NCBI GenBank assembly: GCA_964655075.1
Contig: CAZZLD010000002.1
Location: forward strand, 166,795 to 230,794
DNA length: 64,000 nucleotides
Direction: 5' to 3'
Source of the DNA: an uncultured Candidatus Bathyarchaeia archaeon
Lineage (GTDB): Archaea; Thermoproteota; Bathyarchaeia; Bathyarchaeales; Bathyarchaeaceae
Each line of letters starts with the position of its first letter. The first letter of the stretch is position 1. Shown one piece after another: positions 1 to 64,000 of this stretch. The notes beneath the pieces are model-generated. The model was not told where the DNA came from, ran no database searches, and worked only from the letters and a program-made list of their open reading frames with translations. A program made the position numbers and the translations under genes.

Positions 1-1
1 C

Positions 2-523
2 CCTGTTCTGGTAAGAAGAAAGATTGGCATGGTTTTTCAGAAGCCTAACCCCTTCCCGATGATGTCAATATACGATAATGTTGTTGCAGGTTTGAAGCTG
101 AACGGTGTTAAAAACAAGGAAAAGCTTGACCCAGCTGTGGAGCAAAGCCTGAAAATGGCTAACCTCTGGGACGAAGTCAAAGACGACTTGAACAAGTCGG
201 GAGCCAGCCTTTCAGGAGGCCAACAGCAGCGACTTTGCATAGCTAGGGCTCTGGCAGTGGAGCCTGAGGTCATTCTGATGGATGAACCGTGCTCAGCCCT
301 TGACCCGCTTGCAACCGCGAAGATTGAAAGCTTAATTCGAACTCTCACGGAGAACTATTTGGTTGTGATTGTCACCCACAACATGCAACAGGCTGCCAGG
401 GTCTCAGATTTTACGGCTTTCCTTTATCTTGGAGAACTCATAGAATACGGATTAACAAAAAACATTTTTGAGAATCCAAAAAATGAGCTTACGGAGAAAT
501 ATTTAACGGGAGAATTTGGTTAG
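2..523 (+). CDS. pstB: phosphate ABC transporter ATP-binding protein PstB (5' end cut by window edge)
   Basis: ABC signature [15 protein letters not shown], Walker [12 protein letters not shown] and H-loop VIVTHNM. Immediately followed by phoU. Confidence 0.9.
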
Positions 524-534
524 GTGAAAAACGA

Positions 535-1179
535 ATGAAGCGACTAATCGACGCGGGTTTAGAGCAATTGGCAAACATGCTGTTTCGCATGGGAGAACTT
601 GCCCACAAGACGGTTTCTTTATCTATCACGGGCTACATTGAGGGCCAGAGCGCTTATGGGCAAGTGCGGAGTTTCTCAGCAACGTTGGTTTTAACGGGTG
701 AGGAGGTTGAAGATAAAGCCGTTGAGCTTATCGCCCGATTCCAACCGGTCGCATCTGACCTTAGAATTCTAAAATCGTACATAAAGATAGCCTACGACTT
801 CACCCGATACGGAAGATACGCCCTCGACATCGCCCAAATTCAGGAAAAACTCGGTGGGATAAAAAACTGCGAAGGCTGGATAAAGAAAGCTGTAGAGGAG
901 ATGAGCGAAAAAATGTTAAGCATGGTCCGCGTGAGCGTTGAATCGCTAAAAAGTCACGACGCTGAACTGGCAAAAACCTTGTCTGAAACAGAAGAACAAG
1001 TTGATAAAATGTATTTCAGTTATCTTGACAGATTAGTTGAAGAGGAACTTGCTGCAACCAGGTGCACAATTTCGAGTGCGCTAGTAGTGAGATATCTCGA
1101 GAGAATGGCGGACCACGCAACTTACATAGGTGAATCGATCATTTACCTTGCAACGGGAGAGAAAGTAACATTAGGATAA
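535..1179 (+). CDS. phoU: phosphate uptake regulator PhoU
   Basis: 214 aa, all-helical two-repeat PhoU layout ending in ...VRYLERMADHATYIGESI. Sits 11 nt after pstB. Confidence 0.85.
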   Translation: MKRLIDAGLEQLANMLFRMGELAHKTVSLSITGYIEGQSAYGQVRSFSATLVLTGEEVEDKAVELIARFQPVASDLRILKSYIKIAYDFTRYGRYALDIAQIQEKLGGIKNCEGWIKKAVEEMSEKMLSMVRVSVESLKSHDAELAKTLSETEEQVDKMYFSYLDRLVEEELAATRCTISSALVVRYLERMADHATYIGESIIYLATGEKVTLG

Positions 1180-1212
1180 AATGAAAAATTCTAAGGGAGG
1201 CTGAAAGAGAAA

Positions 1213-1878
1213 ATGGCCAAAAAAAGCTATGCATGGTTTGAAAAGCGCCGCAAAACAGAAGCACTGGACCTCGCACAGGAACAGATAACGAAAGCTCTTG
1301 ACACCATAAAACTGTTACACAAAATCGCCAAGAGTGCCTCTGAAGGAAAGAAAGAAGAAGCAAGAAAACATATTGAAAAGCTTATGAAAGAAGAGGAGGA
1401 AGTAGATAACCTACGGAGATTGGCATTCGAGGAATTGACAAACGTTGCTATATCCATGGAATTTCGCGAAGACCTAATGCACCTCGTAAAACGCCTTGAC
1501 GTCATGGCTGACTACATAAAAGACTCAGCAAGAAGCGTCATGATCCTGCTCGAAACAAATGTTCCAAACGAAATATGGAACATGACCGTCAAAATCGCTG
1601 AAGAGCTTGTCCAAAGCGCCACAACGATTCGCAACAGCATTGAGAAACTTGGAACCGATCCTGCCACAGCAAAAGACATTGCTAAAAGAGCAAACGAGAT
1701 AGAAGGGCGAATAGATAAAGAATATCTTGACATCAAGAAACTGTTCATTAAATATACTCGCCAAGTTGATCCTGCCACGCTTCTGATCCTCAACAACCTC
1801 GCAGAGTTCATGGAACAAGCCGCAGATGTATGCGCTGACACGGCAGACTACATAATAGTGCTAGCAGGCTTAGGATAG
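1213..1878 (+). CDS. DUF47 / PhoU-related putative phosphate transport regulator
   Basis: 221-aa helical protein with a DUF47-like pattern (LVKRLDVMADYIKDSA ... LAEFMEQAADVCADTADYI). Same strand as pstB-phoU, with the SD-like motif aagggagg upstream. Confidence 0.7.
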   Translation: MAKKSYAWFEKRRKTEALDLAQEQITKALDTIKLLHKIAKSASEGKKEEARKHIEKLMKEEEEVDNLRRLAFEELTNVAISMEFREDLMHLVKRLDVMADYIKDSARSVMILLETNVPNEIWNMTVKIAEELVQSATTIRNSIEKLGTDPATAKDIAKRANEIEGRIDKEYLDIKKLFIKYTRQVDPATLLILNNLAEFMEQAADVCADTADYIIVLAGLG

Positions 1879-2009
1879 CGCCAACAAGTCATACCAGCTG
1901 AGGCTTACTCGACTGAGCGATCCCAAGTTTCAAACAATCAACAGCTCGGGAAAAAGTGGAATACCTTATAATACGCTTTGGGCAAAGGCTCAGGTGGAGT
2001 TGAAGAGTT

Positions 2010-2315
2010 TTGGCAGAGAAAGAGATGTCTCCGAAGGAAAAGGAGATTTACGAGAGGCTTAAAGAGGTTCAGGACCCTGAGTTCGGCTTCTCCATAGTGG
2101 AACGCGGCTTAGTGGACGAGGTTAAAGTTGAAGGAAAAAAGGCGAAAATTCTGTTCCATCTCACTGTGCCCTTCTGTCCCCCGCCTTTTGCACTACACAT
2201 CGGAAGGGAAATCAAGAGAATAGCCGGAGAGGTTTCCGACATAGAGCAAGTGGAGGTTCGGGTGCAGAACCACGTCAACGCGGACCAGATTAACAAGGAG
2301 TTAAAGGAAAGCTAG
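2010..2315 (+). CDS. DUF59 (MIP18/SufT-like) Fe-S cluster assembly-related protein
   Basis: Characteristic VQDPEFGFSIVERGLV motif (DPE...I..LGL) and the conserved Cys in VPFCPPP. TTG start per track; an in-frame ATG lies at 2025. Confidence 0.75.
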   Translation: MAEKEMSPKEKEIYERLKEVQDPEFGFSIVERGLVDEVKVEGKKAKILFHLTVPFCPPPFALHIGREIKRIAGEVSDIEQVEVRVQNHVNADQINKELKES

Positions 2316-2318
2316 CTG

Positions 2319-3938
2319 CTATTCTGTCTTTCCCAGCTCTTCTTCCCTAAGTTTCTTTCGGAGAACCTTCCCAACGGAGGTCATCGGCAGACTTTCCCTA
2401 AACTCAACTTCCCTGACTATTTTGTAAGGCGCAACCCTTTCTCCAATAAAAGTCATAATTTCCTCTTTGGTGGCGTTCACGCTGTCTTTAAGGACGATGA
2501 AGGCTTTCGGAACTTCACCGGCAATCGAGTCAGGTTTGCCTATTACCGCACAGATTTTAACCGCCGGATGCTCATACAACACATCTTCCACCTCCCGAGG
2601 GTAGACGCTGTAGCCCTTGTACTTGATCAGGTCCTTCTTGCGGTCGACGATGTAAACGTAGCCGTCTTCGTCCATTTTCGCTATGTCGCCTGTGTGAAGC
2701 CACCCTCCCTTAAGCGTGTTTTCGGTTTCCTCAGGCAGCCCCCAATAGCCTTTCATAACCTGCGGACCCCTCACAACGAGTTCCCCTAGTTCTCCAAGCG
2801 GAAGCGCCTTAACGCCCGTTTCAGAGTCCACTATTTTCGCTTCGGTGTCCGGCAGAGCAAGACCAATCGAACCTATCTTCACCGTCCGCATCGTCGGATC
2901 AGGAGGATTAACGTGCGTAACAGGAGACGCCTCGCTGAGACCGTAGCCTTCGATTAGTACTCCGCCCGTGAGGTCCATGAACCTTCTTTGAACGTCCGGC
3001 GGAAGCGTAGACCCTCCAGACACACAGAAACGTATAGACGAAAGATCATATTGAGCGACTTCAGGGTGGTTTATCACCATGATGTACATCGTGGGAACGC
3101 CGCAAAACACAGTGATCTGGTGTTTTTCGATGGTTTCTAAGATTTCCTTCGGGTCGAAGCGTGGAACTAAAACGATTGTTCCAGCCGCGTAAACCGCAGC
3201 GTTCATGGATGTTGTCATTCCGTAGATGTGGAATAGCGGAAGCGCCGTTAGAAACCTTTCTTTTCCCTCTCTTAGTTGAAGCCAGGTGGCGAAGGCAACC
3301 GCGTTAGACAACAGGTTGAAATGCGTTAACATGGCTCCTTTCGGCAAGCCGGTTGTTCCGCCCGTGTACTGCAGCGCAGCGATGTCCTCCTTCGGGTTTA
3401 TCTCCAGTCTCGGCGGTTTACGGGCGTTCTTCTTTATCAGGTCTTGAAAAGAATGAACTTCTGGTTCCTTTAATTGATTTTCCTCAGTGCCTGTTAGGAT
3501 CACTCTTTTGAGGCTGGTTTTGTTTTTGACGCTTTTGACGGTTGGGTAAAGCGAGTCGAGGGCAACTATGGTTTCTGCTTCGGAATTGTTAAGTTGATAC
3601 TTCAACTCTCGCTCCTTAAACAGCGGACTTGTGGCAGTTATAACCGCCCCGGCTTTAAGGACGCCAAAATAGCTTACAACAAACTGGGGGATGTTGGGGA
3701 GGAACAAAGCAACTCTGTCCCCTTTTTTCACGCCCATTTTCGTAAGAGCAGCGGCGAACCTGTCAGATGCCGCATTTAACTCTTCGTATGTTATCTTTTT
3801 ATCTCGGAATACGATAGCCACGTTGTTCGGCTGCTTCTCCGCGGTTTTTCTTAGTAAACCGGAAAGCGGCAAGTTAGGATAGCTGATGGAGGGGGGCACT
3901 CCTTCAGGCCAGAACCTAAACCGTTTTTCTTTATTCAC
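2319..3938 (-). CDS. AMP-forming (long/medium-chain) acyl-CoA synthetase
   Basis: AMP-binding motifs YTGGTTGLPKGAMLTH, GYGLSE and HTGDIAKMDEDGYVYIVDRKKD, plus C-terminal ...SVGKVLRKKL (A10 lysine). Confidence 0.9.
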   Translation of the reverse strand: MNKEKRFRFWPEGVPPSISYPNLPLSGLLRKTAEKQPNNVAIVFRDKKITYEELNAASDRFAAALTKMGVKKGDRVALFLPNIPQFVVSYFGVLKAGAVITATSPLFKERELKYQLNNSEAETIVALDSLYPTVKSVKNKTSLKRVILTGTEENQLKEPEVHSFQDLIKKNARKPPRLEINPKEDIAALQYTGGTTGLPKGAMLTHFNLLSNAVAFATWLQLREGKERFLTALPLFHIYGMTTSMNAAVYAAGTIVLVPRFDPKEILETIEKHQITVFCGVPTMYIMVINHPEVAQYDLSSIRFCVSGGSTLPPDVQRRFMDLTGGVLIEGYGLSEASPVTHVNPPDPTMRTVKIGSIGLALPDTEAKIVDSETGVKALPLGELGELVVRGPQVMKGYWGLPEETENTLKGGWLHTGDIAKMDEDGYVYIVDRKKDLIKYKGYSVYPREVEDVLYEHPAVKICAVIGKPDSIAGEVPKAFIVLKDSVNATKEEIMTFIGERVAPYKIVREVEFRESLPMTSVGKVLRKKLREEELGKTE

Positions 3939-3971
3939 AATTGAAACTTTTCCTTTTGAGTGGAGGCGCGG

Positions 3972-4772
3972 TTATTTCATGTACTTCTTTAGGGCTGCTT
4001 TAACATCCAGTCCTTCGTGGACGATGCCGCATAAAACTCTAACCATGGCTGTCGGATTCTCATGCTGGAAAACGTTTCTTCCCGCTGCAACGCCTGCTCC
4101 TCCAGCTTGGATTGAACCGTAAACCATTTCGCAAAACTCCTCGTCCGTTTCTGTTTTCGGTCCTCCAGCCATAGCGACCGGAACGGGGCATCCTCTAACC
4201 ACTTCATTGAATGTTTCAGGGCTTCCAGTATAATTGGTTTTTATGACGTCAGCCCCCAATTCCGCTCCCACGCGGGCAGCATGCTTAACGAAGTCCACGT
4301 TGTATTGATCCGAGATTTTTTTGCCTCTAGGATACATCATCGCAAGCAATGGCATACCCCACTCCTCGCATGTTTTCGCTGTGTTTCCAAGCATCCTCAG
4401 TTGCTCAGGTTCCGTTTTTGATCCAATGTTGATGTGGATGGAAACAGCGTCAGCCCCAAGCTTTATGGCTTCTCCAACCTCTGCGACTAACACTTTGTCG
4501 TTGGGATCTGGACCCAAGTCTGTGCTGCCGGACAAGTGCATGATTAATCCTATGTCCCTCCCGTAGCCCCTGTAACCAGCCTTTATGATGCCCTTGTGTT
4601 CTAGGACGGCGTTTGCGCCCCCTTCAGCCACCAAGTTGACGGTTTTCGACACGTCATACAGTCCTCTAATTGGACCCATAGTTATGCCGTGGTCCATAGG
4701 TATTATAACGGTTCTCTTGGTGTTCCGATTCATTATCCTATCCATTCTGATTCTTTTTCCGATATCGGTCAT
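3972..4772 (-). CDS. aroA': DhnA-type class I aldolase, most like 2-amino-3,7-dideoxy-D-threo-hept-6-ulosonate (ADH) synthase; class IA FBP aldolase is the alternative
   Basis: N-terminal [30 protein letters not shown]...[14 protein letters not shown] closely resembles the M. jannaschii MJ0400 family as I remember it. The family assignment is solid; the exact substrate is inferred. Confidence 0.6.
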
Positions 4773-5022
4773 GATTCAACCCTCGACTAAGCAGCCTGAA
4801 AATAACAATGAAGAGGATTATAAGATATTCTACTTTTGCCGTGGTGTTGCAGAACACTTTTCCTCTAGTTTCTTGAAAGCCATGTTTTTCCTCTTAAGGT
4901 TTGTCTTGAAAAATCTTTAAAAAACAGGTATCTTCGACTGTTCCGAGATAATAGCACTGACTGTTATTTGCGTGAAAGCTCTTAGAGGAAAGGACTGGAA
5001 CTTTTTGCCGTGACTAGAAATG

Positions 5023-5859
5023 CTACGTTCGAAAACGACCATCCGCTAGTTTATGTTGATGGTATGTGTAGCCTAGCGCACTTTTCTTAAGGATGTATGA
5101 TAAAACGTTTTCCGTTTCAAGAACGATGAACAAGGCGCTTTCTAAATCCGACACTGTATGCGTCCTCTTACTCTGCATTGACTGCAGCGAATCAATAAGG
5201 GCCGCCAAAGATTCAACGAAATCCGCCTCATCGAGGTCTAAGATTTTGGTTAACCTTTGAACCCTTGTGAACCCTTTTTCTGGAACCAGGTGATGCAAGA
5301 CTTGGTTCAATAGTTCCTTAATGTAATTCACACTCTGGCGGGGGCCGTCTGATTCGTCGAACAGAAGAGCGTTCCACGCGTCTTGATACAGCTTTGTGAA
5401 TTGCGGATCTAAGCGGGCGAGCATTTTCTCCAGTTCTGTCCTTTCGATTTGTTTTGTTTTTTCATGCCCTGTGGTGGACACAACCTTTCCGTTGTCGATG
5501 TCGTAGATGAACCCCAGAGTTTCGAGTTCTCTTCTGAAACGGTGGAAATCGTTGCCCACAGCGATGAGGTCGAACGTGTCCTCCTCTATGATTTCGTTAA
5601 GAGTGTATTCAATGAACTTTCTGAAGCGTTCTACATCAGAATTGTACAGGTGATTCAAGAAATCGGTCAAGTCCTCAACTGACTTGGCTGAGCGTATTTC
5701 TTCTAGGCCGAGATACTTACAAGCCAAATTAATGTTTTCTTCATTAAAGTAATAGTCGTTGAGAAAATCGGATTTGTAAATAGAGGTGGCTAACCTAACT
5801 ATTCTCAAGTCACGTTTTTTCTCTTTAGACGAAGTTGCTTTTCGTTTAGGAGGTCCCAT
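5023..5859 (-). CDS. hypothetical protein (orphan, AT-rich, basic N-terminus, helical C-terminal half)
   Basis: 278-aa ORF with clean coding character and no recognisable catalytic motif. Flanked by non-coding AT-rich spacers of about 250 nt and 140 nt. Confidence 0.6.
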   Translation of the reverse strand: MGPPKRKATSSKEKKRDLRIVRLATSIYKSDFLNDYYFNEENINLACKYLGLEEIRSAKSVEDLTDFLNHLYNSDVERFRKFIEYTLNEIIEEDTFDLIAVGNDFHRFRRELETLGFIYDIDNGKVVSTTGHEKTKQIERTELEKMLARLDPQFTKLYQDAWNALLFDESDGPRQSVNYIKELLNQVLHHLVPEKGFTRVQRLTKILDLDEADFVESLAALIDSLQSMQSKRTHTVSDLESALFIVLETENVLSYILKKSALGYTYHQHKLADGRFRT

Positions 5860-6002
5860 TTTTCTTAATACACCCTAAAACACCAGTTATAAAACTCTCC
5901 CAATTTAACAATTGCTAAAAGACATTTTATCTTAATAGTTCAAACTTAAACGAGTCTGCCCTTAGCGGAGTGTTGTTTCTTCTCGGTTTACACGCTAGCT
6001 TC

Positions 6003-8723
6003 CTATTTTTCTTCTTTTAGGTTGAGGGTGGCTTTCACGGAGCCGTCGTCTAAATAGTCTAGAGTGAAGCCCATCTTCTTCACAAGCTTAATCGCCCGAT
6101 AGTTATCACTTAACATCATGGCGTAAATGGTTCCGAGTTTTTTGTCTTTACAAATTTCAATCATGTAATCCACCATTTTTGAGCCTAAGCCTAGTCCTTG
6201 CCAAGGGTCTGCGACGATGAAGGCTATCTCACCGGTTTTTCCGTCTGGTTCAATAATGAGCCTAACGACGCCTAAGATTCTTCGGCGTCCCTCATCGGTT
6301 AATTCTGCCACGATGCCTATTTCTCTGTCATAGTCGATGTTGCAGTATCGAACTCTGACCTCGTGCGGTGTGTCTTTAATGATTGAGAAGAACCTGTAAC
6401 GTATAGATTCTTCTGAAAAGTTTTGGAACATCTCCAACCACAGGGGTTCATCCTCTGGTTTTATGGGTCTCAGGAGGACTGTTCGACCATCGCGGAGCTT
6501 CCACAAGGTTTCGTATTTTTTGGGGTATGGGCTTATCACCAAATGTTCGTGGGGTTCGAGTTTCGCGAATACGCGTTCTTTGTCAATTATTATCCGAGCG
6601 TCAAGGGCAAAAGCTTCCTTTTCGTCTATGAATAGTGGGTTGATGTCGACTTCTTTCAGTTGCGGAAAGTCAACAAGCATTTGAGAAAACCGCACTATCG
6701 TCTCTTCCAGAAGTTTAAGGTTTGCCGGCGGCATGTTTCTGTAACCTTTCAGAAGCCGGTAGACCTTCGTTTCTTCCATGATTCTTCTAGCTAAGGTTTG
6801 ATTTAACGGCGGAAGTCCGACGGCGACGTCTTTAAAGAGTTCAACGCCGATGCCTCCCATTCCAAACAAGATCACTGGACCGAAGAGCGAATCAGTTTTA
6901 GCTCCAAGAATAATTTCGTAGCCCCGTTTTTTAATCATGGGTTGAACTGTGACGCCTTGAATCTCCGCATCGGGGTTATGTTCTTTGGCTCGTCTTATGA
7001 TATCATCGAATGCTTCTCTGAGCTTCGTTTCCGAAGGTATGTCAAGTGCAATTCCGCCAGCATCGGTTTTATGGATAATCTGGGGCGACAGAATCTTTAG
7101 AACCACTGGGTAGCCTATCTGCGAAGCTGAAATGGCTGCTTCATCTGCGTTTTTTGCCACTACTGTTTTAACAACGGGGATATTGTAATAATCTAAAAGT
7201 TGTTTTGCTTCCATTTCAGTCAATATTTCGCGGTTTTCCCTCGCAGCGTTTCGCATTATCACTGTGAGAGGGCGTTTCGGTGGAACGCTGTCCACAGGCA
7301 GCTCTTCAGGAGTTTCGTAAAGTAGATCGAGGTTACGTTTATACTGATACATGTACACGTATGTTGCAACTGCCTGTTCCGGTGTAGAGTATGTGGGAAT
7401 GCTGTTTTCGGATAAAATTCGGTTCGCTTCTTCTACCTCGTTATAACCCATGAACGACGTCAAAACCGTTTTGTAACGTCCCTTACTCTTACAAAATTCC
7501 ACAATGCTTCTGGCAATTTCAGCGGGATCTGCTACGCCTTGAGGGGTATAAATTATCAATAAACCGTCAACGTTTTCGTCTTTAAAGCATGCTTCCACCA
7601 CAGCTTTATATCTGTCAGCTTTAGCATCTCCTAAAATATCAATTGGGTTTCCTCCACTCCAGCAATGAGGCAAAATGCTGTTAAGCGTCTTCATTGTTTT
7701 TTGGCTCAGTTTAGCCAGTTTCCCCCCTTTGGCTATGAGTGAATCCGTGGTCATTACTCCTGGACCGCCCGCGTTAGTGACGATGGCGAGGTTTGGGCCT
7801 CTCGGATTAGGTTGCGTACCTAAAACTTCAGCGCAGTTGAAGAGGTCAGCGATTTCATCAACGCGCACTAATCCAGCCCGTTTAAAGGCTGCGTCATATA
7901 CAATATCTTCACCAGTAAGCGATCCTGTGTGCGAAGCAGCGGCCTTCGCGCTTTCACCGAACCTTCCAGCCTTTACCACAATTATTGGTTTGGTTCTTGC
8001 AAAGTGTCTCGCAGCGCTCATGAATTCTCTAGCATTGGTTATTCCTTCAACATACATCAGTATGCTTCTTGTCTTTGGGTCGGTGCCAAAATAATCTATA
8101 AGATCGCCGAAATCAACATCGATCATGGAGCCAACGGAAACGAAGTTGCTGAAGCCGACGTTTTCGTGGACAGCCCAGTCGAGAATTGCCGAGCCTAATG
8201 CGCCGCTTTGAGAGATAAATGCGATGTTGCCGGGCTTCGGCATCTTATTTACGAAAGTTGCATTGAGGTTAATGCTTGGGCGGATAATGCCTAAACAGTT
8301 GGGTCCGATGATTCTGAGGTTGTAAGCTTTCTTTATCTCGATAATTCTTCCCTCAAGCGCTTTGCCTTCAGGCCCAACTTCTTTAAAGCCCGCTGAAATA
8401 ATGATGATTCCGAGTATTCCGGCTTTTCCGCATTGTTCCACCACGTCAGGAACAGTTTTGGCTGGAGTGGCGATCACGGCGAGGTCAGCAGTTTCTGGAA
8501 GTTTGTCTACGGTTTTGTAGGCTTTAAAACCGAGAATCTGAGGCTTGCGGATGTTGACCGGATAAACTTTGCCTCTATATCCTAACTCAGTGAGGTTTTT
8601 CATCAGCGTATATCCGACAGATCCTTCTTCATCGCTGGCTCCAATTAGGGCGATGCTCTTAGGATTGAAAATCTTGCTGAGATTCAGCGTGACCAAGATG
8701 TTTTCCTCCTTATTAGGAAGCAA
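6003..8723 (-). CDS. Pat-like fusion: NDP-forming acyl-CoA synthetase (alpha+beta, ATP-grasp) fused to a C-terminal GNAT acetyltransferase
   Basis: 906 aa. CoA-binding N-terminus (IALIGASDEEGSVG), retained phosphohistidine-loop-like AASHTGSLTGED, and ATP-grasp middle region. The GNAT tail has GLGLGSKMVDYMIEICKDKKLGTIYAMMLSDNYRAIKLVKKMGF. Confidence 0.85.
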   Translation of the reverse strand: MLPNKEENILVTLNLSKIFNPKSIALIGASDEEGSVGYTLMKNLTELGYRGKVYPVNIRKPQILGFKAYKTVDKLPETADLAVIATPAKTVPDVVEQCGKAGILGIIIISAGFKEVGPEGKALEGRIIEIKKAYNLRIIGPNCLGIIRPSINLNATFVNKMPKPGNIAFISQSGALGSAILDWAVHENVGFSNFVSVGSMIDVDFGDLIDYFGTDPKTRSILMYVEGITNAREFMSAARHFARTKPIIVVKAGRFGESAKAAASHTGSLTGEDIVYDAAFKRAGLVRVDEIADLFNCAEVLGTQPNPRGPNLAIVTNAGGPGVMTTDSLIAKGGKLAKLSQKTMKTLNSILPHCWSGGNPIDILGDAKADRYKAVVEACFKDENVDGLLIIYTPQGVADPAEIARSIVEFCKSKGRYKTVLTSFMGYNEVEEANRILSENSIPTYSTPEQAVATYVYMYQYKRNLDLLYETPEELPVDSVPPKRPLTVIMRNAARENREILTEMEAKQLLDYYNIPVVKTVVAKNADEAAISASQIGYPVVLKILSPQIIHKTDAGGIALDIPSETKLREAFDDIIRRAKEHNPDAEIQGVTVQPMIKKRGYEIILGAKTDSLFGPVILFGMGGIGVELFKDVAVGLPPLNQTLARRIMEETKVYRLLKGYRNMPPANLKLLEETIVRFSQMLVDFPQLKEVDINPLFIDEKEAFALDARIIIDKERVFAKLEPHEHLVISPYPKKYETLWKLRDGRTVLLRPIKPEDEPLWLEMFQNFSEESIRYRFFSIIKDTPHEVRVRYCNIDYDREIGIVAELTDEGRRRILGVVRLIIEPDGKTGEIAFIVADPWQGLGLGSKMVDYMIEICKDKKLGTIYAMMLSDNYRAIKLVKKMGFTLDYLDDGSVKATLNLKEEK

Positions 8724-8892
8724 ATGTTGGTTTATAGCGGAATTTAAAGTTAGTATTAATTCCTATGTTCATTAATTTATGTCTCAAAAACTGATAGGCG
8801 CGTATTTCACGCGTGTGCTTAATGGGTGTACACAAGTTATTTAAGGAGAATACGTGATTATCGGTTTCCTAAACATTAGGAGATAAGAAAAA

Positions 8893-10272
8893 ATGTTGAA
8901 AAAAGCATCGTCCAAAAAAACGGTTGCACTAACGGGCTTAGGCTTTATCTTTCTCGCGATGATGACCACAGCAGCATTAACGACCACAGTAAACGCAGCG
9001 GTTGTTGCCCCAGTTGAGAAGTATGGCTTCGGCGTAGCAATATTCAAGGATGAGGACCCTTGGGGTTATCCGTCTAATGAAATGGTTCTGAAGATGTATG
9101 GCATACCTTACGATGTTTACAACTCGAGCTACATGGGAAACGTGAGCCTTTCAAAATATGCTAAAGTGATAATCGCTTCGGTCCAGACCCAAGACTTTTA
9201 TGACGCGGTGAACGCTTCGAGAGCGTGGTTCGAAGACTACGTGGAAAACGGTGGAGTACTTGAAATTCACGCTGCACACTATACGGGAACAGGGTGGATA
9301 GGTCTACTTCCCGGAGGAATAAACTATACACAATCAACTAGCGATGACGTTGTTATCGCAACGAGAACTCATCCGGTTGTGCGAACGCCGAACAACATTA
9401 CCGACAGCGAACTCGACAATTGGGGTTGGTCTGTTCATGGATATTTCACTTCTTATCCATCGGGCTCTATAACTGTTTTGAGGCTGGGGGTTTCACCATA
9501 TTCTCCAGTGTACCTAGAAGTTCCCTACGGGTCTGGTGTGATAATCGCTTCCTCTCAGACACTCGAATACGCTTATAGATATGAATACAGTTTCATTCTC
9601 GAGAACAGCCTCTTGTACTTGGCTCCCTACGAAAAGCTGGACATCACAGCCAAAGTAGGCACAGTTCATTTCCGAGGCGAAATAGCCGAATTCTACGTTG
9701 AAACCTCGCTATACGGAAACGCCATAAACGCTTCCATATGGGAAGCAGACCTCTACTACGACGGAGGCACAGAGCAAGTAAACTTGACGGCTAATGTTGA
9801 AATCGTCACAGTGGGATTATACAGAATAAGCTATAATATTCCGTCAGACGCGGCGACTGGAACCTACGTCTTGTCAGTTAAGGCAAGCTTCCGAACGGGA
9901 ATGGTAACGGCAACTGGATGCGCAACTGCATCGTTCATAATAAGCCCGACGCTGACCAGCCAAGACGGCTACATAACCGATATAAAAGACGGCATCGCGA
10001 CCATAGTGATTCCGAACTTGGACCCCATTGAAGCAAACCTCACTCAGATAAACGCGAAGGTAACGAGCATAGAAGGCGATACTGCAACCATAGAAACGGA
10101 CATAGGCACGGTGAAAACAAGCGTGGAAAACGTGGGAGACCTGATCAGCGGAATAGACGAAACCACCAAACCCACCTACTGGTTCAGCCTCGCAGCAACG
10201 ATCCTAGCCGCATTAGCAGCGGTAATCGCAGTAGTAATCATAATACTAGTCAAGAGGAAACCAACGCCGTAA
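8893..10272 (+). CDS. secreted, C-terminally anchored surface protein (alpha/beta N-module, FRGE-AEFY Ig-like module, two 28-aa stalk repeats, TM anchor)
   Basis: N-terminal signal/TM LTGLGFIFLAMMTTAALTTTVNA and C-terminal TM WFSLAATILAALAAVIAVVIIILVKRK. Many N-x-S/T sequons. Modules are shared with the 24047..27814 protein. Confidence 0.85.
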   Translation: MLKKASSKKTVALTGLGFIFLAMMTTAALTTTVNAAVVAPVEKYGFGVAIFKDEDPWGYPSNEMVLKMYGIPYDVYNSSYMGNVSLSKYAKVIIASVQTQDFYDAVNASRAWFEDYVENGGVLEIHAAHYTGTGWIGLLPGGINYTQSTSDDVVIATRTHPVVRTPNNITDSELDNWGWSVHGYFTSYPSGSITVLRLGVSPYSPVYLEVPYGSGVIIASSQTLEYAYRYEYSFILENSLLYLAPYEKLDITAKVGTVHFRGEIAEFYVETSLYGNAINASIWEADLYYDGGTEQVNLTANVEIVTVGLYRISYNIPSDAATGTYVLSVKASFRTGMVTATGCATASFIISPTLTSQDGYITDIKDGIATIVIPNLDPIEANLTQINAKVTSIEGDTATIETDIGTVKTSVENVGDLISGIDETTKPTYWFSLAATILAALAAVIAVVIIILVKRKPTP

Positions 10273-10300
10273 ACGCAGCGCTAAACCTGCCCTCTTCTTC

Positions 10301-10314
10301 TTTTTTATTTTTTT
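10301..10314 (+). terminator. oligo-T tract (archaeal intrinsic terminator candidate)
   Basis: ttttttattttttt lies about 30 nt after the stop codon of 8893..10272. Confidence 0.4.
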
Positions 10315-10409
10315 GTTGATAAGTATGTCCGCGTGTACGACTTTCTAAACGAGGAAGAGAATTAGAAGTTTATAAAATCTCAGCCTAATTATAACTGGAA
10401 ACTCGTGGG

Positions 10410-10814
10410 ATGTTTATGAAAGTTCTGTTCGTGTGTTCAGGAAATGCCTTTCGGAGTCCAGTTGCAGAGGCCCTACTGAAGAAGTTCAGACCAGAAATTG
10501 AAGTGGACTCCGCTGGAACACATCCTGCAATTCCAGTCTCGGAGACTGCTAGGAAATACCTCGCGAAGGAAAATGCGGAGCAGTACCTTAAGAAAGTTTC
10601 CGAAGGCTTAGACAGCAAGCAACTTGACGAATACGACCTTATCGTAGCTATGAAGCCAGAACACAAAGAGGTGGTCTTAAGCAGGTGCCCCCAGTGCGCA
10701 GGCAAAATAGTCGTGTGGAACATTGACGATCCTTACTTCTTGCCGCATGGATTCACCGAGAAGATATTCAAGCAGATTAAAGACAAGGTTGCAGAACTGG
10801 CTAACTCATTGTGA
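10410..10814 (+). CDS. low-molecular-weight protein tyrosine phosphatase / ArsC-family phosphatase
   Basis: P-loop VLFVCSGNAFRSPVAEAL (CX5R-S) and the downstream acid motif NIDDPYF. Confidence 0.85.
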   Translation: MFMKVLFVCSGNAFRSPVAEALLKKFRPEIEVDSAGTHPAIPVSETARKYLAKENAEQYLKKVSEGLDSKQLDEYDLIVAMKPEHKEVVLSRCPQCAGKIVVWNIDDPYFLPHGFTEKIFKQIKDKVAELANSL

Positions 10815-10834
10815 GATAGGCGCGCGCAAGCTCC

Positions 10835-10990
10835 TTACTTGCTCTTTTGTTCCTGAGCTTCTTGTTCTCGAAGCCAAGTTTTGATCCTTTCGCGTAGTTC
10901 AGGGTAGTCTGTGAGCACGCCTTTAATTATTTGAAATCTCTCTTCGTCAAATTCAGGCAACCAAGCAGACCTCGTCAACAAATTCCTCAC
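10835..10990 (-). CDS. candidate small ORF (51 aa, GTG start), unknown function
   Basis: Manual translation gives (M)RNLLTRSAWLPEFDEERFQIIKGVLTDYPELRERIKTWLREQEAQEQKSK. It is below the track cutoff, looks helical, and has no homology that I recognise. Confidence 0.2.
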   Translation of the reverse strand: MRNLLTRSAWLPEFDEERFQIIKGVLTDYPELRERIKTWLREQEAQEQKSK

Positions 10991-11175
10991 TTACTCTGAA
11001 AATTGATTAAATAAGATTTATGGCACTGAAAACCAGAAAACTGCACACGTAATGGCTAATTTGGTGAGACTGTATCTAGGAGGCTCTTGGTAGCCCAGGA
11101 TACGTGACTTATCTCGTTTAAATTTCTCATCTCGAACCAACGGAGATGACGGATCTGACAGAGGAAAATACTGCC

Positions 11176-11745
11176 TTAGATTATAGGGGGTGCAGAGGGA
11201 ACTAACTTGCTCATTTTTATGTATATTCCATCTTTAATTGGAAAAGTGATTCTCAATTCCTCTGCATTCTTTATTATCATGTCATAGCATTCATCACAGT
11301 CGGAGACAGGTATACCAAAATCTCTGTTCAAGGTATTCTTTAGATACTCTCGTTTAGGTAGTCTGTGGCCGTCAAATCTGGAGAAGAATTTTTTGTAAAG
11401 GTCAATATTGAAAAGGGCTTGTTTTAAACTCTCACCCTTTTCTTGTTCTGATTTAGGGGATACAATTGATTTCCCTAACTCGCTCAGAGATATCTTGTCC
11501 GCCTTGTAACTGCCTTTTGTTAATCCAAAACGGTTTGAGGAACTAATCAAGGTTCTAAACATACTACTTTCAGGAGAATAACTCAAAGATTTCGCTAAAT
11601 CTAACCTATTATATGGTTGGTCTGCATTATTATCGTGAATGGATTGGGCAATCCGTAAAGCGTCTATAAGAGTGTTCTTAGGAAAAGCATATGTAGCATA
11701 TTTTCTCTTTTTCTCCTTTTTGGATTCTACGCTCATTCTAATCAA
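11176..11745 (-). CDS. hypothetical protein, possible winged-helix-like N-terminal half
   Basis: 189-aa ORF in a very AT-rich patch. Preceded by the conserved GATATC/TTAAAAGCTTAACG element at 11818..11873. Confidence 0.6.
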   Translation of the reverse strand: MIRMSVESKKEKKRKYATYAFPKNTLIDALRIAQSIHDNNADQPYNRLDLAKSLSYSPESSMFRTLISSSNRFGLTKGSYKADKISLSELGKSIVSPKSEQEKGESLKQALFNIDLYKKFFSRFDGHRLPKREYLKNTLNRDFGIPVSDCDECYDMIIKNAEELRITFPIKDGIYIKMSKLVPSAPPII

Positions 11746-11817
11746 TTTTACATAATGCTTTCAAAAAGAAAAACCTTTCTCTCCACTTTTTTGCATGCAC
11801 ACACAAGTTTCTTAGAG

Positions 11818-11873
11818 AAAAAGAGGGTGTTTTGCGGAGGATATCACCTTTCCAAGCGGTTAAAAGCTTAACG
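11818..11873 (-). promoter_or_regulatory. conserved leader/promoter element, copy A (GATATC box 11840..11845; 14-mer TTAAAAGCTTAACG 11860..11873)
   Basis: Plus strand reads aaaagagggtgttttgcggaggatatcacc...ttaaaagcttaacg. It aligns with copies at 14565..14617 and 58334..58361, and the 14-mer also occurs at 16323..16336. On the gene-sense strand the 14-mer reads CGTTAAGCTTTTAA, which is BRE/TATA-like. Confidence 0.5.
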
Positions 11874-12401
11874 TTTGTTGGAGGCTAGGAACAAAGGATT
11901 AGATATTTATTGTGTATGGGATGAAAGTCCAGAAAAAGTCCAAAGAGAAAAACCCTTCTCTACGTGTAAAATTGTTAAGGTTACATGATATGAATTCAAG
12001 CTTAAGAGACGATATGCAGCGAAGGAATTCGCGGCTCGTGAACGATTTGTGAACACTTTGCCTACAACAACGGCGTCATTTTTTTCCAAAAGTCTTCAAA
12101 AGTTTACGGCACAGCGTAAGTCATGAATCACGTTCGTAAACACGGTGTAAACATCATTTTCCTTGACGATGACAGAAACACTGTTCTCTGCCATTAATAA
12201 TCAAAGCTAGAATCACAGCTCGCTGACCCTTAAAATTGCTGACCGCATAAATTCTTCAAAACCGAGACAGGCGAAAAAGAAGATATGACAAGGACTGATT
12301 ATTATGTGGGAGCTGATCGTTTAGTGGTTTCTGCGGCTTCATCCTTTCCGATATTTGTTCATCGCAGTGTAACGCTTCTAGCTTTTACATGAAAAATCAT
12401 T

Positions 12402-14543
12402 TTATTGCCTGAAAACAACGAAGACTCCTTCGTACTTTCCCAGTTTCAGATTTAATGCAGTCTTGTCTCCGATAGCGCGGTAAGCTATTTCTCTGATTTC
12501 GCCTGTCATAGGATTCCAGACTTCCGGTTTTCCGGATGCTGAGAAGGTAAAGACATTTTTAGTTGGAGTAAACGATATGTTAGTGACGAAATATATGTCT
12601 ATTCCTTCATTGAAATGCTTGTGAACATACAGAATTCGCGGATCATGTTCGACCAATCCCAAGTCCGCATTGCCTAAACAACGCATGAAATATTTTGCTT
12701 CGTGGAGGCGATAAGTCCTTCCACCCCCCCTAAATCTCTTTTCAAGGTAATCTCTCTTGTTGTCAATATCTTTTTCGAATAAGTCGTTAACCGTTTCTAG
12801 TGTAAATTCGTCATTTCCGTCTGCAGAATGTCTCGGTGGCGGATCTATTCCGATTACCGTTCCTCCATTCTGAGCAAATTCCGCTATTTTTTTTAGGGTT
12901 CGATCTTTTATGGTGTCTATCGGCGGAACAACCAGTTTTCTATATCTTTCATCTGCAATATGAAGCGCGTCGTTCTTGATTTGAGCTCGATTCAGGCTAT
13001 CGTCATCTATGAAATCAAAGTCCCTTTGATGCGTTAGAAGCATTATAGCTGTACCCAAATAGCCCTTGGAAATCATTGAACAAGTATCTAAACTATCCCC
13101 TTCTCCGCGGACATAGTTCGCCCAGACGCCAGTGACAGGGTATAAGACAGCTATATCTGCAACATGAGTCCCCTGGCTTAATAGGCTCGATAATCGCCCG
13201 ACATAGGTGTTATATTCCTTCCATTTCTCTCTCGGTAACTGTTTTAGGGCATAGAATGCGACGATAGTGTTAATCCCTAAAGCCTCAAGCCAGTTAACTG
13301 TTCCCAGCATCTCTTCAAAATCTATGCTTACGTCCCGCAAGCCTTCCCAGAAATTGGAAGTTTCGCACATCGTCTTTCTTTTTCCGTAAAGATGTGCTGC
13401 CGAGCTACAGACCTTGGCCGCAACCATAGTTGGATATTTATGTTGAATAGCGTTCTCAGGTCTAGAAGTTAGGCAGTCAATGCCGGGAATGCCCATCTGC
13501 CTCCAGACCCAGAATGTATTGCCTTCAAAGGCAACGTTCTCCGTGATCAGCTCCTCCCCAAGAGGATGACCCGTCAAGGCCGTCTTATGCTCTATGCACC
13601 AATCGTTGATTTGTTTGTAATATGAGTTCTCCACAAGTTCTGAAACAAGATTGTGGTAGTCGCATCTTATCTTTCTAGTCCTCTCCCCTACATTGTTGTA
13701 GAGAGCCGGCAAAACTTCTACTATGTTGTATCCATATCTCTCCTTGAACAACTTAGGAAACTCTCTATGCCATGGTAGGGCAGTATAAGGCTGATAAGTT
13801 GGAGGATAGGCGGAGCGGAAGTACGCAAGGGAACTTTCATCCGTAAAGAAGGCCTTTATGGTGTTGCCGAAGTGTTCTCCAATTTTTTTGAAGTATTCTT
13901 CGTGAGTAACTTCTATGAATCTGCGAACAGCTTCCCTATCCATAATATTAATATAACGCCTTGCCTCCTTAACAAAAGAGGATGCAGCAAACGTCCCTTC
14001 ATACAGTTCCTTCTCAAAGAAGGCTATGATCTTCCAGGATTCTTCACCCTTGGATTTCCATCTTATATAACGGTTTTCATCGAGGGCTTCCTTCAGGTCT
14101 ACCGCCGTCTCCAGCTGCAACTTACCATTCTCCTTCCTTAAAGCCTTCAGATAGACGATGTGACCTTTGGGTAGAAACATCTCAACCTCATCGTTCGATT
14201 CGGTAGCCATATAGTATAGTCCCCAAGCTTCATATTCCGGATGACCCTCCAGAACTAGACCTCCGGCATCTCCGCTTGGAAATCCCTTTTCATCATAAAT
14301 CCATACTAAAAGCCCTCTATCCATCGATTCACAGACGGTTCTTCTAAGGGCCTCCCACTCCTCTTCCCCCTTCAGATAGTTTTGGCTCGGCACGCTCGTG
14401 ATGATCCCGCCGAAACCAAGATCACGAATATCGCTTAGCCTCGCCGCCCAGCTTGGTACCCCTGAACCCTTACCGAAACCGAAACTGGCTATAGGCCTAA
14501 ATACTGCCTCAGGATTTCTGAAAGATTTTTTTATCTCTTCCAC
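12402..14543 (-). CDS. putative cytoplasmic glycoside hydrolase (TIM-barrel plus beta-sandwich; GH106-like rhamnosidase-type family suspected)
   Basis: 713 aa, GTG start, no signal peptide. N-terminal FRNPEAVFRP...GFGGIITS...LLVWIYDEKGFPSGDAGG resembles the NPP..YRP / YDE..PSG.AGG signature of an uncharacterised bacterial GH family, recalled from memory. Confidence 0.55.
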   Translation of the reverse strand: MEEIKKSFRNPEAVFRPIASFGFGKGSGVPSWAARLSDIRDLGFGGIITSVPSQNYLKGEEEWEALRRTVCESMDRGLLVWIYDEKGFPSGDAGGLVLEGHPEYEAWGLYYMATESNDEVEMFLPKGHIVYLKALRKENGKLQLETAVDLKEALDENRYIRWKSKGEESWKIIAFFEKELYEGTFAASSFVKEARRYINIMDREAVRRFIEVTHEEYFKKIGEHFGNTIKAFFTDESSLAYFRSAYPPTYQPYTALPWHREFPKLFKERYGYNIVEVLPALYNNVGERTRKIRCDYHNLVSELVENSYYKQINDWCIEHKTALTGHPLGEELITENVAFEGNTFWVWRQMGIPGIDCLTSRPENAIQHKYPTMVAAKVCSSAAHLYGKRKTMCETSNFWEGLRDVSIDFEEMLGTVNWLEALGINTIVAFYALKQLPREKWKEYNTYVGRLSSLLSQGTHVADIAVLYPVTGVWANYVRGEGDSLDTCSMISKGYLGTAIMLLTHQRDFDFIDDDSLNRAQIKNDALHIADERYRKLVVPPIDTIKDRTLKKIAEFAQNGGTVIGIDPPPRHSADGNDEFTLETVNDLFEKDIDNKRDYLEKRFRGGGRTYRLHEAKYFMRCLGNADLGLVEHDPRILYVHKHFNEGIDIYFVTNISFTPTKNVFTFSASGKPEVWNPMTGEIREIAYRAIGDKTALNLKLGKYEGVFVVFRQ

Positions 14544-14564
14544 ACTCTCTAATCTCCTCTACAA

Positions 14565-14617
14565 AAAAGGGGAGTTTGCGGGGGATATCTCCACTCTGGG
14601 TCATTAAAAGCTTAACG
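14565..14617 (-). promoter_or_regulatory. conserved leader/promoter element, copy B (GATATC box 14584..14589; 14-mer 14604..14617)
   Basis: Plus strand reads aaaaggggagtttgcgggggatatctcc...ttaaaagcttaacg. It sits 22-75 nt upstream of the GTG start at 14543. The TATA-like box lies about 21 nt upstream of the GATATC box on the sense strand. Confidence 0.55.
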
Positions 14618-14797
14618 CTTTATTCCTTTCGTTTAGCGCATGCATAATTTGTTTTGACTACTTCAATCCCAGGAAGAGGGAGTTTCTGTTATGATTGTGA
14701 CTAGGATTTGGTTCCATAAGTTTTAAGTTTAATCATATCTAACAAGTTAGAGAAGAACATCTCGATGTTTACGCCAAAATTGGAAGGAGAATAGGCG

Positions 14798-16123
14798 ATG
14801 GAAAGGAGAGCCGTTTCAGGAATAATGCTAACACTACTGTTTATAGGCATGTTAACGTTCGCATTTAACGTTCAACCAGTTAAAGCGTATTGGATTTGGA
14901 CTGAAACCATTTATATTAGAGCTGATGGGAGCGTTGAGCCCGATGCAACACCTATTTCGAGCGTTGACAATATTACTTACACGTTAACGGACGACATTCT
15001 CGGATACCTTCCAAACGCTTCAAGTGCAGTTGTTGTTGAGAGAGACAACATAATCTTTGATGGGGCAGGCCACATCCTTGCAGGAACAAGAAGCGAAACA
15101 GGAATAGAACTGTCCGATAGAATAAACGTGACAATCAGGAACACTAAAATCACAACTTTCTCGACTGGCATCCGGCTCGAATCCTCTTCAAACAACACCA
15201 TAAGCGGAAACAACATAACAAACAACGTGCAAGAAGGCATCTGGCTCGAATCCTCTTCAAACAACAGCATAGCTGGAAACAGCATAACAAACAACGTCTA
15301 TGATGGCATCCGGCTCTGGTTGTCTTCTGATAACACTATCTCGGGAAACAACATATGTGATGGCATCACCCTCTCTGTGTCTTCTAACAACACTGTTTCT
15401 GGAAACAACATAACAAACAACATATATTATGGCATCTATCTCTATAAGTCTTCAAACAACAAATTTTACCATAACAACTTCATAAACAACACACAGCAGG
15501 TGCACAGGGATGTGGCTGTCTATGATAACTTTTGGGACGATGGTTATCCTTCTGGTGGCAACTATTGGAGCGACTACACAGGCGTAGATAATTATAGCGG
15601 TCCACACCAGAACCAAACAGGCAGCGACTGCATCGGCGACAGACCCTACATCATCGCCAAACCCTACATCATCGATCAACCCATCCAAGACAACTACCCC
15701 CTCATGAACCCATGGATGGTTCCCAACCATCCCACGGCAAACTTTACCTGCTCACCACTCCATCCGTTCATAAACGAAACAGTGACCTTCGACGCATCGA
15801 CCTCAGTGCTTGGCTGGAACGGCACCCACAACGTGCCCATCGCAAATTATACTTGGGACTTCGGCGACGGAACAACCGCCACAACCAACAACCCAGTCAT
15901 CTACCACGCCTACACGGCGGCGGGTACCTACACCGTGAACCTAATCGTCACTGCACCTGACGCCGTGCCAAAAACTCATAGCATACCAAAAACAATAACG
16001 ATAGCAGTGCCTCCGCCTGGGACCGCGATTCCTTGGACATGGATCGCAGTAGGAGTGGTTGTGGCCGTCATCATCATCGCAGCCGCCTACATGTTGACGC
16101 GTAAAAAACAGCATAACAACTAA
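14798..16123 (+). CDS. secreted NosD-like right-handed beta-helix protein with one PKD domain and a C-terminal TM anchor
   Basis: Signal peptide ...FNVQPVKA. PbH1-type repeats (NNTISGNNITNNVQEGIWLESSSNNSIAGNSITNN) and cap motif YHNNFINNTQQV...NYWSDYTG. PKD signature WDFGDGTTA and anchor WIAVGVVVAVIIIAAAYMLTRKK. Confidence 0.9.
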   Translation: MERRAVSGIMLTLLFIGMLTFAFNVQPVKAYWIWTETIYIRADGSVEPDATPISSVDNITYTLTDDILGYLPNASSAVVVERDNIIFDGAGHILAGTRSETGIELSDRINVTIRNTKITTFSTGIRLESSSNNTISGNNITNNVQEGIWLESSSNNSIAGNSITNNVYDGIRLWLSSDNTISGNNICDGITLSVSSNNTVSGNNITNNIYYGIYLYKSSNNKFYHNNFINNTQQVHRDVAVYDNFWDDGYPSGGNYWSDYTGVDNYSGPHQNQTGSDCIGDRPYIIAKPYIIDQPIQDNYPLMNPWMVPNHPTANFTCSPLHPFINETVTFDASTSVLGWNGTHNVPIANYTWDFGDGTTATTNNPVIYHAYTAAGTYTVNLIVTAPDAVPKTHSIPKTITIAVPPPGTAIPWTWIAVGVVVAVIIIAAAYMLTRKKQHNN

Positions 16124-16141
16124 CACGACAATTCTTCCCTC

Positions 16142-16147
16142 TTTTTT
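16142..16147 (+). terminator. short oligo-T tract after the 14798..16123 CDS
   Basis: cttccctcttttttgagg lies about 20 nt after the stop codon. Weak evidence. Confidence 0.25.
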
Positions 16148-16322
16148 GAGGAAATACATTCATATCTGGATGGTGATTTCCCCGTTTGGCAGGTACTTCA
16201 CCTTTTCCGTGTTAGCCTTGTAGGGTGCTCTGGTTGCTGTTCCGCTCATTTCCGTTATGCAGTTGTTTTTTGTTAGCTAACGCATCATGTTGCGAAACTC
16301 GGTGGGTTCCATGCTGTGCTTG

Positions 16323-16336
16323 TTAAAAGCTTAACG
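16323..16336 (-). promoter_or_regulatory. third exact copy of the 14-mer TTAAAAGCTTAACG (no GATATC half)
   Basis: Exact 14/14 match to 11860..11873 and 14604..14617. It lies in the convergent spacer between 14798..16123 and serS. Confidence 0.35.
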
Positions 16337-16347
16337 CTTGTTTGGGG

Positions 16348-17628
16348 CTAGGGGCCTATCTTTGTTGTTCCGCTCATGTACGGCTGCAAAACCTTTGGAA
16401 CTTTGATGGTTCCGTCCTTTTGCTGGCACTGCTCTATCAATGCTACCATTGTTCTTGAGGTTGCAATAGCAGTATTATTCAATGTGTGAACAAAACCTTT
16501 TGGCGCCTGGCCTTCCTTTTCTCTGTATTTTAAGTTTAACCTTCTCGCCTGATAATCTAAACAATCAGAATTCGAACCAACCTCTCTAAAAATTCCGTCA
16601 GCCATCCATAACTCAGTGTCATATGTTTTTGCTGAAACAACTCCTGTTTCTCCTGAGCATAAAACTACTGTTCTAAAATGCAAGCCTAGATTTTTGTAAA
16701 GTTCTTCTGAATTTTTCTGAAGTTCTTCATGATATTTCCACGAATCTTCAGGCAAACAGAAAATAAATTGCTCGACTTTATTGAATTGATGCATCCTGAA
16801 CAATCCTTTGGTGTATTTGCCATGGGCACCAATCTCTTTTCTAAAGTTTGTTGAGAAACCAACCATCTTCAATGGCAAATCCTCTTTGTTTAGAACTTCA
16901 TCCTTGAACATAGCACCAATCGGGTGCTCGGCTGTGGCAATCAAATACAAGTCCTCATTGTCAATTTTGTACATCATGCTTTCAAAATCAGCTAAATCAA
17001 CCATTCCTTCATAAGGTGCTCTTCTAAGCATGTGAGGAGGATAGACAAGCAAATAACCCTTCTTCATCAAAAATTCTATTGCATAGCTTTGCAAGGCTCT
17101 ATCAAGCAATGCCAAAGGTCCTTTTAAATAAAAGAATCCCCTACCCGCTACTTTCTCTGCCCTTTCATCATCTATCAAGCCTAGACCTTTAAGAATATTC
17201 AAATGATTTTTTGGTTTAAAATCAAATTTAGGAGGTTCGCCATACTTTCTTATCTCAACATTGTTTTCCTCGCCTTTCCCTTCTGGAACAGACTCGTGAA
17301 GAATGTTCGGCAATCTCATCAGAATTTGGTTAATTTTTTCGCGGCAGTTCTTAACCTGCTCTTCCAACTGTTTTATTTTCGCCGAAATGTCTTCAGCCTC
17401 TCTCAGCTTGGCAGACGCGTCCGCGCCCTTCTTCTTCAACTCGGCGATTTCAGCGGTTATCACGTTTCTCCTGCGCCTAAGCTCGTTAACCTGCGCTAGG
17501 CGCTGCCGCCACTCCCCGTCGTAGGCGATGAGGTCGTTGAGCATTCTGAACTTTTCAGTGTCGCCCCTCTTTTTCAGGTCGTTTCTCACGACTTCAGGAT
17601 GCTCCCGAATGAGCTTGATATCCAGCAT
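16348..17628 (-). CDS. serS: seryl-tRNA synthetase
   Basis: N-terminal coiled-coil arm MLDIKLIREHPE... and class II core (FRKEIGAHGKYTKGLFRMHQFNKVEQF, GETG..SAKTYD, LNNTAIATSR). The ORF extends to 17649, but MLDIK at 17628 is the conventional start. Confidence 0.92.
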   Translation of the reverse strand: MLDIKLIREHPEVVRNDLKKRGDTEKFRMLNDLIAYDGEWRQRLAQVNELRRRRNVITAEIAELKKKGADASAKLREAEDISAKIKQLEEQVKNCREKINQILMRLPNILHESVPEGKGEENNVEIRKYGEPPKFDFKPKNHLNILKGLGLIDDERAEKVAGRGFFYLKGPLALLDRALQSYAIEFLMKKGYLLVYPPHMLRRAPYEGMVDLADFESMMYKIDNEDLYLIATAEHPIGAMFKDEVLNKEDLPLKMVGFSTNFRKEIGAHGKYTKGLFRMHQFNKVEQFIFCLPEDSWKYHEELQKNSEELYKNLGLHFRTVVLCSGETGVVSAKTYDTELWMADGIFREVGSNSDCLDYQARRLNLKYREKEGQAPKGFVHTLNNTAIATSRTMVALIEQCQQKDGTIKVPKVLQPYMSGTTKIGP

Positions 17629-17696
17629 TTTTGCTTCTCCACCAGCCAACCGTCGCCTATGTTCTAAGCGTAAAGGATAACTTCTTTTTTAAGTAT

Positions 17697-18311
17697 TTAA
17701 CTTCGCTTTTTCAAGAATTTTTCCGCTTTTACCTTTGTCGCGTTTCGAGTGTTGTTCAATTGTCTTTTTACAAATGAAATCACGTCGTCTTTGTTCCCGA
17801 TTTGATCAAAATACGCATCAAAAGCTAAGATGGCTTTTCCCAGCAGAATGTTCTTGCATTCTTGGGTGAGAGGCGGTTTTACGGAAATTTTTTCCATCTT
17901 TAGGAGTTCGCGGGTGATTTTTTCGGTTAGACTGGATTTTGCTTTGGCGATCTTTCCCGAATTGTCAACAACGTGGCCGATGGTGATCATGCTGTCGGCT
18001 GAAAGGAAGCCGTAGTATTTTTTGAAGATTATGTCAAACTTGTTTTCTGAGTCAACCGAAGCTAGATTTCCGATAACGTCCATCGCCGTCCATTTGAGGA
18101 TTCTGTTCTCGCTGTCGAGGAGGTTTACGAAAAAATTCATTTCGGAGTACAGCCTTTTTGGGTTTCTTTCACTTATGGCAATCAGCGTTTTTGCAGAGCT
18201 GAATTTTATCGTCGGGTTTTTCGCACATATTCCCTTGAAGAGTTTTGGAAGCAAGTCTGGATTTTCTGTCACCTCTTTTGCCATGTCTCCTTTTTTCTCA
18301 AGTTTTTCCAT
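17697..18311 (-). CDS. HEAT/ARM-repeat-like protein, unknown function
   Basis: 204-aa all-helical repeat pattern (KTLIAISERNPKRLY..., LKWTAMDVIGNLA...). Function not assignable. Confidence 0.6.
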   Translation of the reverse strand: MEKLEKKGDMAKEVTENPDLLPKLFKGICAKNPTIKFSSAKTLIAISERNPKRLYSEMNFFVNLLDSENRILKWTAMDVIGNLASVDSENKFDIIFKKYYGFLSADSMITIGHVVDNSGKIAKAKSSLTEKITRELLKMEKISVKPPLTQECKNILLGKAILAFDAYFDQIGNKDDVISFVKRQLNNTRNATKVKAEKFLKKRS

Positions 18312-18405
18312 GCGAGCCCCTTGTTATCAGTAGAATTCAGATTTCATTTAAGCATTCTGTTTAAAAGGAAGCTCGTCCTGAAATGCTGCGTAAGGTGATG
18401 TTGAG

Positions 18406-18582
18406 TTGAAAGAATACGAATGCGTGGAAGTTAAGCACCACAAGGATGTCGGCAGAACAATCGAGGAATGGCAAGAGAGGGGCTGGCGTCTCCACACCTA
18501 TCAAACGGCTGGCATGGGTGCGGGACCAATGTCCTACATCGTCAACCATTACTTGCTGTTCGAAAAAGAAACCGAAACATAA
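18406..18582 (+). CDS. DUF4177-like small protein (58 aa, TTG start; alternative GTG at 18424)
   Basis: Manual translation gives MKEYECVEVKHHKDVGRTIEEWQERGWRLHTYQTAGMGAGPMSYIVNHYLLFEKETET. It fits the EY..V.V...GW.L......Y.LIFE pattern. It is below the track cutoff and replaces the antisense 83-aa ORF 18361..18612. Confidence 0.5.
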   Translation: MKEYECVEVKHHKDVGRTIEEWQERGWRLHTYQTAGMGAGPMSYIVNHYLLFEKETET

Positions 18583-18633
18583 CCTTCCCTTTTTATACCG
18601 CCTGGCGTCCATGCAATAGGGGAGGAGCGAGGT

Positions 18634-18873
18634 TTGGAGGCTGAAATCACTCTAACGTGCAGAAGCGCCAGAGAGGCTGAAGCCGTCGCTAAGGCGGTTT
18701 CGCCTGACAACCTGAAGACACCTCCGGGTTTAACCGTAAAAACCGAGAGAAGAGGCTCCAGCGTGGTTACGTGGGTGAAGTGCGAAAGAAAGCTGGAGAG
18801 CCTCATCGCTACGCTTGACGACCTGTTGATGGCGGTTCAAGTGGCGGAAAAAGCGATCAACACCACGAAATAA
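18634..18873 (+). CDS. pcc1: KEOPS complex subunit Pcc1
   Basis: 79 aa, TTG start. The pattern EAEAVAKAVSPDN...V......L.V...C.....SLIATLDDLLMAVQVAEKAI is typical of archaeal Pcc1/CTAG-family proteins. Confidence 0.65.
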   Translation: MEAEITLTCRSAREAEAVAKAVSPDNLKTPPGLTVKTERRGSSVVTWVKCERKLESLIATLDDLLMAVQVAEKAINTTK

Positions 18874-19013
18874 GAAATGTAAAAAGCATGTGCGCCACTC
18901 GACGTCTTCGTATAGAAGCGGTCTATCAAAGGTCCTTTTGAGACAGGGTTGTGAAGGTGGTTTCTAGTCTTTCATGGTTGAAGACTGTCTCATCGCAGAA
19001 ACAGCTCTTCTAT

Positions 19014-19211
19014 TTAGAGGATGAGAAGGTCTTCGGTGGGGACGTAGGTAACTATAATTTCCTTATTGGGATGTCTCTTTTCTAGCTCATCGATTTTCTT
19101 GTAAAGCTTCTTTCCAGAAGCTACAACCTTTCCATCCATGACTGCAACGTATTGCCCGACGTACTTCCTCATTTCTTTCAAACTAATCTGGTAACTAGCC
19201 ATTGTCTCCAC
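19014..19211 (-). CDS. DUF5678-like small protein
   Basis: 65 aa. KYVGQYVAVMDGKVVASGKKL..., a beta-rich small fold common as orphan or antitoxin-like archaeal proteins, recalled from memory. Confidence 0.5.
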   Translation of the reverse strand: METMASYQISLKEMRKYVGQYVAVMDGKVVASGKKLYKKIDELEKRHPNKEIIVTYVPTEDLLIL

Positions 19212-19288
19212 AGCAGCATCCCTCCATTAACACTTAATCTGAGAAGCATTTAAACACCTCCCATAATCTTCCATTAAGATAACTGCAC

Positions 19289-19999
19289 TCAGTCTTCCAG
19301 TTCAACTGTTGTCTTCTTAAAGGGAGTTATCTGCTTACCACCCATCGACTCCGCTGTCTTAACTATAAACGGATCGATTTCTTTCTCCATTTCTCGAGTT
19401 TTTCTGTAGTAAGAAAGTGAAGGTCGACCAGACATACCTACACGAATTGCGAGCGGAATGATTATCATTAAACTTAGAAATATTGCTCCTAAAACGCCTA
19501 GTGATTCACGGAATGCTACAGCGATGCTGAACAATACTATTGACCACACCAAAAACCCCAAAATAAATAACCATCCAACATCAGATGACCCTAATTTTTC
19601 GGAGCTTGGTGCATAGTAGTAACCGAACCTGAGATCATTGCCTTGCGTTTCAGCTCGTAACGCTAATTTCCCATTTTTATCAGATACGAGCATGGCATTG
19701 GCTCCTACCATATTATATTTTATCAGCTCTTCAAGATAGCTCCCAAATGATTTGCTGATAGCATCTTTTAACCCCAACGATGGCGTAAATGGTTCAATCG
19801 GTGCAGACCTCCTAAATCCCTCAGCTTCCATCTCTTGAACTATTTTTTCTAGAAATTCATCTTTTCTTGAACCTAGACCTTCAAGTGTGCATGTATGATA
19901 GTTTTTCCCGAGGACCGGTTTCTTGCTCATCTGTTCTATCAATCCCCTCATATTACAAAAAATATTATTATAAGTATTATTAAAACAACTATATTCCAC
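19289..19999 (-). CDS. hypothetical membrane protein (soluble N-domain plus 2-3 TM helices)
   Basis: TM segments WLFILGFLVWSIVLFSIAVAF and LGAIFLSLMIIIPLAI. The likely real start is MSKKPV at 19930. Confidence 0.6.
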   Translation of the reverse strand: MEYSCFNNTYNNIFCNMRGLIEQMSKKPVLGKNYHTCTLEGLGSRKDEFLEKIVQEMEAEGFRRSAPIEPFTPSLGLKDAISKSFGSYLEELIKYNMVGANAMLVSDKNGKLALRAETQGNDLRFGYYYAPSSEKLGSSDVGWLFILGFLVWSIVLFSIAVAFRESLGVLGAIFLSLMIIIPLAIRVGMSGRPSLSYYRKTREMEKEIDPFIVKTAESMGGKQITPFKKTTVELED

Positions 20000-20504
20000 A
20001 GCCCAAACAAAAAACGAATAATCCCATAGATAGTTTCGCCAAGATCCTTCAAATATTACTGACAGGAGTCTAATTTGGTAATACCAGAAATACGCAACAA
20101 AACTATTATTTTGCCCGTCACACGACGATAGTCAATGCTGTTTGCGCTGTTTTTTAAGGGTGGAGCCACCGAAGTTGGATCCAGTATTCGCCCGCGTTGC
20201 GCCTACGGTTTTCGTCATGTCCGATTTGGAGATGATGTTTAAATACTGTTTAGAACAATCGTAGTAACTGTTGGGGAACAGGCGGGAAAGGAGAAGGGCG
20301 CGTTTATCCCTCCTCTCAAAATGGGGAGAAGAAGGCAGACAACGGGGAAAGGCTGGCCAAGAATAAAACTTGACGCGGCACATGTGTCTGCTCTGTTCTT
20401 ACCCCCGCTTCTACCTTTTACCCTCGCCTAAATTCTAAGCTTTATGAACCACCAAACAGTATTAACAGAGAGAAATAGAAGTTAAGGTTCCTTTTTGTAT
20501 TAGT

Positions 20505-20726
20505 CTAAGCTTGTTGTAGAGGGTCTCTCTTAGTCATTTTAAGAAGTTTCCATTTGCCAAAAAAACTTTGTTTGTAAAAGTGAAGCAATCCGCATTTTTG
20601 GCATTTCATAATCTTAGTATTTTTCTTTTTGTCTATTTCATACAATTCAAGAGGACCAGCACAATCGACACATTTTCCAGTATATTTTCTTTCTTTTACT
20701 TGAGTCATTCTCGATACCAACCGCAT
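20505..20726 (-). CDS. small zinc-ribbon protein
   Basis: CVDCAGP...(19 aa)...CQKCG forms a four-Cys ribbon. The track ORF extends to 20816 and overlaps the recJ-like 3' end, so the internal Met at 20726 (or 20708) is preferred. Confidence 0.45.
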   Translation of the reverse strand: MRLVSRMTQVKERKYTGKCVDCAGPLELYEIDKKKNTKIMKCQKCGLLHFYKQSFFGKWKLLKMTKRDPLQQA

Positions 20727-20802
20727 ATTTTTGACTAACGATATAAAATGCTTTTGGGGGCATATAGAATAAACCACAAACATGCTGGCTGTCGAGCTTA
20801 AG

Positions 20803-22248
20803 TTAGCTCTGTCCACCTAATTGTTTTCCGACGCGTTCGTTTACGAGTTTGATGAAGGCTTCTGTTTCGGGGATGGGCACCTGAGCGCCTGAGGCAACGT
20901 CGTGTCCTCCTCCTTGGCCTTCGAACTTTTCAGCCGCCTTCAGCATGATCTCCCCTAGGTCAATGGTTTTGCCTTCCGGCATGTTTGGAGCCCTCGCCGA
21001 GAACTTAGTTACGCCTTCCTTGGGAATAGTAGCGTAGGCTAAGAGCGGCTTTTCCGGTTTAGGCATGCTCATGGACAGAATAGTGGCTATGGCGCTGACC
21101 ACCTTGTCATCGATGAACTCTCCGCCGTGCACCACATAGATGTTCTCCAGCTCTTCAATGCGCCCCGGCTTTTCCGTCAACCAACTCATATACTGCGTTA
21201 TAGTGCGCCTGTACGCCTCCAAAGCCTCGCTAGCCTGCTCAAACGCAGCACCCCGATCACCCAAGCACAACGCGACGCCGAGACCCGGCTTATCCATGCG
21301 CCCCGTAGCGTTAAGCAGAGAAGCAAACTCGCGAGCGTCCCTAAGCGGCGTCCTAGCCTCCTCGCGAACCAACGTGTAAACGTTCCCGATGAGGTTTAGG
21401 GCAACTTTCCCCGCGAAGCCCTTCGACGTAAGATAGTTAGCGAGGGCGGAAAACAACTCCTGCTTCTCCTTTTCAGACAGGTCCCGCAAAGCCCGCCACT
21501 TCTCCTTCTTCTTAGGCGCAATCTTCAAGCTCGTGAGAAACGCTAAGCTCTTATCCTCCTCCCCACTTATGCCAGGAATAAAAGGATCAGTCGTGTAAGA
21601 CAACGCCTTATGAATCGGACGAGTCTCCCTCCCGAAGAAAAGCAGGTCAGTTTCAACTTTGAGGAAACCCGCCTTAACCGCGTCCTCAGCGATTTCTCCG
21701 TTAACCCCGCCTAAACCCCTCTGACCATACTTGTCCTGAACATCACCAAGGGCGCCAACAACCGCAAGATAAGCCAAATCCACGTTCTTCTCATCTAAAG
21801 CCTTCGCGGCGAGGTAGGCGACACCAGCTCCACTGAGGTCTCGAGACCCGTCGATCCCGTGAAGATGCGGGTTAACCTGCGTCAAGTTTGAACTAGCTTC
21901 ACCCACGGGCTGATGATGGTCCAAGACAACCACAGGAAAATTAGACAGCCCTTCGCCGAGCAGGCCCAAGTAGCCGCTTCCCATGTCCGTGAAAACAACC
22001 AAAGACGGTTTCTCCGCGGCAATCGCCTTCACCAGCCGATCGTCCATCCACCTTTCGATTCTTATGCGCAAGGTTGCGCCTGACCTGAAGAGGACCTTTC
22101 CTATGATGCCTGCTGCGGTTAAACCGTCCGCGTCCAAGTGGGAAATAACCTGAACGGTTCCCCCCTCGGTTGCATGCTCTAAAATTACCTCAGCAGCCTC
22201 AGAGGCGCTCTTCAGCAACCCGTTAAGCTGCTCCTTCTTCACCGACAT
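20803..22248 (-). CDS. archaeal RecJ/Cdc45-like DHH-family phosphoesterase (GAN/RecJ homologue)
   Basis: DHH motifs VISHLDADGLTAAG, DHH-like VVLDHHQP and GVAY. DHHA1 motif GQGGGHDVASGAQ. Start chosen at MSVKKEQ (22248), 9 nt downstream of the rps15 stop. Confidence 0.85.
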   Translation of the reverse strand: MSVKKEQLNGLLKSASEAAEVILEHATEGGTVQVISHLDADGLTAAGIIGKVLFRSGATLRIRIERWMDDRLVKAIAAEKPSLVVFTDMGSGYLGLLGEGLSNFPVVVLDHHQPVGEASSNLTQVNPHLHGIDGSRDLSGAGVAYLAAKALDEKNVDLAYLAVVGALGDVQDKYGQRGLGGVNGEIAEDAVKAGFLKVETDLLFFGRETRPIHKALSYTTDPFIPGISGEEDKSLAFLTSLKIAPKKKEKWRALRDLSEKEKQELFSALANYLTSKGFAGKVALNLIGNVYTLVREEARTPLRDAREFASLLNATGRMDKPGLGVALCLGDRGAAFEQASEALEAYRRTITQYMSWLTEKPGRIEELENIYVVHGGEFIDDKVVSAIATILSMSMPKPEKPLLAYATIPKEGVTKFSARAPNMPEGKTIDLGEIMLKAAEKFEGQGGGHDVASGAQVPIPETEAFIKLVNERVGKQLGGQS

Positions 22249-22256
22249 GAGAACCA

Positions 22257-22697
22257 CTATGTGAGGGAGGCAGCTTTCACGTCGAACTTCCAATCGGGCG
22301 GCAACATGCCCTTGCGCTTGTAGTACCTCGCCAACCGATGGATTTTAGCTTCGATGACTTGGGTAGCCCGCTTATTGTGCAGGTCTCCCTTGTTCTTCTC
22401 CAAGTGAACGTGTAGGCGTGAAGCCTTCTTTAGAAGCTGGTCCAAGTCTTCGGGGATGGGCGGCGTTATACCCGCTTCCTTCAAAACTTGAGCTATGGAC
22501 TTTCCTACGATGGGTTTAGCCAAGGGGACGCCGTGCTGGTCGCGCAGGATAACTCCGATGCTGCTTGTTGAATGCCCCTCCTTGCCGAGCTTAACGATTA
22601 TGGCTTCAACTTCCTCCGGCTTGTACCTACACCACGCTGGAGGACGCTTAGTAACCGGCCGCATAGACTGGGACCTTCCCTTACTCCCCTTTGGCAA
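22257..22697 (-). CDS. rps15: 30S ribosomal protein S15 (uS15, S13e type)
   Basis: PAWCRYKPEEVEAIIVKLGKEGHSTSSIGVILRDQHGVP... and HLEKNKGDLHNKRATQVIEAKIHRLARYYK. Confidence 0.92.
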   Translation of the reverse strand: MPKGSKGRSQSMRPVTKRPPAWCRYKPEEVEAIIVKLGKEGHSTSSIGVILRDQHGVPLAKPIVGKSIAQVLKEAGITPPIPEDLDQLLKKASRLHVHLEKNKGDLHNKRATQVIEAKIHRLARYYKRKGMLPPDWKFDVKAASLT

Positions 22698-22741
22698 CGT
22701 ATTTCCTCCAGAGACTCTTTATGAGCAACCCACCCGCATAT

Positions 22742-23344
22742 TTAAAACCTTCGTCGAAAGGCTGAAACGTACCATCTGGCGAACTTCCTGAAGGCTTTAG
22801 CCCGATGAGAGTGCTCATTCTTCTCTTCGATCGACATCTCCGCAAAAGTTTTACCGTTGCCGCTCAGAGGCTCGAAAATGGGGTCGAAACCGAAGCCTGA
22901 GCTACCGCGCTCTTCTTGAGAAATCCTCCCTTCAGCTTTTCCTTCAAAACACTCCAGAACGCCCTTCAGGTCGCAGTAAGCAACGATAGAGCGGAAATAG
23001 GCGTTTCGCTGGCTGGTGTCCCTCATGAGCTTAAGGACTCCCTTTGTTCCTACGGTTCGGTAAACATATTTGGAGTAAGGACCAGGGAAACCGTCTAACG
23101 CAGGTATGAAGAGCCCAGTGTCTTCCACGATGACTGGCAGCCGAGTTTTTTCAGCGGCTTCTCGGGCGCTGGCTCTGGCAATGTTCTCTATGTCGTCGTC
23201 CTGCAGCTCATCGACTGCAACCCGCAGGAGGGCGGCAGCAATCCCGTATTCGGCAAAAACTAGGCGCGCCTCCCTGAACTTGTGAACGTTACTCGTCACG
23301 AAGAAGGCTACCTTGCCCCTCGTAAAACCTGTTTTAAGCGTCAA
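22742..23344 (-). CDS. non-canonical purine NTP pyrophosphatase (HAM1/RdgB family, XTP/dITPase)
   Basis: FFVTSNVHKFREA, VEDTGLFIPALDGFPGPYS, GFGFDPIFEP and FAEMSIEEKNEHSHRAKAF. Confidence 0.9.
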   Translation of the reverse strand: MTLKTGFTRGKVAFFVTSNVHKFREARLVFAEYGIAAALLRVAVDELQDDDIENIARASAREAAEKTRLPVIVEDTGLFIPALDGFPGPYSKYVYRTVGTKGVLKLMRDTSQRNAYFRSIVAYCDLKGVLECFEGKAEGRISQEERGSSGFGFDPIFEPLSGNGKTFAEMSIEEKNEHSHRAKAFRKFARWYVSAFRRRF

Positions 23345-23499
23345 CCCTCATCTTCTCTTCCTCTTTAAGCGTGCTCCTAAGTAAAATCTTTCGCTCAATG
23401 CAGGTAAGCTGGATATGTAATGCCTTTTTTTAATCTGGATTGTCGGTCGAGAACCCTTAAATTGTTTAACTGTTTAAACTTTCAGAACGCTTAGCCAAG

Positions 23500-23985
23500 T
23501 TGCAGGTTTCATGCATGCTAGGTGAAAGCTTCATCGCCATGATTGTTTCTGCGTTTCTGTCAGCGTCAGGACTGCCCGTAACAGCGAACGGAAACATCAT
23601 TTACGTAGCCTCTCTGGACCACACTTTCATCGTCACGCTGTCATGCACCCAGTGGGTCGGAATATTCCTCGAAACATTCACCTATCTACTTGTAGTTTGG
23701 GTTTACATCTCCGCAAAGGGCATCGTCACCGGAAGGCGAACCTACGTGGCTCTAGGCATAGCCGGTTTTGTCGGCTTCTTCTTCGCGAACATCATGAGAA
23801 TGTTCCTGGAAATTTATCTTTTAGCCAAAGTTTACAGTCCAGCCTATCAGGTTTACCTCCTGAACTGGCAGGCTTTCGAAGAACAAATTGGAATCAGCCT
23901 GATGTTCGCCATGTTCTTTACGTTGCTGTTGTCGTCGTACACTTTGCTCAGAAGGCGAACTGCAAAACTCCCGTTTTTTTACTAG
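23500..23985 (+). CDS. short polytopic membrane protein with exosortase/archaeosortase-family-like layout
   Basis: LSASGLPVTANGNIIYVASLDHTFIVTLSCTQWVG fits the family pattern (G.P....GN.I......V...C.G). About 50 aa later, FANIMRMF fits the N..R motif. 161 aa with about 5 TM helices. The usual downstream His is not evident. TTG start; ATG at 23515. Confidence 0.5.
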   Translation: MQVSCMLGESFIAMIVSAFLSASGLPVTANGNIIYVASLDHTFIVTLSCTQWVGIFLETFTYLLVVWVYISAKGIVTGRRTYVALGIAGFVGFFFANIMRMFLEIYLLAKVYSPAYQVYLLNWQAFEEQIGISLMFAMFFTLLLSSYTLLRRRTAKLPFFY

Positions 23986-24046
23986 CCAACAGCCTTTCCA
24001 AGAAAAGAAGGAGAGACGAGGGAAAGGGAGGCTTCTGCTTTTCAAG

Positions 24047-27000
24047 CTACAATGTGGGTGCCTTTCGTCTTCTGAGAAGCAGAATTACAGCGGCGATGGC
24101 GAAAATCGCGGCTATGGCTGACAGTATCGATCCGACTGGTACGCTGAGTGTAGTTGTTGGTGTAGACGGCAGCTTGTCTTTAACGTCAGCTAGGTCTACT
24201 TTTACGTCGCCTAGGTCCGTCTTAATGGTAACGATGTCTCCTTGAATGTCTTCTATGGTTCCCTCAAGGTCGCCCAAGCTCGTGTTAAGCGTAACTGTTG
24301 TTCCGTTGATGTTTGTCACGGTCAGATTGATGCTGTCGATGCTGGTTTTGATGATGCCTAAATCAGTTTTAATCGTAACAAAGCTGTCCTCAAAGGCGCT
24401 GATCGTGGCATTTATGTCAGATACGCTAACCGTGATCTCGCCCAAGTCTGATTTGATGTTGGCGATTCTGCCCTCGATGGCTATAACCGTGGCATTTATC
24501 AATTCAGCGTCAACTTTGATGGTGCCCAAGTCCGTTTCAATGGTAACTATCTTTCCTTCTATGCTCTGCAGCTTGGCGTTTATACCATCTAGGGATATCT
24601 GAAATGTTGCAATGTCGGTCTCGATCGTGGCTACGTCGCCGTGAATCTCTACTAACCACGCGTTCCAGTTTGTCAAGGTTGAGCTCAGCAAGAAGGCTTT
24701 CATAGATACTCCGTTGAGGCTGAAATAGCCTGCTTCGGCAACGAGCGTGTAAGTGCCAGTGGAAGCATCCAAAGATATGTTGTAGGGCACTCGGTATAGC
24801 CCCGTAGCAACGTGCTCCACGGACGAACTCAAGTCCGCGTGCAAGGCATCGCCGTAATAGAGCAGGGCGCTGATGTTTGCGTTAACGGGCCTTCCGAGAC
24901 ATGAAACTAGGATGTAGAATTCGGCCATCTCACCCCTGAAATGTATGGAACCTACGTCAACCAAGACGTTCAATTCGGTGCGTTCTACAGTAACTGCGGC
25001 TGTGGCGACAGCGGTTAAGCCGTCAGGGTCAGTAACTGTTAAAGTCACATTGTAGTCGCCAGCATAGCCGTACCTGTGATGAACCACAGGGTCTGACACT
25101 GTTGTTATGTTTCCGTCGCCGAAGTCCCAAGTGTAACTAACGATGGTTTCGTCAGGATCGTAGGAGGATGAAGCGTCAAGCGTCACGGGTTCAGTGACAA
25201 AAGGATCATCAGGCGAATAGTTGAAGGAAGCGATGGGATGCACTCCGAAGTGAATGTTCGTGTCAGCCAACATTATGATGTAGTAGTGGTAACTGGATGG
25301 TTTTTCCAAGCTGAACAATAATCCGGAAAGCTTATCGTAGTAGTACGTATATCCGGTGGGTTCCTGATGCAGTTCCCAGCAGTCCACCAGGTAGCCACTG
25401 AAATTTATAATTCGGCTTCCAACCACCGTCGCTACGCCGTTATAAATGTTTATGGTTGAGCCGAGGGTGATGTCGGTCTGTATCCAGCCGATGAACCATG
25501 TGCAATTCCAAAAGCCGCTAACAACCTTCCTGTTCGTGATGTTGACAACCATCCAAACGGCCGGATCAACCTGAGCGGGTTGCCAAGGTATAAATGTATA
25601 CCGAAATGTAACGTTGATCAGGTCAGGCGAAATATAATGGTCATAGGTGAAGTCCCATCCGTCTACAAGATATTTTTGACCAACCCAGACGTCGAAGTAA
25701 TATATCCGATAGTTTGCATACTGTCCCTCAATCGGATGAATTATTGGACGCTTCGGAGGTACAATCGTTATCCCTTTTGACGTGGTATTCCAGAGCCCTT
25801 GGCTGTCTGTGACGTTCAGGACTACGATGTAGGCGCCCTCAAGGGTGTAAGTGTGATAAACGATCGGAACCATGACTGTTGTTGTGTTGCCGTCTCCGAA
25901 ATCCCAAGTGTAACTAACGATGGTTCCGCCTTCGGGTGTTGAAGCTGAGGCGTTAAAAGTCACAGTGCCATTCACGGACGGGTAAGACGGAGAATAAGTA
26001 AAACGAGCCACGGGAGGTACAAGGGGAGAGTAAACCGTTATGTCCTGTGAAACGCTGGCGGACGTTAAGCCCTGAGCAATGAGCACAGGGTCGTCTTCGC
26101 AGGTGACGGTTAGGTTCACGGGATAAGTGGTAATCGCCGTGTAAGTGTGATAAATAATTGGAACCATGACCGTTGTGGTGTTTCCGTCTCCGAAGTCCCA
26201 CCTGTAGGTGGCTATGGGCACGTCGTGGGTGCCGTTCCAACCAGGCAACGAGCCTGAAGCGTCGAAAGTCACAGTTTCACCTGCCTTTGGAGCTAGTGGG
26301 TAGTAGGTGAAGTCAGCCGTAGGACCATAGGGCGGAGAAATAACCACGTAAACATAATATTCCCCAGCGTTATCCTCTACAGCCACGTTGTTAGAAGTGT
26401 CGTAGGCAATGATCTTGTACCACACGGTGGTTGCTGCCGGAAACCCGGGGATACCTCCTTCATAAGTATCCCCAGTTGTCAGGCTCATAGTTACGTTTTC
26501 CCAAGTGGCGCCCGTATCGTTGCTGTAGCTTAATATAACATTTTGAACCGCAACATTGTCAGTTACATTTACTGAAACGGTAACCGCCTGATCAGGCGTC
26601 ACCTCAGTCGGTCCCGGATTCTGCGTGGGAGTGCCAATGATTGGGGGTGTTGCTTCGTAAACTGTTATTTCCTGCCCGGTACTGTTGGACGTTAAGCCTT
26701 GGGCTATGAGCACAGGATCGTCTTGGCATGTTACTGTTAAGTTCACCGTATAGGTACCCTCCGCCGAGTAGGCGTGATAAATTGAGGGGTCAGTAACTAT
26801 TGTTGTGTTTCCGTCGCCAAAATCCCAAGTGTAGTTAGCTATAGGCACGTCGTGGGTGCCGTTGAAACCCGCTAATGACGTTGAAGCGTCGAAAGTTACT
26901 ATGCTGTTCACGCGGGGGCTCGGCGGCGAATACGTGAACTTCGCCTTAGGGGGCGCAGGTGCCGAGTAAACCGTTATGTCCTGTGAAACGCTGGCGGATG

Positions 27001-27814
27001 TTAACCCTTGGGCTATGAGCACAGGATCATCCTTGCATGTAACTGTTAGGTTCACGGTGAAAGTGTCCGCCGCTGTGTAGGCGTGGTAAATGATCGGAGT
27101 GGCAACCGTTGTGGTGTTTCCGTCTCCGAAGTCCCACCTGTAGGTGGCTATGGGCACGTCGTGGGTGCCGTTCCAACCAGGCAACGAACCTGAAGCGTCA
27201 AAGGTGACCGGTTCATTTACCTGTGGGCTAGAGGGTGTGTGCGTTTTTGCAGCCGTGGGACCATACGGCAAGGACAGCTTAAACGTGCCGTTGACCGTGT
27301 TGAATGGAATGGAGTTCTCGTCGAAATCTGTAAGACCCTCCACTGTGAGGTTTAGTAGGCTTTCCCCGTAGGCTTTCACTAGGAAAGAAGCTTGAAGCAG
27401 TGTTCCGCTGCCGTTGACTCCGCCAGTGGTGCTGACGAGCGCGTATGGCGGATATACTTCTCCTGCAGTGTTGTTTATAGCACCTGCGACCGTTAAGCCT
27501 GTGATAAAGGTAGTGTTATAGTCGAAGGCTGTGCATTCCAAGACTGTTGGATTCCATTTCATGCCGATGGAGTAACCAGCCAAATCGATGACGTTTTCGA
27601 TGTTTATGTAAATTTTAAAGGTGCCACCGACATCGGGTGGTGGACCAACTATTTTCTGTGGAGATACGCTGACAGTGGCAACGCTTTGGGTAACGGGTCT
27701 GCCGATAACAGTTATGGGAAAAACGAGAAACATAGATATTATTAAGTAAACACAAACCTTTTTGTGCTTCAACCTTTCCCTCATCTCTCTAATCTCTCTA
27801 TTGGGGAAACTCAT
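24047..27814 (-). CDS. giant (1255 aa) anchored surface protein: cohesin-like domain, at least 5 PKD domains, Ig/FN3-like module, uncharacterised beta-rich domain, FRGE-AEFY module, six 28-aa stalk repeats, TM anchor
   Basis: N-terminal TM/signal VCVYLIISMFLVFPITVIG. Cohesin-like FKIYINIENVIDLAGYSIGMKWNPTVLE. Repeated WDFGDGNTT PKD signatures. C-terminal SILSAIAAIFAIAAVILLLRRRK. Confidence 0.92.
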   Translation of the reverse strand: MSFPNREIREMRERLKHKKVCVYLIISMFLVFPITVIGRPVTQSVATVSVSPQKIVGPPPDVGGTFKIYINIENVIDLAGYSIGMKWNPTVLECTAFDYNTTFITGLTVAGAINNTAGEVYPPYALVSTTGGVNGSGTLLQASFLVKAYGESLLNLTVEGLTDFDENSIPFNTVNGTFKLSLPYGPTAAKTHTPSSPQVNEPVTFDASGSLPGWNGTHDVPIATYRWDFGDGNTTTVATPIIYHAYTAADTFTVNLTVTCKDDPVLIAQGLTSASVSQDITVYSAPAPPKAKFTYSPPSPRVNSIVTFDASTSLAGFNGTHDVPIANYTWDFGDGNTTIVTDPSIYHAYSAEGTYTVNLTVTCQDDPVLIAQGLTSNSTGQEITVYEATPPIIGTPTQNPGPTEVTPDQAVTVSVNVTDNVAVQNVILSYSNDTGATWENVTMSLTTGDTYEGGIPGFPAATTVWYKIIAYDTSNNVAVEDNAGEYYVYVVISPPYGPTADFTYYPLAPKAGETVTFDASGSLPGWNGTHDVPIATYRWDFGDGNTTTVMVPIIYHTYTAITTYPVNLTVTCEDDPVLIAQGLTSASVSQDITVYSPLVPPVARFTYSPSYPSVNGTVTFNASASTPEGGTIVSYTWDFGDGNTTTVMVPIVYHTYTLEGAYIVVLNVTDSQGLWNTTSKGITIVPPKRPIIHPIEGQYANYRIYYFDVWVGQKYLVDGWDFTYDHYISPDLINVTFRYTFIPWQPAQVDPAVWMVVNITNRKVVSGFWNCTWFIGWIQTDITLGSTINIYNGVATVVGSRIINFSGYLVDCWELHQEPTGYTYYYDKLSGLLFSLEKPSSYHYYIIMLADTNIHFGVHPIASFNYSPDDPFVTEPVTLDASSSYDPDETIVSYTWDFGDGNITTVSDPVVHHRYGYAGDYNVTLTVTDPDGLTAVATAAVTVERTELNVLVDVGSIHFRGEMAEFYILVSCLGRPVNANISALLYYGDALHADLSSSVEHVATGLYRVPYNISLDASTGTYTLVAEAGYFSLNGVSMKAFLLSSTLTNWNAWLVEIHGDVATIETDIATFQISLDGINAKLQSIEGKIVTIETDLGTIKVDAELINATVIAIEGRIANIKSDLGEITVSVSDINATISAFEDSFVTIKTDLGIIKTSIDSINLTVTNINGTTVTLNTSLGDLEGTIEDIQGDIVTIKTDLGDVKVDLADVKDKLPSTPTTTLSVPVGSILSAIAAIFAIAAVILLLRRRKAPTL
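24173..24655 (-). repeat. tandem 84-bp (28-aa) coding repeats, about 6 units (one shortened)
   Basis: The units are LVEIHGDVATIETDIATFQISLDGINAK, LQSIEGKIVTIETDLGTIKVDAELINAT, VIAIEGRIANIKSDLGEITVSVSDINAT, ISAFEDSFVTIKTDLGIIKTSIDSINLT, VTNINGTTVTLNTSLGDLEGT and IEDIQGDIVTIKTDLGDVKVDLADVKDK. Confidence 0.85.
26030..26263 (-). repeat. intragenic PKD-cassette repeat, copy 1
   Basis: Offset exactly 936 nt (312 codons) from 26966..27199. The flanking about 90 nt (cgttgtggtgtttccgtctccgaagtcccacctgtaggtggctatgggcacgtcgtgggtgccgttccaaccaggcaacga.cctgaagcgtc) differ at a single position by eye; the centre is more diverged. Confidence 0.85.
26966..27199 (-). repeat. intragenic PKD-cassette repeat, copy 2
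   Basis: See 26030..26263. Confidence 0.85.
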
Positions 27815-27985
27815 TATAATGCTTTCTGTAACTAAAACCCAGACTTTTCCTATTGTCTCTTAAATTTCGACCTTTACACCTATAGGCTGAAACTGGAGGC
27901 ATCTCTCCATGATCCTCTTTTTATTTTTGAACGTGCAAAAACTTTTTGTATGTTGTTTGTCTATTTATCATCGAGGGGTTAGTTA

Positions 27986-30712
27986 ATGAGAGATAAAGTG
28001 ATCTTTCTCGTTCTATTGCTTGTTTCGTCAACTCTAGCTGTTGGATCGTTTTTGTTGCCTGCGAAAAGGGTAGTTGCACAGCAGTCGATAAAAGATTGGT
28101 GGAATCCAGACTGGGGCAGCCGCAGAGTAGTGGTCATCAACGAAACTGCTGGATTGAACCGCGTAAACGAGCCTACAGATGTCGAAATAGCATTTGATCC
28201 GGGAAAATGCCTTGACCCAGTCAAGGAAGTTAGGGTGGTCCAATTTGACGGATCAGCTTGGACCGAGGTGCCCAGCCAAGTGTACAACGTGACGATGGCG
28301 GGTGGCTACGCCCAGTCAGCAAACGTTGTCTTCCTAGCCAACGTGTCAGCCTACAGCTCAACTACATACCAGATCTACTACAACGCTGCTGTTGAAGCGC
28401 CAACATACGATGGACTCCGCCTTCACACAGAAATAGCAGGTGACACCTACAACGTCACCGCTGTCAAAGACGGCGTAGAAAAGATTTATTTCCGCATATA
28501 CTGGAAACACGCTATTACTCTCTATAGCGACGGGAAGAACATTACCTTGTCTGGAGGCCAGCCTGGCTGGGAGCTGTTCACCATAAGTTTTGCTAACCTT
28601 TGGACAGACGCGGATGACGCCGCTTGGTTCTCGTGCAGGATAGGTGAGACGTTAAAAGTCACGAACTCGGGTCCTATATTTGTTGACTTCGAAAACACTC
28701 AACCGATCGCTTCGGACCTCTGGGGTTCAGTTTTTAACTCGAACATCTCGAGTATATATCGGCTAAGGGTTTATTATCAACCAGACTTGAATCCGCTGGT
28801 AAGATACTGCATGAGCTTGACTTGGAAAAATGTCGAAACAGTGAATAACATATTATTCATGGACTTTAAGCTCGCCAACGACACAAGCACTCAGGTTTCA
28901 CCGGGGGTCTGGGAAGAGGGCAGCTACGCGATCTACAAGGACTTCACGTGGAAAAACACAGACGGTGTTGTTCAGACGGTGCCTGTGGAAACAACTGTTA
29001 CAGACCTGATCTGGAATCCAGCGAACCCAGTGGGCTGGTGGAGTTATAACGGCAACCGCTCCGATTCAACCATGAAGCCTGGAGCAGATATCGGCATGAT
29101 CCCAACCTACACTGGAGGAACCATATCTGGCTCCGACTACACCATAGAAATTACACAACAAATCGAATACAACGACAACCATGCATCACCATACGTCAAA
29201 GGAACCTACGGCGGAAATACAAGTGATACGGTTGAAACTATAGGATACCTCGTCGTTAACACGCCGACAGACCAGAACGTAGCACCCACCATGGAAGACG
29301 AAGCCACGAAACTACGTAACCCCCTTGAACATGGACGCTTGCCCGTTTATAACGTCAATACCGGATTAGACTATGCCACAATCCAAGGAGCCATAGACGC
29401 TAATGAAACTCTGGATGGAAACACAATCCTAGTGAGTGCCGGAACATATTATGAAAACGTAGTCGTGAACAAGTCTGTGTCGCTTGTTGGAGAAAACAAA
29501 AGCACCACCATAATAGATGGCAACATGACTGGCACTACTGTTTACGTGACTGCGAGCAACGTTGAAATCACCGAATTCACAATACGAAACGGTATTGCGC
29601 TTAGGTCCGGCTTTTGGGCTGGTGTCTGGATATCCTTCTCAGAGAATAACACAATCAGCGGCAACGTATTTTCAAGTAACTTTTGTGACATCTTCCTAAA
29701 CCATTCAAGCGGCAACACAATCAGCGGAAATACCATGGCATACGGCATTTACCTAAGGAATTCCAATGATAACGCGATTAGCGGTAACGAACTGAATGAA
29801 GCTTTTAGCGGAGACCTCACCGGTATTTCCCTAATAGATTCTTCTAGCAACACGATCATTGGTAACACTGTCTTGAATTTTTGGGTTGCTGGCATTTCAG
29901 TGGGAGGGGAAAGGAACATTATTAGTGAAAACACCATTTCAAATAGCGAACATGGGCTTCAGATTCAGGGGGGAGCAGGGAATAACAAAGTCGTTGACAA
30001 CACGATATCAGATAATTACAACAGTATTGAACTGTATAACACGGGTGCGGGCAACACTTTTTATCATAACAACATCATCAACAGCAAAGTACCGATACTT
30101 AGTAGTGGAACACCAGTATCATGGAACACTTGGGATAATGGTGCTGAGGGAAACTATTGGAGCGATTATAATGGTACAGACACAAATGGCGATGGCATTG
30201 GAGACACGCTTCTGCCTCATCTGGGGGTGGATTCGTATCCTCTAATGGGAATGTATTCTGACTTTGCTGTAGAATACCAAGCACAGACAGAGCACGTTAC
30301 CACCATCTGCAATTCTACAATTTCAGATTTCCAATGTTACTATGATTCAGAAATACAAAGTAACGTGTTGAGGTTTAATGTCTCAGGGGCAGAGGGCACC
30401 ACAGGATTTTGCAGAATTACCATTCCCCATGCATTGGTTGCACCTGGATACAACGTCACAATCAACAACGGTTCACCAATTCAAAGTAAAGTGTTATCTT
30501 CCGATACTACGCAAACAACACTATACTTCACATACCATCACACAACAAAACAAGTCAAAATAACAATACCAGAGTTCCCATCAGCTCTAATCTTACTTCT
30601 ACTAATGGCTGTCACTTTAGTTGCAGTTCTTGTGGAGAAGCTGGTCAATTTTAAAAAAGAGCAACGTAAGCCTACTAACTATGAAGGGATATCCGCTTGT
30701 TATAAACTCTAA
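27986..30712 (+). CDS. 908-aa secreted beta-helix (NosD/pectate-lyase-like) surface protein with a PEF-CTERM-like anchor
   Basis: Signal VIFLVLLLVSSTLAVG. N-terminal W..W..RR.V.I motif (DUF2341-like). PbH1 repeats (NNTISGNVFSSN..., GNTISGNTMAYGIYLRNSNDNAISGN), YHNNIINS cap and NYWSDYNGTDTNGDGIGD. C-terminus ...IPEFPSALILLLLMAVTLVAVLVEKLVNFKK. Confidence 0.9.
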   Translation: MRDKVIFLVLLLVSSTLAVGSFLLPAKRVVAQQSIKDWWNPDWGSRRVVVINETAGLNRVNEPTDVEIAFDPGKCLDPVKEVRVVQFDGSAWTEVPSQVYNVTMAGGYAQSANVVFLANVSAYSSTTYQIYYNAAVEAPTYDGLRLHTEIAGDTYNVTAVKDGVEKIYFRIYWKHAITLYSDGKNITLSGGQPGWELFTISFANLWTDADDAAWFSCRIGETLKVTNSGPIFVDFENTQPIASDLWGSVFNSNISSIYRLRVYYQPDLNPLVRYCMSLTWKNVETVNNILFMDFKLANDTSTQVSPGVWEEGSYAIYKDFTWKNTDGVVQTVPVETTVTDLIWNPANPVGWWSYNGNRSDSTMKPGADIGMIPTYTGGTISGSDYTIEITQQIEYNDNHASPYVKGTYGGNTSDTVETIGYLVVNTPTDQNVAPTMEDEATKLRNPLEHGRLPVYNVNTGLDYATIQGAIDANETLDGNTILVSAGTYYENVVVNKSVSLVGENKSTTIIDGNMTGTTVYVTASNVEITEFTIRNGIALRSGFWAGVWISFSENNTISGNVFSSNFCDIFLNHSSGNTISGNTMAYGIYLRNSNDNAISGNELNEAFSGDLTGISLIDSSSNTIIGNTVLNFWVAGISVGGERNIISENTISNSEHGLQIQGGAGNNKVVDNTISDNYNSIELYNTGAGNTFYHNNIINSKVPILSSGTPVSWNTWDNGAEGNYWSDYNGTDTNGDGIGDTLLPHLGVDSYPLMGMYSDFAVEYQAQTEHVTTICNSTISDFQCYYDSEIQSNVLRFNVSGAEGTTGFCRITIPHALVAPGYNVTINNGSPIQSKVLSSDTTQTTLYFTYHHTTKQVKITIPEFPSALILLLLMAVTLVAVLVEKLVNFKKEQRKPTNYEGISACYKL

Positions 30713-30792
30713 CCTAACAGTACGGAGGAACGGCCGCTAAGGCTGACATTGGCTCAGTTACCCTGTGGGTTGATACAGACGCAGTTCGTGTG

Positions 30793-31614
30793 TTAACCAA
30801 GCCTCTGGTTGCTAAGATATGATCTCCTTCTTCTTAGTATCTCCTGGACAAGAAGGACAACCGCAACGATAACACCGATCAGGATCATAGACCCCCTAAG
30901 AAGCACACCTACGTCTAGTGATGTTGCTACGCCAATGAAACCCGTTGCGTCGTATACCCCATGAATTATTGCGGGTACAAGAAGATTCCCCCCAGAGAGA
31001 TAATACGTAGCTGCCATAGCCATTCCAAAGGTCACCAAGTCGGTGAATTGAACCAAGGAGACTATTCCGTATACAAGGGCGTAATAGAGGTGTGCAGCAG
31101 CAAACAATATTGACGAAATGAAAGCAAGACTGAGCCAGTGGTGACCCTTGAAAAGATTCAGCAAACCGCCATAAATGAAGCCTCTAAAGAGATACTCTTC
31201 AACTGGCCCCACAACCAGCAAAGAGACCCACACCATTATCCAAGCTAGTTCAGGCTTTATGTTAAGCACAGGGTTAGGCCTGTTTATAAGGCTAACAGCG
31301 GTGGGATCAAACATTATTATGATGTAGAAAATCGCAGTAGCCACAAGCGTGCCCAAAACTGTAAAGACGCCGAAGAAGCCTAATCCGAACTTTACAGCAG
31401 TGTACGTTTGACTGAAGGCCCTTCGGACTATTTCTGACCCCCAAAGCAAGCCCGTAGCCAACAGCGGCACTCCATAAACAATAAAGGTCCCTAAGATTGG
31501 ACCAAAGCCTCCGATGAGATACTGGGAGTACGCTGAGGCAAAGATTATGACCAGACCAACAAGATAGAGTCTCTTTGTAAGAGGCATTTCACTTTCTATT
31601 TTTCTTATGCGCAT
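30793..31614 (-). CDS. CPBP-family (CAAX protease/Abi) intramembrane glutamic endopeptidase
   Basis: Motif 1 GPVEEYLFRGFIYGG (EExxxR), motif 2 FISSILFAAAHLY (FxxxH) and motif 3 PAIIHGVYD (HxxxD/N). About 8 TM helices. Confidence 0.85.
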   Translation of the reverse strand: MRIRKIESEMPLTKRLYLVGLVIIFASAYSQYLIGGFGPILGTFIVYGVPLLATGLLWGSEIVRRAFSQTYTAVKFGLGFFGVFTVLGTLVATAIFYIIIMFDPTAVSLINRPNPVLNIKPELAWIMVWVSLLVVGPVEEYLFRGFIYGGLLNLFKGHHWLSLAFISSILFAAAHLYYALVYGIVSLVQFTDLVTFGMAMAATYYLSGGNLLVPAIIHGVYDATGFIGVATSLDVGVLLRGSMILIGVIVAVVLLVQEILRRRRSYLSNQRLG

Positions 31615-31723
31615 TCATTTAAGGTTTTCTTCCTTAGAGAAAGAATCGGTTCGTGTTGAATAGCCTTATATCTCCAGAAAGATAAAGAATTGTTGTGTCA
31701 TAAAATGAGTTGGAGGTGAAAAA

Positions 31724-31873
31724 ATGGCGAAGAAGAAGGGGACAAAATATGAATGTGGAGAATGTGGACTTGTTGTGGTAGTTGACGAACCCTGTGGGTG
31801 TGCTGCATGTGAATTAGTATGTTGTGAGGTTCCAATGAAAGAAGTGAAACCGAAAGCCAAGAAGCGAACTTAG
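31724..31873 (+). CDS. desulforedoxin-like Cys-rich small protein (49 aa)
   Basis: Manual translation gives MAKKKGTKYECGECGLVVVVDEPCGCAACELVCCEVPMKEVKPKAKKRT. The Y.C..CG.VV.V...(n)..LVCC...M pattern matches the Fe(Cys)4 desulforedoxin/Dfx N-domain. A strong SD (ggaggtga) lies at 31713..31720. It is absent from the track because it is under 60 aa. Confidence 0.65.
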   Translation: MAKKKGTKYECGECGLVVVVDEPCGCAACELVCCEVPMKEVKPKAKKRT

Positions 31874-32119
31874 AAAATACGCGTACATTGTTTTCTAGGA
31901 AAAGTCTGCAACGAAAATTCAATATTGGCTCCATTTTCTTTCCCAGGTTCTTTTGTGATAGCAAGAGTATTTCAACCTTAAATCCTAACGTTGTTTTGAT
32001 TAGTGGCAGCCTACACATTCATCATTTTGATCCATTTCATTCAACAAATAAGAAGGACACGCCAGATTTGACCGGGCGAAAATACCCTTTAAACCTATAA
32101 AGTACCTTGAATTCAATAC

Positions 32120-35100
32120 ATGCTTATATGCTTCAAAAGGGAACCGACTAGGCAGAAGGTTAAGATCGTGAAGCAGGCTAAAGCTCTCCTCATGCTTTTC
32201 ATTGTATTCGAAATGGTTTTTCCGCCCATCTCCGCTCTCGGTTACGCACACACATACGAGGCTGCCGACTCTTCTGACCTTAAAGACGCAAAGTCGGTTT
32301 CGCCTTTCTCCTCCATCGGCGGAAACTGGAACTTCAGCAGGGTAGCGGAGTGGGGCAACTTTGCTTGTGTTGACAACGACTCGGCTGAGCTTGTAGTGGG
32401 CATTAACAACACGAGGTCGGAAAACTACGCTGAGCTGGTGAACCTCACCACCGAAAAAGGCGGCACAATCGTCAATAAGGTTTCATTGGGAGGAAAACCC
32501 GAAGCGGTTGTTGTTGACTTGCCCTTAGACGAGGTTTCCCCCTTCGCGGATGAAGTACAACAAGCCAACCTAGCGCGGTATGTTGAGCCTAACATGAAGC
32601 TTCACGTTGATTTTGTTCCGAACGACCCTGAGTGGACCAAACAGTGGGGTCCTAAAAAGATTGAGGCTGACTATGCGTGGAATACAACAACCGGCAACAG
32701 CTCCATTCTGGTGGCTGTCATCGACACGGGTGTCGACTATAACCATCCTGACTTGAATGATAACTATAATTCGTCGGGCTATGACTGGGTGAACAACGAC
32801 TCAGACCCTATGGATGACAACAGCCACGGCACCCACTGCGCGGGAATCATAGCCGCTGAAATCAACAACAGCATAGGCGTAGCGGGACTAGCCCAAGTCC
32901 GCTTCATGGCTGAAAAAGCCTTCAACCAGTCTGGAGGCGGCTTGGAAGACGACGTAGCAAACGCTATCATCCACGCTGTAGATCAAGGAGCAGACATCCT
33001 GAGCAACAGTTGGGGCGACTACGAAGAAAGCCAACTTATCCGCAACGCTATAGATTACGCTTACGCCAATGGATTGCTGATAATCGCAGCGGCTGGAAAC
33101 GAGGATACAAGCAGTAAGCTGTATCCTGCGGCATATGACGAGGTTATCGCCGTCACGGCAACCGACAGCTCTGACACCAAGGCTTCATTCAGCAACTACG
33201 GTAACTGGGTGGAGCTTGCAGCGCCCGGCGTCAACATTTACTCAACTATTCCAGTCTCCCGTGGTTCCTACGGCAATAAGAGCGGAACCTCAATGGCGTG
33301 TCCGTACGTTACCGGCGTCGCCGCGTTGATCTGGAGCAAGTTTCCGAACGTGACGCGGGACTGGGTGCGGGCTCAGTTGCGGTACACCTCAGACGATCTA
33401 GGCGCCTCTGGCTTTGATCAGTATTACGGATATGGAAGGGTCAACGCGCGTAGGGCGGTTGAAGAGGCTCCTCCTAGTCACGACCTTCTCATTATACATT
33501 CTAAGATTTCTTCAGCGGTTGAACTCGGAGAAAACATAACCGCCGACGTTACGGTGTTTAACTTTGGATTTGAGGATGAAAATAATGTCACGGCGCAGTT
33601 TTTGATTAACGGCACCACAGTTGACTCCGTTGATGTTGGTTTTCTGGCTAGCGGCACATCGACAACAGTCAGCTGTTCGTGGACTCCAAGGACGAAGGGA
33701 ACGTACAACGTCACAGCGTATGTTTTGCCGGTTCTCGGCGAGAACAACACCGCAAACAACCTAGTGAGCAGTATGGTTCGCGTTCGCTATGTTGAAGTAG
33801 CTCTGATATCGGATTGGACTGAGCTTTCGGTTCTGACACCCACGCTGGACTCCATGGGCATCGACTATGACACGTACAATTACAACGAGATTTACTTCTA
33901 CACGGCAAACTCCAGCCTGCTGCTCAGTTATCCGGCGGTAATTTTCTACAAGTCCGCGTCTTACTATAGGCTCTTGACCCCCCGCGAATATTCAACTCTG
34001 AACACCTATCTAACTCACGGCGGAAGCCTTCTGGTCACAGGTTTAGATTCTCTATACAGCGACGCGCTTCTAGCCGACATAGTCCGTTCATCCTCTTACG
34101 GCGACGACATGAACGAAACAGATTTGTTTGTGGTAAACGCCTCACATCCGATAATGAACGGTTCATACGGCAGCTTCTCCGCTGGCTACAACATTTCAGG
34201 ATTATTCAGCGACTGCGACGCGGTTAAAGCAGACACTACGCGGAACGCTGTGACTGTGGCTGAACTAGCTGACGGATACGACAAAATCATAGCTACGGAG
34301 CTTCATCCTGGGAAAGTTGTTTTCTGGAACGGTGACGGAACCTCAGATTGGACAACGAACAACGACTGTAAGACCATGTTCAAAAACACTCTAGCTTGGT
34401 TCCTAACCCGCTATGAACATGAACTGGTTGTTTCTCTGGGTGCGCCTAACTACGTTGAACCCGGCGTCGCCGTGTTTCTTAATGCGACAGTTTACAACCG
34501 AGGGTTAAACAACGAAACCGTGGACCTGTTCCTGCTGATCAACGGTACAGTTGTGAACTCCACAACACTCCCTAACATGATGAACGGAACCTCCCGCACG
34601 CTGAGCCACCTGTGGATGCCGACGAATTTGGCAGCATACAACGTGACCGTCCACGCTTTACCTGTGTCTGGGGAAAGCTTCACGACTAATAACGTCTACT
34701 CGGCTTACGTCGTCTCGCGCATGCCCCTTATAAGCCCAAAACCAGGGGACTACGCACACTATATTTTCAGAAAGTTCGCCTCGACAACCAACGACACAGT
34801 AGTGGAGACCTACCTGTGGAACTTCACCTACCTTGAATACGTAGAACTCCACGTGATGAACGTCACAATTGATGTAACCGCTTTAGACGCGGAGGGGAAC
34901 CACGTTACCACCACCTCCTATTGGATGAACGTGGATACTATGACCCGTTGGGTTGAAACTGGAGACGCAGGGTGGGAGGGCACATACTACGTTGGGTGGG
35001 TGGAGACAGGCATCGGCTTCGGGTCTGAAATTAACTTGTGGACCGGAACCGGAACAGTCATGGGAACCAGCAACTTCACCGTCGATGGGAGAAACTTCAA

Positions 35101-36451
35101 CACGTGGCTAATAACGATCTTCAAAGATCCAAACGCCAACAATTATTATGATCAGTCCAGCGGGCTTCTGGTAGCCTTCGATGAAAAGTCTGTTTCATCG
35201 GATTATCACAGCAACTTGACGCTCTTAGAAACAAACATCGACGTCACCCCTCCAACCGTTCATGTTACAAGCCCAGTTCAAGGCGCCGCGGTAGCAAGCA
35301 CTAACGTTACCGTGAATTGGACAGGCGAGGACAATGAAACAGGAATCGACCATTACTCGGTTTATTTGAATGAAACGTTGGTCGGCAACACCACAGCCAA
35401 CTCCTACAATGTTTCAAGTCTCACTGAAGGATGGAACAACATAACTGTAGTAGCCTACGACAAGGCGGGAAACAACGCCAGCGACCGAATAAGCATATTC
35501 GTGGACCTCAACCCGCCCAACGTAGAAATTATCTCTCCCCATAACGGTTATGCAATAAACGTGGGCAATGTAACGGTGGAGTGGATCGGAAGCGACAACG
35601 AAACGGAAATCGCCCATTATCTGGTTTACCTTGACAACGTCCAAGTCGCAAACACAACTAACACGGTACACACGCTCACCGACCTTATCGAAGGCCACCA
35701 CACCATAAAGATTGAAGCCTACGATCGGGCTGGAAACATGCAAAGCGACGAAATCACAGTGATCGTGGATATGACGGTCCCCGAGCTGAGCGTGATCAGC
35801 CCTGAAAACGGCTCCTTCGTCTCTGACCACGTGACCGTGCAGTTTTTCGTCTTCGACGCCAACCTTCACAACGTAACGTATCAGATCAACAACAGCACCC
35901 CTATAGGCGTTACAGGCGAAACAAACTTCACAGTTTACACTGCGTTGTTCTCGGACGGCGCGTTCAACATCACCATAATCGTCATGGACAAAGCCCTGAA
36001 CGCAGTGAACCAAACTTTAACGTTAATTGCGGACAACACTGCGCCAGCAGTTTCCATCTTCTCTCCGCGGCAGGGCGCTGAACTGCTCGGAACAGCGACC
36101 ATAAATTTCTCGGCTTCAGACGCCAACTTGAAAGAAGTTCACTTGTATATAGACGGCGCTGAAGTCAACATAACCGGAACAACGGTTTACAGTTGGGACA
36201 CGGCAACCGCTGGAGACGGCGTCCACACCATACGGCTTGTAGCCATAGACAAGGCAGGCAACGCCGCCGAAGCCACCGTAACAGTAATCACTGCCAACCT
36301 GAGACGCACAGTTGAGGACACCCGAAACTTCTTCTTCATGCTCGGAACCGTTGCAGGAGTAATTATAGGCGCTCTAATGGTCTACTTCGCGAGAAGACAG
36401 AAACCCTCAACCCAGAAAGGATCGCCTAGGCGCCAGTTTATACTATTTTAA
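32120..36451 (+). CDS. 1443-aa anchored subtilisin-like (S8) serine protease with a multi-domain C-terminal extension
   Basis: Catalytic triad AVIDTGVDYNHPDL (Asp), HGTHCAGIIAA (His) and SGTSMACPYVTGVAAL (Ser). I9-like propeptide, two CARDB-like modules, an alpha/beta module, an uncharacterised domain, four Ig-like repeats of about 88 aa (35238..36295), and TM anchor FFMLGTVAGVIIGALMVYFARRQK. The true start may be the GTG near 32168. Confidence 0.92.
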   Translation: MLICFKREPTRQKVKIVKQAKALLMLFIVFEMVFPPISALGYAHTYEAADSSDLKDAKSVSPFSSIGGNWNFSRVAEWGNFACVDNDSAELVVGINNTRSENYAELVNLTTEKGGTIVNKVSLGGKPEAVVVDLPLDEVSPFADEVQQANLARYVEPNMKLHVDFVPNDPEWTKQWGPKKIEADYAWNTTTGNSSILVAVIDTGVDYNHPDLNDNYNSSGYDWVNNDSDPMDDNSHGTHCAGIIAAEINNSIGVAGLAQVRFMAEKAFNQSGGGLEDDVANAIIHAVDQGADILSNSWGDYEESQLIRNAIDYAYANGLLIIAAAGNEDTSSKLYPAAYDEVIAVTATDSSDTKASFSNYGNWVELAAPGVNIYSTIPVSRGSYGNKSGTSMACPYVTGVAALIWSKFPNVTRDWVRAQLRYTSDDLGASGFDQYYGYGRVNARRAVEEAPPSHDLLIIHSKISSAVELGENITADVTVFNFGFEDENNVTAQFLINGTTVDSVDVGFLASGTSTTVSCSWTPRTKGTYNVTAYVLPVLGENNTANNLVSSMVRVRYVEVALISDWTELSVLTPTLDSMGIDYDTYNYNEIYFYTANSSLLLSYPAVIFYKSASYYRLLTPREYSTLNTYLTHGGSLLVTGLDSLYSDALLADIVRSSSYGDDMNETDLFVVNASHPIMNGSYGSFSAGYNISGLFSDCDAVKADTTRNAVTVAELADGYDKIIATELHPGKVVFWNGDGTSDWTTNNDCKTMFKNTLAWFLTRYEHELVVSLGAPNYVEPGVAVFLNATVYNRGLNNETVDLFLLINGTVVNSTTLPNMMNGTSRTLSHLWMPTNLAAYNVTVHALPVSGESFTTNNVYSAYVVSRMPLISPKPGDYAHYIFRKFASTTNDTVVETYLWNFTYLEYVELHVMNVTIDVTALDAEGNHVTTTSYWMNVDTMTRWVETGDAGWEGTYYVGWVETGIGFGSEINLWTGTGTVMGTSNFTVDGRNFNTWLITIFKDPNANNYYDQSSGLLVAFDEKSVSSDYHSNLTLLETNIDVTPPTVHVTSPVQGAAVASTNVTVNWTGEDNETGIDHYSVYLNETLVGNTTANSYNVSSLTEGWNNITVVAYDKAGNNASDRISIFVDLNPPNVEIISPHNGYAINVGNVTVEWIGSDNETEIAHYLVYLDNVQVANTTNTVHTLTDLIEGHHTIKIEAYDRAGNMQSDEITVIVDMTVPELSVISPENGSFVSDHVTVQFFVFDANLHNVTYQINNSTPIGVTGETNFTVYTALFSDGAFNITIIVMDKALNAVNQTLTLIADNTAPAVSIFSPRQGAELLGTATINFSASDANLKEVHLYIDGAEVNITGTTVYSWDTATAGDGVHTIRLVAIDKAGNAAEATVTVITANLRRTVEDTRNFFFMLGTVAGVIIGALMVYFARRQKPSTQKGSPRRQFILF

Positions 36452-36454
36452 AAT
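36342..36454 (+). repeat. source copy of the duplicated 3'-end segment of the subtilase gene
   Basis: 36342..36372 and 36434..36454 are repeated contiguously at 41491..41542. The intervening 61 nt is bounded by the direct repeat taggcgc (36366..36372 and 36427..36433). Confidence 0.8.
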
Positions 36455-36475
36455 GTGCACACACGAATTATATTC

Positions 36476-36916
36476 TTAGTATTTGACAGTGAGATATAGC
36501 AGTACGGCTAATGCTACGCATGTAAATAAGTCTGGCAACATGGCAAAAGGTCCAAGACCGAATGCATGGAAGCCAAAAATCCAAGGCACCAAAGGATTGG
36601 AGACGAGAGCATAGAGAAGCAAGACCATTGAAAATATTATCAATCCAATTGTGAATTCTGAATGTGTCTTTCTGTATATGTCAATGTATGTGATCAACAA
36701 GAAGATCAAAAGTGTCGCATTGATTGTGGTAACTACAGTCTTAATTGTGTAGAATAACTCTATGTCCCCAGGAACTCTAGTAGGAGGCCACGTTCTATTT
36801 TCGAATGGAGGAGTTGGCACCTGTGTAATGGCTAAGAAAGCTGACAGCAGAGCCACAGCTACCAACGCTGCCAGTATTAGCCAGATTTTCATGTCTTTGT
36901 TCATATGATCGTTCAT
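36476..36916 (-). CDS. hypothetical 4-TM membrane protein
   Basis: 146 aa with four hydrophobic helices. Its start overlaps the stop of the upstream ArsR-like gene by 4 nt, implying an operon. Confidence 0.7.
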   Translation of the reverse strand: MNDHMNKDMKIWLILAALVAVALLSAFLAITQVPTPPFENRTWPPTRVPGDIELFYTIKTVVTTINATLLIFLLITYIDIYRKTHSEFTIGLIIFSMVLLLYALVSNPLVPWIFGFHAFGLGPFAMLPDLFTCVALAVLLYLTVKY

Positions 36917-37272
36917 TTATTCTTCTCCCTTTTTTCTTTTTTCCAGATTTTATTCAGAATCTCCTCGAACAAAGCGTAATTTTCCTCCATTTCTACAGAT
37001 AGAAAATATGTCATGCCATACCTATCTCCGGCGGATATAATTATTCTGTTCTTCTCAAGAACTCTGAGATGATGCCTTATCGTTCTATAGTCCATTCGGA
37101 GCAGATTCGCCAATTGATTTGCGTTTTGCGGAGCCTCCCTTAACGCCCTGATTATTTGGGCACGAGTTATGCCGCCTTTCGTGCCTGCAATGAGCCACCC
37201 TAGCAAATATTTCAACGAGCGCGTGTGAGAAGACATATATACCGCTCCGACTTCACGGACTTTTCGTTTCAC
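36913..37272 (-). CDS. ArsR-family winged-helix transcriptional regulator
   Basis: GITRAQIIRALREAPQNANQLANLLRMDYRTIRHHLRVLEKNRIIISAGDRYGMTYF forms an HTH plus wing. Confidence 0.8.
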   Translation of the reverse strand: MKRKVREVGAVYMSSHTRSLKYLLGWLIAGTKGGITRAQIIRALREAPQNANQLANLLRMDYRTIRHHLRVLEKNRIIISAGDRYGMTYFLSVEMEENYALFEEILNKIWKKEKREKNK

Positions 37273-37426
37273 TAAACCTATTTGAACTATGATAATAAAT
37301 TTGTCCCATCAACTGTTGCCAATTCTACGCGCGTAGATTAGGAATAGAATCGGGTCTAATTCTGAAAAATCCTTTAATAATCTGCCGCTTAAGGCGAGAT
37401 CGGACAACAGAAAAGAAGGATGATGA

Positions 37427-37717
37427 ATGAAAGAAAATCAAAAACGGGTAAAGTTTTGCCCAAAATGCGGCTCTTCAAACGTAACCTTCGCCGTCTTCTT
37501 CAAACCGTCAATTTGGAAATGTTTAGACTGTGGCTACGAAGGAGCTCTCATGGTTGAAGACAGCAATCTGCCGGAAAATATTCGAGAAAAATTTGCATAC
37601 GCCCACAAGCTGAGACCTGAGTGCACCAATACAGCAACTACCTGGGATAAACCATCGCAAGAGCCCAACTTCCCTTTTTTCTCGTGCCCATTTAATGTTT
37701 ACCTTGAGAGTGTATGA
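37427..37717 (+). CDS. small zinc-ribbon protein
   Basis: FCPKCGSSNV...(13 aa)...KCLDCGYEG. The tail overlaps the FtsX-like gene start by 23 nt. Confidence 0.5.
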   Translation: MKENQKRVKFCPKCGSSNVTFAVFFKPSIWKCLDCGYEGALMVEDSNLPENIREKFAYAHKLRPECTNTATTWDKPSQEPNFPFFSCPFNVYLESV

Positions 37718-39110
37718 ATTGGGTGTCCTGACAAGAGCGTTCAGAAACATTTCAAGAAGGAAAATCAGGGTTCTGTTAGTCGTCATCGCCTTGGGCTTCT
37801 CTATGGCAATCATGGCTTCTCTTCCCTCTGGCATTGTGTCAAACCAGATAGCTTCACAGAATATAGCTAGGAACTTCGAAAACACAATCACTCAGAACGA
37901 AGCGGCGCTAAACAAGACGTTAACAGAGTTAACTTGTAGTCTTTCTTCAGGCTTGGAGGGTTACGGGTTTGCCAGGGGCGGCTTTAATGCTTCTGGTGGC
38001 CCCGGTGGCTATGGCGGCTATGGCGGCTATGGTTTTGGCGAGAGTAGTAGTAATATGAATGAAAGTCTTTACACTAACATGTCTTCCATCTCTGGCGTTG
38101 ACGCGGTTGCGCCTATTCTACAAGTTTCTGAAGGAACCACCGAAACGATAATCTCCCCCTTTGGAGGGACATTTACTCGTCTTGTGGCCAAGTATGTGAT
38201 TGAAGGTATCCCCTTGGAATCTTCTCTCATCAACAATTATTCTATTCTGCCTACGAGTATAACTGCTGGAACAAACTTGCAGGGAGGAGAAAGCGGAGTT
38301 GTTCTCTTGAGTGAGAACAATACAGGATATTTTAACGCTGGGGTGGGTGATACAGTTACAATATTGGGATCTACTTTCAAGGTGGTGGGTGTCTATGAGT
38401 CATCTAGTCTGGTTGGCACGAGTGCGTTAACGCTATACATGAACCTCTCTGATGCCCAGAAAATAACTGACAATGTTGGGAATGTAACCCGTTTAGAGGT
38501 GTTTGCAAATAGCACTTCATATGTTTCCAAGTTAGCCACTGTTATAAGTGAGGCATATCCAGAACTCACCGTTACGACAGCGCAGGAAGAGCTAAGCCGG
38601 CTTCAGAGCATGCAGAGCCAGTACAGTAACAGTATCCAAAGTGCTGCGTCAACTCTCAGTCAAACACAAAATACCGCAATTGAGGAGATAGCTGTCGCAG
38701 TTGCGGCTACAAGTTTGATCGTCTTGGTCGTGATGCTATATACTGTACGTGAAAGAACCAAGGAGATCGGCATCCTTAAGGCAATAGGCTTCAGCAAATG
38801 GAATATCATGAGCCAGTTTATGATTGAAGGGGTATTGATGAGCTTGATGGCGGGAGTAGTCGGTATTGTAATAGGTTTTATTGGAGCACCCTATTTAATA
38901 TCGATTTTACTTCCCCACGTCAACCTATCCAGTGCGATGGGGTTTTCCAGATCGGGTGCATTTGCTGGGACATCCACGCCTGTTACGATAAGCCCAGAAA
39001 TGATGTTGGTGACTTTAGGAGCAGCCGCGCTACTGGGAGCCTTAGGCAGCCTATATCCTGCTTGGAGAGCGTCTAGAACAAGTCCTATGGAGGCGCTGAA
39101 ATACGAGTGA
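37695..39110 (+). CDS. ABC transporter permease, FtsX/MacB-like
   Basis: N-terminal TM, large extracytoplasmic domain, and C-terminal FtsX domain VRERTKEIGILKAIGFSKWNIMSQFMIEGVLMSLMAGVVG...YPAWRASRTSPMEALKYE. Confidence 0.88.
   Translation: MFTLRVYELGVLTRAFRNISRRKIRVLLVVIALGFSMAIMASLPSGIVSNQIASQNIARNFENTITQNEAALNKTLTELTCSLSSGLEGYGFARGGFNASGGPGGYGGYGGYGFGESSSNMNESLYTNMSSISGVDAVAPILQVSEGTTETIISPFGGTFTRLVAKYVIEGIPLESSLINNYSILPTSITAGTNLQGGESGVVLLSENNTGYFNAGVGDTVTILGSTFKVVGVYESSSLVGTSALTLYMNLSDAQKITDNVGNVTRLEVFANSTSYVSKLATVISEAYPELTVTTAQEELSRLQSMQSQYSNSIQSAASTLSQTQNTAIEEIAVAVAATSLIVLVVMLYTVRERTKEIGILKAIGFSKWNIMSQFMIEGVLMSLMAGVVGIVIGFIGAPYLISILLPHVNLSSAMGFSRSGAFAGTSTPVTISPEMMLVTLGAAALLGALGSLYPAWRASRTSPMEALKYE
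38007..38033 (+). repeat. 3 x 9-bp in-frame tandem repeat (GYG)3 inside the FtsX-like extracytoplasmic domain
   Basis: ggctatggc ggctatggc ggctatggt, encoding part of GGPGGYGGYGGYGFG. Confidence 0.8.
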
Positions 39111-39111
39111 A

Positions 39112-39885
39112 ATGGTTCTAGAAACGGAGAAAGTGGACAAGTTCTACAAACTGGGCGGGAGAGGAGTTCGTGCCTTGTCTGACGTAAACCTTCAAATAAA
39201 GAAGGGCGACTTCATTTCCATCATGGGGCCCTCCGGCTCCGGCAAAACCACACTACTGAACATATTGGGCTGCCTCGACAAACCGACCCACGGGAAAGTT
39301 ATTTTAGACGGTGTAGATGTCACAAAAGTGTCGGAGAGTAGCCTCTACAAAATAAGAAGACACAAAATTGGGTTCGTCTTCCAGACTTTCAACCTGCTAC
39401 CATACTTGAACGCCATCGAAAACGTGGAACTTCCCATGGAAGGCACGAAAAAATCGAGGGACGAAAAGAGGAAGAGAGCCCGCGAACTATTGAAAATGGT
39501 TGGGCTGTCAGAAAGAGAAGGACACAGGCCGCATCGGCTGAGTTCAGGAGAGCAACAAAGAGTTGCTATCGCAAGAGCGTTGGCGAATAACCCTGCCATA
39601 GTTCTGACAGACGAGCCCACCGGTAACTTAGATTCGAAAACCGGCTATGAAATCGTTAGGCTATTGGGCAAAATGAACGTTGAACAAGGAACCACCATTA
39701 TCATGGTAACCCACGACAGCCGCATGGCTTCGTTTGCAGGCAGAATGCTCTTTCTCAGCGACGGAAGACTGGCTGCAAAAGAGAGGCGAGGGACGCATCT
39801 TCTGGAGAAGTTCAACTGTCCCAATTGCGGCAAAAGAATTCAACCAGATTACGTGAGGTGCCCCTATTGCGGCAAAAAATTATGA
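39112..39885 (+). CDS. ABC transporter ATP-binding protein (MacB/LolD-like) with a C-terminal zinc-ribbon extension
   Basis: Walker A GPSGSGKTT, signature LSSGEQQRVAIARAL, Walker B VLTDEPTGNLD and H-loop MVTHD. The extra tail is FNCPNCGKRIQPDYVRCPYCGKKL. Confidence 0.9.
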   Translation: MVLETEKVDKFYKLGGRGVRALSDVNLQIKKGDFISIMGPSGSGKTTLLNILGCLDKPTHGKVILDGVDVTKVSESSLYKIRRHKIGFVFQTFNLLPYLNAIENVELPMEGTKKSRDEKRKRARELLKMVGLSEREGHRPHRLSSGEQQRVAIARALANNPAIVLTDEPTGNLDSKTGYEIVRLLGKMNVEQGTTIIMVTHDSRMASFAGRMLFLSDGRLAAKERRGTHLLEKFNCPNCGKRIQPDYVRCPYCGKKL

Positions 39886-39905
39886 ATAGACAGAGATGAT
39901 TACAA

Positions 39906-41120
39906 TTGGAGCTTCCTCAAAAACCAAAAGTAACACGCTTCTTAACCATTCTTATAGTAACAACTGTCATAGCCAGCCTATTCGCAGGAGGACTAATAAG
40001 CTATTTAACAACCTCAAAACAGATCAACGACCTGCAGAACCAAGTCTCGACACTCCAAAAACAACTCGCAAATCCTTCGCCCGTCCAAAACGTCACTTAT
40101 ATCTTTGGAAATAATACCTCTCTCTCCGAGTTATACAAAGAAATCAAAGACTCTGTTGTCATAATTCGTGGAGTCATAGTACAGACCACCTTTTTTGGAT
40201 CCTCCTACACGCAAGTTCAGGGATCAGGCTTCGTTTACAACTTCACAGGACAAATAGTAATCATTACAAACTATCACGTAGTCCAAGACGCTATCAACAT
40301 CACTGTAACTTTCATCGACGGAAACGGATACGCAGCAACGATTCTAGGCTCAGATCCATATGCAGATCTCGCAGTGCTTTCAACAGACGCCCCCCAGAGC
40401 GAATACAAGCCCCTCGAAATTGCCAGTTCATCAACCTTAAAGGTTGGCGACCCCGTAATCGCCATCGGCACTCCTTTAGGATACATCGGATCAATGACTT
40501 CGGGAATAATCAGCGCCCTAGGTAGAAGCGTCACGGTGAATTGGTCCAGCTACTCTATAGCTGATTGCATACAGACGTCAGCACCGATAAATCATGGCAA
40601 CTCAGGAGGACCGCTTATCAATTATCTGGGCGAGGTTGTTGGCATAACCTCCTACGGTGCAGTTGACCCAAGCACAGGAGAGTTAGCTCAAGGTATGGGC
40701 TTCGCGATTCCCTCGAATACGATACTGCGAGAAATTGAATCTCTAGTGACGGAGGGCTCATACAATCAGCATCCTTGGCTAGGCGCATCAGGGATAGACA
40801 TGACTTATGAAATCGCTACAGCCATGGACACCGACACCACATACGGTTGGTTAATCGTCCAAGTTGTGAGTGGAGGACCAGCCGATAAAGCGGGCCTACA
40901 AGGCGGAACACAACAGGTCCTAATTGCGGGAGAGTATGTAACGATCGGCGGCGACCTCATAATAGCGATCAACGGAACAAGAATCACTAACTTAGATGAC
41001 TTCTCGACTTACCTAGAAGAGTACACTTTACCAGGGCAGACAATCAACATGACAATAGTAAGAAACAACCAAACAATGACCCTCGCAGTTAAGTTAGGAA
41101 CGCGACCAAGCGTGACGTGA
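39906..41120 (+). CDS. membrane-anchored HtrA/DegP-family (S1C) serine protease with one PDZ domain
   Basis: TM FLTILIVTTVIASLFAGGLISYL. Triad contexts TNYHVVQD, ADLAVL and GNSGGPLIN. PDZ segment VVSGGPADKAGLQGG. Confidence 0.88.
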   Translation: MELPQKPKVTRFLTILIVTTVIASLFAGGLISYLTTSKQINDLQNQVSTLQKQLANPSPVQNVTYIFGNNTSLSELYKEIKDSVVIIRGVIVQTTFFGSSYTQVQGSGFVYNFTGQIVIITNYHVVQDAINITVTFIDGNGYAATILGSDPYADLAVLSTDAPQSEYKPLEIASSSTLKVGDPVIAIGTPLGYIGSMTSGIISALGRSVTVNWSSYSIADCIQTSAPINHGNSGGPLINYLGEVVGITSYGAVDPSTGELAQGMGFAIPSNTILREIESLVTEGSYNQHPWLGASGIDMTYEIATAMDTDTTYGWLIVQVVSGGPADKAGLQGGTQQVLIAGEYVTIGGDLIIAINGTRITNLDDFSTYLEEYTLPGQTINMTIVRNNQTMTLAVKLGTRPSVT

Positions 41121-41413
41121 GTATCGTGAGACTGGGTGATGCGATGAATAACAAAGACCAAGACGCGTGCGCGTTACCTACTAAATTGCTGTTGGAAAGC
41201 ACGTTAATTCTGCTTCGTAATTCAACTTATAAGTGTGGAAAATTAGAACGGCAAATCGTGCAATTTCTCCAGCGGAAACTCCGCAAAGCAACGGTGAAAT
41301 CGCTACTGAACAACTTCAAAAATATGGGTGCCCGCGCGCGCCAGCGCATCTACGAGTCCATACGGCGACTGCACCACAGAAAAATTATAGAAATAAAAAA
41401 TGGTGGACCTTGA
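41117..41413 (+). CDS. hypothetical small basic protein, possible wHTH
   Basis: 98-aa ORF overlapping the htrA stop by 4 nt. The segment ATVKSLLNNFKNMGARARQRIYESIRRLHHRKIIEI is HTH-like. Weak evidence. Confidence 0.4.
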   Translation: MSIVRLGDAMNNKDQDACALPTKLLLESTLILLRNSTYKCGKLERQIVQFLQRKLRKATVKSLLNNFKNMGARARQRIYESIRRLHHRKIIEIKNGGP

Positions 41414-41490
41414 GGCTTAACGAGGCATTTTCGATAACAAATCTTTTCGACAATTGAATCCGATTTTCATGTATACGCATTTACTTAACG

Positions 41491-41542
41491 TTCGGAAACA
41501 TTGCAGGGGTAATCATAGGCGCCAGTTTATACTGTTTTAAAA
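41491..41542 (+). repeat. degraded duplicate of the subtilase gene 3' end (TM-anchor coding region plus stop region)
   Basis: tcggaaacattgcaggggtaatcataggcgc|cagtttatactgttttaaaat aligns with 36342..36372 plus 36434..36454. About 47 of 52 positions are identical by eye. Confidence 0.8.
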
Positions 41543-41556
41543 TTCGTGCGCAAGAT

Positions 41557-42534
41557 TTAGAAGTAGTCTAGGTTTGTCATGTAGAAATTTCCGCCGTATA
41601 CCTGATGGAATTTCGCATCCTTTAACGGTTTGACCATGAGCACGCCGTGGCTTTTATCTTGAATTTGGTAGCCTCTGGCTCTATAAACTCTTAGAATTTC
41701 TTTATCCAGTATCATTCTGTCGCAGACAATTGCTTTTGCCTTTTTCTCAACCAGTTCAAGGAGTCGTCCAATTGTTTCTGTAGAAGCGGCAACGATTTCT
41801 AAAACATTCGCGACCCCTCTATCCTCTGTACGCACAACGGCGTACCCATTTTCCAGTATGATAAAGTCTTTGGAGCGTAGTCTGTGACGGCTTTTAAGCA
41901 TTTTCAAATACTGCTTGTAACGAATAACCAGACCAGTTCTCCCACTGGAAAATCTGTTGTATATATCGAGGATTCTGTTCCAGTCAAGCACTTTTGTTTC
42001 GGTTTTTCCGGGTTTTTCTGTTTGAACTGTCTTGTAACCGCTGGGAAACTGCAACGTCTCGGCATATCCCAGCTTACGATAGAACCCGTGGGCTACGAGC
42101 CCCCTGCTCGTAAATAAGAAGGAAAACTGGTAACCCTTTTCTTGGAAATACTGATGCGTCTTTTCTATTAAGGCTGTGGAAATTCCTCTTCTAACGTGGC
42201 TTGGAAGCGTGGTTACGCCCCATATTCCACCAGCGGGTTCGATTTCACCGGATAAGTTCCGCGAAGTTAAATCCATTACACCAACAAAACCAACAACACG
42301 GTTGTCCTCAACTGCCGAATAACCCACTGGGCTGCCTCTCAGCCGCGGGTTTATCTTAACATTTTTCTCGAATTCTCTCAGGTTGAAAGGCCACCTGAAA
42401 GCCTGATCCATTAATGGAAGAAGACCATTCTTTACGGACAATTCCCGATAAGATAAGATTCGCACGTTTCTTCTCCAGCAAAATTCATAGTACAGAAGCA
42501 TGAGATAAGTTTTTACACTGCATTGCGTGTGCAT
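41557..42534 (-). CDS. GNAT-family N-acetyltransferase with a C-terminal extension (Eis-like layout)
   Basis: VVGFVGVMD...GIWGVTTLPSHVRRGISTALIEKTHQYFQEKGYQFSFLF...HGFYRKLGY. The true start is probably internal (for example M at 42501). Confidence 0.8.
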   Translation of the reverse strand: MHTQCSVKTYLMLLYYEFCWRRNVRILSYRELSVKNGLLPLMDQAFRWPFNLREFEKNVKINPRLRGSPVGYSAVEDNRVVGFVGVMDLTSRNLSGEIEPAGGIWGVTTLPSHVRRGISTALIEKTHQYFQEKGYQFSFLFTSRGLVAHGFYRKLGYAETLQFPSGYKTVQTEKPGKTETKVLDWNRILDIYNRFSSGRTGLVIRYKQYLKMLKSRHRLRSKDFIILENGYAVVRTEDRGVANVLEIVAASTETIGRLLELVEKKAKAIVCDRMILDKEILRVYRARGYQIQDKSHGVLMVKPLKDAKFHQVYGGNFYMTNLDYF

Positions 42535-42600
42535 TCCAGATGATAACAGTTAAAGCTCATCGTCTCTTTAGATTTCGGGCAGTCCGATGAGGGGATAACT

Positions 42601-43134
42601 GTGGCAAAGTTAGGAGTTCCTTTGACCGCGTATGCTGAAGAGACTGTACGTGCTCTTGGCAGTTGCGGTTGTCTACTCGTCTCGGGGAGCATGCGGAAAG
42701 CTAACGTGATGACTATCGGGTGGGGGCTCATAGGTCCTTTGTGGAATAAGGCTTTCTTTTTGGTGGCGGTGCGTCCTTCAAGGTATACCTACAGGTTTAT
42801 GGAAGAGGTGAACGATTTTACTGTTAACGTTCCCAAAAGAGAAATGGAAGAAATCGTTGACTATTGTGGTTCTGTCTCTGGAAGGGAACACGACAAGTTT
42901 AAAGAGAAAAGATTAACCCTGACGCCCAGCAAGAAAGTCAGCTCCCCAATAATCTCCAACTGCATAATCCACTATGAATGCAGAGTCGCCTACAAGACGA
43001 ACGTTGTCGCAAGTGGACTACCTAGAGACATTCTCACAAGCAGTTATCCAAGCGGAAATTACCACACTCTCTACTTCGGAGAGATCCTAGCTACACACGC
43101 CAACGAAAACACCAAACAACAACTCCCCATCTAA
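42601..43134 (+). CDS. flavin reductase-like (FMN-binding split-barrel) protein
   Basis: ANVMTIGWGLIGPLWNKAFFLVAVRPSRYTYRFMEEVNDFTVNVP...YCGSVSGREHDKF. Confidence 0.8.
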   Translation: MAKLGVPLTAYAEETVRALGSCGCLLVSGSMRKANVMTIGWGLIGPLWNKAFFLVAVRPSRYTYRFMEEVNDFTVNVPKREMEEIVDYCGSVSGREHDKFKEKRLTLTPSKKVSSPIISNCIIHYECRVAYKTNVVASGLPRDILTSSYPSGNYHTLYFGEILATHANENTKQQLPI

Positions 43135-43163
43135 ACCTTCATTATACGCGCGTCCTATTAAAC

Positions 43164-43586
43164 TTGAAGGGGAAGTACGAAAGCCTTTTGGAAACCTATA
43201 AATGCTTTAGCAGTACCAAATTTATATTTGAGTTGGTTATAGACTTGGATGAAGAAACAAGAGGCAATATTGAGCATACAATAGATGATGAACTGGAATT
43301 AAGCGTTCTCAATGAAGACACTAAGTGGGTCTTTGATACGATTCCGATTTCTTCAGAGAAAGACTTTCTTCTAGGATTTATTGTTGGAAAACTTATGACA
43401 GCGGCTTGGACCACTTTGATTGAGAGCCAAGGCAGATGCAACAAATCAAGACCTACAAGAAGTTCAGGAAATCATAAGGCGAAGACTTCCAGAAATTCAG
43501 GGCAAAATTGTAACAGAACTAAACAAATAACTCTCGCGTGTATAATTCTAAACATTAATAAAAGAAATTGCGGAGATAAATTGTGA
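43164..43586 (+). pseudogene. hypothetical gene with a probable +1 frameshift near 43420..43428
   Basis: The frame-0 tail (SQGRCNKSRPTRSSGNHKAKTSRNSGQNCNRTKQ...) looks non-protein-like. The +1 frame from 43420 reads RAKADATNQDLQEVQEIIRRRLPEIQGKIVTELNK and stops at 43528..43530. The start codon is uncertain, because there is no early in-frame ATG. Confidence 0.4.
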
Positions 43587-43640
43587 TTGATACTTTAGAT
43601 GCGGTATGTTGTCAGAAATCCTGCAGGAAATAAGAGGTAG

Positions 43641-44675
43641 ATGGGTATGCTTAAAGAAACGTTAGGGACAGTTGTTGAGAGAATAAAAAAACATCGCTCT
43701 TTTTATGAGCAAAATGAGATGGCAGTAAGAGACCAAATAATAACTCCCATCCTAAAAAGTTTGGGATGGAACCCTGAAAACCCAGAAGAAGTTCAGCCAA
43801 ACATCTTCACTCAAGAGGGGGTTCCAGATTATACACTTATAAAAAATGGCAAAAAGGTTCTGTTCATTGAAGTTAAGAAGTTATCTGTTGATGTCGAGCA
43901 AAAAGAGGTTATTCAACAATTGGCGAAATATTGCTTTGGAGAAGGAACGCAATATGGCGTTCTAACCAACGGGGCTATTTGGATAATCTTCAGAGCTTTT
44001 AAAGAAGGAACCACGATGGCGGAGCGGATAGTTTGGAAAACAGATATTGAAAGCGATGAACTAACGGCAAACATTAGGAGGCTCAACACAATCTCTAAGG
44101 AAAACATTGGGAATATTGAGAATCTTATAAAGAAACTCCAGATATTAGATGAAATTTGGCAATCTTTGGTGGAAGAACCAGAAGAAATTATTAAAGGACT
44201 TATTCCAGTTTTTAATAAGCTAATCGATGAAGGATACCCAAACTACAAATTTGAATCTTCAGAAATTGAGGATTTTCTAAGAGAAATGATTAAAGAATTA
44301 ATTACTCCTACGGAAGCGTTAGAGGTTGTTCCTTCTACACCACCAATTTGGGAAGGGAGGCATCCAAGAAAAATGAGAATCGCCGGTGATACTCTTGAAA
44401 TCAGAAATTCATACGAGATTTTAATAAACACTGCAGAATGGCTTATCAGAAAAGGGAAGTTAAAGAGAAGCGATTGTCCTGTACCAATTGGACGCAAGAG
44501 ACATCTGATAAATACAGAACCTAAACATAAATACGGAGACAATTTTACGTCGCCAAAGAAATTGTCCAATGGGCTATACGTTGAAGTTCATTACAGTACT
44601 GCAGGCTGTATTAATAGTGCTAGAAGATTACTTGAGAGGTTTGGCTATAAAGGAGATACGTTGCAAGTGCAATAA
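43641..44675 (+). CDS. PD-(D/E)xK nuclease-fold protein (type I restriction HsdR N-terminal-like domain) with an uncharacterised C-terminal half
   Basis: RDQIITPILKSLGW...GVPDYTLIKNGKKVLFIEVKKL...QQLAKYC...GVLTNGAIWIIF carries the D...E-V-K core typical of the HSDR_N family. Confidence 0.75.
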   Translation: MGMLKETLGTVVERIKKHRSFYEQNEMAVRDQIITPILKSLGWNPENPEEVQPNIFTQEGVPDYTLIKNGKKVLFIEVKKLSVDVEQKEVIQQLAKYCFGEGTQYGVLTNGAIWIIFRAFKEGTTMAERIVWKTDIESDELTANIRRLNTISKENIGNIENLIKKLQILDEIWQSLVEEPEEIIKGLIPVFNKLIDEGYPNYKFESSEIEDFLREMIKELITPTEALEVVPSTPPIWEGRHPRKMRIAGDTLEIRNSYEILINTAEWLIRKGKLKRSDCPVPIGRKRHLINTEPKHKYGDNFTSPKKLSNGLYVEVHYSTAGCINSARRLLERFGYKGDTLQVQ

Positions 44676-44697
44676 AATCTTCGGTGCGCGCATTTAA

Positions 44698-45330
44698 TTA
44701 TCGTTCGGAAATGTAGCGGCCTCTGCGTGCGATTTCCCTGATTTTCTCTAGTACGTTTTTGGCTTCGGTTTCGCCTACGGTTTCGCTGTAGCCTTCAATA
44801 ACCGCGTTAAAACACTTCTTCGCGTATCTCCAATGGGTGCTCTGAAGCGCCCTTTTCATAAGCTGCATGTCCACGCCTCTAGCCTCAAGTTCCTTCGATT
44901 TTTCGCTTAAGCCGAAGTCCATGAAAACCACTTTGCTGTGCGGCGTCAGAATCATGTTTGAGGTGGTTAAGTCGCCGTGGATTATGCCGCTGTTGTGGAG
45001 ACGCCCGATGAGCCTGCCGATGTGTCTGCAGAGGCGAGTTCTTTCTTCGGCGGAAACTTCGTCTAACACCTGCTTAACCTGTTTTCCCTCCACGAACTCC
45101 ATGATTATGGTTGCTTCAGCCACGTCAACCATGAAAATCGTGGGGGTCGGAACACCGGCTTCCTTCGCCATGTGGAGAAACTGCGGTTCACGCACGGTTC
45201 GCTGAGACTTAATCACCTCATCCAATTTAGGTAAGCGGTATCTTTTCGGTAACCGCCTCTTCATTATTACTTTGCGCCCATGCCACTTCTCTAAAAATAG
45301 GCTCGCCTCAGCGCCTTTCTTAATCAGCAT
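44698..45330 (-). CDS. bud32: KEOPS subunit Bud32 (Kae1-associated atypical kinase)
   Basis: GAEASLFLEKWHGRKVIMKRRLPKRYRLPKLD..., HGDLTTSNMI and FMDFGLS. Located 3 nt downstream of kae1. Confidence 0.9.
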   Translation of the reverse strand: MLIKKGAEASLFLEKWHGRKVIMKRRLPKRYRLPKLDEVIKSQRTVREPQFLHMAKEAGVPTPTIFMVDVAEATIIMEFVEGKQVKQVLDEVSAEERTRLCRHIGRLIGRLHNSGIIHGDLTTSNMILTPHSKVVFMDFGLSEKSKELEARGVDMQLMKRALQSTHWRYAKKCFNAVIEGYSETVGETEAKNVLEKIREIARRGRYISER

Positions 45331-45333
45331 CAG

Positions 45334-46377
45334 CTATCCCTCGATCCAAGGCACATGAACCTCGTCTAACCGCCACTTTACTTTAACAAAGCTTTCTTCC
45401 AGTGGAACCGTTAAGCCGTGCTTGTAGGCGAGGATGCCTGTCCAAGCGATCATGGCGCCGTTGTCCAACGCGTAAGCCTTAGGAACAACGCAGAATCGGG
45501 CGTTATGCTCCTCAGCGACCACCTGAAGCATCTGCTGGAGCCGACGGTTGGCTGCAACCCCCCCGGTTAGCAAAACCTCAGGCTTCTCAGTGTGCGCCAC
45601 CGCCCTCTCCGTGACCTCGGTAAGCATAGAAAACGCCACCTCCTGAAGACTGAAACAAAGGTCTTCAAGGCGATATTCCCCCTTGTGAAGCAATTGCGTA
45701 ACTGCCGTCAGAAGCCCGCTGAAGGAAAGGTTCATTCCCTTCACGGTGTAAGGAAGTGGCACGAAGGCTTTGCCTTGCTCAGCCAGTCGCTCAATCACTG
45801 CGCCGAACGCTGCTCCACCCTCTTGGCTTAATCCCGCTTCTCGGGCAAAGACATCGATGCAGTTTCCGACAGCTATGTCGAGGGTTTCGCCGAAAACCCG
45901 ATATTTTCCCGCGTCGAAGGCGGATACGATGGTGTTGCCTCCAGAAACATAAAGCGTAACGGGGTCCACTGCCTCGGATATGAGTTTGCCTATTTCAATG
46001 TGGGCGACGCAGTGGTTGACGCCGACCAAAGGAACGCCTAGGTAAGAGGCTAAGGCGCGGGCTGCTGTTGCTCCAGTTCGGAGGCAGGGTCCTAAACCGG
46101 GTCCCTGAGAAAAAGCAACTAGGCTGATGTCCTTAGGCTTGATTTCAGCCTTTTGAAAAGCTTCAGCTAAGACTTTATCCGCGGCTTCCGCGTGGTGCCT
46201 AGCGGCTTCGCGGGGGTGAATTCCGCCTTTCTCGGGCACATAGGCGCTGATGACGTTGGCTAGCACTTCGCCTCTGAAGGAGAGGATGCCGACGCTGAAG
46301 TCGTCGGCTGTGGATTCTATGCCTAGACAATATTTTGCAGTTGAGCTTTTCAAGGAAGCCCGCCTTCTTTGAATCAT
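45334..46377 (-). CDS. kae1: tRNA N6-adenosine threonylcarbamoyltransferase Kae1
   Basis: CLGIESTADDFSVGI, GVNHCVAHIE, YVSGGNT and LTGGVAAN. Confidence 0.92.
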   Translation of the reverse strand: MIQRRRASLKSSTAKYCLGIESTADDFSVGILSFRGEVLANVISAYVPEKGGIHPREAARHHAEAADKVLAEAFQKAEIKPKDISLVAFSQGPGLGPCLRTGATAARALASYLGVPLVGVNHCVAHIEIGKLISEAVDPVTLYVSGGNTIVSAFDAGKYRVFGETLDIAVGNCIDVFAREAGLSQEGGAAFGAVIERLAEQGKAFVPLPYTVKGMNLSFSGLLTAVTQLLHKGEYRLEDLCFSLQEVAFSMLTEVTERAVAHTEKPEVLLTGGVAANRRLQQMLQVVAEEHNARFCVVPKAYALDNGAMIAWTGILAYKHGLTVPLEESFVKVKWRLDEVHVPWIEG

Positions 46378-46509
46378 TGAAAATACAACGTCTGGGGGTT
46401 AAAAACGTTTTACGGTTCGCTGGCGCCTAGAAACTAGTTAAGGATTTTTGGTGTAAACACCAAAATTGTTTATATTCCCCACTGAATCCTTTTCCTAAGG
46501 TGTCAAGAT

Positions 46510-47994
46510 ATGAGGAGAGACAGAAGCCCTCCCAGAAGTTTATCCCGGGTTCCGCTTGAAAAAGTCGATGACTATGTTTGGCGGATTCCTCAAAGTTATA
46601 AACCAGGCATGCGAGTGCCGGGCATAGTTCTCGCTGACGACGACCTGATAAAGAAGATGCAAACCGACAGGACGCTTGAACAATGCTCGAATGTAACCCA
46701 CCTGCCGGGCATCTACAAACACGCGATAACTTTACCCGACGGTCACGAGGGCTACGGTTTCCCAATCGGCGGCGTGGCTGCCACTGACTACGAAGAGGGG
46801 GTCATTAGTCCAGGCGGCGTCGGCTATGACATAAATTGTGGCGTCCGCCTCTTAACCACAAACCTAACTGAGAAAGACTTACGGCCACACTTAGTTCAAC
46901 TCGTGAACAGCATTTTCAACAATGTACCCTGCGGGCTTGGAAGCCGCCGGAAAGACTTCCGCGTATCCGCTCATGAACTGGACCAGCTTGTAGCCGAAGG
47001 CGTTCAATGGGTCATAGACAAAGGCTTAGGCAGACCCGAAGACATCGAACACTGCGAGGAAAGAGGATGCATGAAAAATGCTAATCCCGTTAAGGTTTCA
47101 ACTACAGCTAAGAGCCGGGGAAGCACCCAGATCGGAACGTTAGGCAGCGGAAACCACTTCCTAGAGATCCAAAAAGTGGACAGAATCTTCAACCGTGAAG
47201 TGGCTAAGGCTTTCGGCATCACCGAGGAGGGGCAGGTGACTACTATGATTCACTGCGGCAGCCGCGGATTCGGGCATCAGGTTTGCTCGGATTACCTGCG
47301 CGTCATGGAACGAGCCATCCACAAATACAAGATCGCGTTGCCTGACCGCGAGTTAGCCTGCGCGCCTGGAACGAGCCCTGAAGCCGAGGACTATTATCAA
47401 GCGATGGCTTGCGCTGTCAACTACGCCTTCTCTAACCGTCAGGCAATCACCCACTGGGTGCGAGAGAGCTTCGAACAGACTTTGAAGAGACCTGCTGACG
47501 AAATCGGCTTAGACCTCGTCTACGACGTAGCGCATAACATCGCGAAAATTGAGGAGCACAAGGTCAACGGCGAAAAACGCAAAGTCTGGGTTCACCGAAA
47601 AGGTGCCACCCGAGCTTTTCCGCCGGGACACGCAAGCGTCACCGAGGACTACCGCAGCGTAGGGCAACCCGTTATAATTCCGGGGTCGATGGGAACCAGC
47701 TCGTGGGTTTTAGTTGGCGCGCCTAAGTCCATGGAGGTTTCTTTCGGTTCAACGGCGCATGGAGCGGGGCGTATGATGAGCCGCGCGGCTGCTAAGCGGA
47801 GGTTTTGGGGTGGTGACGTCAAGAAGGCTTTGGAGGAGCGCGGGATCGCTGTTAGGTCTGCGAGTGCGGTTGTTTTGGCTGAGGAGGCTGACCCCGCTTA
47901 CAAGGATGTCGACAGGGTTGCTGAGGTGAGCCACAGGTTAGGAATCGCCACGAAGGTCTGCAGATTAACCCCTATGGGAGTTGTTAAGGGCTGA
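46510..47994 (+). CDS. rtcB: RNA-splicing ligase RtcB
   Basis: GYDINCGVRLL, GSGNHFLEIQ, HCGSRGFGHQV, HRKGATRAF and AHGAGR. Uninterrupted (no intein). Confidence 0.95.
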   Translation: MRRDRSPPRSLSRVPLEKVDDYVWRIPQSYKPGMRVPGIVLADDDLIKKMQTDRTLEQCSNVTHLPGIYKHAITLPDGHEGYGFPIGGVAATDYEEGVISPGGVGYDINCGVRLLTTNLTEKDLRPHLVQLVNSIFNNVPCGLGSRRKDFRVSAHELDQLVAEGVQWVIDKGLGRPEDIEHCEERGCMKNANPVKVSTTAKSRGSTQIGTLGSGNHFLEIQKVDRIFNREVAKAFGITEEGQVTTMIHCGSRGFGHQVCSDYLRVMERAIHKYKIALPDRELACAPGTSPEAEDYYQAMACAVNYAFSNRQAITHWVRESFEQTLKRPADEIGLDLVYDVAHNIAKIEEHKVNGEKRKVWVHRKGATRAFPPGHASVTEDYRSVGQPVIIPGSMGTSSWVLVGAPKSMEVSFGSTAHGAGRMMSRAAAKRRFWGGDVKKALEERGIAVRSASAVVLAEEADPAYKDVDRVAEVSHRLGIATKVCRLTPMGVVKG

Positions 47995-48061
47995 TCTGAA
48001 ATCTCATCAGGCATGACTATTTTAAATAGACTTATCTCAATAATAGGGAAGAGGCAAGTGG

Positions 48062-49498
48062 ATGTCCGGAGCTCCAGTCAGTTTTGTAATAGACATTGAA
48101 GTTGCGCCCACTTATCTAGGTAACCTCATAGACTTCATCCAGCAACGCTACATTATGCCCCGCAGTCAACTTTTCACTTACGTCCTTAAGAAAACCGTTG
48201 ACGACACTCAGATTCTGGCTTTCACGATCGGCGGTCCGGGGCAAAGAGGGTATATCGACGTTGAAATGAGAATGGGAAACCCTATCCAAGTGACTATGGT
48301 TCCCAGCGACGAAACTGTGCCTCAAGCGGCTTTAGACAAGCTTAAAGAAGACCTGTTTATTTTGGTTCGGCTTTTTGAGGAGGGGGTTAGGAGGACTACG
48401 CTTTATTTTGCTTGGGTGGCAGGAGAGGAAGTTATACCTGAGAAGACGCCGTTAACGCACAGAAAGTCGCCTCAGAGAATATTCTTCGGCAGCATGCTTC
48501 CGTTCTTCATCTTATTCTTCATGGTTAGCATCGTCTTGTTTTTGTTTTTACCGTTTATTTACGCAGTGATAGGTATAGTCGTCATTCAATTGTTGTTAGT
48601 TCTTAATACTGATAAGCTGATTGCGAGAACGGGAGACTGGCGAGTCACTCAGAAAAGGCCCTACGTTCACCTCTTACAGTATCATCTACCTGTGAACGAG
48701 CATGAACAGTTCCAGCAGAAATATTCGCGGGATCAGCTAATTAAAATGAAGGATGAAATCTACGAGAAAACGCTAGCCGTTGGAAAAGCACTTGACTGCC
48801 AAACCGCCATGGAGGTTCTTTCGAAACACGGTTTCGAATGTGTCCCTGAGAACATGTCAGCTAAAAAAGTGAACGTTTACGAACTTGTGAAGAAAGTTGC
48901 AGACAAATTTGGCTTACCTGTTCCGAAGATAGTTATTTCAAACACTATGCTGCCTAACGCTGCAGCCTCTGGGCCGAGCCCAAGCCACGGCGTTGTCCTC
49001 ATCACCACGGGCTTACTAGTTCAACTGGAGGAAGATGAAATAACCAGCGTCATAGGACACGAGTTCAGCCATCTCAAAGGCAGGGATCCGCTTAACATGT
49101 TCGGCTTAATGATGAGCGAGTACCTGCTCAGATTATACATTCTTTACAGTTTGTTCATTTACGTTCCCTTTTTCTTCTTCTATTTCTACTTCATAGGCAT
49201 AATGGCTCTGCTCTTCTTTATTGCCAAGTTTTTTGAAGCCAGAGCGGACTTGGAATCGGCTGTTAGGATAGGTCAACCTAAGGTTTTGGCTGAAGCTCTC
49301 AGGAAAATCGGATTTAGAAGACTGCAGATTGAACGTGCGCGAGCTGGGAGGTCGGGTTGGATTGGGTGGGATCCGCATCCGCCCATTTCCTTCAGGATCG
49401 CCAGGTTGGAAAAGTTGGAGACCCCGGTTAAAGTTAAGCATCTTCTCTTTCAATCAGCTAAGGATGTTGTAAACGGGTTTCTGGCGGCCATACGGTAA
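48062..49498 (+). CDS. M48-family (HtpX-like) membrane zinc metalloprotease with an extra N-terminal domain
   Basis: HEFSHLKGRD (HExxH) between TM helices, and a downstream E in FFEARADLESA. Confidence 0.8.
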   Translation: MSGAPVSFVIDIEVAPTYLGNLIDFIQQRYIMPRSQLFTYVLKKTVDDTQILAFTIGGPGQRGYIDVEMRMGNPIQVTMVPSDETVPQAALDKLKEDLFILVRLFEEGVRRTTLYFAWVAGEEVIPEKTPLTHRKSPQRIFFGSMLPFFILFFMVSIVLFLFLPFIYAVIGIVVIQLLLVLNTDKLIARTGDWRVTQKRPYVHLLQYHLPVNEHEQFQQKYSRDQLIKMKDEIYEKTLAVGKALDCQTAMEVLSKHGFECVPENMSAKKVNVYELVKKVADKFGLPVPKIVISNTMLPNAAASGPSPSHGVVLITTGLLVQLEEDEITSVIGHEFSHLKGRDPLNMFGLMMSEYLLRLYILYSLFIYVPFFFFYFYFIGIMALLFFIAKFFEARADLESAVRIGQPKVLAEALRKIGFRRLQIERARAGRSGWIGWDPHPPISFRIARLEKLETPVKVKHLLFQSAKDVVNGFLAAIR

Positions 49499-49552
49499 AA
49501 TTGAAAAGGTAGTCCGCTATAGAGGTAAGTCAACTGGAGAAAGGTGATTTGA

Positions 49553-49822
49553 ATGCCAGTTGAGGAGATCAAGGTTTTCACTCTGCCGAACTGCCCGAAA
49601 TGCCCCGCAGCGAAAAAGATCGCCAAAGATGTCGCGGAAGAATTTAAGATAAAGTTCACCGAGGTCGACATCGGATCAGCGGAAGGACAAATAGAAGGTT
49701 TAATGCATCAGATTATGAGCACGCCGAGCGTCGCCATAGACGACGATGTCGTATCCCGCGGGGAAATAGTTCCGAAGAAGCAGTTGGAAGAAGAAGTGAA
49801 GAAGAGACTTTCTTCGCAATAG
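49553..49822 (+). CDS. glutaredoxin/thioredoxin-fold small redox protein
   Basis: The CPKC active site within VFTLPNCPKCPAAKKIA, and later ..STPSVAIDD. Confidence 0.8.
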   Translation: MPVEEIKVFTLPNCPKCPAAKKIAKDVAEEFKIKFTEVDIGSAEGQIEGLMHQIMSTPSVAIDDDVVSRGEIVPKKQLEEEVKKRLSSQ

Positions 49823-49834
49823 GACACCTGAAAA

Positions 49835-50539
49835 ATGGAGATTAAAGGTTTCATCGACCTCAGCCTCGTGGATTGGGATGGAAAAGTAGCCTCAGTCATG
49901 TTTCTTCCGCGCTGCAACCTGCGGTGTCCATTCTGCTATAACTCCAGTTTCGTTCTTCATCCAGAGAGCCACCCGACGGTTCCTCTGGAAGAGGTTATGG
50001 GTTATCTAGAGAAGAACCGAGAGTGGGTTGACGGGGTGGCTATAACGGGCGGAGAGCCGACTCTTCAGAAGGATCTGCCTGAACTCTGCTCGAAACTGAA
50101 GACGATGGGCTTCCTGGTCAAGTTGGACACTAACGGAACTAACCCCGCGATGGTGAAAGAGCTGATCGCTGACGGACTTGTTGACTACGTAGCCATGGAC
50201 GTTAAGGCGCCCCTGACCGTGGAGGACTACTCTAGGGTCTGCGGTGTAAACGCGGAGAACCTGCTGGGAAAAGTTCAGGAGACAATAGGGATACTGCTTA
50301 ATTCTAACGTGGATTACGAGTTTAGAACAACCGTGGTTCCGACGCTTCATACAAAGGAAGACATCGTGAAGATAAGCCGCGCGATAGAGGGCTGCCGGAA
50401 ATATGCGTTACAGAACTTCAAAGGCGACATTGACCCGATAAATCCGGAGTTTAAGAAGCTTAAGCCCTTCACCGACGGGGAGATGCAGGTTTTCCTCGAG
50501 GCTGCCAAAAAAACGGTTCCTACTGCTGTTTTAAGGTGA
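49835..50539 (+). CDS. radical SAM activase, anaerobic ribonucleotide reductase activating protein (NrdG)-like
   Basis: SLVDWDGKVASVMFLPRCNLRCPFCYN (CX3CX2C) and GVAITGGEPTLQ. Confidence 0.8.
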   Translation: MEIKGFIDLSLVDWDGKVASVMFLPRCNLRCPFCYNSSFVLHPESHPTVPLEEVMGYLEKNREWVDGVAITGGEPTLQKDLPELCSKLKTMGFLVKLDTNGTNPAMVKELIADGLVDYVAMDVKAPLTVEDYSRVCGVNAENLLGKVQETIGILLNSNVDYEFRTTVVPTLHTKEDIVKISRAIEGCRKYALQNFKGDIDPINPEFKKLKPFTDGEMQVFLEAAKKTVPTAVLR

Positions 50540-50550
50540 GAAGCAGAGAT

Positions 50551-51102
50551 ATGGCATCGAAAAGGGATTTCATGGTTTTTCTTGATGAGAACATTTCGAA
50601 TGAAAACCTAAAGAAGCACATGGTCGCTGTTTCAGCTATAATGCAGGGCCTTGCGAGAAGATTAGGTGAAGACAAAGAAACGTGGGAGCTCACTGGACTG
50701 CTGCATGACATAGACTACGAAAAGGTTGATGGAAACATGGATAGACACGGCTTGGTCTCTGCAGAAATGCTCAAGGGAAAGCTTCCTGAAAACTGTCTAC
50801 GTGCCATAAGAGCCCACAACGAGAGAACAGGTGTGAACGCCGAAAACATGCTTGACAAAGCCCTGATAGCTGCTGATGCTGTTTCTGGGCTGATTGTAGC
50901 CGCTGCCTTGGTTATGCCGAACAGGAGGCTTTCAGAGGTTAAGGTCTCGACTTTGAAGAAGAAGTTTAAGGATAAATCCTTCGCGAGGAACGTGGACAGA
51001 AACAGAGTAAAGGTCTGCGAAGATATAGGCTTAGATTTTGAGGAATTTCTTGAAATCACCTTAAAATCCCTCCAACCAGTAAGCGCCCAGCTAGGGCTCT
51101 GA
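50551..51102 (+). CDS. HD-domain metal-dependent phosphohydrolase
   Basis: HMVAVSAIMQGLA...TGLLHDIDYE. ATG at 50551 is preferred over the GTG at 50536. Confidence 0.75.
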   Translation: MASKRDFMVFLDENISNENLKKHMVAVSAIMQGLARRLGEDKETWELTGLLHDIDYEKVDGNMDRHGLVSAEMLKGKLPENCLRAIRAHNERTGVNAENMLDKALIAADAVSGLIVAAALVMPNRRLSEVKVSTLKKKFKDKSFARNVDRNRVKVCEDIGLDFEEFLEITLKSLQPVSAQLGL

Positions 51103-51133
51103 CCAACAAAAAAGAAAAGGACGTTTTAGTCGT

Positions 51134-52370
51134 TTAGCGGATTGATGCTCTGAGCAGTTTTCGTTTGTAGACGGCTACGGCAGCCGTGAGCACGATTAAT
51201 ATCGGTAGAATTGAGGTCCATGTGGGAAACTCGGGAACTACCGGATAGTTGTCTTGGTTGTCTTCTTCGATGAAGTAGGGCCCGTCCCAAAAGCCGTCGC
51301 TTCCTGTTTCGTTTTGACTTGGACCGCTGTAACTGTCTCCAACAAGGGGATAGCGGTCTGGAAAGTCACTCCAGTAGTTTCCGCCTGAGGGATAGCCGTC
51401 ATCCCAAGAGTTAGCGTACTCAGCTGTGGCTATCGCCTGTTGCGTATTGTTTATGAAATAGTTGTGGTAAATAGAATTGTTTGAAGACGCAGAGAGCCAG
51501 ATGCCATAATCGTTGTTTGTTACGTTGTTCCCAACTATAGTGTTGTTTAAAGCCCCGGTGACACCGACGCCTACGTAGTTTTCTGTTACGCTGTTTCCTG
51601 ATACGTTGTTATAGTTTGAATTCTGATGGAGGTTGATTCCGTAGCCGTCGTTGCTTGTCACGTTGTTTCCAAAGATGTTGTTGTGGTTTGAAGAATCGTA
51701 GAGGTAAATGCCTCCCACATTGGCTGTTACCAAATTTCCAAATATGTCAGTGAAGTTCGAGGAATCGGCTAGGAAGACTCCGTATAAATCGTTTTCCGTT
51801 ATGTTGTTGCCATAAACGTCGATGTAATAGGAAGAAGCACTTATGGTTATACCGTAGTTGTCGTTTGCCTCAATATGGTTGCCGTATATACTGCAGTTCG
51901 AAGAAGAGGCGAGTCTGATGCCGCTGCCACCGTTGTTCACTACGGTGTTCCCATATACGTTTGTGTGATTCGAATTATCGCTGAGGTAGATTCCATCCTC
52001 GGTGCTTGTTATGTTATTTCCGTATATTGTGCAGTTTGGAGAAGAATAAAGCTTGATGCCCGTCCAGAAATCCATGATTGTTACGTTCCTGACCGTCAGG
52101 TTGACTACTGCCTGCCCCGTCAAGTACCGTGTTGTTTCTTTCCACAACGATTCCGTTGTTAAAGCCGTCGGTGGTGATGTTGCCAGTGAGGGTATAAGTG
52201 ACGTTGTCGGTACTGGTGATGTTTGCTGTTGGTGGATCAATGCTTCCGTCGGCTCTAATGTAAATGGTTACAGGCTCTGCTTTAACTGGCTGAATGGAAA
52301 AAGTCAATGCTAACACACCTATCAGAAACAGCGACAACGCCATACAGATAATTACTTTTGACTTCATCAT
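51134..52370 (-). pseudogene. frameshifted NosD-like beta-helix surface protein with a PEF-CTERM-like tail
   Basis: ORF 52014..52370 encodes signal MMKSKVIICMALSLF...IQPVKA...VVERNNTVLDGAG. ORF 51134..52240 encodes ...VVNLTVRNVTI plus PbH1 repeats plus VPEFPTWTSILPILIVLTAAVAVYKRK. Together they are the two halves of one gene, with the frame switch at about 52105..52115. Confidence 0.75.
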
Positions 52371-52501
52371 AGACTCCGTTTAGATAGCTATCTCATTAAT
52401 TAGAATTTAATGGTTTCCCTGTTGCTTACGTAATTGTTCATGCACAAACATGGTTTCTAGCGAGGTGTTAAGGGGAGAAGTGGAATATCACAGGATGGTT
52501 A

Positions 52502-53887
52502 TCAATTGACTTTTTCAGTTGTTTTCTTGACTTTTGTGAAGTAGACTAGAAAGGCGACTCCTGTTATTGTCACTATCGCAGCTAAAATCCATGGGAAAAG
52601 CACTAGCTGACTTTCTATGGTGAAGTATATTATTTCATGAGCCCTAATGTTTCCAGTAGCATCTTTGGCGTAAACTATTAGGCTGTGTGATCCGCCAGAC
52701 AATCCGGATAGGGTTGTGTTTCCAGCAATTGTGACATTCATTTGGTCGTCCAAACTGTAGCCAATCCACGAGGTTAATTCACTCACAGTAAGGGTTAAGG
52801 GAACAGCGTTTACAGGATACGTCTTGTTTTCAGGAGATATAATGGAAATAGTAGGTGGCGTAGTATCTGATGATGGAAGTTCCGGAATTACATATAAAGC
52901 CATGTGCGGATAGCGATCTCGATTATTCTCGTCGATGATGTGAGGCGTATCGCCTATTCCGTCATCATTCGCATCCGTGCCACTATAATTACTCCAGTAG
53001 TTTCCTTCAACTTCATTGTCCCAAGAGTTAATGTAGCCAAGCGTATGAATATTCACTTGATGGCGCGTGTTGTTTATGAAGTTGTTATGGTAAAAAATGT
53101 TGTTTGAAGACTCTATATCAATGCCGGTTCCATTTTCTGTTATGTTGTTTTCAGTTATGCTGTTGTAGCTCGAAGAATCATAGATGTAGATGCCATTATT
53201 CCCGCGATTTCCTTTTATGTTGTTTCCAATTATTCCGTTATAGTTCGAAGAAGAACCGAGAGTGATGCTACGCCACTGGATGCCTGTTATGCTATTTGCA
53301 GAAACAGTGCAAAAAGATGAATTGGAGAGCCAAGGCCCACAAACCCCTTTTATCTTGTTTTGGGAAACAGTGGAAGAAGAGCACGTGTCGAGGATGACAG
53401 TATAATAACCATTCAAGTTGTTTCTTGAAACAGTAATGAAAGAGCAACTGCTGGCTTTTACATTATAGGTACTTGAGGACATATTGTTTTTCAAAATAGT
53501 GATAAAAGAGCAGTTGTCGAGGGTGACATCAACACCCCAAGTGTATATATTTAAGTTCTTGATTGTCACGTTGCATATGCTGGATAAGTAGAGTCCGTTT
53601 CCGAGGTATCCCAGAAAATCGGGAGGGGGCTCAGCACCTTGAAGTGTATATCCTTTCCCGTCAATTATTATGTTGCTTCTCTCAACTACAATCTCATCAT
53701 AAATGTTATCAGTAAAACAATAGGTGACATTGTCTGAACTGGTAATGTTTACTATTGGGGGGTCAACCGCGCCGTTAGACCTAATGTAAATGTTTCCAGA
53801 TGCTTTGACTGGTTGAACAGCAAATGATAATGTACTTACTACAAATAATGTTACCATTACGAATGTGATTACTTTTGACTTCATCAA
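52502..53887 (-). CDS. NosD-like beta-helix surface protein with one Ig-like repeat and a C-terminal TM anchor
   Basis: Signal MMKSKVITFVMVTLFVVSTLSFAVQPVKA, PbH1 repeats, YHNNFINNT cap and NYWSNYSGTDANDDGIGD. Ig-like DTTPPTISIISPENK... and anchor PWILAAIVTITGVAFLVYFTKVKK. Confidence 0.9.
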   Translation of the reverse strand: MMKSKVITFVMVTLFVVSTLSFAVQPVKASGNIYIRSNGAVDPPIVNITSSDNVTYCFTDNIYDEIVVERSNIIIDGKGYTLQGAEPPPDFLGYLGNGLYLSSICNVTIKNLNIYTWGVDVTLDNCSFITILKNNMSSSTYNVKASSCSFITVSRNNLNGYYTVILDTCSSSTVSQNKIKGVCGPWLSNSSFCTVSANSITGIQWRSITLGSSSNYNGIIGNNIKGNRGNNGIYIYDSSSYNSITENNITENGTGIDIESSNNIFYHNNFINNTRHQVNIHTLGYINSWDNEVEGNYWSNYSGTDANDDGIGDTPHIIDENNRDRYPHMALYVIPELPSSDTTPPTISIISPENKTYPVNAVPLTLTVSELTSWIGYSLDDQMNVTIAGNTTLSGLSGGSHSLIVYAKDATGNIRAHEIIYFTIESQLVLFPWILAAIVTITGVAFLVYFTKVKKTTEKVN

Positions 53888-54017
53888 GAGACTCCAATTA
53901 AATACTATTCTACTGGCTCATCTTTAATAATGTTTCTCCTATCGCTTAGGTATTTGTATGCACATCTATGGATAATATCACAGACACGCATACGTAAACA
54001 TTGTTTCTAAAGCTGTG

Positions 54018-55166
54018 TTAAGATAAAATTTTCTGGGCTTCTTCAATTAGTTTCTCTACCACGTTAGACCTGTTTTTCAGTTCTTTCTTTATCCTAGAGA
54101 TGGTTTCCACAGGTGTAGGATCTGTCCCCTGCAGGATTGCCAAGTATACGCTGGTGAAGTCTCCGATGTACATGGCTGAGAGCATCTTCGCAAGTGCATG
54201 TTTACCCCTAGCGTGAATTTCTAAAATTTTCTGGGTTTTTTTCAGCGCAAAGAGTTTGGTGGCTTCGATTTTGTGTTTGATCTCCAGCGGCTCATCGCGA
54301 TCTCGGATAAGCATTATTGTGAACTGTTTCGTCAAGGTTTCAGGGGCTTCCCACCCCATCACTTCGTTGTGGTTCAGTTCGGGGAAAACGTCATGCTTGC
54401 ACGGAATCTTGGTGTTCTCGTTGAATTGGGCTTTCATCCTATGGGCTATGGCGCTGTACTGTCTGAAGCCGTAAACCACGGGTATGGCGCCGTTAAGCTC
54501 CAAGGCGAGTTTCTTTGAAGGATTGTTTTCTGCGGCAACTTGGGGCGCTGTTTCTAGGCTCAGTTTCTCAAGAACCTGCATGGCCTCTTCGAGTTCTTCG
54601 TTTATGTTTTGGAGGACGCCCAATTTTTCCAAGAGAACCGGAAGCGGAAAGAACAGGTAAGCGATGGCGGTGCGGGGGGGCATTCCGCCCGGTATCGTCA
54701 CGTGGGGAATACCCAGTTTCTCGGCGAGGGGGAGCAGTTGTCCATCTGAGGTTATCGTTAGGGTCATGCAGCCGCGTTTCACGGCGTCCAAAAATGCGCT
54801 GAGGGTTTCCTCTGTGTTTCCTGAGTAGCTGACTGCGAAAACCAGCGTGTCTTTGTCCGCGTAGGCTGGCAACCTGTATTCTCTGCACACTTGGATGGGC
54901 GTCGGAAGTCGGTTTTGAAGCCAGTCTTTGAGGATTTCTCCTCCTATGGCTGAGCCTCCCATTCCTGCGATTATTATGTTTTTGGGCTTTCTGTACTGGA
55001 TAGTGATGTTTTTGGAGATTTTGATCTCTTTCGGGATTTCTACGCGCTTGGCCCTCTGAATAGCGTCTCTGCAGTGTTCATGGGTTCTTATACAAATTCC
55101 AAGCATGTTGCTTTTGTCGATTTTCTTCATATGCTCCAGCTGGTCTAAAACTGTAGTTTTCTGCAT
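54018..55166 (-). CDS. bifunctional phosphoglucose/phosphomannose isomerase (SIS domains)
   Basis: IIIAGMGGSAIGGEILKDW and VFAVSYSGNTEETL. Length and layout match the crenarchaeal PGI/PMI family. Confidence 0.85.
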   Translation of the reverse strand: MQKTTVLDQLEHMKKIDKSNMLGICIRTHEHCRDAIQRAKRVEIPKEIKISKNITIQYRKPKNIIIAGMGGSAIGGEILKDWLQNRLPTPIQVCREYRLPAYADKDTLVFAVSYSGNTEETLSAFLDAVKRGCMTLTITSDGQLLPLAEKLGIPHVTIPGGMPPRTAIAYLFFPLPVLLEKLGVLQNINEELEEAMQVLEKLSLETAPQVAAENNPSKKLALELNGAIPVVYGFRQYSAIAHRMKAQFNENTKIPCKHDVFPELNHNEVMGWEAPETLTKQFTIMLIRDRDEPLEIKHKIEATKLFALKKTQKILEIHARGKHALAKMLSAMYIGDFTSVYLAILQGTDPTPVETISRIKKELKNRSNVVEKLIEEAQKILS

Positions 55167-55258
55167 TGTGCATCACATCGGGTTTATTGAGACTTTTAGA
55201 TATACGCGGTTAAAAGGCTTATTTCTCCCGGATTAGAAAAATGGTTACAAGGAGCCGT

Positions 55259-55462
55259 TTAGACGTATCTGAGTTTTAGTCCTTCTCTCTCTGAGATTTT
55301 CTCTAAGAGTTTGACGATGTCTTTCGTGGTTTTGCATGTTTCCAGTTCGCGTTGGTATTTTTCGTTTAGAAGTTGTGCGACCTTTCCGGAAACTGCGAAG
55401 CCTATGGGCGGTCTCTTTGTTTTTCCGGCTTCTGTGGCTTCTGAATCCGCGCTTCCCTGCAA
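55259..55462 (-). CDS. possible ribbon-helix-helix-like small protein (TTG start)
   Basis: KRPPIGFAVSGKVAQLLNEKYQRELETCKTTKDIVKLLEKISERE has a strand-helix-helix pattern. Weak; see the finding on alternative frames. Confidence 0.3.
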   Translation of the reverse strand: MQGSADSEATEAGKTKRPPIGFAVSGKVAQLLNEKYQRELETCKTTKDIVKLLEKISEREGLKLRYV

Positions 55463-55820
55463 GGCAATTTTCCCTCTTTGTAAGCGGCAGCTTCTAAACT
55501 GTATAACAGTTGATCTTGAAGATAAACTCTATTTCCGCGCTCGATGTATCGAAATGAGGGTGATTCCACGTTTTTCTGGCGGTTTGTAACCAGTTTAGGG
55601 CGTTCGACGGTAACAGAACCTCTAAGAGCAACTTTTGCATTATAGTTTATTCACTGAGGTGAACGGAAGGCATTTCCCAAACCGGCTTCTGAATCCGCTT
55701 CTCCCCATCTTCCCTTCACCTCTCTCTTCCCCCATACTTCAACTTCACAGATTGGTTTTAGCCTTTTAACAAGGCTTTTAAGGGCTGCAGCTAGAAGGCT
55801 GAAAGCGAGGCAAAGGCTAA

Positions 55821-56684
55821 TTGAAGCGCAGCCGAGAGCTCGTTGTGGCAGTTCCCGCATCCTTAGTTTCGGATGTTCCGCACCTGCGGGAGAAGACCCT
55901 CAAAATCGGGTTGGTAGGCAGGGCAGCCGCCATCTTCCGCGTAGACGAAATCGTGATTTTTCCTGACTTTCCCAGCACCGATCAAAGGCGGGAGATGAAC
56001 CTAATTGCCATGGTTCTAGCTTACATGGAGACGCCCCAGTACCTTCGGAAGCAGCTGTTCAAGATCAGACCAGAACTGCGGTATGCGGGGGTACTGCCGC
56101 CTCTGCGTACGCCTCATCACCCCCTAGCGAACCGCCTGAAGGACTTGAAGATCGGCGAGTTTCGAGAGGGAGCGGTGGTCTCTTCAACCAAAGAGGGAGC
56201 CCTCGTGGACATAGGCGTAGAACAGCCCGTGCTTGTGCCTAACGTTAGATTTGGAGTGAACAGGCGGGTCACGGTTAAGATTACAGAACTCGGGAAAAAG
56301 CCTAGGGCAGTTTTGGCTAAACGCGAAGAAATCGAGCCGTATTGGGGCTATCAGGTGACGGTTTCAAACCAGCCTTTTGGACAGTTCGTTAAGAGCCGCG
56401 ACTTCGATTTAGTTATAGCTACTTCTCGGCGGGGCAAACCGCTTAAAGCGATTAGGGCTGAGCTTGAGGCGAGATGGCGGAAATCTCGCAAGGTTTTAGT
56501 GGCTTTTGGCGCTCCAACCGTGGGGCTCTACGAAATCGTTGAACGCGAAGGCAAGCAACTGGAGGAAGTTGCTGAATACGTTGTTAACACCATTCCGAAT
56601 CAGGCAACAGAAACCGTGAGAACCGAAGAAGCCCTAACCGCAACCCTAGCCATCCTAAACACACTCAACAACCAACACAACTGA
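55821..56684 (+). CDS. SPOUT-superfamily putative RNA methyltransferase (DUF171 / C9orf114-like)
   Basis: LVVAVPASLVSDVPHLREKTLKIGLVGRAAAIFRVDEIVIF..., a central OB-like insert, and C-terminal LVAFGAP...NTIPNQATETVRTEEAL. TTG start. Confidence 0.75.
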   Translation: MKRSRELVVAVPASLVSDVPHLREKTLKIGLVGRAAAIFRVDEIVIFPDFPSTDQRREMNLIAMVLAYMETPQYLRKQLFKIRPELRYAGVLPPLRTPHHPLANRLKDLKIGEFREGAVVSSTKEGALVDIGVEQPVLVPNVRFGVNRRVTVKITELGKKPRAVLAKREEIEPYWGYQVTVSNQPFGQFVKSRDFDLVIATSRRGKPLKAIRAELEARWRKSRKVLVAFGAPTVGLYEIVEREGKQLEEVAEYVVNTIPNQATETVRTEEALTATLAILNTLNNQHN

Positions 56685-56788
56685 AGCAAAGATAAAACTA
56701 TGGGGCCTGTTTTTCCACCAATCAAGAGTTAGGCAGTTCTTGAAATATGACCTGCCCGGGACCGCTATTGATATAATGCGAAATGGCT

Positions 56789-58264
56789 TTAGACTAATTT
56801 TTTGTTTTTCCAGCCAAGAGTTGAGCGGTCTATGTAGGTTCCAGAATACCCCAATAATTTCAACACGATCTTATGGAATAGCGTTTCATAGGTTTGTGAT
56901 TGTCGAATCAAACGTTTCCATTCCGATTTTTTATTAGGCATTCTTCCATGAGCAATGGCGTGGCGTGCGTCGATTGCATCCTGCTCTTTCTTACTTACAT
57001 CGAGAGCAATTTCTTTAAAGAAAAATAGGAAGCGGTCTGCAACTCCCATACAATAAGCGTTTTGTATTCGATTCGTTATATTGTCGCCATATTGTTTGCT
57101 TTTTAATTTACTTTTTATGGCCCCAATCTCCTCATGCAATAAATTTTCAAATTTATCCTTATCAATGTAGACTCCACGACTGCTACTTTTAGTGGAATCA
57201 AACCATCCATTCATTATTGTCTCGACAGCAGCTGCAAGGATAGGAAGGTTTGTCCCAACCGGCATAGCGCGAGCAATCCAGTACAGCCACAACGCATTCT
57301 CGAGATGAAGAGAACTTCGAAGTTCATGATATTTAGACAACAATTGACTAATAAGGTCCTCGGCATTTGCTTGAAGGGATGGGTAGCTAATTCCTATTGG
57401 TGCAAAATCTGGTTGTGAACACAAGGACCTTGGGTCACTACCCCACGGATTACAAGCATATTCTTCCACTATGTTGCCGTCTTTGTCATAGATCGTGTAA
57501 CCCACTGAGAGAAGCTGTCGTCCTAAAATAAAACTACACAATTCACTTATCGTCTCTCGTTCATCCACACTGGGAATCCGCCCCCAATCCTTCTGATATT
57601 CGATTCCAATGTTTGACGACCAATCAGGGCCAATCCCTTTCGGAACTTGGGTAACCAAGAACTGAATGTCGCTGGCTTTGACCCTGAGAAAATCACTAGA
57701 AAAACTTTTCGAGAGTCCTCCAGAGATTTTCATGGAATGAATTTTTCCGTCTTTAGGTGCCGAACGTTTTCGAAAGAACGTTCTTGACATCTTTCGCATT
57801 GTAGAGTTGCGAAAAATGAGAGCGTCTCGTGGTCCGTTGATGTTCCACTCGGTAAGCCACATGCCTTCTGCTTCAGTTTTGTGTCTTATTCTTATTCCAT
57901 GAATATGTATATCAGTTTCAAATAAAGGTTCTTCTCCGCTCTCAATATGGGCATGACTACCACCAAGGCAGCAAGACTCAAGAGTGTACTGCTTCAAGTT
58001 CTGTTGATCAGAACCAGTAATCTTGAAAAGTTCAGTAAAACTACCCGGAACAATATCCATTGTTTTTTCTGCAAAGGACTTAAAGTCGCCTTTTGTGGAA
58101 AGCACTGCTCGGAGTTTATAGTGCTCATCCCGATTTATAACTATCTTCTTTTGTCCTTCTGGAAGTTCTTCTATGTTGTCCACTTTCGGAATTGTGATTG
58201 GTTTATGCAAGACTTCCCATTCTAGATGTGGAAGTATGTCTTCTCTCATATTTATCACAGTCAT
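56789..58264 (-). CDS. hypothetical 491-aa protein with a C-terminal HEPN-like domain (Rx4H: RHAIAHG)
   Basis: The all-helical C-terminal third contains DAIDARHAIAHGRM. The N-terminal two thirds look beta-rich with no recognisable motif. Markedly more AT-rich than both neighbours by eye. Confidence 0.55.
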   Translation of the reverse strand: MTVINMREDILPHLEWEVLHKPITIPKVDNIEELPEGQKKIVINRDEHYKLRAVLSTKGDFKSFAEKTMDIVPGSFTELFKITGSDQQNLKQYTLESCCLGGSHAHIESGEEPLFETDIHIHGIRIRHKTEAEGMWLTEWNINGPRDALIFRNSTMRKMSRTFFRKRSAPKDGKIHSMKISGGLSKSFSSDFLRVKASDIQFLVTQVPKGIGPDWSSNIGIEYQKDWGRIPSVDERETISELCSFILGRQLLSVGYTIYDKDGNIVEEYACNPWGSDPRSLCSQPDFAPIGISYPSLQANAEDLISQLLSKYHELRSSLHLENALWLYWIARAMPVGTNLPILAAAVETIMNGWFDSTKSSSRGVYIDKDKFENLLHEEIGAIKSKLKSKQYGDNITNRIQNAYCMGVADRFLFFFKEIALDVSKKEQDAIDARHAIAHGRMPNKKSEWKRLIRQSQTYETLFHKIVLKLLGYSGTYIDRSTLGWKNKKLV

Positions 58265-58333
58265 TTACGTGAAATTATGTAGATCTTCACATTTTTAGAT
58301 TTTCGTCTTGCTATCGCTTCGTGTTTTTGTAGG

Positions 58334-58361
58334 AAAAGAGGGGTTCGCGGGTGATATCTCC
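58334..58361 (-). promoter_or_regulatory. conserved leader element, copy C (GATATC box 58353..58358)
   Basis: Plus strand aaaagaggggttcgcgggtgatatctcc aligns with 11818..11848 and 14565..14592. It lies about 90 nt upstream of the ATG at 58264. An A/T-rich TATA-like tract (ataaaataaatttata) follows at 58381..58396. Confidence 0.5.
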
Positions 58362-58507
58362 AATAAAGAACGTTGTGACCAGACCAGCTCATAAAATAAA
58401 TTTATAGGGGTCTAACTTCCGAACTGTCTGCCTGAAGGGAATTCGTAAGGTTTATAACGTAACTTTCTCATTGAAAGAGACGAGACGTTAACAGGGGGTC
58501 CTGAATC

Positions 58508-59515
58508 ATGGGTCACAGGAAGAAGCATGCGCCTAAACGCGGCAGCCTATCTTACTTGCCTAGAGGACGCGCTTCCAGTCCCATCGGCAGAATACGCTAT
58601 TGGCCCAAAGCGGAAGAAGGACCCCGAATGCTGGGTTTCACCGGTTACAAGGCGGGCATGACCCACATTTTCATGACGGAAGACAAGCCTCACTCGCCTG
58701 ACTTCGGCAAAGAGACATTTCATGCTGCAACAGTCGTGGAAACCCCGCCCCTGTGGATATGCGCCATCCGCGCCTACGCTAAAACCCCTTACGGGTTAAA
58801 AACCCTCACAGAAGCGTGGTTAAGCAACCCGCCGAAGGACTTAGACCGCGCCGTCATGCTTCCTGAAAAGCCCGATCCGAAACCGAACATGAAGAAAATG
58901 GAGGAAAACCTAGAAAAAATCCGCGAACTTCGTCTATTAGCTGCCACGCAACCCAGACAAACAGGCATCCCGAAAAAGAAGCCAGACTTGATGGAAATAA
59001 AAATCGACGGAGGCGCAATTAAAGAGCAGTTGGAGTACGCCAAAAGCCTGCTCGGGAAGATGGTCTCAATAGCCGACGTCTTCAAAGAGGGACAATTCCT
59101 AGACGTGATCTCAGTAACGAAAGGAAAAGGCTTTCAAGGACCCGTGAAACGCTGGGGCGTCAGAATCCTAAGCCGAAAATCCAGAAAAATGAAAAGAGGA
59201 GTAGCATGCATCGGACCTTGGCACCCAGCCCGAGTTGTATACACTGTGCCCCGGGCGGGACAGATGGGCTATCACCAAAGAACCGAATACAACAAACGCA
59301 TACTGAAAATCGGAACCGACGGAACCGAAGTCACCCCGAAAGGCGGATTCCTCCGCTACGGAAACGTCAAAGGAACCTACGTGCTACTGGACGGAAGCCT
59401 ACCAGGACCCGCAAAACGCGCCATAAGGCTCAGATACCCAGCGAGACCGCCAAAGGAGACACCTGAAGCCTCACCAAAAATCATCCAAATATCCCTCGAA
59501 TCAAAGCAAGGATAA
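58508..59515 (+). CDS. rpl3: 50S ribosomal protein L3 (uL3)
   Basis: MGHRKKHAPKRGSLSYLPRGRA..., GYKAGMTHIF and KGKGFQGPVKRWG. Confidence 0.95.
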   Translation: MGHRKKHAPKRGSLSYLPRGRASSPIGRIRYWPKAEEGPRMLGFTGYKAGMTHIFMTEDKPHSPDFGKETFHAATVVETPPLWICAIRAYAKTPYGLKTLTEAWLSNPPKDLDRAVMLPEKPDPKPNMKKMEENLEKIRELRLLAATQPRQTGIPKKKPDLMEIKIDGGAIKEQLEYAKSLLGKMVSIADVFKEGQFLDVISVTKGKGFQGPVKRWGVRILSRKSRKMKRGVACIGPWHPARVVYTVPRAGQMGYHQRTEYNKRILKIGTDGTEVTPKGGFLRYGNVKGTYVLLDGSLPGPAKRAIRLRYPARPPKETPEASPKIIQISLESKQG

Positions 59516-59533
59516 AACAGGGGAAAACCGAAA

Positions 59534-60313
59534 ATGGGCAAAGCCTCATCTAAAGTCTTCAACCTCAAAGGAAAACGAGTAACCACCATCAAGCTCCCAA
59601 CCATATTCAAAACACCCCTAAGACCAGACGTCATAAAACGCGCCGTCATCACCCTTCAGTCTCATCGGTATCAACCCCAAGGCAGAGACCCCATGGCGGG
59701 AAAAAGAACAACCGCCGAATCCAGAGGAGTAGGCCTCGGCATAGCCCGCGTTGCAAGAACCAAAGAAAGCCAAAGAGCCGCCTTCATCACCACCGCAGTG
59801 GGAGGAAGAACCACTCACCCTCCTAAAACTGAAAAAAAGATCAGAAAGAAACTTCCACGAAAAGAAATGCAGTTGGCTGTCCGCTCAGCCGTAGCAGCCA
59901 CCGCATCCAAAGAAACCGTGGCAGACCGAGGACACATCGTCGAAGACATCCCCGACTTTCCGATGGTCGTGGTTGACGACATCCAACGCTTAAAAAAGAC
60001 GCAGGAAGTCCGCGATGCTTTTATTCAACTCGGAGTGTGGTCAGACATATACCGCGTCAAGGAGAGCCGAAAAATCCGCGCTGGAAGAGGCAAGATGCGG
60101 GGAAGAAGGATTAAACAGGCGGTAGGACCCCTCCTAGTCATCGACAAAGACGAAGGCATCGCAAAAGCCGCCGACAACATCCCAGGCGTAAACGTGGTCA
60201 CCCTTAAAGACTTAAACGTAGAGCTTTTAGCGCCCGGAACTCACCCTGGAAGGCTCACAGTTTGGACTAATTCAGCTATAGAAAAACTCGATGAACGGTT
60301 CGGAGTGAGCTAA
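59534..60313 (+). CDS. rpl4: 50S ribosomal protein L4 (uL4, L1e type)
   Basis: RPDVIKRAVITLQSHRYQPQGRDPMAGKRTTAESRGVGLGIARV. Confidence 0.93.
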   Translation: MGKASSKVFNLKGKRVTTIKLPTIFKTPLRPDVIKRAVITLQSHRYQPQGRDPMAGKRTTAESRGVGLGIARVARTKESQRAAFITTAVGGRTTHPPKTEKKIRKKLPRKEMQLAVRSAVAATASKETVADRGHIVEDIPDFPMVVVDDIQRLKKTQEVRDAFIQLGVWSDIYRVKESRKIRAGRGKMRGRRIKQAVGPLLVIDKDEGIAKAADNIPGVNVVTLKDLNVELLAPGTHPGRLTVWTNSAIEKLDERFGVS

Positions 60314-60315
60314 GA

Positions 60316-60576
60316 ATGGACGCCAGCGATGTTATAAGCCACCCAGTTATGACTGAGGTCACAAGCCGCATTCTCGAAACCGAAAACAAACTCGTCTTCA
60401 TAGTCAACAAAAAAGCAACAAAAACAGACATCCGAAAAGCCGTGGAAGAACTCTACGAAGTGAGGGTCAGCAAAGTTAACGTCGCGGTAACTAGGAAAGG
60501 CCAAAAAAAGGCCATCGTAAAACTTACGCCTGAATACAAGGCGGTAGACGTAGCGATCAAGCTTGGAATCATTTAA
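60316..60576 (+). CDS. rpl23: 50S ribosomal protein L23 (uL23)
   Basis: NKLVFIVNKKATKTDIRKAVEELYEVRVSKVNV. Confidence 0.92.
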   Translation: MDASDVISHPVMTEVTSRILETENKLVFIVNKKATKTDIRKAVEELYEVRVSKVNVAVTRKGQKKAIVKLTPEYKAVDVAIKLGII

Positions 60577-60589
60577 GGCTGGAATGCTT

Positions 60590-61324
60590 ATGGGTAAAAA
60601 AATCCGCGTTCAAAGAAGAGGCCGAGGCACCCCAACTTTTCAGGCATCCACCCATAAGAGAATAGCCCCCGTTAAATATCCCCAAATGCCTGGGAAACAG
60701 CAAGAGACACCCGTTAAAGGCTGGATCAAAAACATTTTTCACGAACCAGGAAGAGGAACACCCTTAGCCTCTGTGAAGCTCGAAACAGGCGAAACCTATT
60801 ACACGGTTATTCCAGAAGGCGTCTACGAAGGACAGCCGATACAAATCGGAAGCGAAGCCGAAATAGACATCGGCAACACCCTTCCCCTAGGGAAAATCCC
60901 CGAAGGAACCATGATCTGCAATGTGGAGCTCTCACCTGGAGACGGCGGAAAAATCGCCCGCTCATCCGGGTCCTACATAACCTTGGTAGCCCACACGCCT
61001 GAGGGCACAATGGTAAAGCTTCCGTCAGGGAAAACCCGTTACCTCAACGATTTATGCCTAGCAACCGTTGGAGTCATCTCTGGAGCCGGACGGGTTGAAA
61101 AACCCTTCCTGAAAGCCGGCTCGAAATTTCATTTAATGCAAGCTAAAGGTCGTGTTTACCCAAGAACCCGCGGTAGGGCTATGGTTGCGGCGTCCCATCC
61201 GTACGGGAGCAGCAAGAGGGGAGGACGGAAAGTCACGACAGTAGCTCGTGGCGCCCCGCCAGGGAAAAAGGTGGGTTTGATTGCGGCGAAAAGCGCCGGT
61301 CGTGGAAGGAAGACAAGAAAATAA
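60590..61324 (+). CDS. rpl2: 50S ribosomal protein L2 (uL2)
   Basis: MGKKIRVQRRGRGTPTF..., GNTLPLGKIPEGTMICNVE and MVAASHPYGSSKRGGRK. The start is taken at MGKK rather than the track start at 60563. Confidence 0.93.
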   Translation: MGKKIRVQRRGRGTPTFQASTHKRIAPVKYPQMPGKQQETPVKGWIKNIFHEPGRGTPLASVKLETGETYYTVIPEGVYEGQPIQIGSEAEIDIGNTLPLGKIPEGTMICNVELSPGDGGKIARSSGSYITLVAHTPEGTMVKLPSGKTRYLNDLCLATVGVISGAGRVEKPFLKAGSKFHLMQAKGRVYPRTRGRAMVAASHPYGSSKRGGRKVTTVARGAPPGKKVGLIAAKSAGRGRKTRK

Positions 61325-61344
61325 GCTAGGCGGTTAATCGCTGA

Positions 61345-61560
61345 TCAGTAGTCTATAGCCGAGCGTGTATTTTTTTCTTTGAGGCTTTCCGTTAGTTCTT
61401 TAATGGCGCAGATTAGGCATGTCTGCAGAGATATCTCGTTGTTTGCAAGGCCAAATAGATTAGCATAGGGACATGGTTTGAATTCATAACTGTCTTTAGC
61501 AAATTTGCATACAAACATTTTCATGTGCGGATTTTTTCGAAGTAGAGCGGATTCCTGCAT
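61345..61560 (-). CDS. hypothetical small Cys-containing protein
   Basis: 71-aa ORF directly after rpl2 on the opposite strand. No recognisable motif. Confidence 0.3.
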   Translation of the reverse strand: MQESALLRKNPHMKMFVCKFAKDSYEFKPCPYANLFGLANNEISLQTCLICAIKELTESLKEKNTRSAIDY

Positions 61561-61796
61561 CTTCCATAGCCTCCTAAAAGCCCAGTTGACTAACTCATTA
61601 ATTGTGAAGTAGCTTCTATAAGTCTGATGTAACCTAAGAGTTGATTTCGCGGTGACAGATCGCTGGGGTTCTCAAAAAATCAGGCATACACATATCCAAA
61701 ATGGGATACAAATGTTACAGAATTCGTAATCCATATTGCAACTTCACAACCATTTTTTAGCTAAAGATATAACTGAAGAGGAAGGACGGGGGAACC

Positions 61797-62618
61797 ATGT
61801 CTTCAGTGCCTTCGTGGCAGAAACTTTCAGAACACGCGGGGTTGTCGGAATACGAGGCGAAAGTCTATGTTTCTCTAATCGAAAAAGGTTCTTCCAAAGC
61901 AAGAAAGGTAAGCATGATTTGCGGTGTGCCCAGAACAAAGGTTTACGGAACCCTAAAAAAGCTGATCGAAAGAGGCCTAGTGATTGAAGTACCAGGAGAA
62001 CCACGAAAGTACGCACCCACATCTCCGGCTAACGCCTTCAGAATCTACCTGCAGTCCTACCAAGAAAAAGCAGAGAACCTCAATGACATAGTGTCATCTC
62101 TAGAGAATAATTACAAAAAGATGAACATTGAAACTGAACCTCAAAAGGAAGACATGTGGATAATCCAAGGACGCCATGGAATTCTGCGAAGGATCCGCGA
62201 GATGCTTTCTGGCGCAGAGGAATCTGTTGATGTCACAACCACTGAAAACGGTTTAATTCTTTTCTATAAAGCAGTCAACAAATTGCTAGACAAACTAGAA
62301 GCGAAGGGCGTAAAGATTCGAATAGGAGCACCCATCAGTTTTCATAATGAAAGCTTAGCTCAAGAGCTGAAGTACGTATGCGAAATTAAGAATGTGAACG
62401 TTGACTTACCGATTTTATTCCTACAAGTCGATGATCACGAATGCCTCTTCATAAAATTGACTCCAGACGATTTCAACACAGACTCAGGCGAGGACATTGG
62501 CGTATTCTCCGAAAACGAGATATTAGGCAGAATGGTCTCTCTTTTGCTTCCCAAGCCGAACAAGGACGTTTACAGCCGTCGTATTACGACTCAGGCTTCT
62601 CCCGTCCTGTCTCCGTAA
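61797..62618 (+). CDS. TrmB-family transcriptional regulator
   Basis: LSEYEAKVYVSLIEKGSSKARKVSMICGVPRTKVYGTLKKLIERGLVIEVPGEPRKY (TrmB wHTH) plus a TrmB C-terminal-like domain. Confidence 0.85.
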   Translation: MSSVPSWQKLSEHAGLSEYEAKVYVSLIEKGSSKARKVSMICGVPRTKVYGTLKKLIERGLVIEVPGEPRKYAPTSPANAFRIYLQSYQEKAENLNDIVSSLENNYKKMNIETEPQKEDMWIIQGRHGILRRIREMLSGAEESVDVTTTENGLILFYKAVNKLLDKLEAKGVKIRIGAPISFHNESLAQELKYVCEIKNVNVDLPILFLQVDDHECLFIKLTPDDFNTDSGEDIGVFSENEILGRMVSLLLPKPNKDVYSRRITTQASPVLSP

Positions 62619-62708
62619 AACCAACATTTCACAATAGAACAGGCAGAACCTTCGTTCCGATGGTTCTCTGCAAATTCTCCAAATTTACTTCGCTGAATAA
62701 AATAAAGA

Positions 62709-63062
62709 CTAGATGATTTGGGGGATATGTATAGGCGATTGCGGTTGTTTTGGCTTTTTATCTGCGATGATTGTAGCTGAATGTTTTAGTTCTGGTGTAA
62801 AGCGTACAGTGGCACTTCTGAAATTGCTTTTCAGTTTGTTGATGCCGGGCATGCACGTTATCCAAACTCCAAACTCGTCCAGTATGAGGGTTTCTCTGTG
62901 AACATCCCAGATGCGTCGCCATCCGCATTTGGCGCAGTGGTCCGTCCATAATTTATGTTCGGTCATCCATTGTCTGTCTATCCAGCGGTGTCCCTTCGAG
63001 TTCTTTGTTCCCTTTGGGCAACGTTTCATGTATTCGTCAAACCACTCTTTAAAATCAATCAT
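62709..63062 (-). CDS. hypothetical Trp/His/Cys-rich protein
   Basis: 117-aa ORF with possible metal ligands (CPKG...H...CAKCG). No family recognised. Confidence 0.35.
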   Translation of the reverse strand: MIDFKEWFDEYMKRCPKGTKNSKGHRWIDRQWMTEHKLWTDHCAKCGWRRIWDVHRETLILDEFGVWITCMPGINKLKSNFRSATVRFTPELKHSATIIADKKPKQPQSPIHIPQII

Positions 63063-63292
63063 TGCTTTCCGCCTCTCGTTTCATTTACCGTGGTAGCAGG
63101 TCGTATTTTCCATATGATAATCGGCATCAAATCGTATTAATCTGGTGTAACCCAGAATTTTTGTTTTCGGTGACAGCCCAGCGTGCTCCAGCTTTTGAAA
63201 TGTCACCATTACCTTTGCTTTATGGTCACACCATTTTTAGATATAGCCAGAACATGTTCTATGCTGAGTGTGTAGCCTAAAGGGATTTTGAA

Positions 63293-64000
63293 ATGGTTCA
63301 AGGACGTGTTCCAACCGGGATAGAGGGCTTAGACCCGCTGATCGAAGGCGGCTTACCTAGGGGCAGTCTCATCCTTGTCGCGGGCAACCCAGGAACTGGA
63401 AAAACCTGTTTGAGCGCTGAGTTTCTTTATCAAGGCGCAATCAAGTTCTCAGAGAACGGTTTGTTTGTCTCGTTCGCGGAGGGACGAGAAACTTTCGTTG
63501 AGAACATGCTTAAATTCGGTTTGGATTTTAAGAAACTGGCGAAAAAAGGAAAATTTGAAGTTCTTGATTTAGTGACGACTAAGGAGAAGGGTATAGAAAC
63601 CGTTATGGAACTGGTCATGAGCGAAGTTGCTTCGCTTGGAGCCGAGAGGTTGGTTATTGACTCCTTCTCCGCTATGACTCATGCATTCGAAAGGAAAATT
63701 GACGCCAGAATCTTCGTTCACCTTTTAAGCAAAATGGTCCGTCAAACAGGTTGCATAACTTTACTGATAATAGAGATCCCTACAGGCAGCAACCAAATAG
63801 GTCTAGGAATTGAGGAGTTCCTGTCCGATGGAATTTTAATTTTGAAAAAGACTAGAATCGAGGGCAGGTTGGCTAGGGAGTTCGAAATAGCCAAGATGCG
63901 GGGAACCAAACTGGAAGAAACGGTCTTCCTTTTTTCACTCAACAACGGCTTCCACGTTTTTCCTCCGTTTGAACAAAAACCTGTCGAAAAGCCCAAAAGA
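63293..64000 (+). CDS. KaiC/RecA-superfamily ATPase (3' end cut by window edge)
   Basis: Manual translation gives MVQGRVPTGIEGLDPLIEGGLPRGSLILVAGNPGTGKTCLSAEFLY... (Walker A), LVIDSFSA (Walker B) and ...IAKMRGTK. It is not in the track because the ORF is open at the window end. Confidence 0.85.
   Translation, partial: MVQGRVPTGIEGLDPLIEGGLPRGSLILVAGNPGTGKTCLSAEFLYQGAIKFSENGLFVSFAEGRETFVENMLKFGLDFKKLAKKGKFEVLDLVTTKEKGIETVMELVMSEVASLGAERLVIDSFSAMTHAFERKIDARIFVHLLSKMVRQTGCITLLIIEIPTGSNQIGLGIEEFLSDGILILKKTRIEGRLAREFEIAKMRGTKLEETVFLFSLNNGFHVFPPFEQKPVEKPKR

Follow-up and report, generated by a model that had tools for sequence, protein, structure and literature searches.

Among the described systems closest to the locus considered here is ArtA/PGF-CTERM of Haloferax volcanii (HVO_0915), in which a polytopic membrane protein with a conserved Cys and Arg is paired with a major surface (S-layer-type) protein whose C terminus carries a Thr-rich linker, a motif abutting the transmembrane (TM) helix and a basic cluster. 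A Cys/Arg/His triad is described by Haft as nearly invariant in the exosortase/archaeosortase superfamily, and work on ArtA, including mutagenesis, provides Cys173, Arg214 and Arg253 as the residues of comparison. Some C-terminal signals are also known to be sorted by CPBP proteases, and the CPBP-processed signals described by Haft all contain an invariant motif Cys. Sulfolobales lack archaeosortases, and their membrane-anchored S-layer stalk protein SlaB retains its TM helix.

The window (the whole 64-kb stretch of DNA analysed) encodes a small membrane protein, apparently of the ArtA superfamily, beside a large surface protein, and the pair shares with the ArtA system the polytopic architecture, the conserved Cys and Arg, the three-part substrate tail and the S-layer-type nature of the substrate. 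It differs in that the small protein is about half as long as ArtA (156 aa), with its alignment confined to positions 129-249 of the 254-position Pfam profile, lacks equivalents of both Arg253 and the family His but has a conserved Glu122, and is encoded adjacent to its putative substrate, the tail of which lacks PGF. An earlier note on this DNA knew of no characterised system that combines so short a sortase homologue with a CPBP protease beside the cargo; the shortness itself has precedents in curated families such as ArtE (TIGR04124, 153 profile positions), ArtF (TIGR04293, 166), pacearchaeosortase (NF033505, 167) and XrtK (163); ArtE, ArtF, pacearchaeosortase and heimdallarchaeosortase (NF045528, 199 positions) fall in the same size class as the small protein. 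Positions 41-153 of ArtF align weakly but co-linearly to residues 9-140 of the small family, which lacks the ~40 N-terminal positions of ArtF. We found no literature on heimdallarchaeosortase or pacearchaeosortase.

A small archaeosortase-like protein outside the curated subfamilies

The longest version of the small ORF (23500-23985, + strand) begins at a TTG at 23500 and encodes 161 aa; database gene calls (P0001) place the start, probably the true one, at the ATG at 23515, giving a 156-aa protein with four TM helices (23515..23985). A HAM1 gene lies upstream across a gap of 155 bp. The family is rare, with lengths mostly of 151-199 aa. A profile search of genome contigs returned one locus only, and the single named genome with the subfamily is a Candidatus Bathyarchaeota MAG.

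Against Pfam Exosortase_EpsH (PF09721) the window protein scores 18.2 bits (E 0.0017), below the cut-off of 25.7, and it has no match among the NCBIfam models. Among 13 family members PF09721 matched six (best E 5.9e-6), with 24.0 bits for the best relative (L017) against the same 25.7-bit cut-off, TIGR04178 matched nine (top score 22.9 bits for P0005, cut-off 23) and the ArtF model matched six, sub-threshold. Members of the sister clade gave similar sub-threshold matches, the alignments are co-linear, and P0005 is already labelled 'exosortase/archaeosortase family protein' by one source. No family member tested reached a curated exosortase/archaeosortase cut-off, the best scores being 20.4 bits for ArtF (cut-off 150), 13.9 for ArtE (95), 12.3 for pacearchaeosortase (80), 29 for heimdallarchaeosortase (130; P0009, E 9.3e-7), 15.1 for ArtH (200) and 11.8 for XrtK (55). 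Scores so far under the ArtF, ArtE, pacearchaeosortase and heimdallarchaeosortase cut-offs place the small protein in none of these subfamilies, whereas the many co-linear sub-threshold matches support distant homology to the superfamily rather than formal membership. Neither an exhaustive HMM search nor an A2-profile word search at E <= 10 reached a named canonical archaeosortase, querying PDB sequences with the family profile returned noise only, and model comparison revealed no similarity to ArtC. The exosortase-like, polytopic character that the earlier note had assigned to the 161-aa protein is thus borne out as distant homology by weak, family-wide co-linear matches, with no curated cut-off passed, and the sequence comparisons support a subfamily missing from curated libraries.

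Two other readings were rejected. A longer archaeosortase of which the 161-aa ORF would be just a fragment, or a pseudogene, is at odds with the family-wide conservation of its length, the 155 bp separating it from the HAM1 gene and its confident predicted fold (described below). A second, canonical archaeosortase within the window was likewise rejected, the other polytopic proteins being accounted for as an M48 peptidase, an FtsX permease, the CPBP protease discussed below and one unassigned 146-aa protein.

Conserved residues and predicted fold

Conservation was computed over 52 unique sequences and is numbered from the ATG at 23515. The conserved residues are Cys44 (47 of 52), Asn92 (51) and Arg95 (50, with Lys in the other two) of an N..R motif, Glu99, Trp118, Glu122 (47) and Gly126 (51); position 122 is Met in precisely those five sequences that lack Cys44. 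Cys44, which aligns near the beginning of the TIGR04178 match, and Arg95 correspond to the nearly invariant Cys and Arg of the superfamily. The third catalytic residue (His, or Arg253 in ArtA) has no such counterpart, as no His is conserved across the 52 sequences and neither His nor Arg is conserved downstream of Arg95 in the family. We infer that Glu122 replaces this residue, its equivalence to the His column being putative.

The AF2 model of the small protein (pLDDT 87.9, pTM 0.79) contains four TM helices, in agreement with the hydropathy count, and a three-stranded sheet ahead of the Cys turn, with Glu122 at the outer end of TM4. Cys44, Arg95 and Glu122 are predicted to terminate TM2, TM3 and TM4, respectively, on the extracytoplasmic side, and the basic loop 69-77 together with the RRR tail would, by the positive-inside rule, place all three residues outside. 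A Foldseek search of the PDB with the AF2 model found nothing (best E 0.88), and our literature search found no solved exosortase structure.

The neighbouring surface protein and its C-terminal tail

The gene at 24047..27814 (- strand) is convergent with the small gene, 61 bp away, and encodes a secreted protein of 1255 aa that ends in a TM helix followed by RRRK, as the earlier note had described. Its 'cohesin/PKD' label holds for the five PKD domains (234 bits, Pfam) but not for cohesin, of which Pfam detects no domain at E <= 1. The C-terminal stalk module combines an Ig-like domain with coiled-coil 'I.TDLG.IK' repeats, and the gene is orthologous to a convergent 1460-aa gene in three relatives (L002-L004). 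Its last 42 aa, which we call tail-A (24050..24175, - strand; KLPSTPTTTLSVPVGSILSAIAAIFAIAAVILLLRRRKAPTL), form a candidate sorting signal of three parts, in which a Thr-rich linker leads into a motif next to the TM helix and a basic cluster follows, with the consensus Thr-rich linker, '(L/V)G(I/V)(P/S)xA(S/A)(I/V)L(S/A)AIAAIA', hydrophobic helix and RR(L)K. A tail-A HMM built from relatives only matches the 1255-aa tail at 61.4 bits (E 6e-18). Within the final 255 columns of the alignment, conservation peaks at the block 'VLSAIAAIA', with a mean pairwise identity of 0.56 vs 0.20-0.44 in other blocks. Curated sorting-signal models (Loki-, Heimdall-, PGF-, PEF- and PEFG-CTERM) do not match tail-A.

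A possible second substrate is a secreted 459-aa protein (8893..10272, + strand), which has the same Ig-like domain, a coiled-coil stalk and Ala-rich TM tail ('...ATILAALAAVIAVVIIILVKRKPTP') and whose C terminus matches the tail-A HMM weakly (E 2.3e-4); the HMM matched no other TM-anchored protein in the window. The head domains carried on the stalk module vary among cargos and include PKD, CARDB, Ig-like and TIG domains. For the minimal cargo (L001) the best NCBIfam match is SlaB (NF040788; 36.3 bits, E 3e-9), which does not reach the cut-off of 700, and its PDB matches are trimeric coiled-coil fibres, including chain 8qox_B (E 0.003), which may be S. acidocaldarius SlaB. The cargo thus resembles SlaB in its beta-sandwich domain, long coiled coil and single C-terminal TM helix, a resemblance of architecture only, and differs from it in that the stalk module is fused to varied heads and paired with a sortase-like gene.

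Pairing of the small gene with tail-A genes

Pairing was counted at 46 loci of non-identical relatives with flanking DNA. A tail-A gene was found at 32 of these, lying less than 1 kb away at 31; at most of the remaining loci the contig is too short to hold one, leaving four or five exceptions with room for a tail-A gene but without it (L007, L008, L009, L040 and possibly L037). The sortase-like/cargo gene pair is kept from 84% down to ~26% identity, supporting the earlier note's proposal of the PKD giant as cargo. Pairing is also kept in the sister clade despite an inserted small membrane gene, and in the Cys-less clade despite a changed gene orientation; an HMM search of the window found no equivalent of the sister clade's small 4-TM partner. 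The five-member subclade without Cys44 and Glu122 still has a cargo neighbour, which implies that the association is not strictly dependent on the putative nucleophile. At most loci the genes are convergent, so they are not co-transcribed there. Co-occurrence with a cognate tripartite signal is seen at the level of gene neighbourhood, and the nearly constant position of the small gene beside a tail-A surface-protein gene indicates that the two are probably a new dedicated sorting pair. The 1255-aa PKD protein is very probably the cargo of the small protein.

A separate cassette with a beta-helix protein and a CPBP protease

Beyond the PKD gene lies a 4.2-kb cassette (27885-32085) flanked by 14-bp direct repeats at 27871..27884 (+ strand; CCTTTACACCTATA) and 32086..32099 (+ strand; CCTTTAAACCTATA), a pattern with just these two matches in the window vs 0.01 expected by chance. 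It carries a gene for a 908-aa NosD-type beta-helix surface protein (27986..30712, + strand; NosD/beta-helix, 111 bits) and a gene for a 273-aa CPBP (Rce1-like) intramembrane glutamic protease (30793..31614, - strand). The earlier note had described the coordinates, strands and lengths of these and the preceding two ORFs correctly. The 908-aa protein ends in '...KITIPEFPSALILLLLMAVTLVAVLV' and a further 26 residues, including KKEQRK, after the helix. Inspection by eye reveals a PEF(P) motif and a helix here and in a second PEF-like tail, that of a 368-aa protein (51134-52240), yet neither tail reaches membership of PEF-CTERM TIGR03024 (10.8 and 17.3 bits, respectively; cut-off 23).

The CPBP identity of the 273-aa protein is secure, with 56.3 bits against PF02517 (cut-off 22.4) and all three motifs present (EEYLFR, FAAAH and HGVYD for EExxxR, FxxxH and HxxxD). 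It is thus a true member of the family that includes the myxosortase-type CPBPs (MrtX, MrtC, MrtP, MrtJ and MrtA), but differs from these in that it scores far below threshold (MrtP 23 vs 250, MrtJ 21.8 vs 75, Mrt core 19.5 vs 100; no model passed), the neighbouring PEF motif lacks the invariant Cys and the adjacency is not conserved. Its orthologues at 81, 78, 73 and 64% identity adjoin genes for an M50 protease, a pyrophosphatase, OsmC and a P-type ATPase, with no surface cargo beside any of the four, and the CPBP family, at more than 413 clusters, is far commoner than the sortase-like family. The 84%-identical relative (L003) lacks the cassette, and neither a CPBP gene nor a PEF tail occurs at ~50 related loci. 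The beta-helix/PEF and CPBP genes are a separate inserted cassette, outside the conserved sortase-cargo pair. The apparent CPBP 'bracket' is thus a warning that genes adjacent in a single genome may have been brought together by an insertion.

Weighing the explanations

Our preferred explanation, which we consider likely, is that the small family is a new archaeosortase subfamily and tail-A its cognate C-terminal signal, likewise new, the family being tied to SlaB-like stalk surface proteins. To the same degree we favour its particulars, a minimal four-helix superfamily member encoded at 23515-23985 whose cargo consists of Ig-like plus trimeric-type coiled-coil stalk proteins ending in tail-A. 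The cargo (the 1255-aa PKD protein, perhaps joined by the 459-aa protein) would be secreted and retained by its C-terminal helix. In the outer leaflet the mini-sortase would recognise the first, conserved half of this helix; Cys44, Arg95 and Glu122 would then cleave the tail, and the protein would, by analogy with ArtA, be left on a lipid anchor. Catalysis, the cleavage site and lipid attachment are inferred. Alternatively, the small protein could be a non-catalytic archaeosortase descendant (a pseudo-enzyme, receptor or chaperone) that binds the TM tail to position or organise stalk proteins and performs no cleavage. The missing conserved His or third basic residue fits such a role, as does retention of a tail-A neighbour in the subclade without Cys44 and Glu122, and the Ala-rich 'AIAAIA' helix could serve as a helix-packing interface. 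We nevertheless judge this unlikely, since Cys44, Asn92, Arg95 and Glu122 are each kept in 47-51 of the 52 sequences and the losses of Cys and Glu coincide, an active-site-like pattern in which the Cys-less clade is a derived exception. The lack of any functional link, with adjacency inherited as synteny and the tail kept for the TM bundle of a trimeric stalk, would suit loci that probably all come from one archaeal lineage, mostly convergent genes and Ala-rich TM helices that pack well; it is very improbable given that the pairing holds over 26-100% identity while surrounding genes and cargo heads change, and survives changes of orientation and of intervening gene.

The model of the earlier note treats the block as one self-contained locus, whose mini-sortase and CPBP protease would jointly act on the PKD giant as well as the PEF-tailed protein; it draws on the adjacency of the four genes in the window, the shared cassette of the CPBP and PEF-tailed genes and the known sorting of some C-terminal signals by CPBP proteases. 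Its CPBP half fails on the repeat-flanked cassette, the housekeeping contexts of orthologues in so common a family and sub-threshold PEF tails without the Cys invariant in Haft's CPBP-processed signals; Mrt scores as low as that for MrtP point the same way. With the cassette absent from the 84% relative and the CPBP and PEF genes absent around the conserved small gene/tail-A pair elsewhere, the model is already largely refuted by absent neighbourhood conservation, and we give it very little credence. That the mini-sortase is instead the PEF-CTERM enzyme of the genome, serving the tails at 27986-30712 and 51134-52240 with tail-A adjacency incidental, would explain two PEF-like tails in a window where no other archaeosortase candidate was found, and the literature pairs PEF-CTERM with the archaeosortase ArtC. 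This is the reading we find hardest to credit, because tail-A is nearly always adjacent and a PEF tail is present at no related locus, the family has no similarity to ArtC, the PEF tails fall under the TIGR03024 cut-off, and 64 kb is a partial view of a genome in which a canonical archaeosortase may lie elsewhere.

Returning to the dedicated sorting pair, a more specific version of it is attractive but falls just short of what we would call probable: a four-helix Cys/Arg/Glu archaeosortase of a Bathyarchaeota-type lineage, smaller than any curated subfamily match and without the canonical third residue, dedicated to just one or two substrates encoded next to it and exchanging the TM anchor of SlaB-like coiled-coil stalk proteins for a lipid anchor via an undescribed signal ('...VLSAIAAIA...RRLKVAA'), with the Cys-less sister clade representing an enzyme turned non-catalytic tail receptor.

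Implications

Bathyarchaeota are abundant and largely uncultured, and our literature searches on the building or anchoring of their cell envelope and on Bathyarchaeia S-layers found nothing. The tail-A model could be used to annotate surface proteins in Bathyarchaeota-type genomes. The pair is compact, a 156-aa enzyme candidate beside a substrate with a 40-aa tail, and thus tractable for heterologous archaeosortase chemistry. With a Glu at the expected third catalytic position and a clade without the Cys, the family offers a natural experiment for finding out which residues an archaeosortase needs.

Identity of the small membrane protein

An earlier note had proposed that a very short archaeosortase-like protein and a CPBP protease bracket two anchored cargo proteins in a single sorting locus, and all four ORFs that it claimed were found in place. 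The first of these (23500-23985, + strand) encodes 161 aa when read from a TTG codon; the database gene call, made for an identical protein (P0001), starts at the ATG at 23515 and gives 156 aa, and residues are numbered here from that Met. Upstream are the genes for a DHH/RecJ-type protein, ribosomal protein S15 and HAM1, and the genomic context is archaeal. The protein belongs to a rare family: of 1.84 billion representative proteins searched exhaustively with HMMER, 12 matched at E ≤ 0.001, 10 of which were 151-199 aa long, and a metagenome scan added 42 further loci. A single named genome, a Candidatus Bathyarchaeota MAG, carries a relative.

The window protein matches PF09721 at 18.2 bits (E 0.0017), below the cut-off of 25.7, over profile positions 129-249 of 254, and an NCBIfam scan of this protein alone gave no match. 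When 13 family members were scanned singly, PF09721 matched six (best E 5.9e-6), the ArtF model likewise six, and TIGR04178, the 97-position exosortase/archaeosortase domain model, nine (top score 22.9 bits, cut-off 23), while the database member P0009 matched the heimdallarchaeosortase model at 29 bits (E 9.3e-7). Ten members of a sister clade displayed the same superfamily matches (PF09721 ≤ 24.0 bits, ArtF ≤ 20.4 bits), and the matches are co-linear, with residues 38-140 of the small protein corresponding to TIGR04178 positions 1-90. These repeated co-linear profile matches among members lead us to accept the small protein as a distant homologue of the exosortase/archaeosortase superfamily. 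No family member reached a curated threshold in the profile scans; the small protein therefore falls outside every curated subfamily, the formal membership test being negative for each. The exosortase-like assignment of the earlier note thus holds as distant homology, with all scores below the curated cut-offs. Its small size is no novelty: the ArtE, ArtF, pacearchaeosortase and XrtK models span only 153-167 positions, ArtE and ArtF being nearest in size.

Conserved residues and predicted fold

Residue conservation was counted over 52 unique family sequences, and the conserved positions are Cys44 (47 sequences), Asn92 (51), Arg95 (50, plus two with Lys), Glu99 (48), Trp118 (47), Glu122 (47) and Gly126 (51); no conserved His was found among them. 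Haft describes a Cys/Arg/His triad for the exosortase/archaeosortase family, and mutagenesis of ArtA implicates Cys173, Arg214 and Arg253. Of the three hallmark residues the family has therefore kept two, Cys44 and Arg95 being present and His absent. The five sequences without Cys44 are precisely those with Met at position 122, a joint loss that suggests cooperation between the two residues, although the five may stem from one evolutionary event.

Structure prediction, a check proposed in the earlier note, was run with AlphaFold2 on a 13-sequence family alignment and gave a confident four-TM model (pLDDT 87.9, pTM 0.79), for which a Foldseek comparison with the PDB returned no match. TM1 (residues 2-17) is followed by a three-stranded sheet (22-39), a short helix bearing Cys44, TM2 (47-68), TM3 with Arg95 (74-106) and TM4 (118-150), near the beginning of which Glu122 is located. 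The positive-inside rule puts the basic loop 69-77 and the RRR tail on the inner side, which would place Cys44, Arg95 and Glu122 on the outside, at the ends of successive helices.

In the Cys-less subclade, which includes L059 1612-2079 and L060 1943-2530, W, I or L stands at the Cys44 position and M at the Glu122 position, and the gene overlaps that of a downstream zinc-ribbon membrane protein. Its members may be pseudo-enzymes.

Candidate cargo proteins and their common tail

Convergent with the small-protein gene is that of a candidate cargo (24047-27814, − strand), a protein of 1255 aa in which Pfam detects five PKD domains (234 bits). It also has an extended coiled-coil region and ends '...SILSAIAAIFAIAAVILLLRRRKAPTL'; the earlier label 'cohesin' is not borne out by Pfam, which finds no such domain. 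The convergent gene has a like tail in L002-L004 (84% identity), L001 (56%), L006 (a Bathyarchaeota MAG) and L010, and the kind of tail is constant in these cargos despite lengths of 393-1460 aa and differing head domains. An HMM of this tail (tail-A: Thr-rich linker, motif, hydrophobic helix and basic cluster), trained on the last 42 residues of nine relatives and run on the ORFs from all six reading frames of the window and of the loci, scored the window PKD protein at 61 bits and also matched a C-terminus encoded beside nearly every family member. A dereplicated set holds 46 unique family sequences with flanking DNA, and the loci of 32 include a tail-A gene, at a distance of ≤ 1 kb in 31 cases; the contig carries no downstream sequence for the majority of the other 14, and the true exceptions are L007, L008, L009, L040 and perhaps L037. 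The pairing of sortase and PKD cargo proposed in the earlier note therefore recurs, with tail-A cargo, in most relatives.

The tail-A consensus of the sister clade is 'TT(L/M)G(I/V)x(I/L)A(A/T)VLSAIAAIAAIxAVVVV(R/K)RLKVAA-COOH', and mean pairwise identity within the last 255 aligned columns is highest in the 'VLSAIAAIA' block (0.56, against 0.20-0.44 for the remaining blocks). None of the curated sorting-signal models matches tail-A, with PGF-, Loki-, Heimdall-CTERM and others scoring ≤ 15 bits. According to Haft, signals cut by membrane-embedded sorting enzymes combine a Thr-rich linker with a motif set directly against the helix, no spacer intervening, and tail-A has both features. The cargos also have in common the part that precedes the tail, which holds an Ig-like domain ('VGSIHFRGEMAEFYILVS...') together with coiled-coil repeats of the form 'I.TDLG.IK'. 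The minimal 393-aa cargo matches SlaB best in NCBIfam (E 3e-9; 36 bits against a cut-off of 700), and its PDB sequence matches are trimeric coiled-coil fibres and chain 8qox_B; the likeness to the Sulfolobales S-layer stalk is one of architecture and not of family membership. The product of 8893-10272 has a weak tail-A match (E 2.3e-4) and is, on its sequence, a possible second substrate within the window.

In L003, one of the 84%-identical relatives, HAM1 and the sortase-like gene are separated by the gene for a second tail-A cargo (5378-9733; 1451 aa, CARDB/PKD/glucodextranase-like); this is missing from the window at 23327-23446, and the cargo set around the enzyme therefore changes fast. 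The neighbour of P0009, the most heimdallarchaeosortase-like member, is a secreted protein of 223 aa (L007 777-1448) that has CxxCH-type haem motifs and ends in a TM tail of another kind; it may represent an alternative substrate class. In the sister clade, a four-TM protein of ~130 aa with a conserved '...GYFLLLPAPISGIxGIxISK' is encoded between the sortase-like and cargo genes (L027 10492-10923, L031 1363-1800, L046 687-1271 and ~20 more loci); neither Pfam nor NCBIfam matches it and the window contains no homologue of it. It could be an accessory subunit.

A separate CPBP and beta-helix cassette

The other half of the proposed locus comprises a NosD/beta-helix protein of 908 aa (27986-30712, + strand), ending '...IPEFPSALILLLLMAVTLVAVLV' plus 26 more residues, and the product of 30793-31614 (− strand), whose identity as a CPBP/Rce1-like protein is confirmed (56.3 bits, cut-off 22.4; EEYLFR, FAAAH, HGVYD). 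The DNA of the window and L003 is collinear on both sides of 27885-32085, and this segment, which contains both genes, has no L003 counterpart, the flanks joining at L003 ~15000. Its exact edges are a 14-bp direct repeat, CCTTTACACCTATA on the left (27871-27884) and CCTTTAAACCTATA on the right (32086-32099), which is imperfect (CCTTTAMACCTATA, 13/14 identical); the repeat pattern has two matches in the whole window, both at the segment edges, where 0.01 would be expected by chance. In L003 the repeat occurs once, in a similar form (CCTTCACACCTATA) that deviates from the searched pattern at one base. The missing segment and its flanking repeats therefore mark the CPBP and beta-helix/PEF genes as a separate 4.2-kb cassette, either inserted in the window or deleted in the relative, and the repeats look like a target duplication or the substrate of a deletion by recombination between them.

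Neither a CPBP homologue nor a PEF tail was found in ~50 related loci, and the CPBP/PEF half of the earlier model is accordingly set aside: across the neighbourhood the sortase/tail-A cargo pair is kept and the CPBP/PEF adjacency is not. With >413 clusters at E ≤ 1e-10, the CPBP family is a large one, and none of the orthologues of 81, 78, 73 and 64% identity has a large surface protein beside it; their neighbours are an M50-CBS protease, phosphoglucomutase, pyrophosphatase, OsmC or a P-type ATPase. All myxosortase-model scores of the window CPBP protein are far under the cut-offs, and its neighbour's PEF motif is without the invariant Cys common to all the CPBP-processed signals that Haft describes. 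The PEF-like tails of the 908-aa protein (10.8 bits) and of a 368-aa protein (51134-52240; 17.3 bits) both fall below the TIGR03024 cut-off of 23. The literature attributes PEF-CTERM to ArtC, and no ArtC-like protein was found within the 64-kb window.

An M50 (site-2 protease-like) CBS-domain peptidase repeatedly adjoins the CPBP orthologue (L053-L055, L058), and the two may form a conserved membrane-protease pair. Four beta-helix surface proteins of NosD type are encoded in the window (14798-16123, +; 27986-30712, +; 51134-52240, −; 52502-53887, −), two with PEF(P)-type tails ('VVPEFPTWTSILPILIV...YKRK' and 'IPEFPSALILLLL...') and two with differing P/W-containing TM tails; the product of 51134-52240 shows no signal peptide and may therefore lack part of its N-terminus. 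The gene at 32120-36451 (+), for an S8 subtilase of 1443 aa that contains CARDB and Big_7 domains and ends in a TM anchor, is syntenic in relatives, and the tail of its product matches neither tail-A nor PEF. Converging on this gene is that of a 146-aa protein (36476-36916, −) for which ~4 TM helices are predicted and Pfam gives no match; it is absent from that position in L003.

A putative sorting pair

The best-supported reading is that the small protein and its tail-A cargo are a dedicated archaeosortase-type sorting pair, which would share its mode of action with ArtA/PGF-CTERM. The cargo would be exported and then retained by its C-terminal helix, the conserved beginning of which would be bound by the four-helix enzyme at the outer leaflet; by analogy with ArtA, the enzyme would then cut off the helix and leave a lipid anchor on the cargo. 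What the data show is the homology, the conservation of residues, of the signal and of the gene pairing, and the predicted topology; catalysis, the position of cleavage, lipidation and a part for Glu122 are inferred. The main alternative, that the small protein binds the tail without catalysis, is suggested by the missing third catalytic residue and by the Cys-less clade (L059, L060), which is still paired with tail-A cargo, encoded upstream on the same strand; we consider it unlikely. The putative sorting pair thus upholds the sortase/PKD-cargo half of the earlier interpretation, without the CPBP/PEF half, and constitutes a new archaeosortase subfamily with a new cognate signal and, apparently, an altered catalytic set. 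The concept is already covered by the known exosortase/archaeosortase framework; the pair offers an aid for annotating Bathyarchaeota envelope proteins and a minimal model of archaeosortase chemistry.
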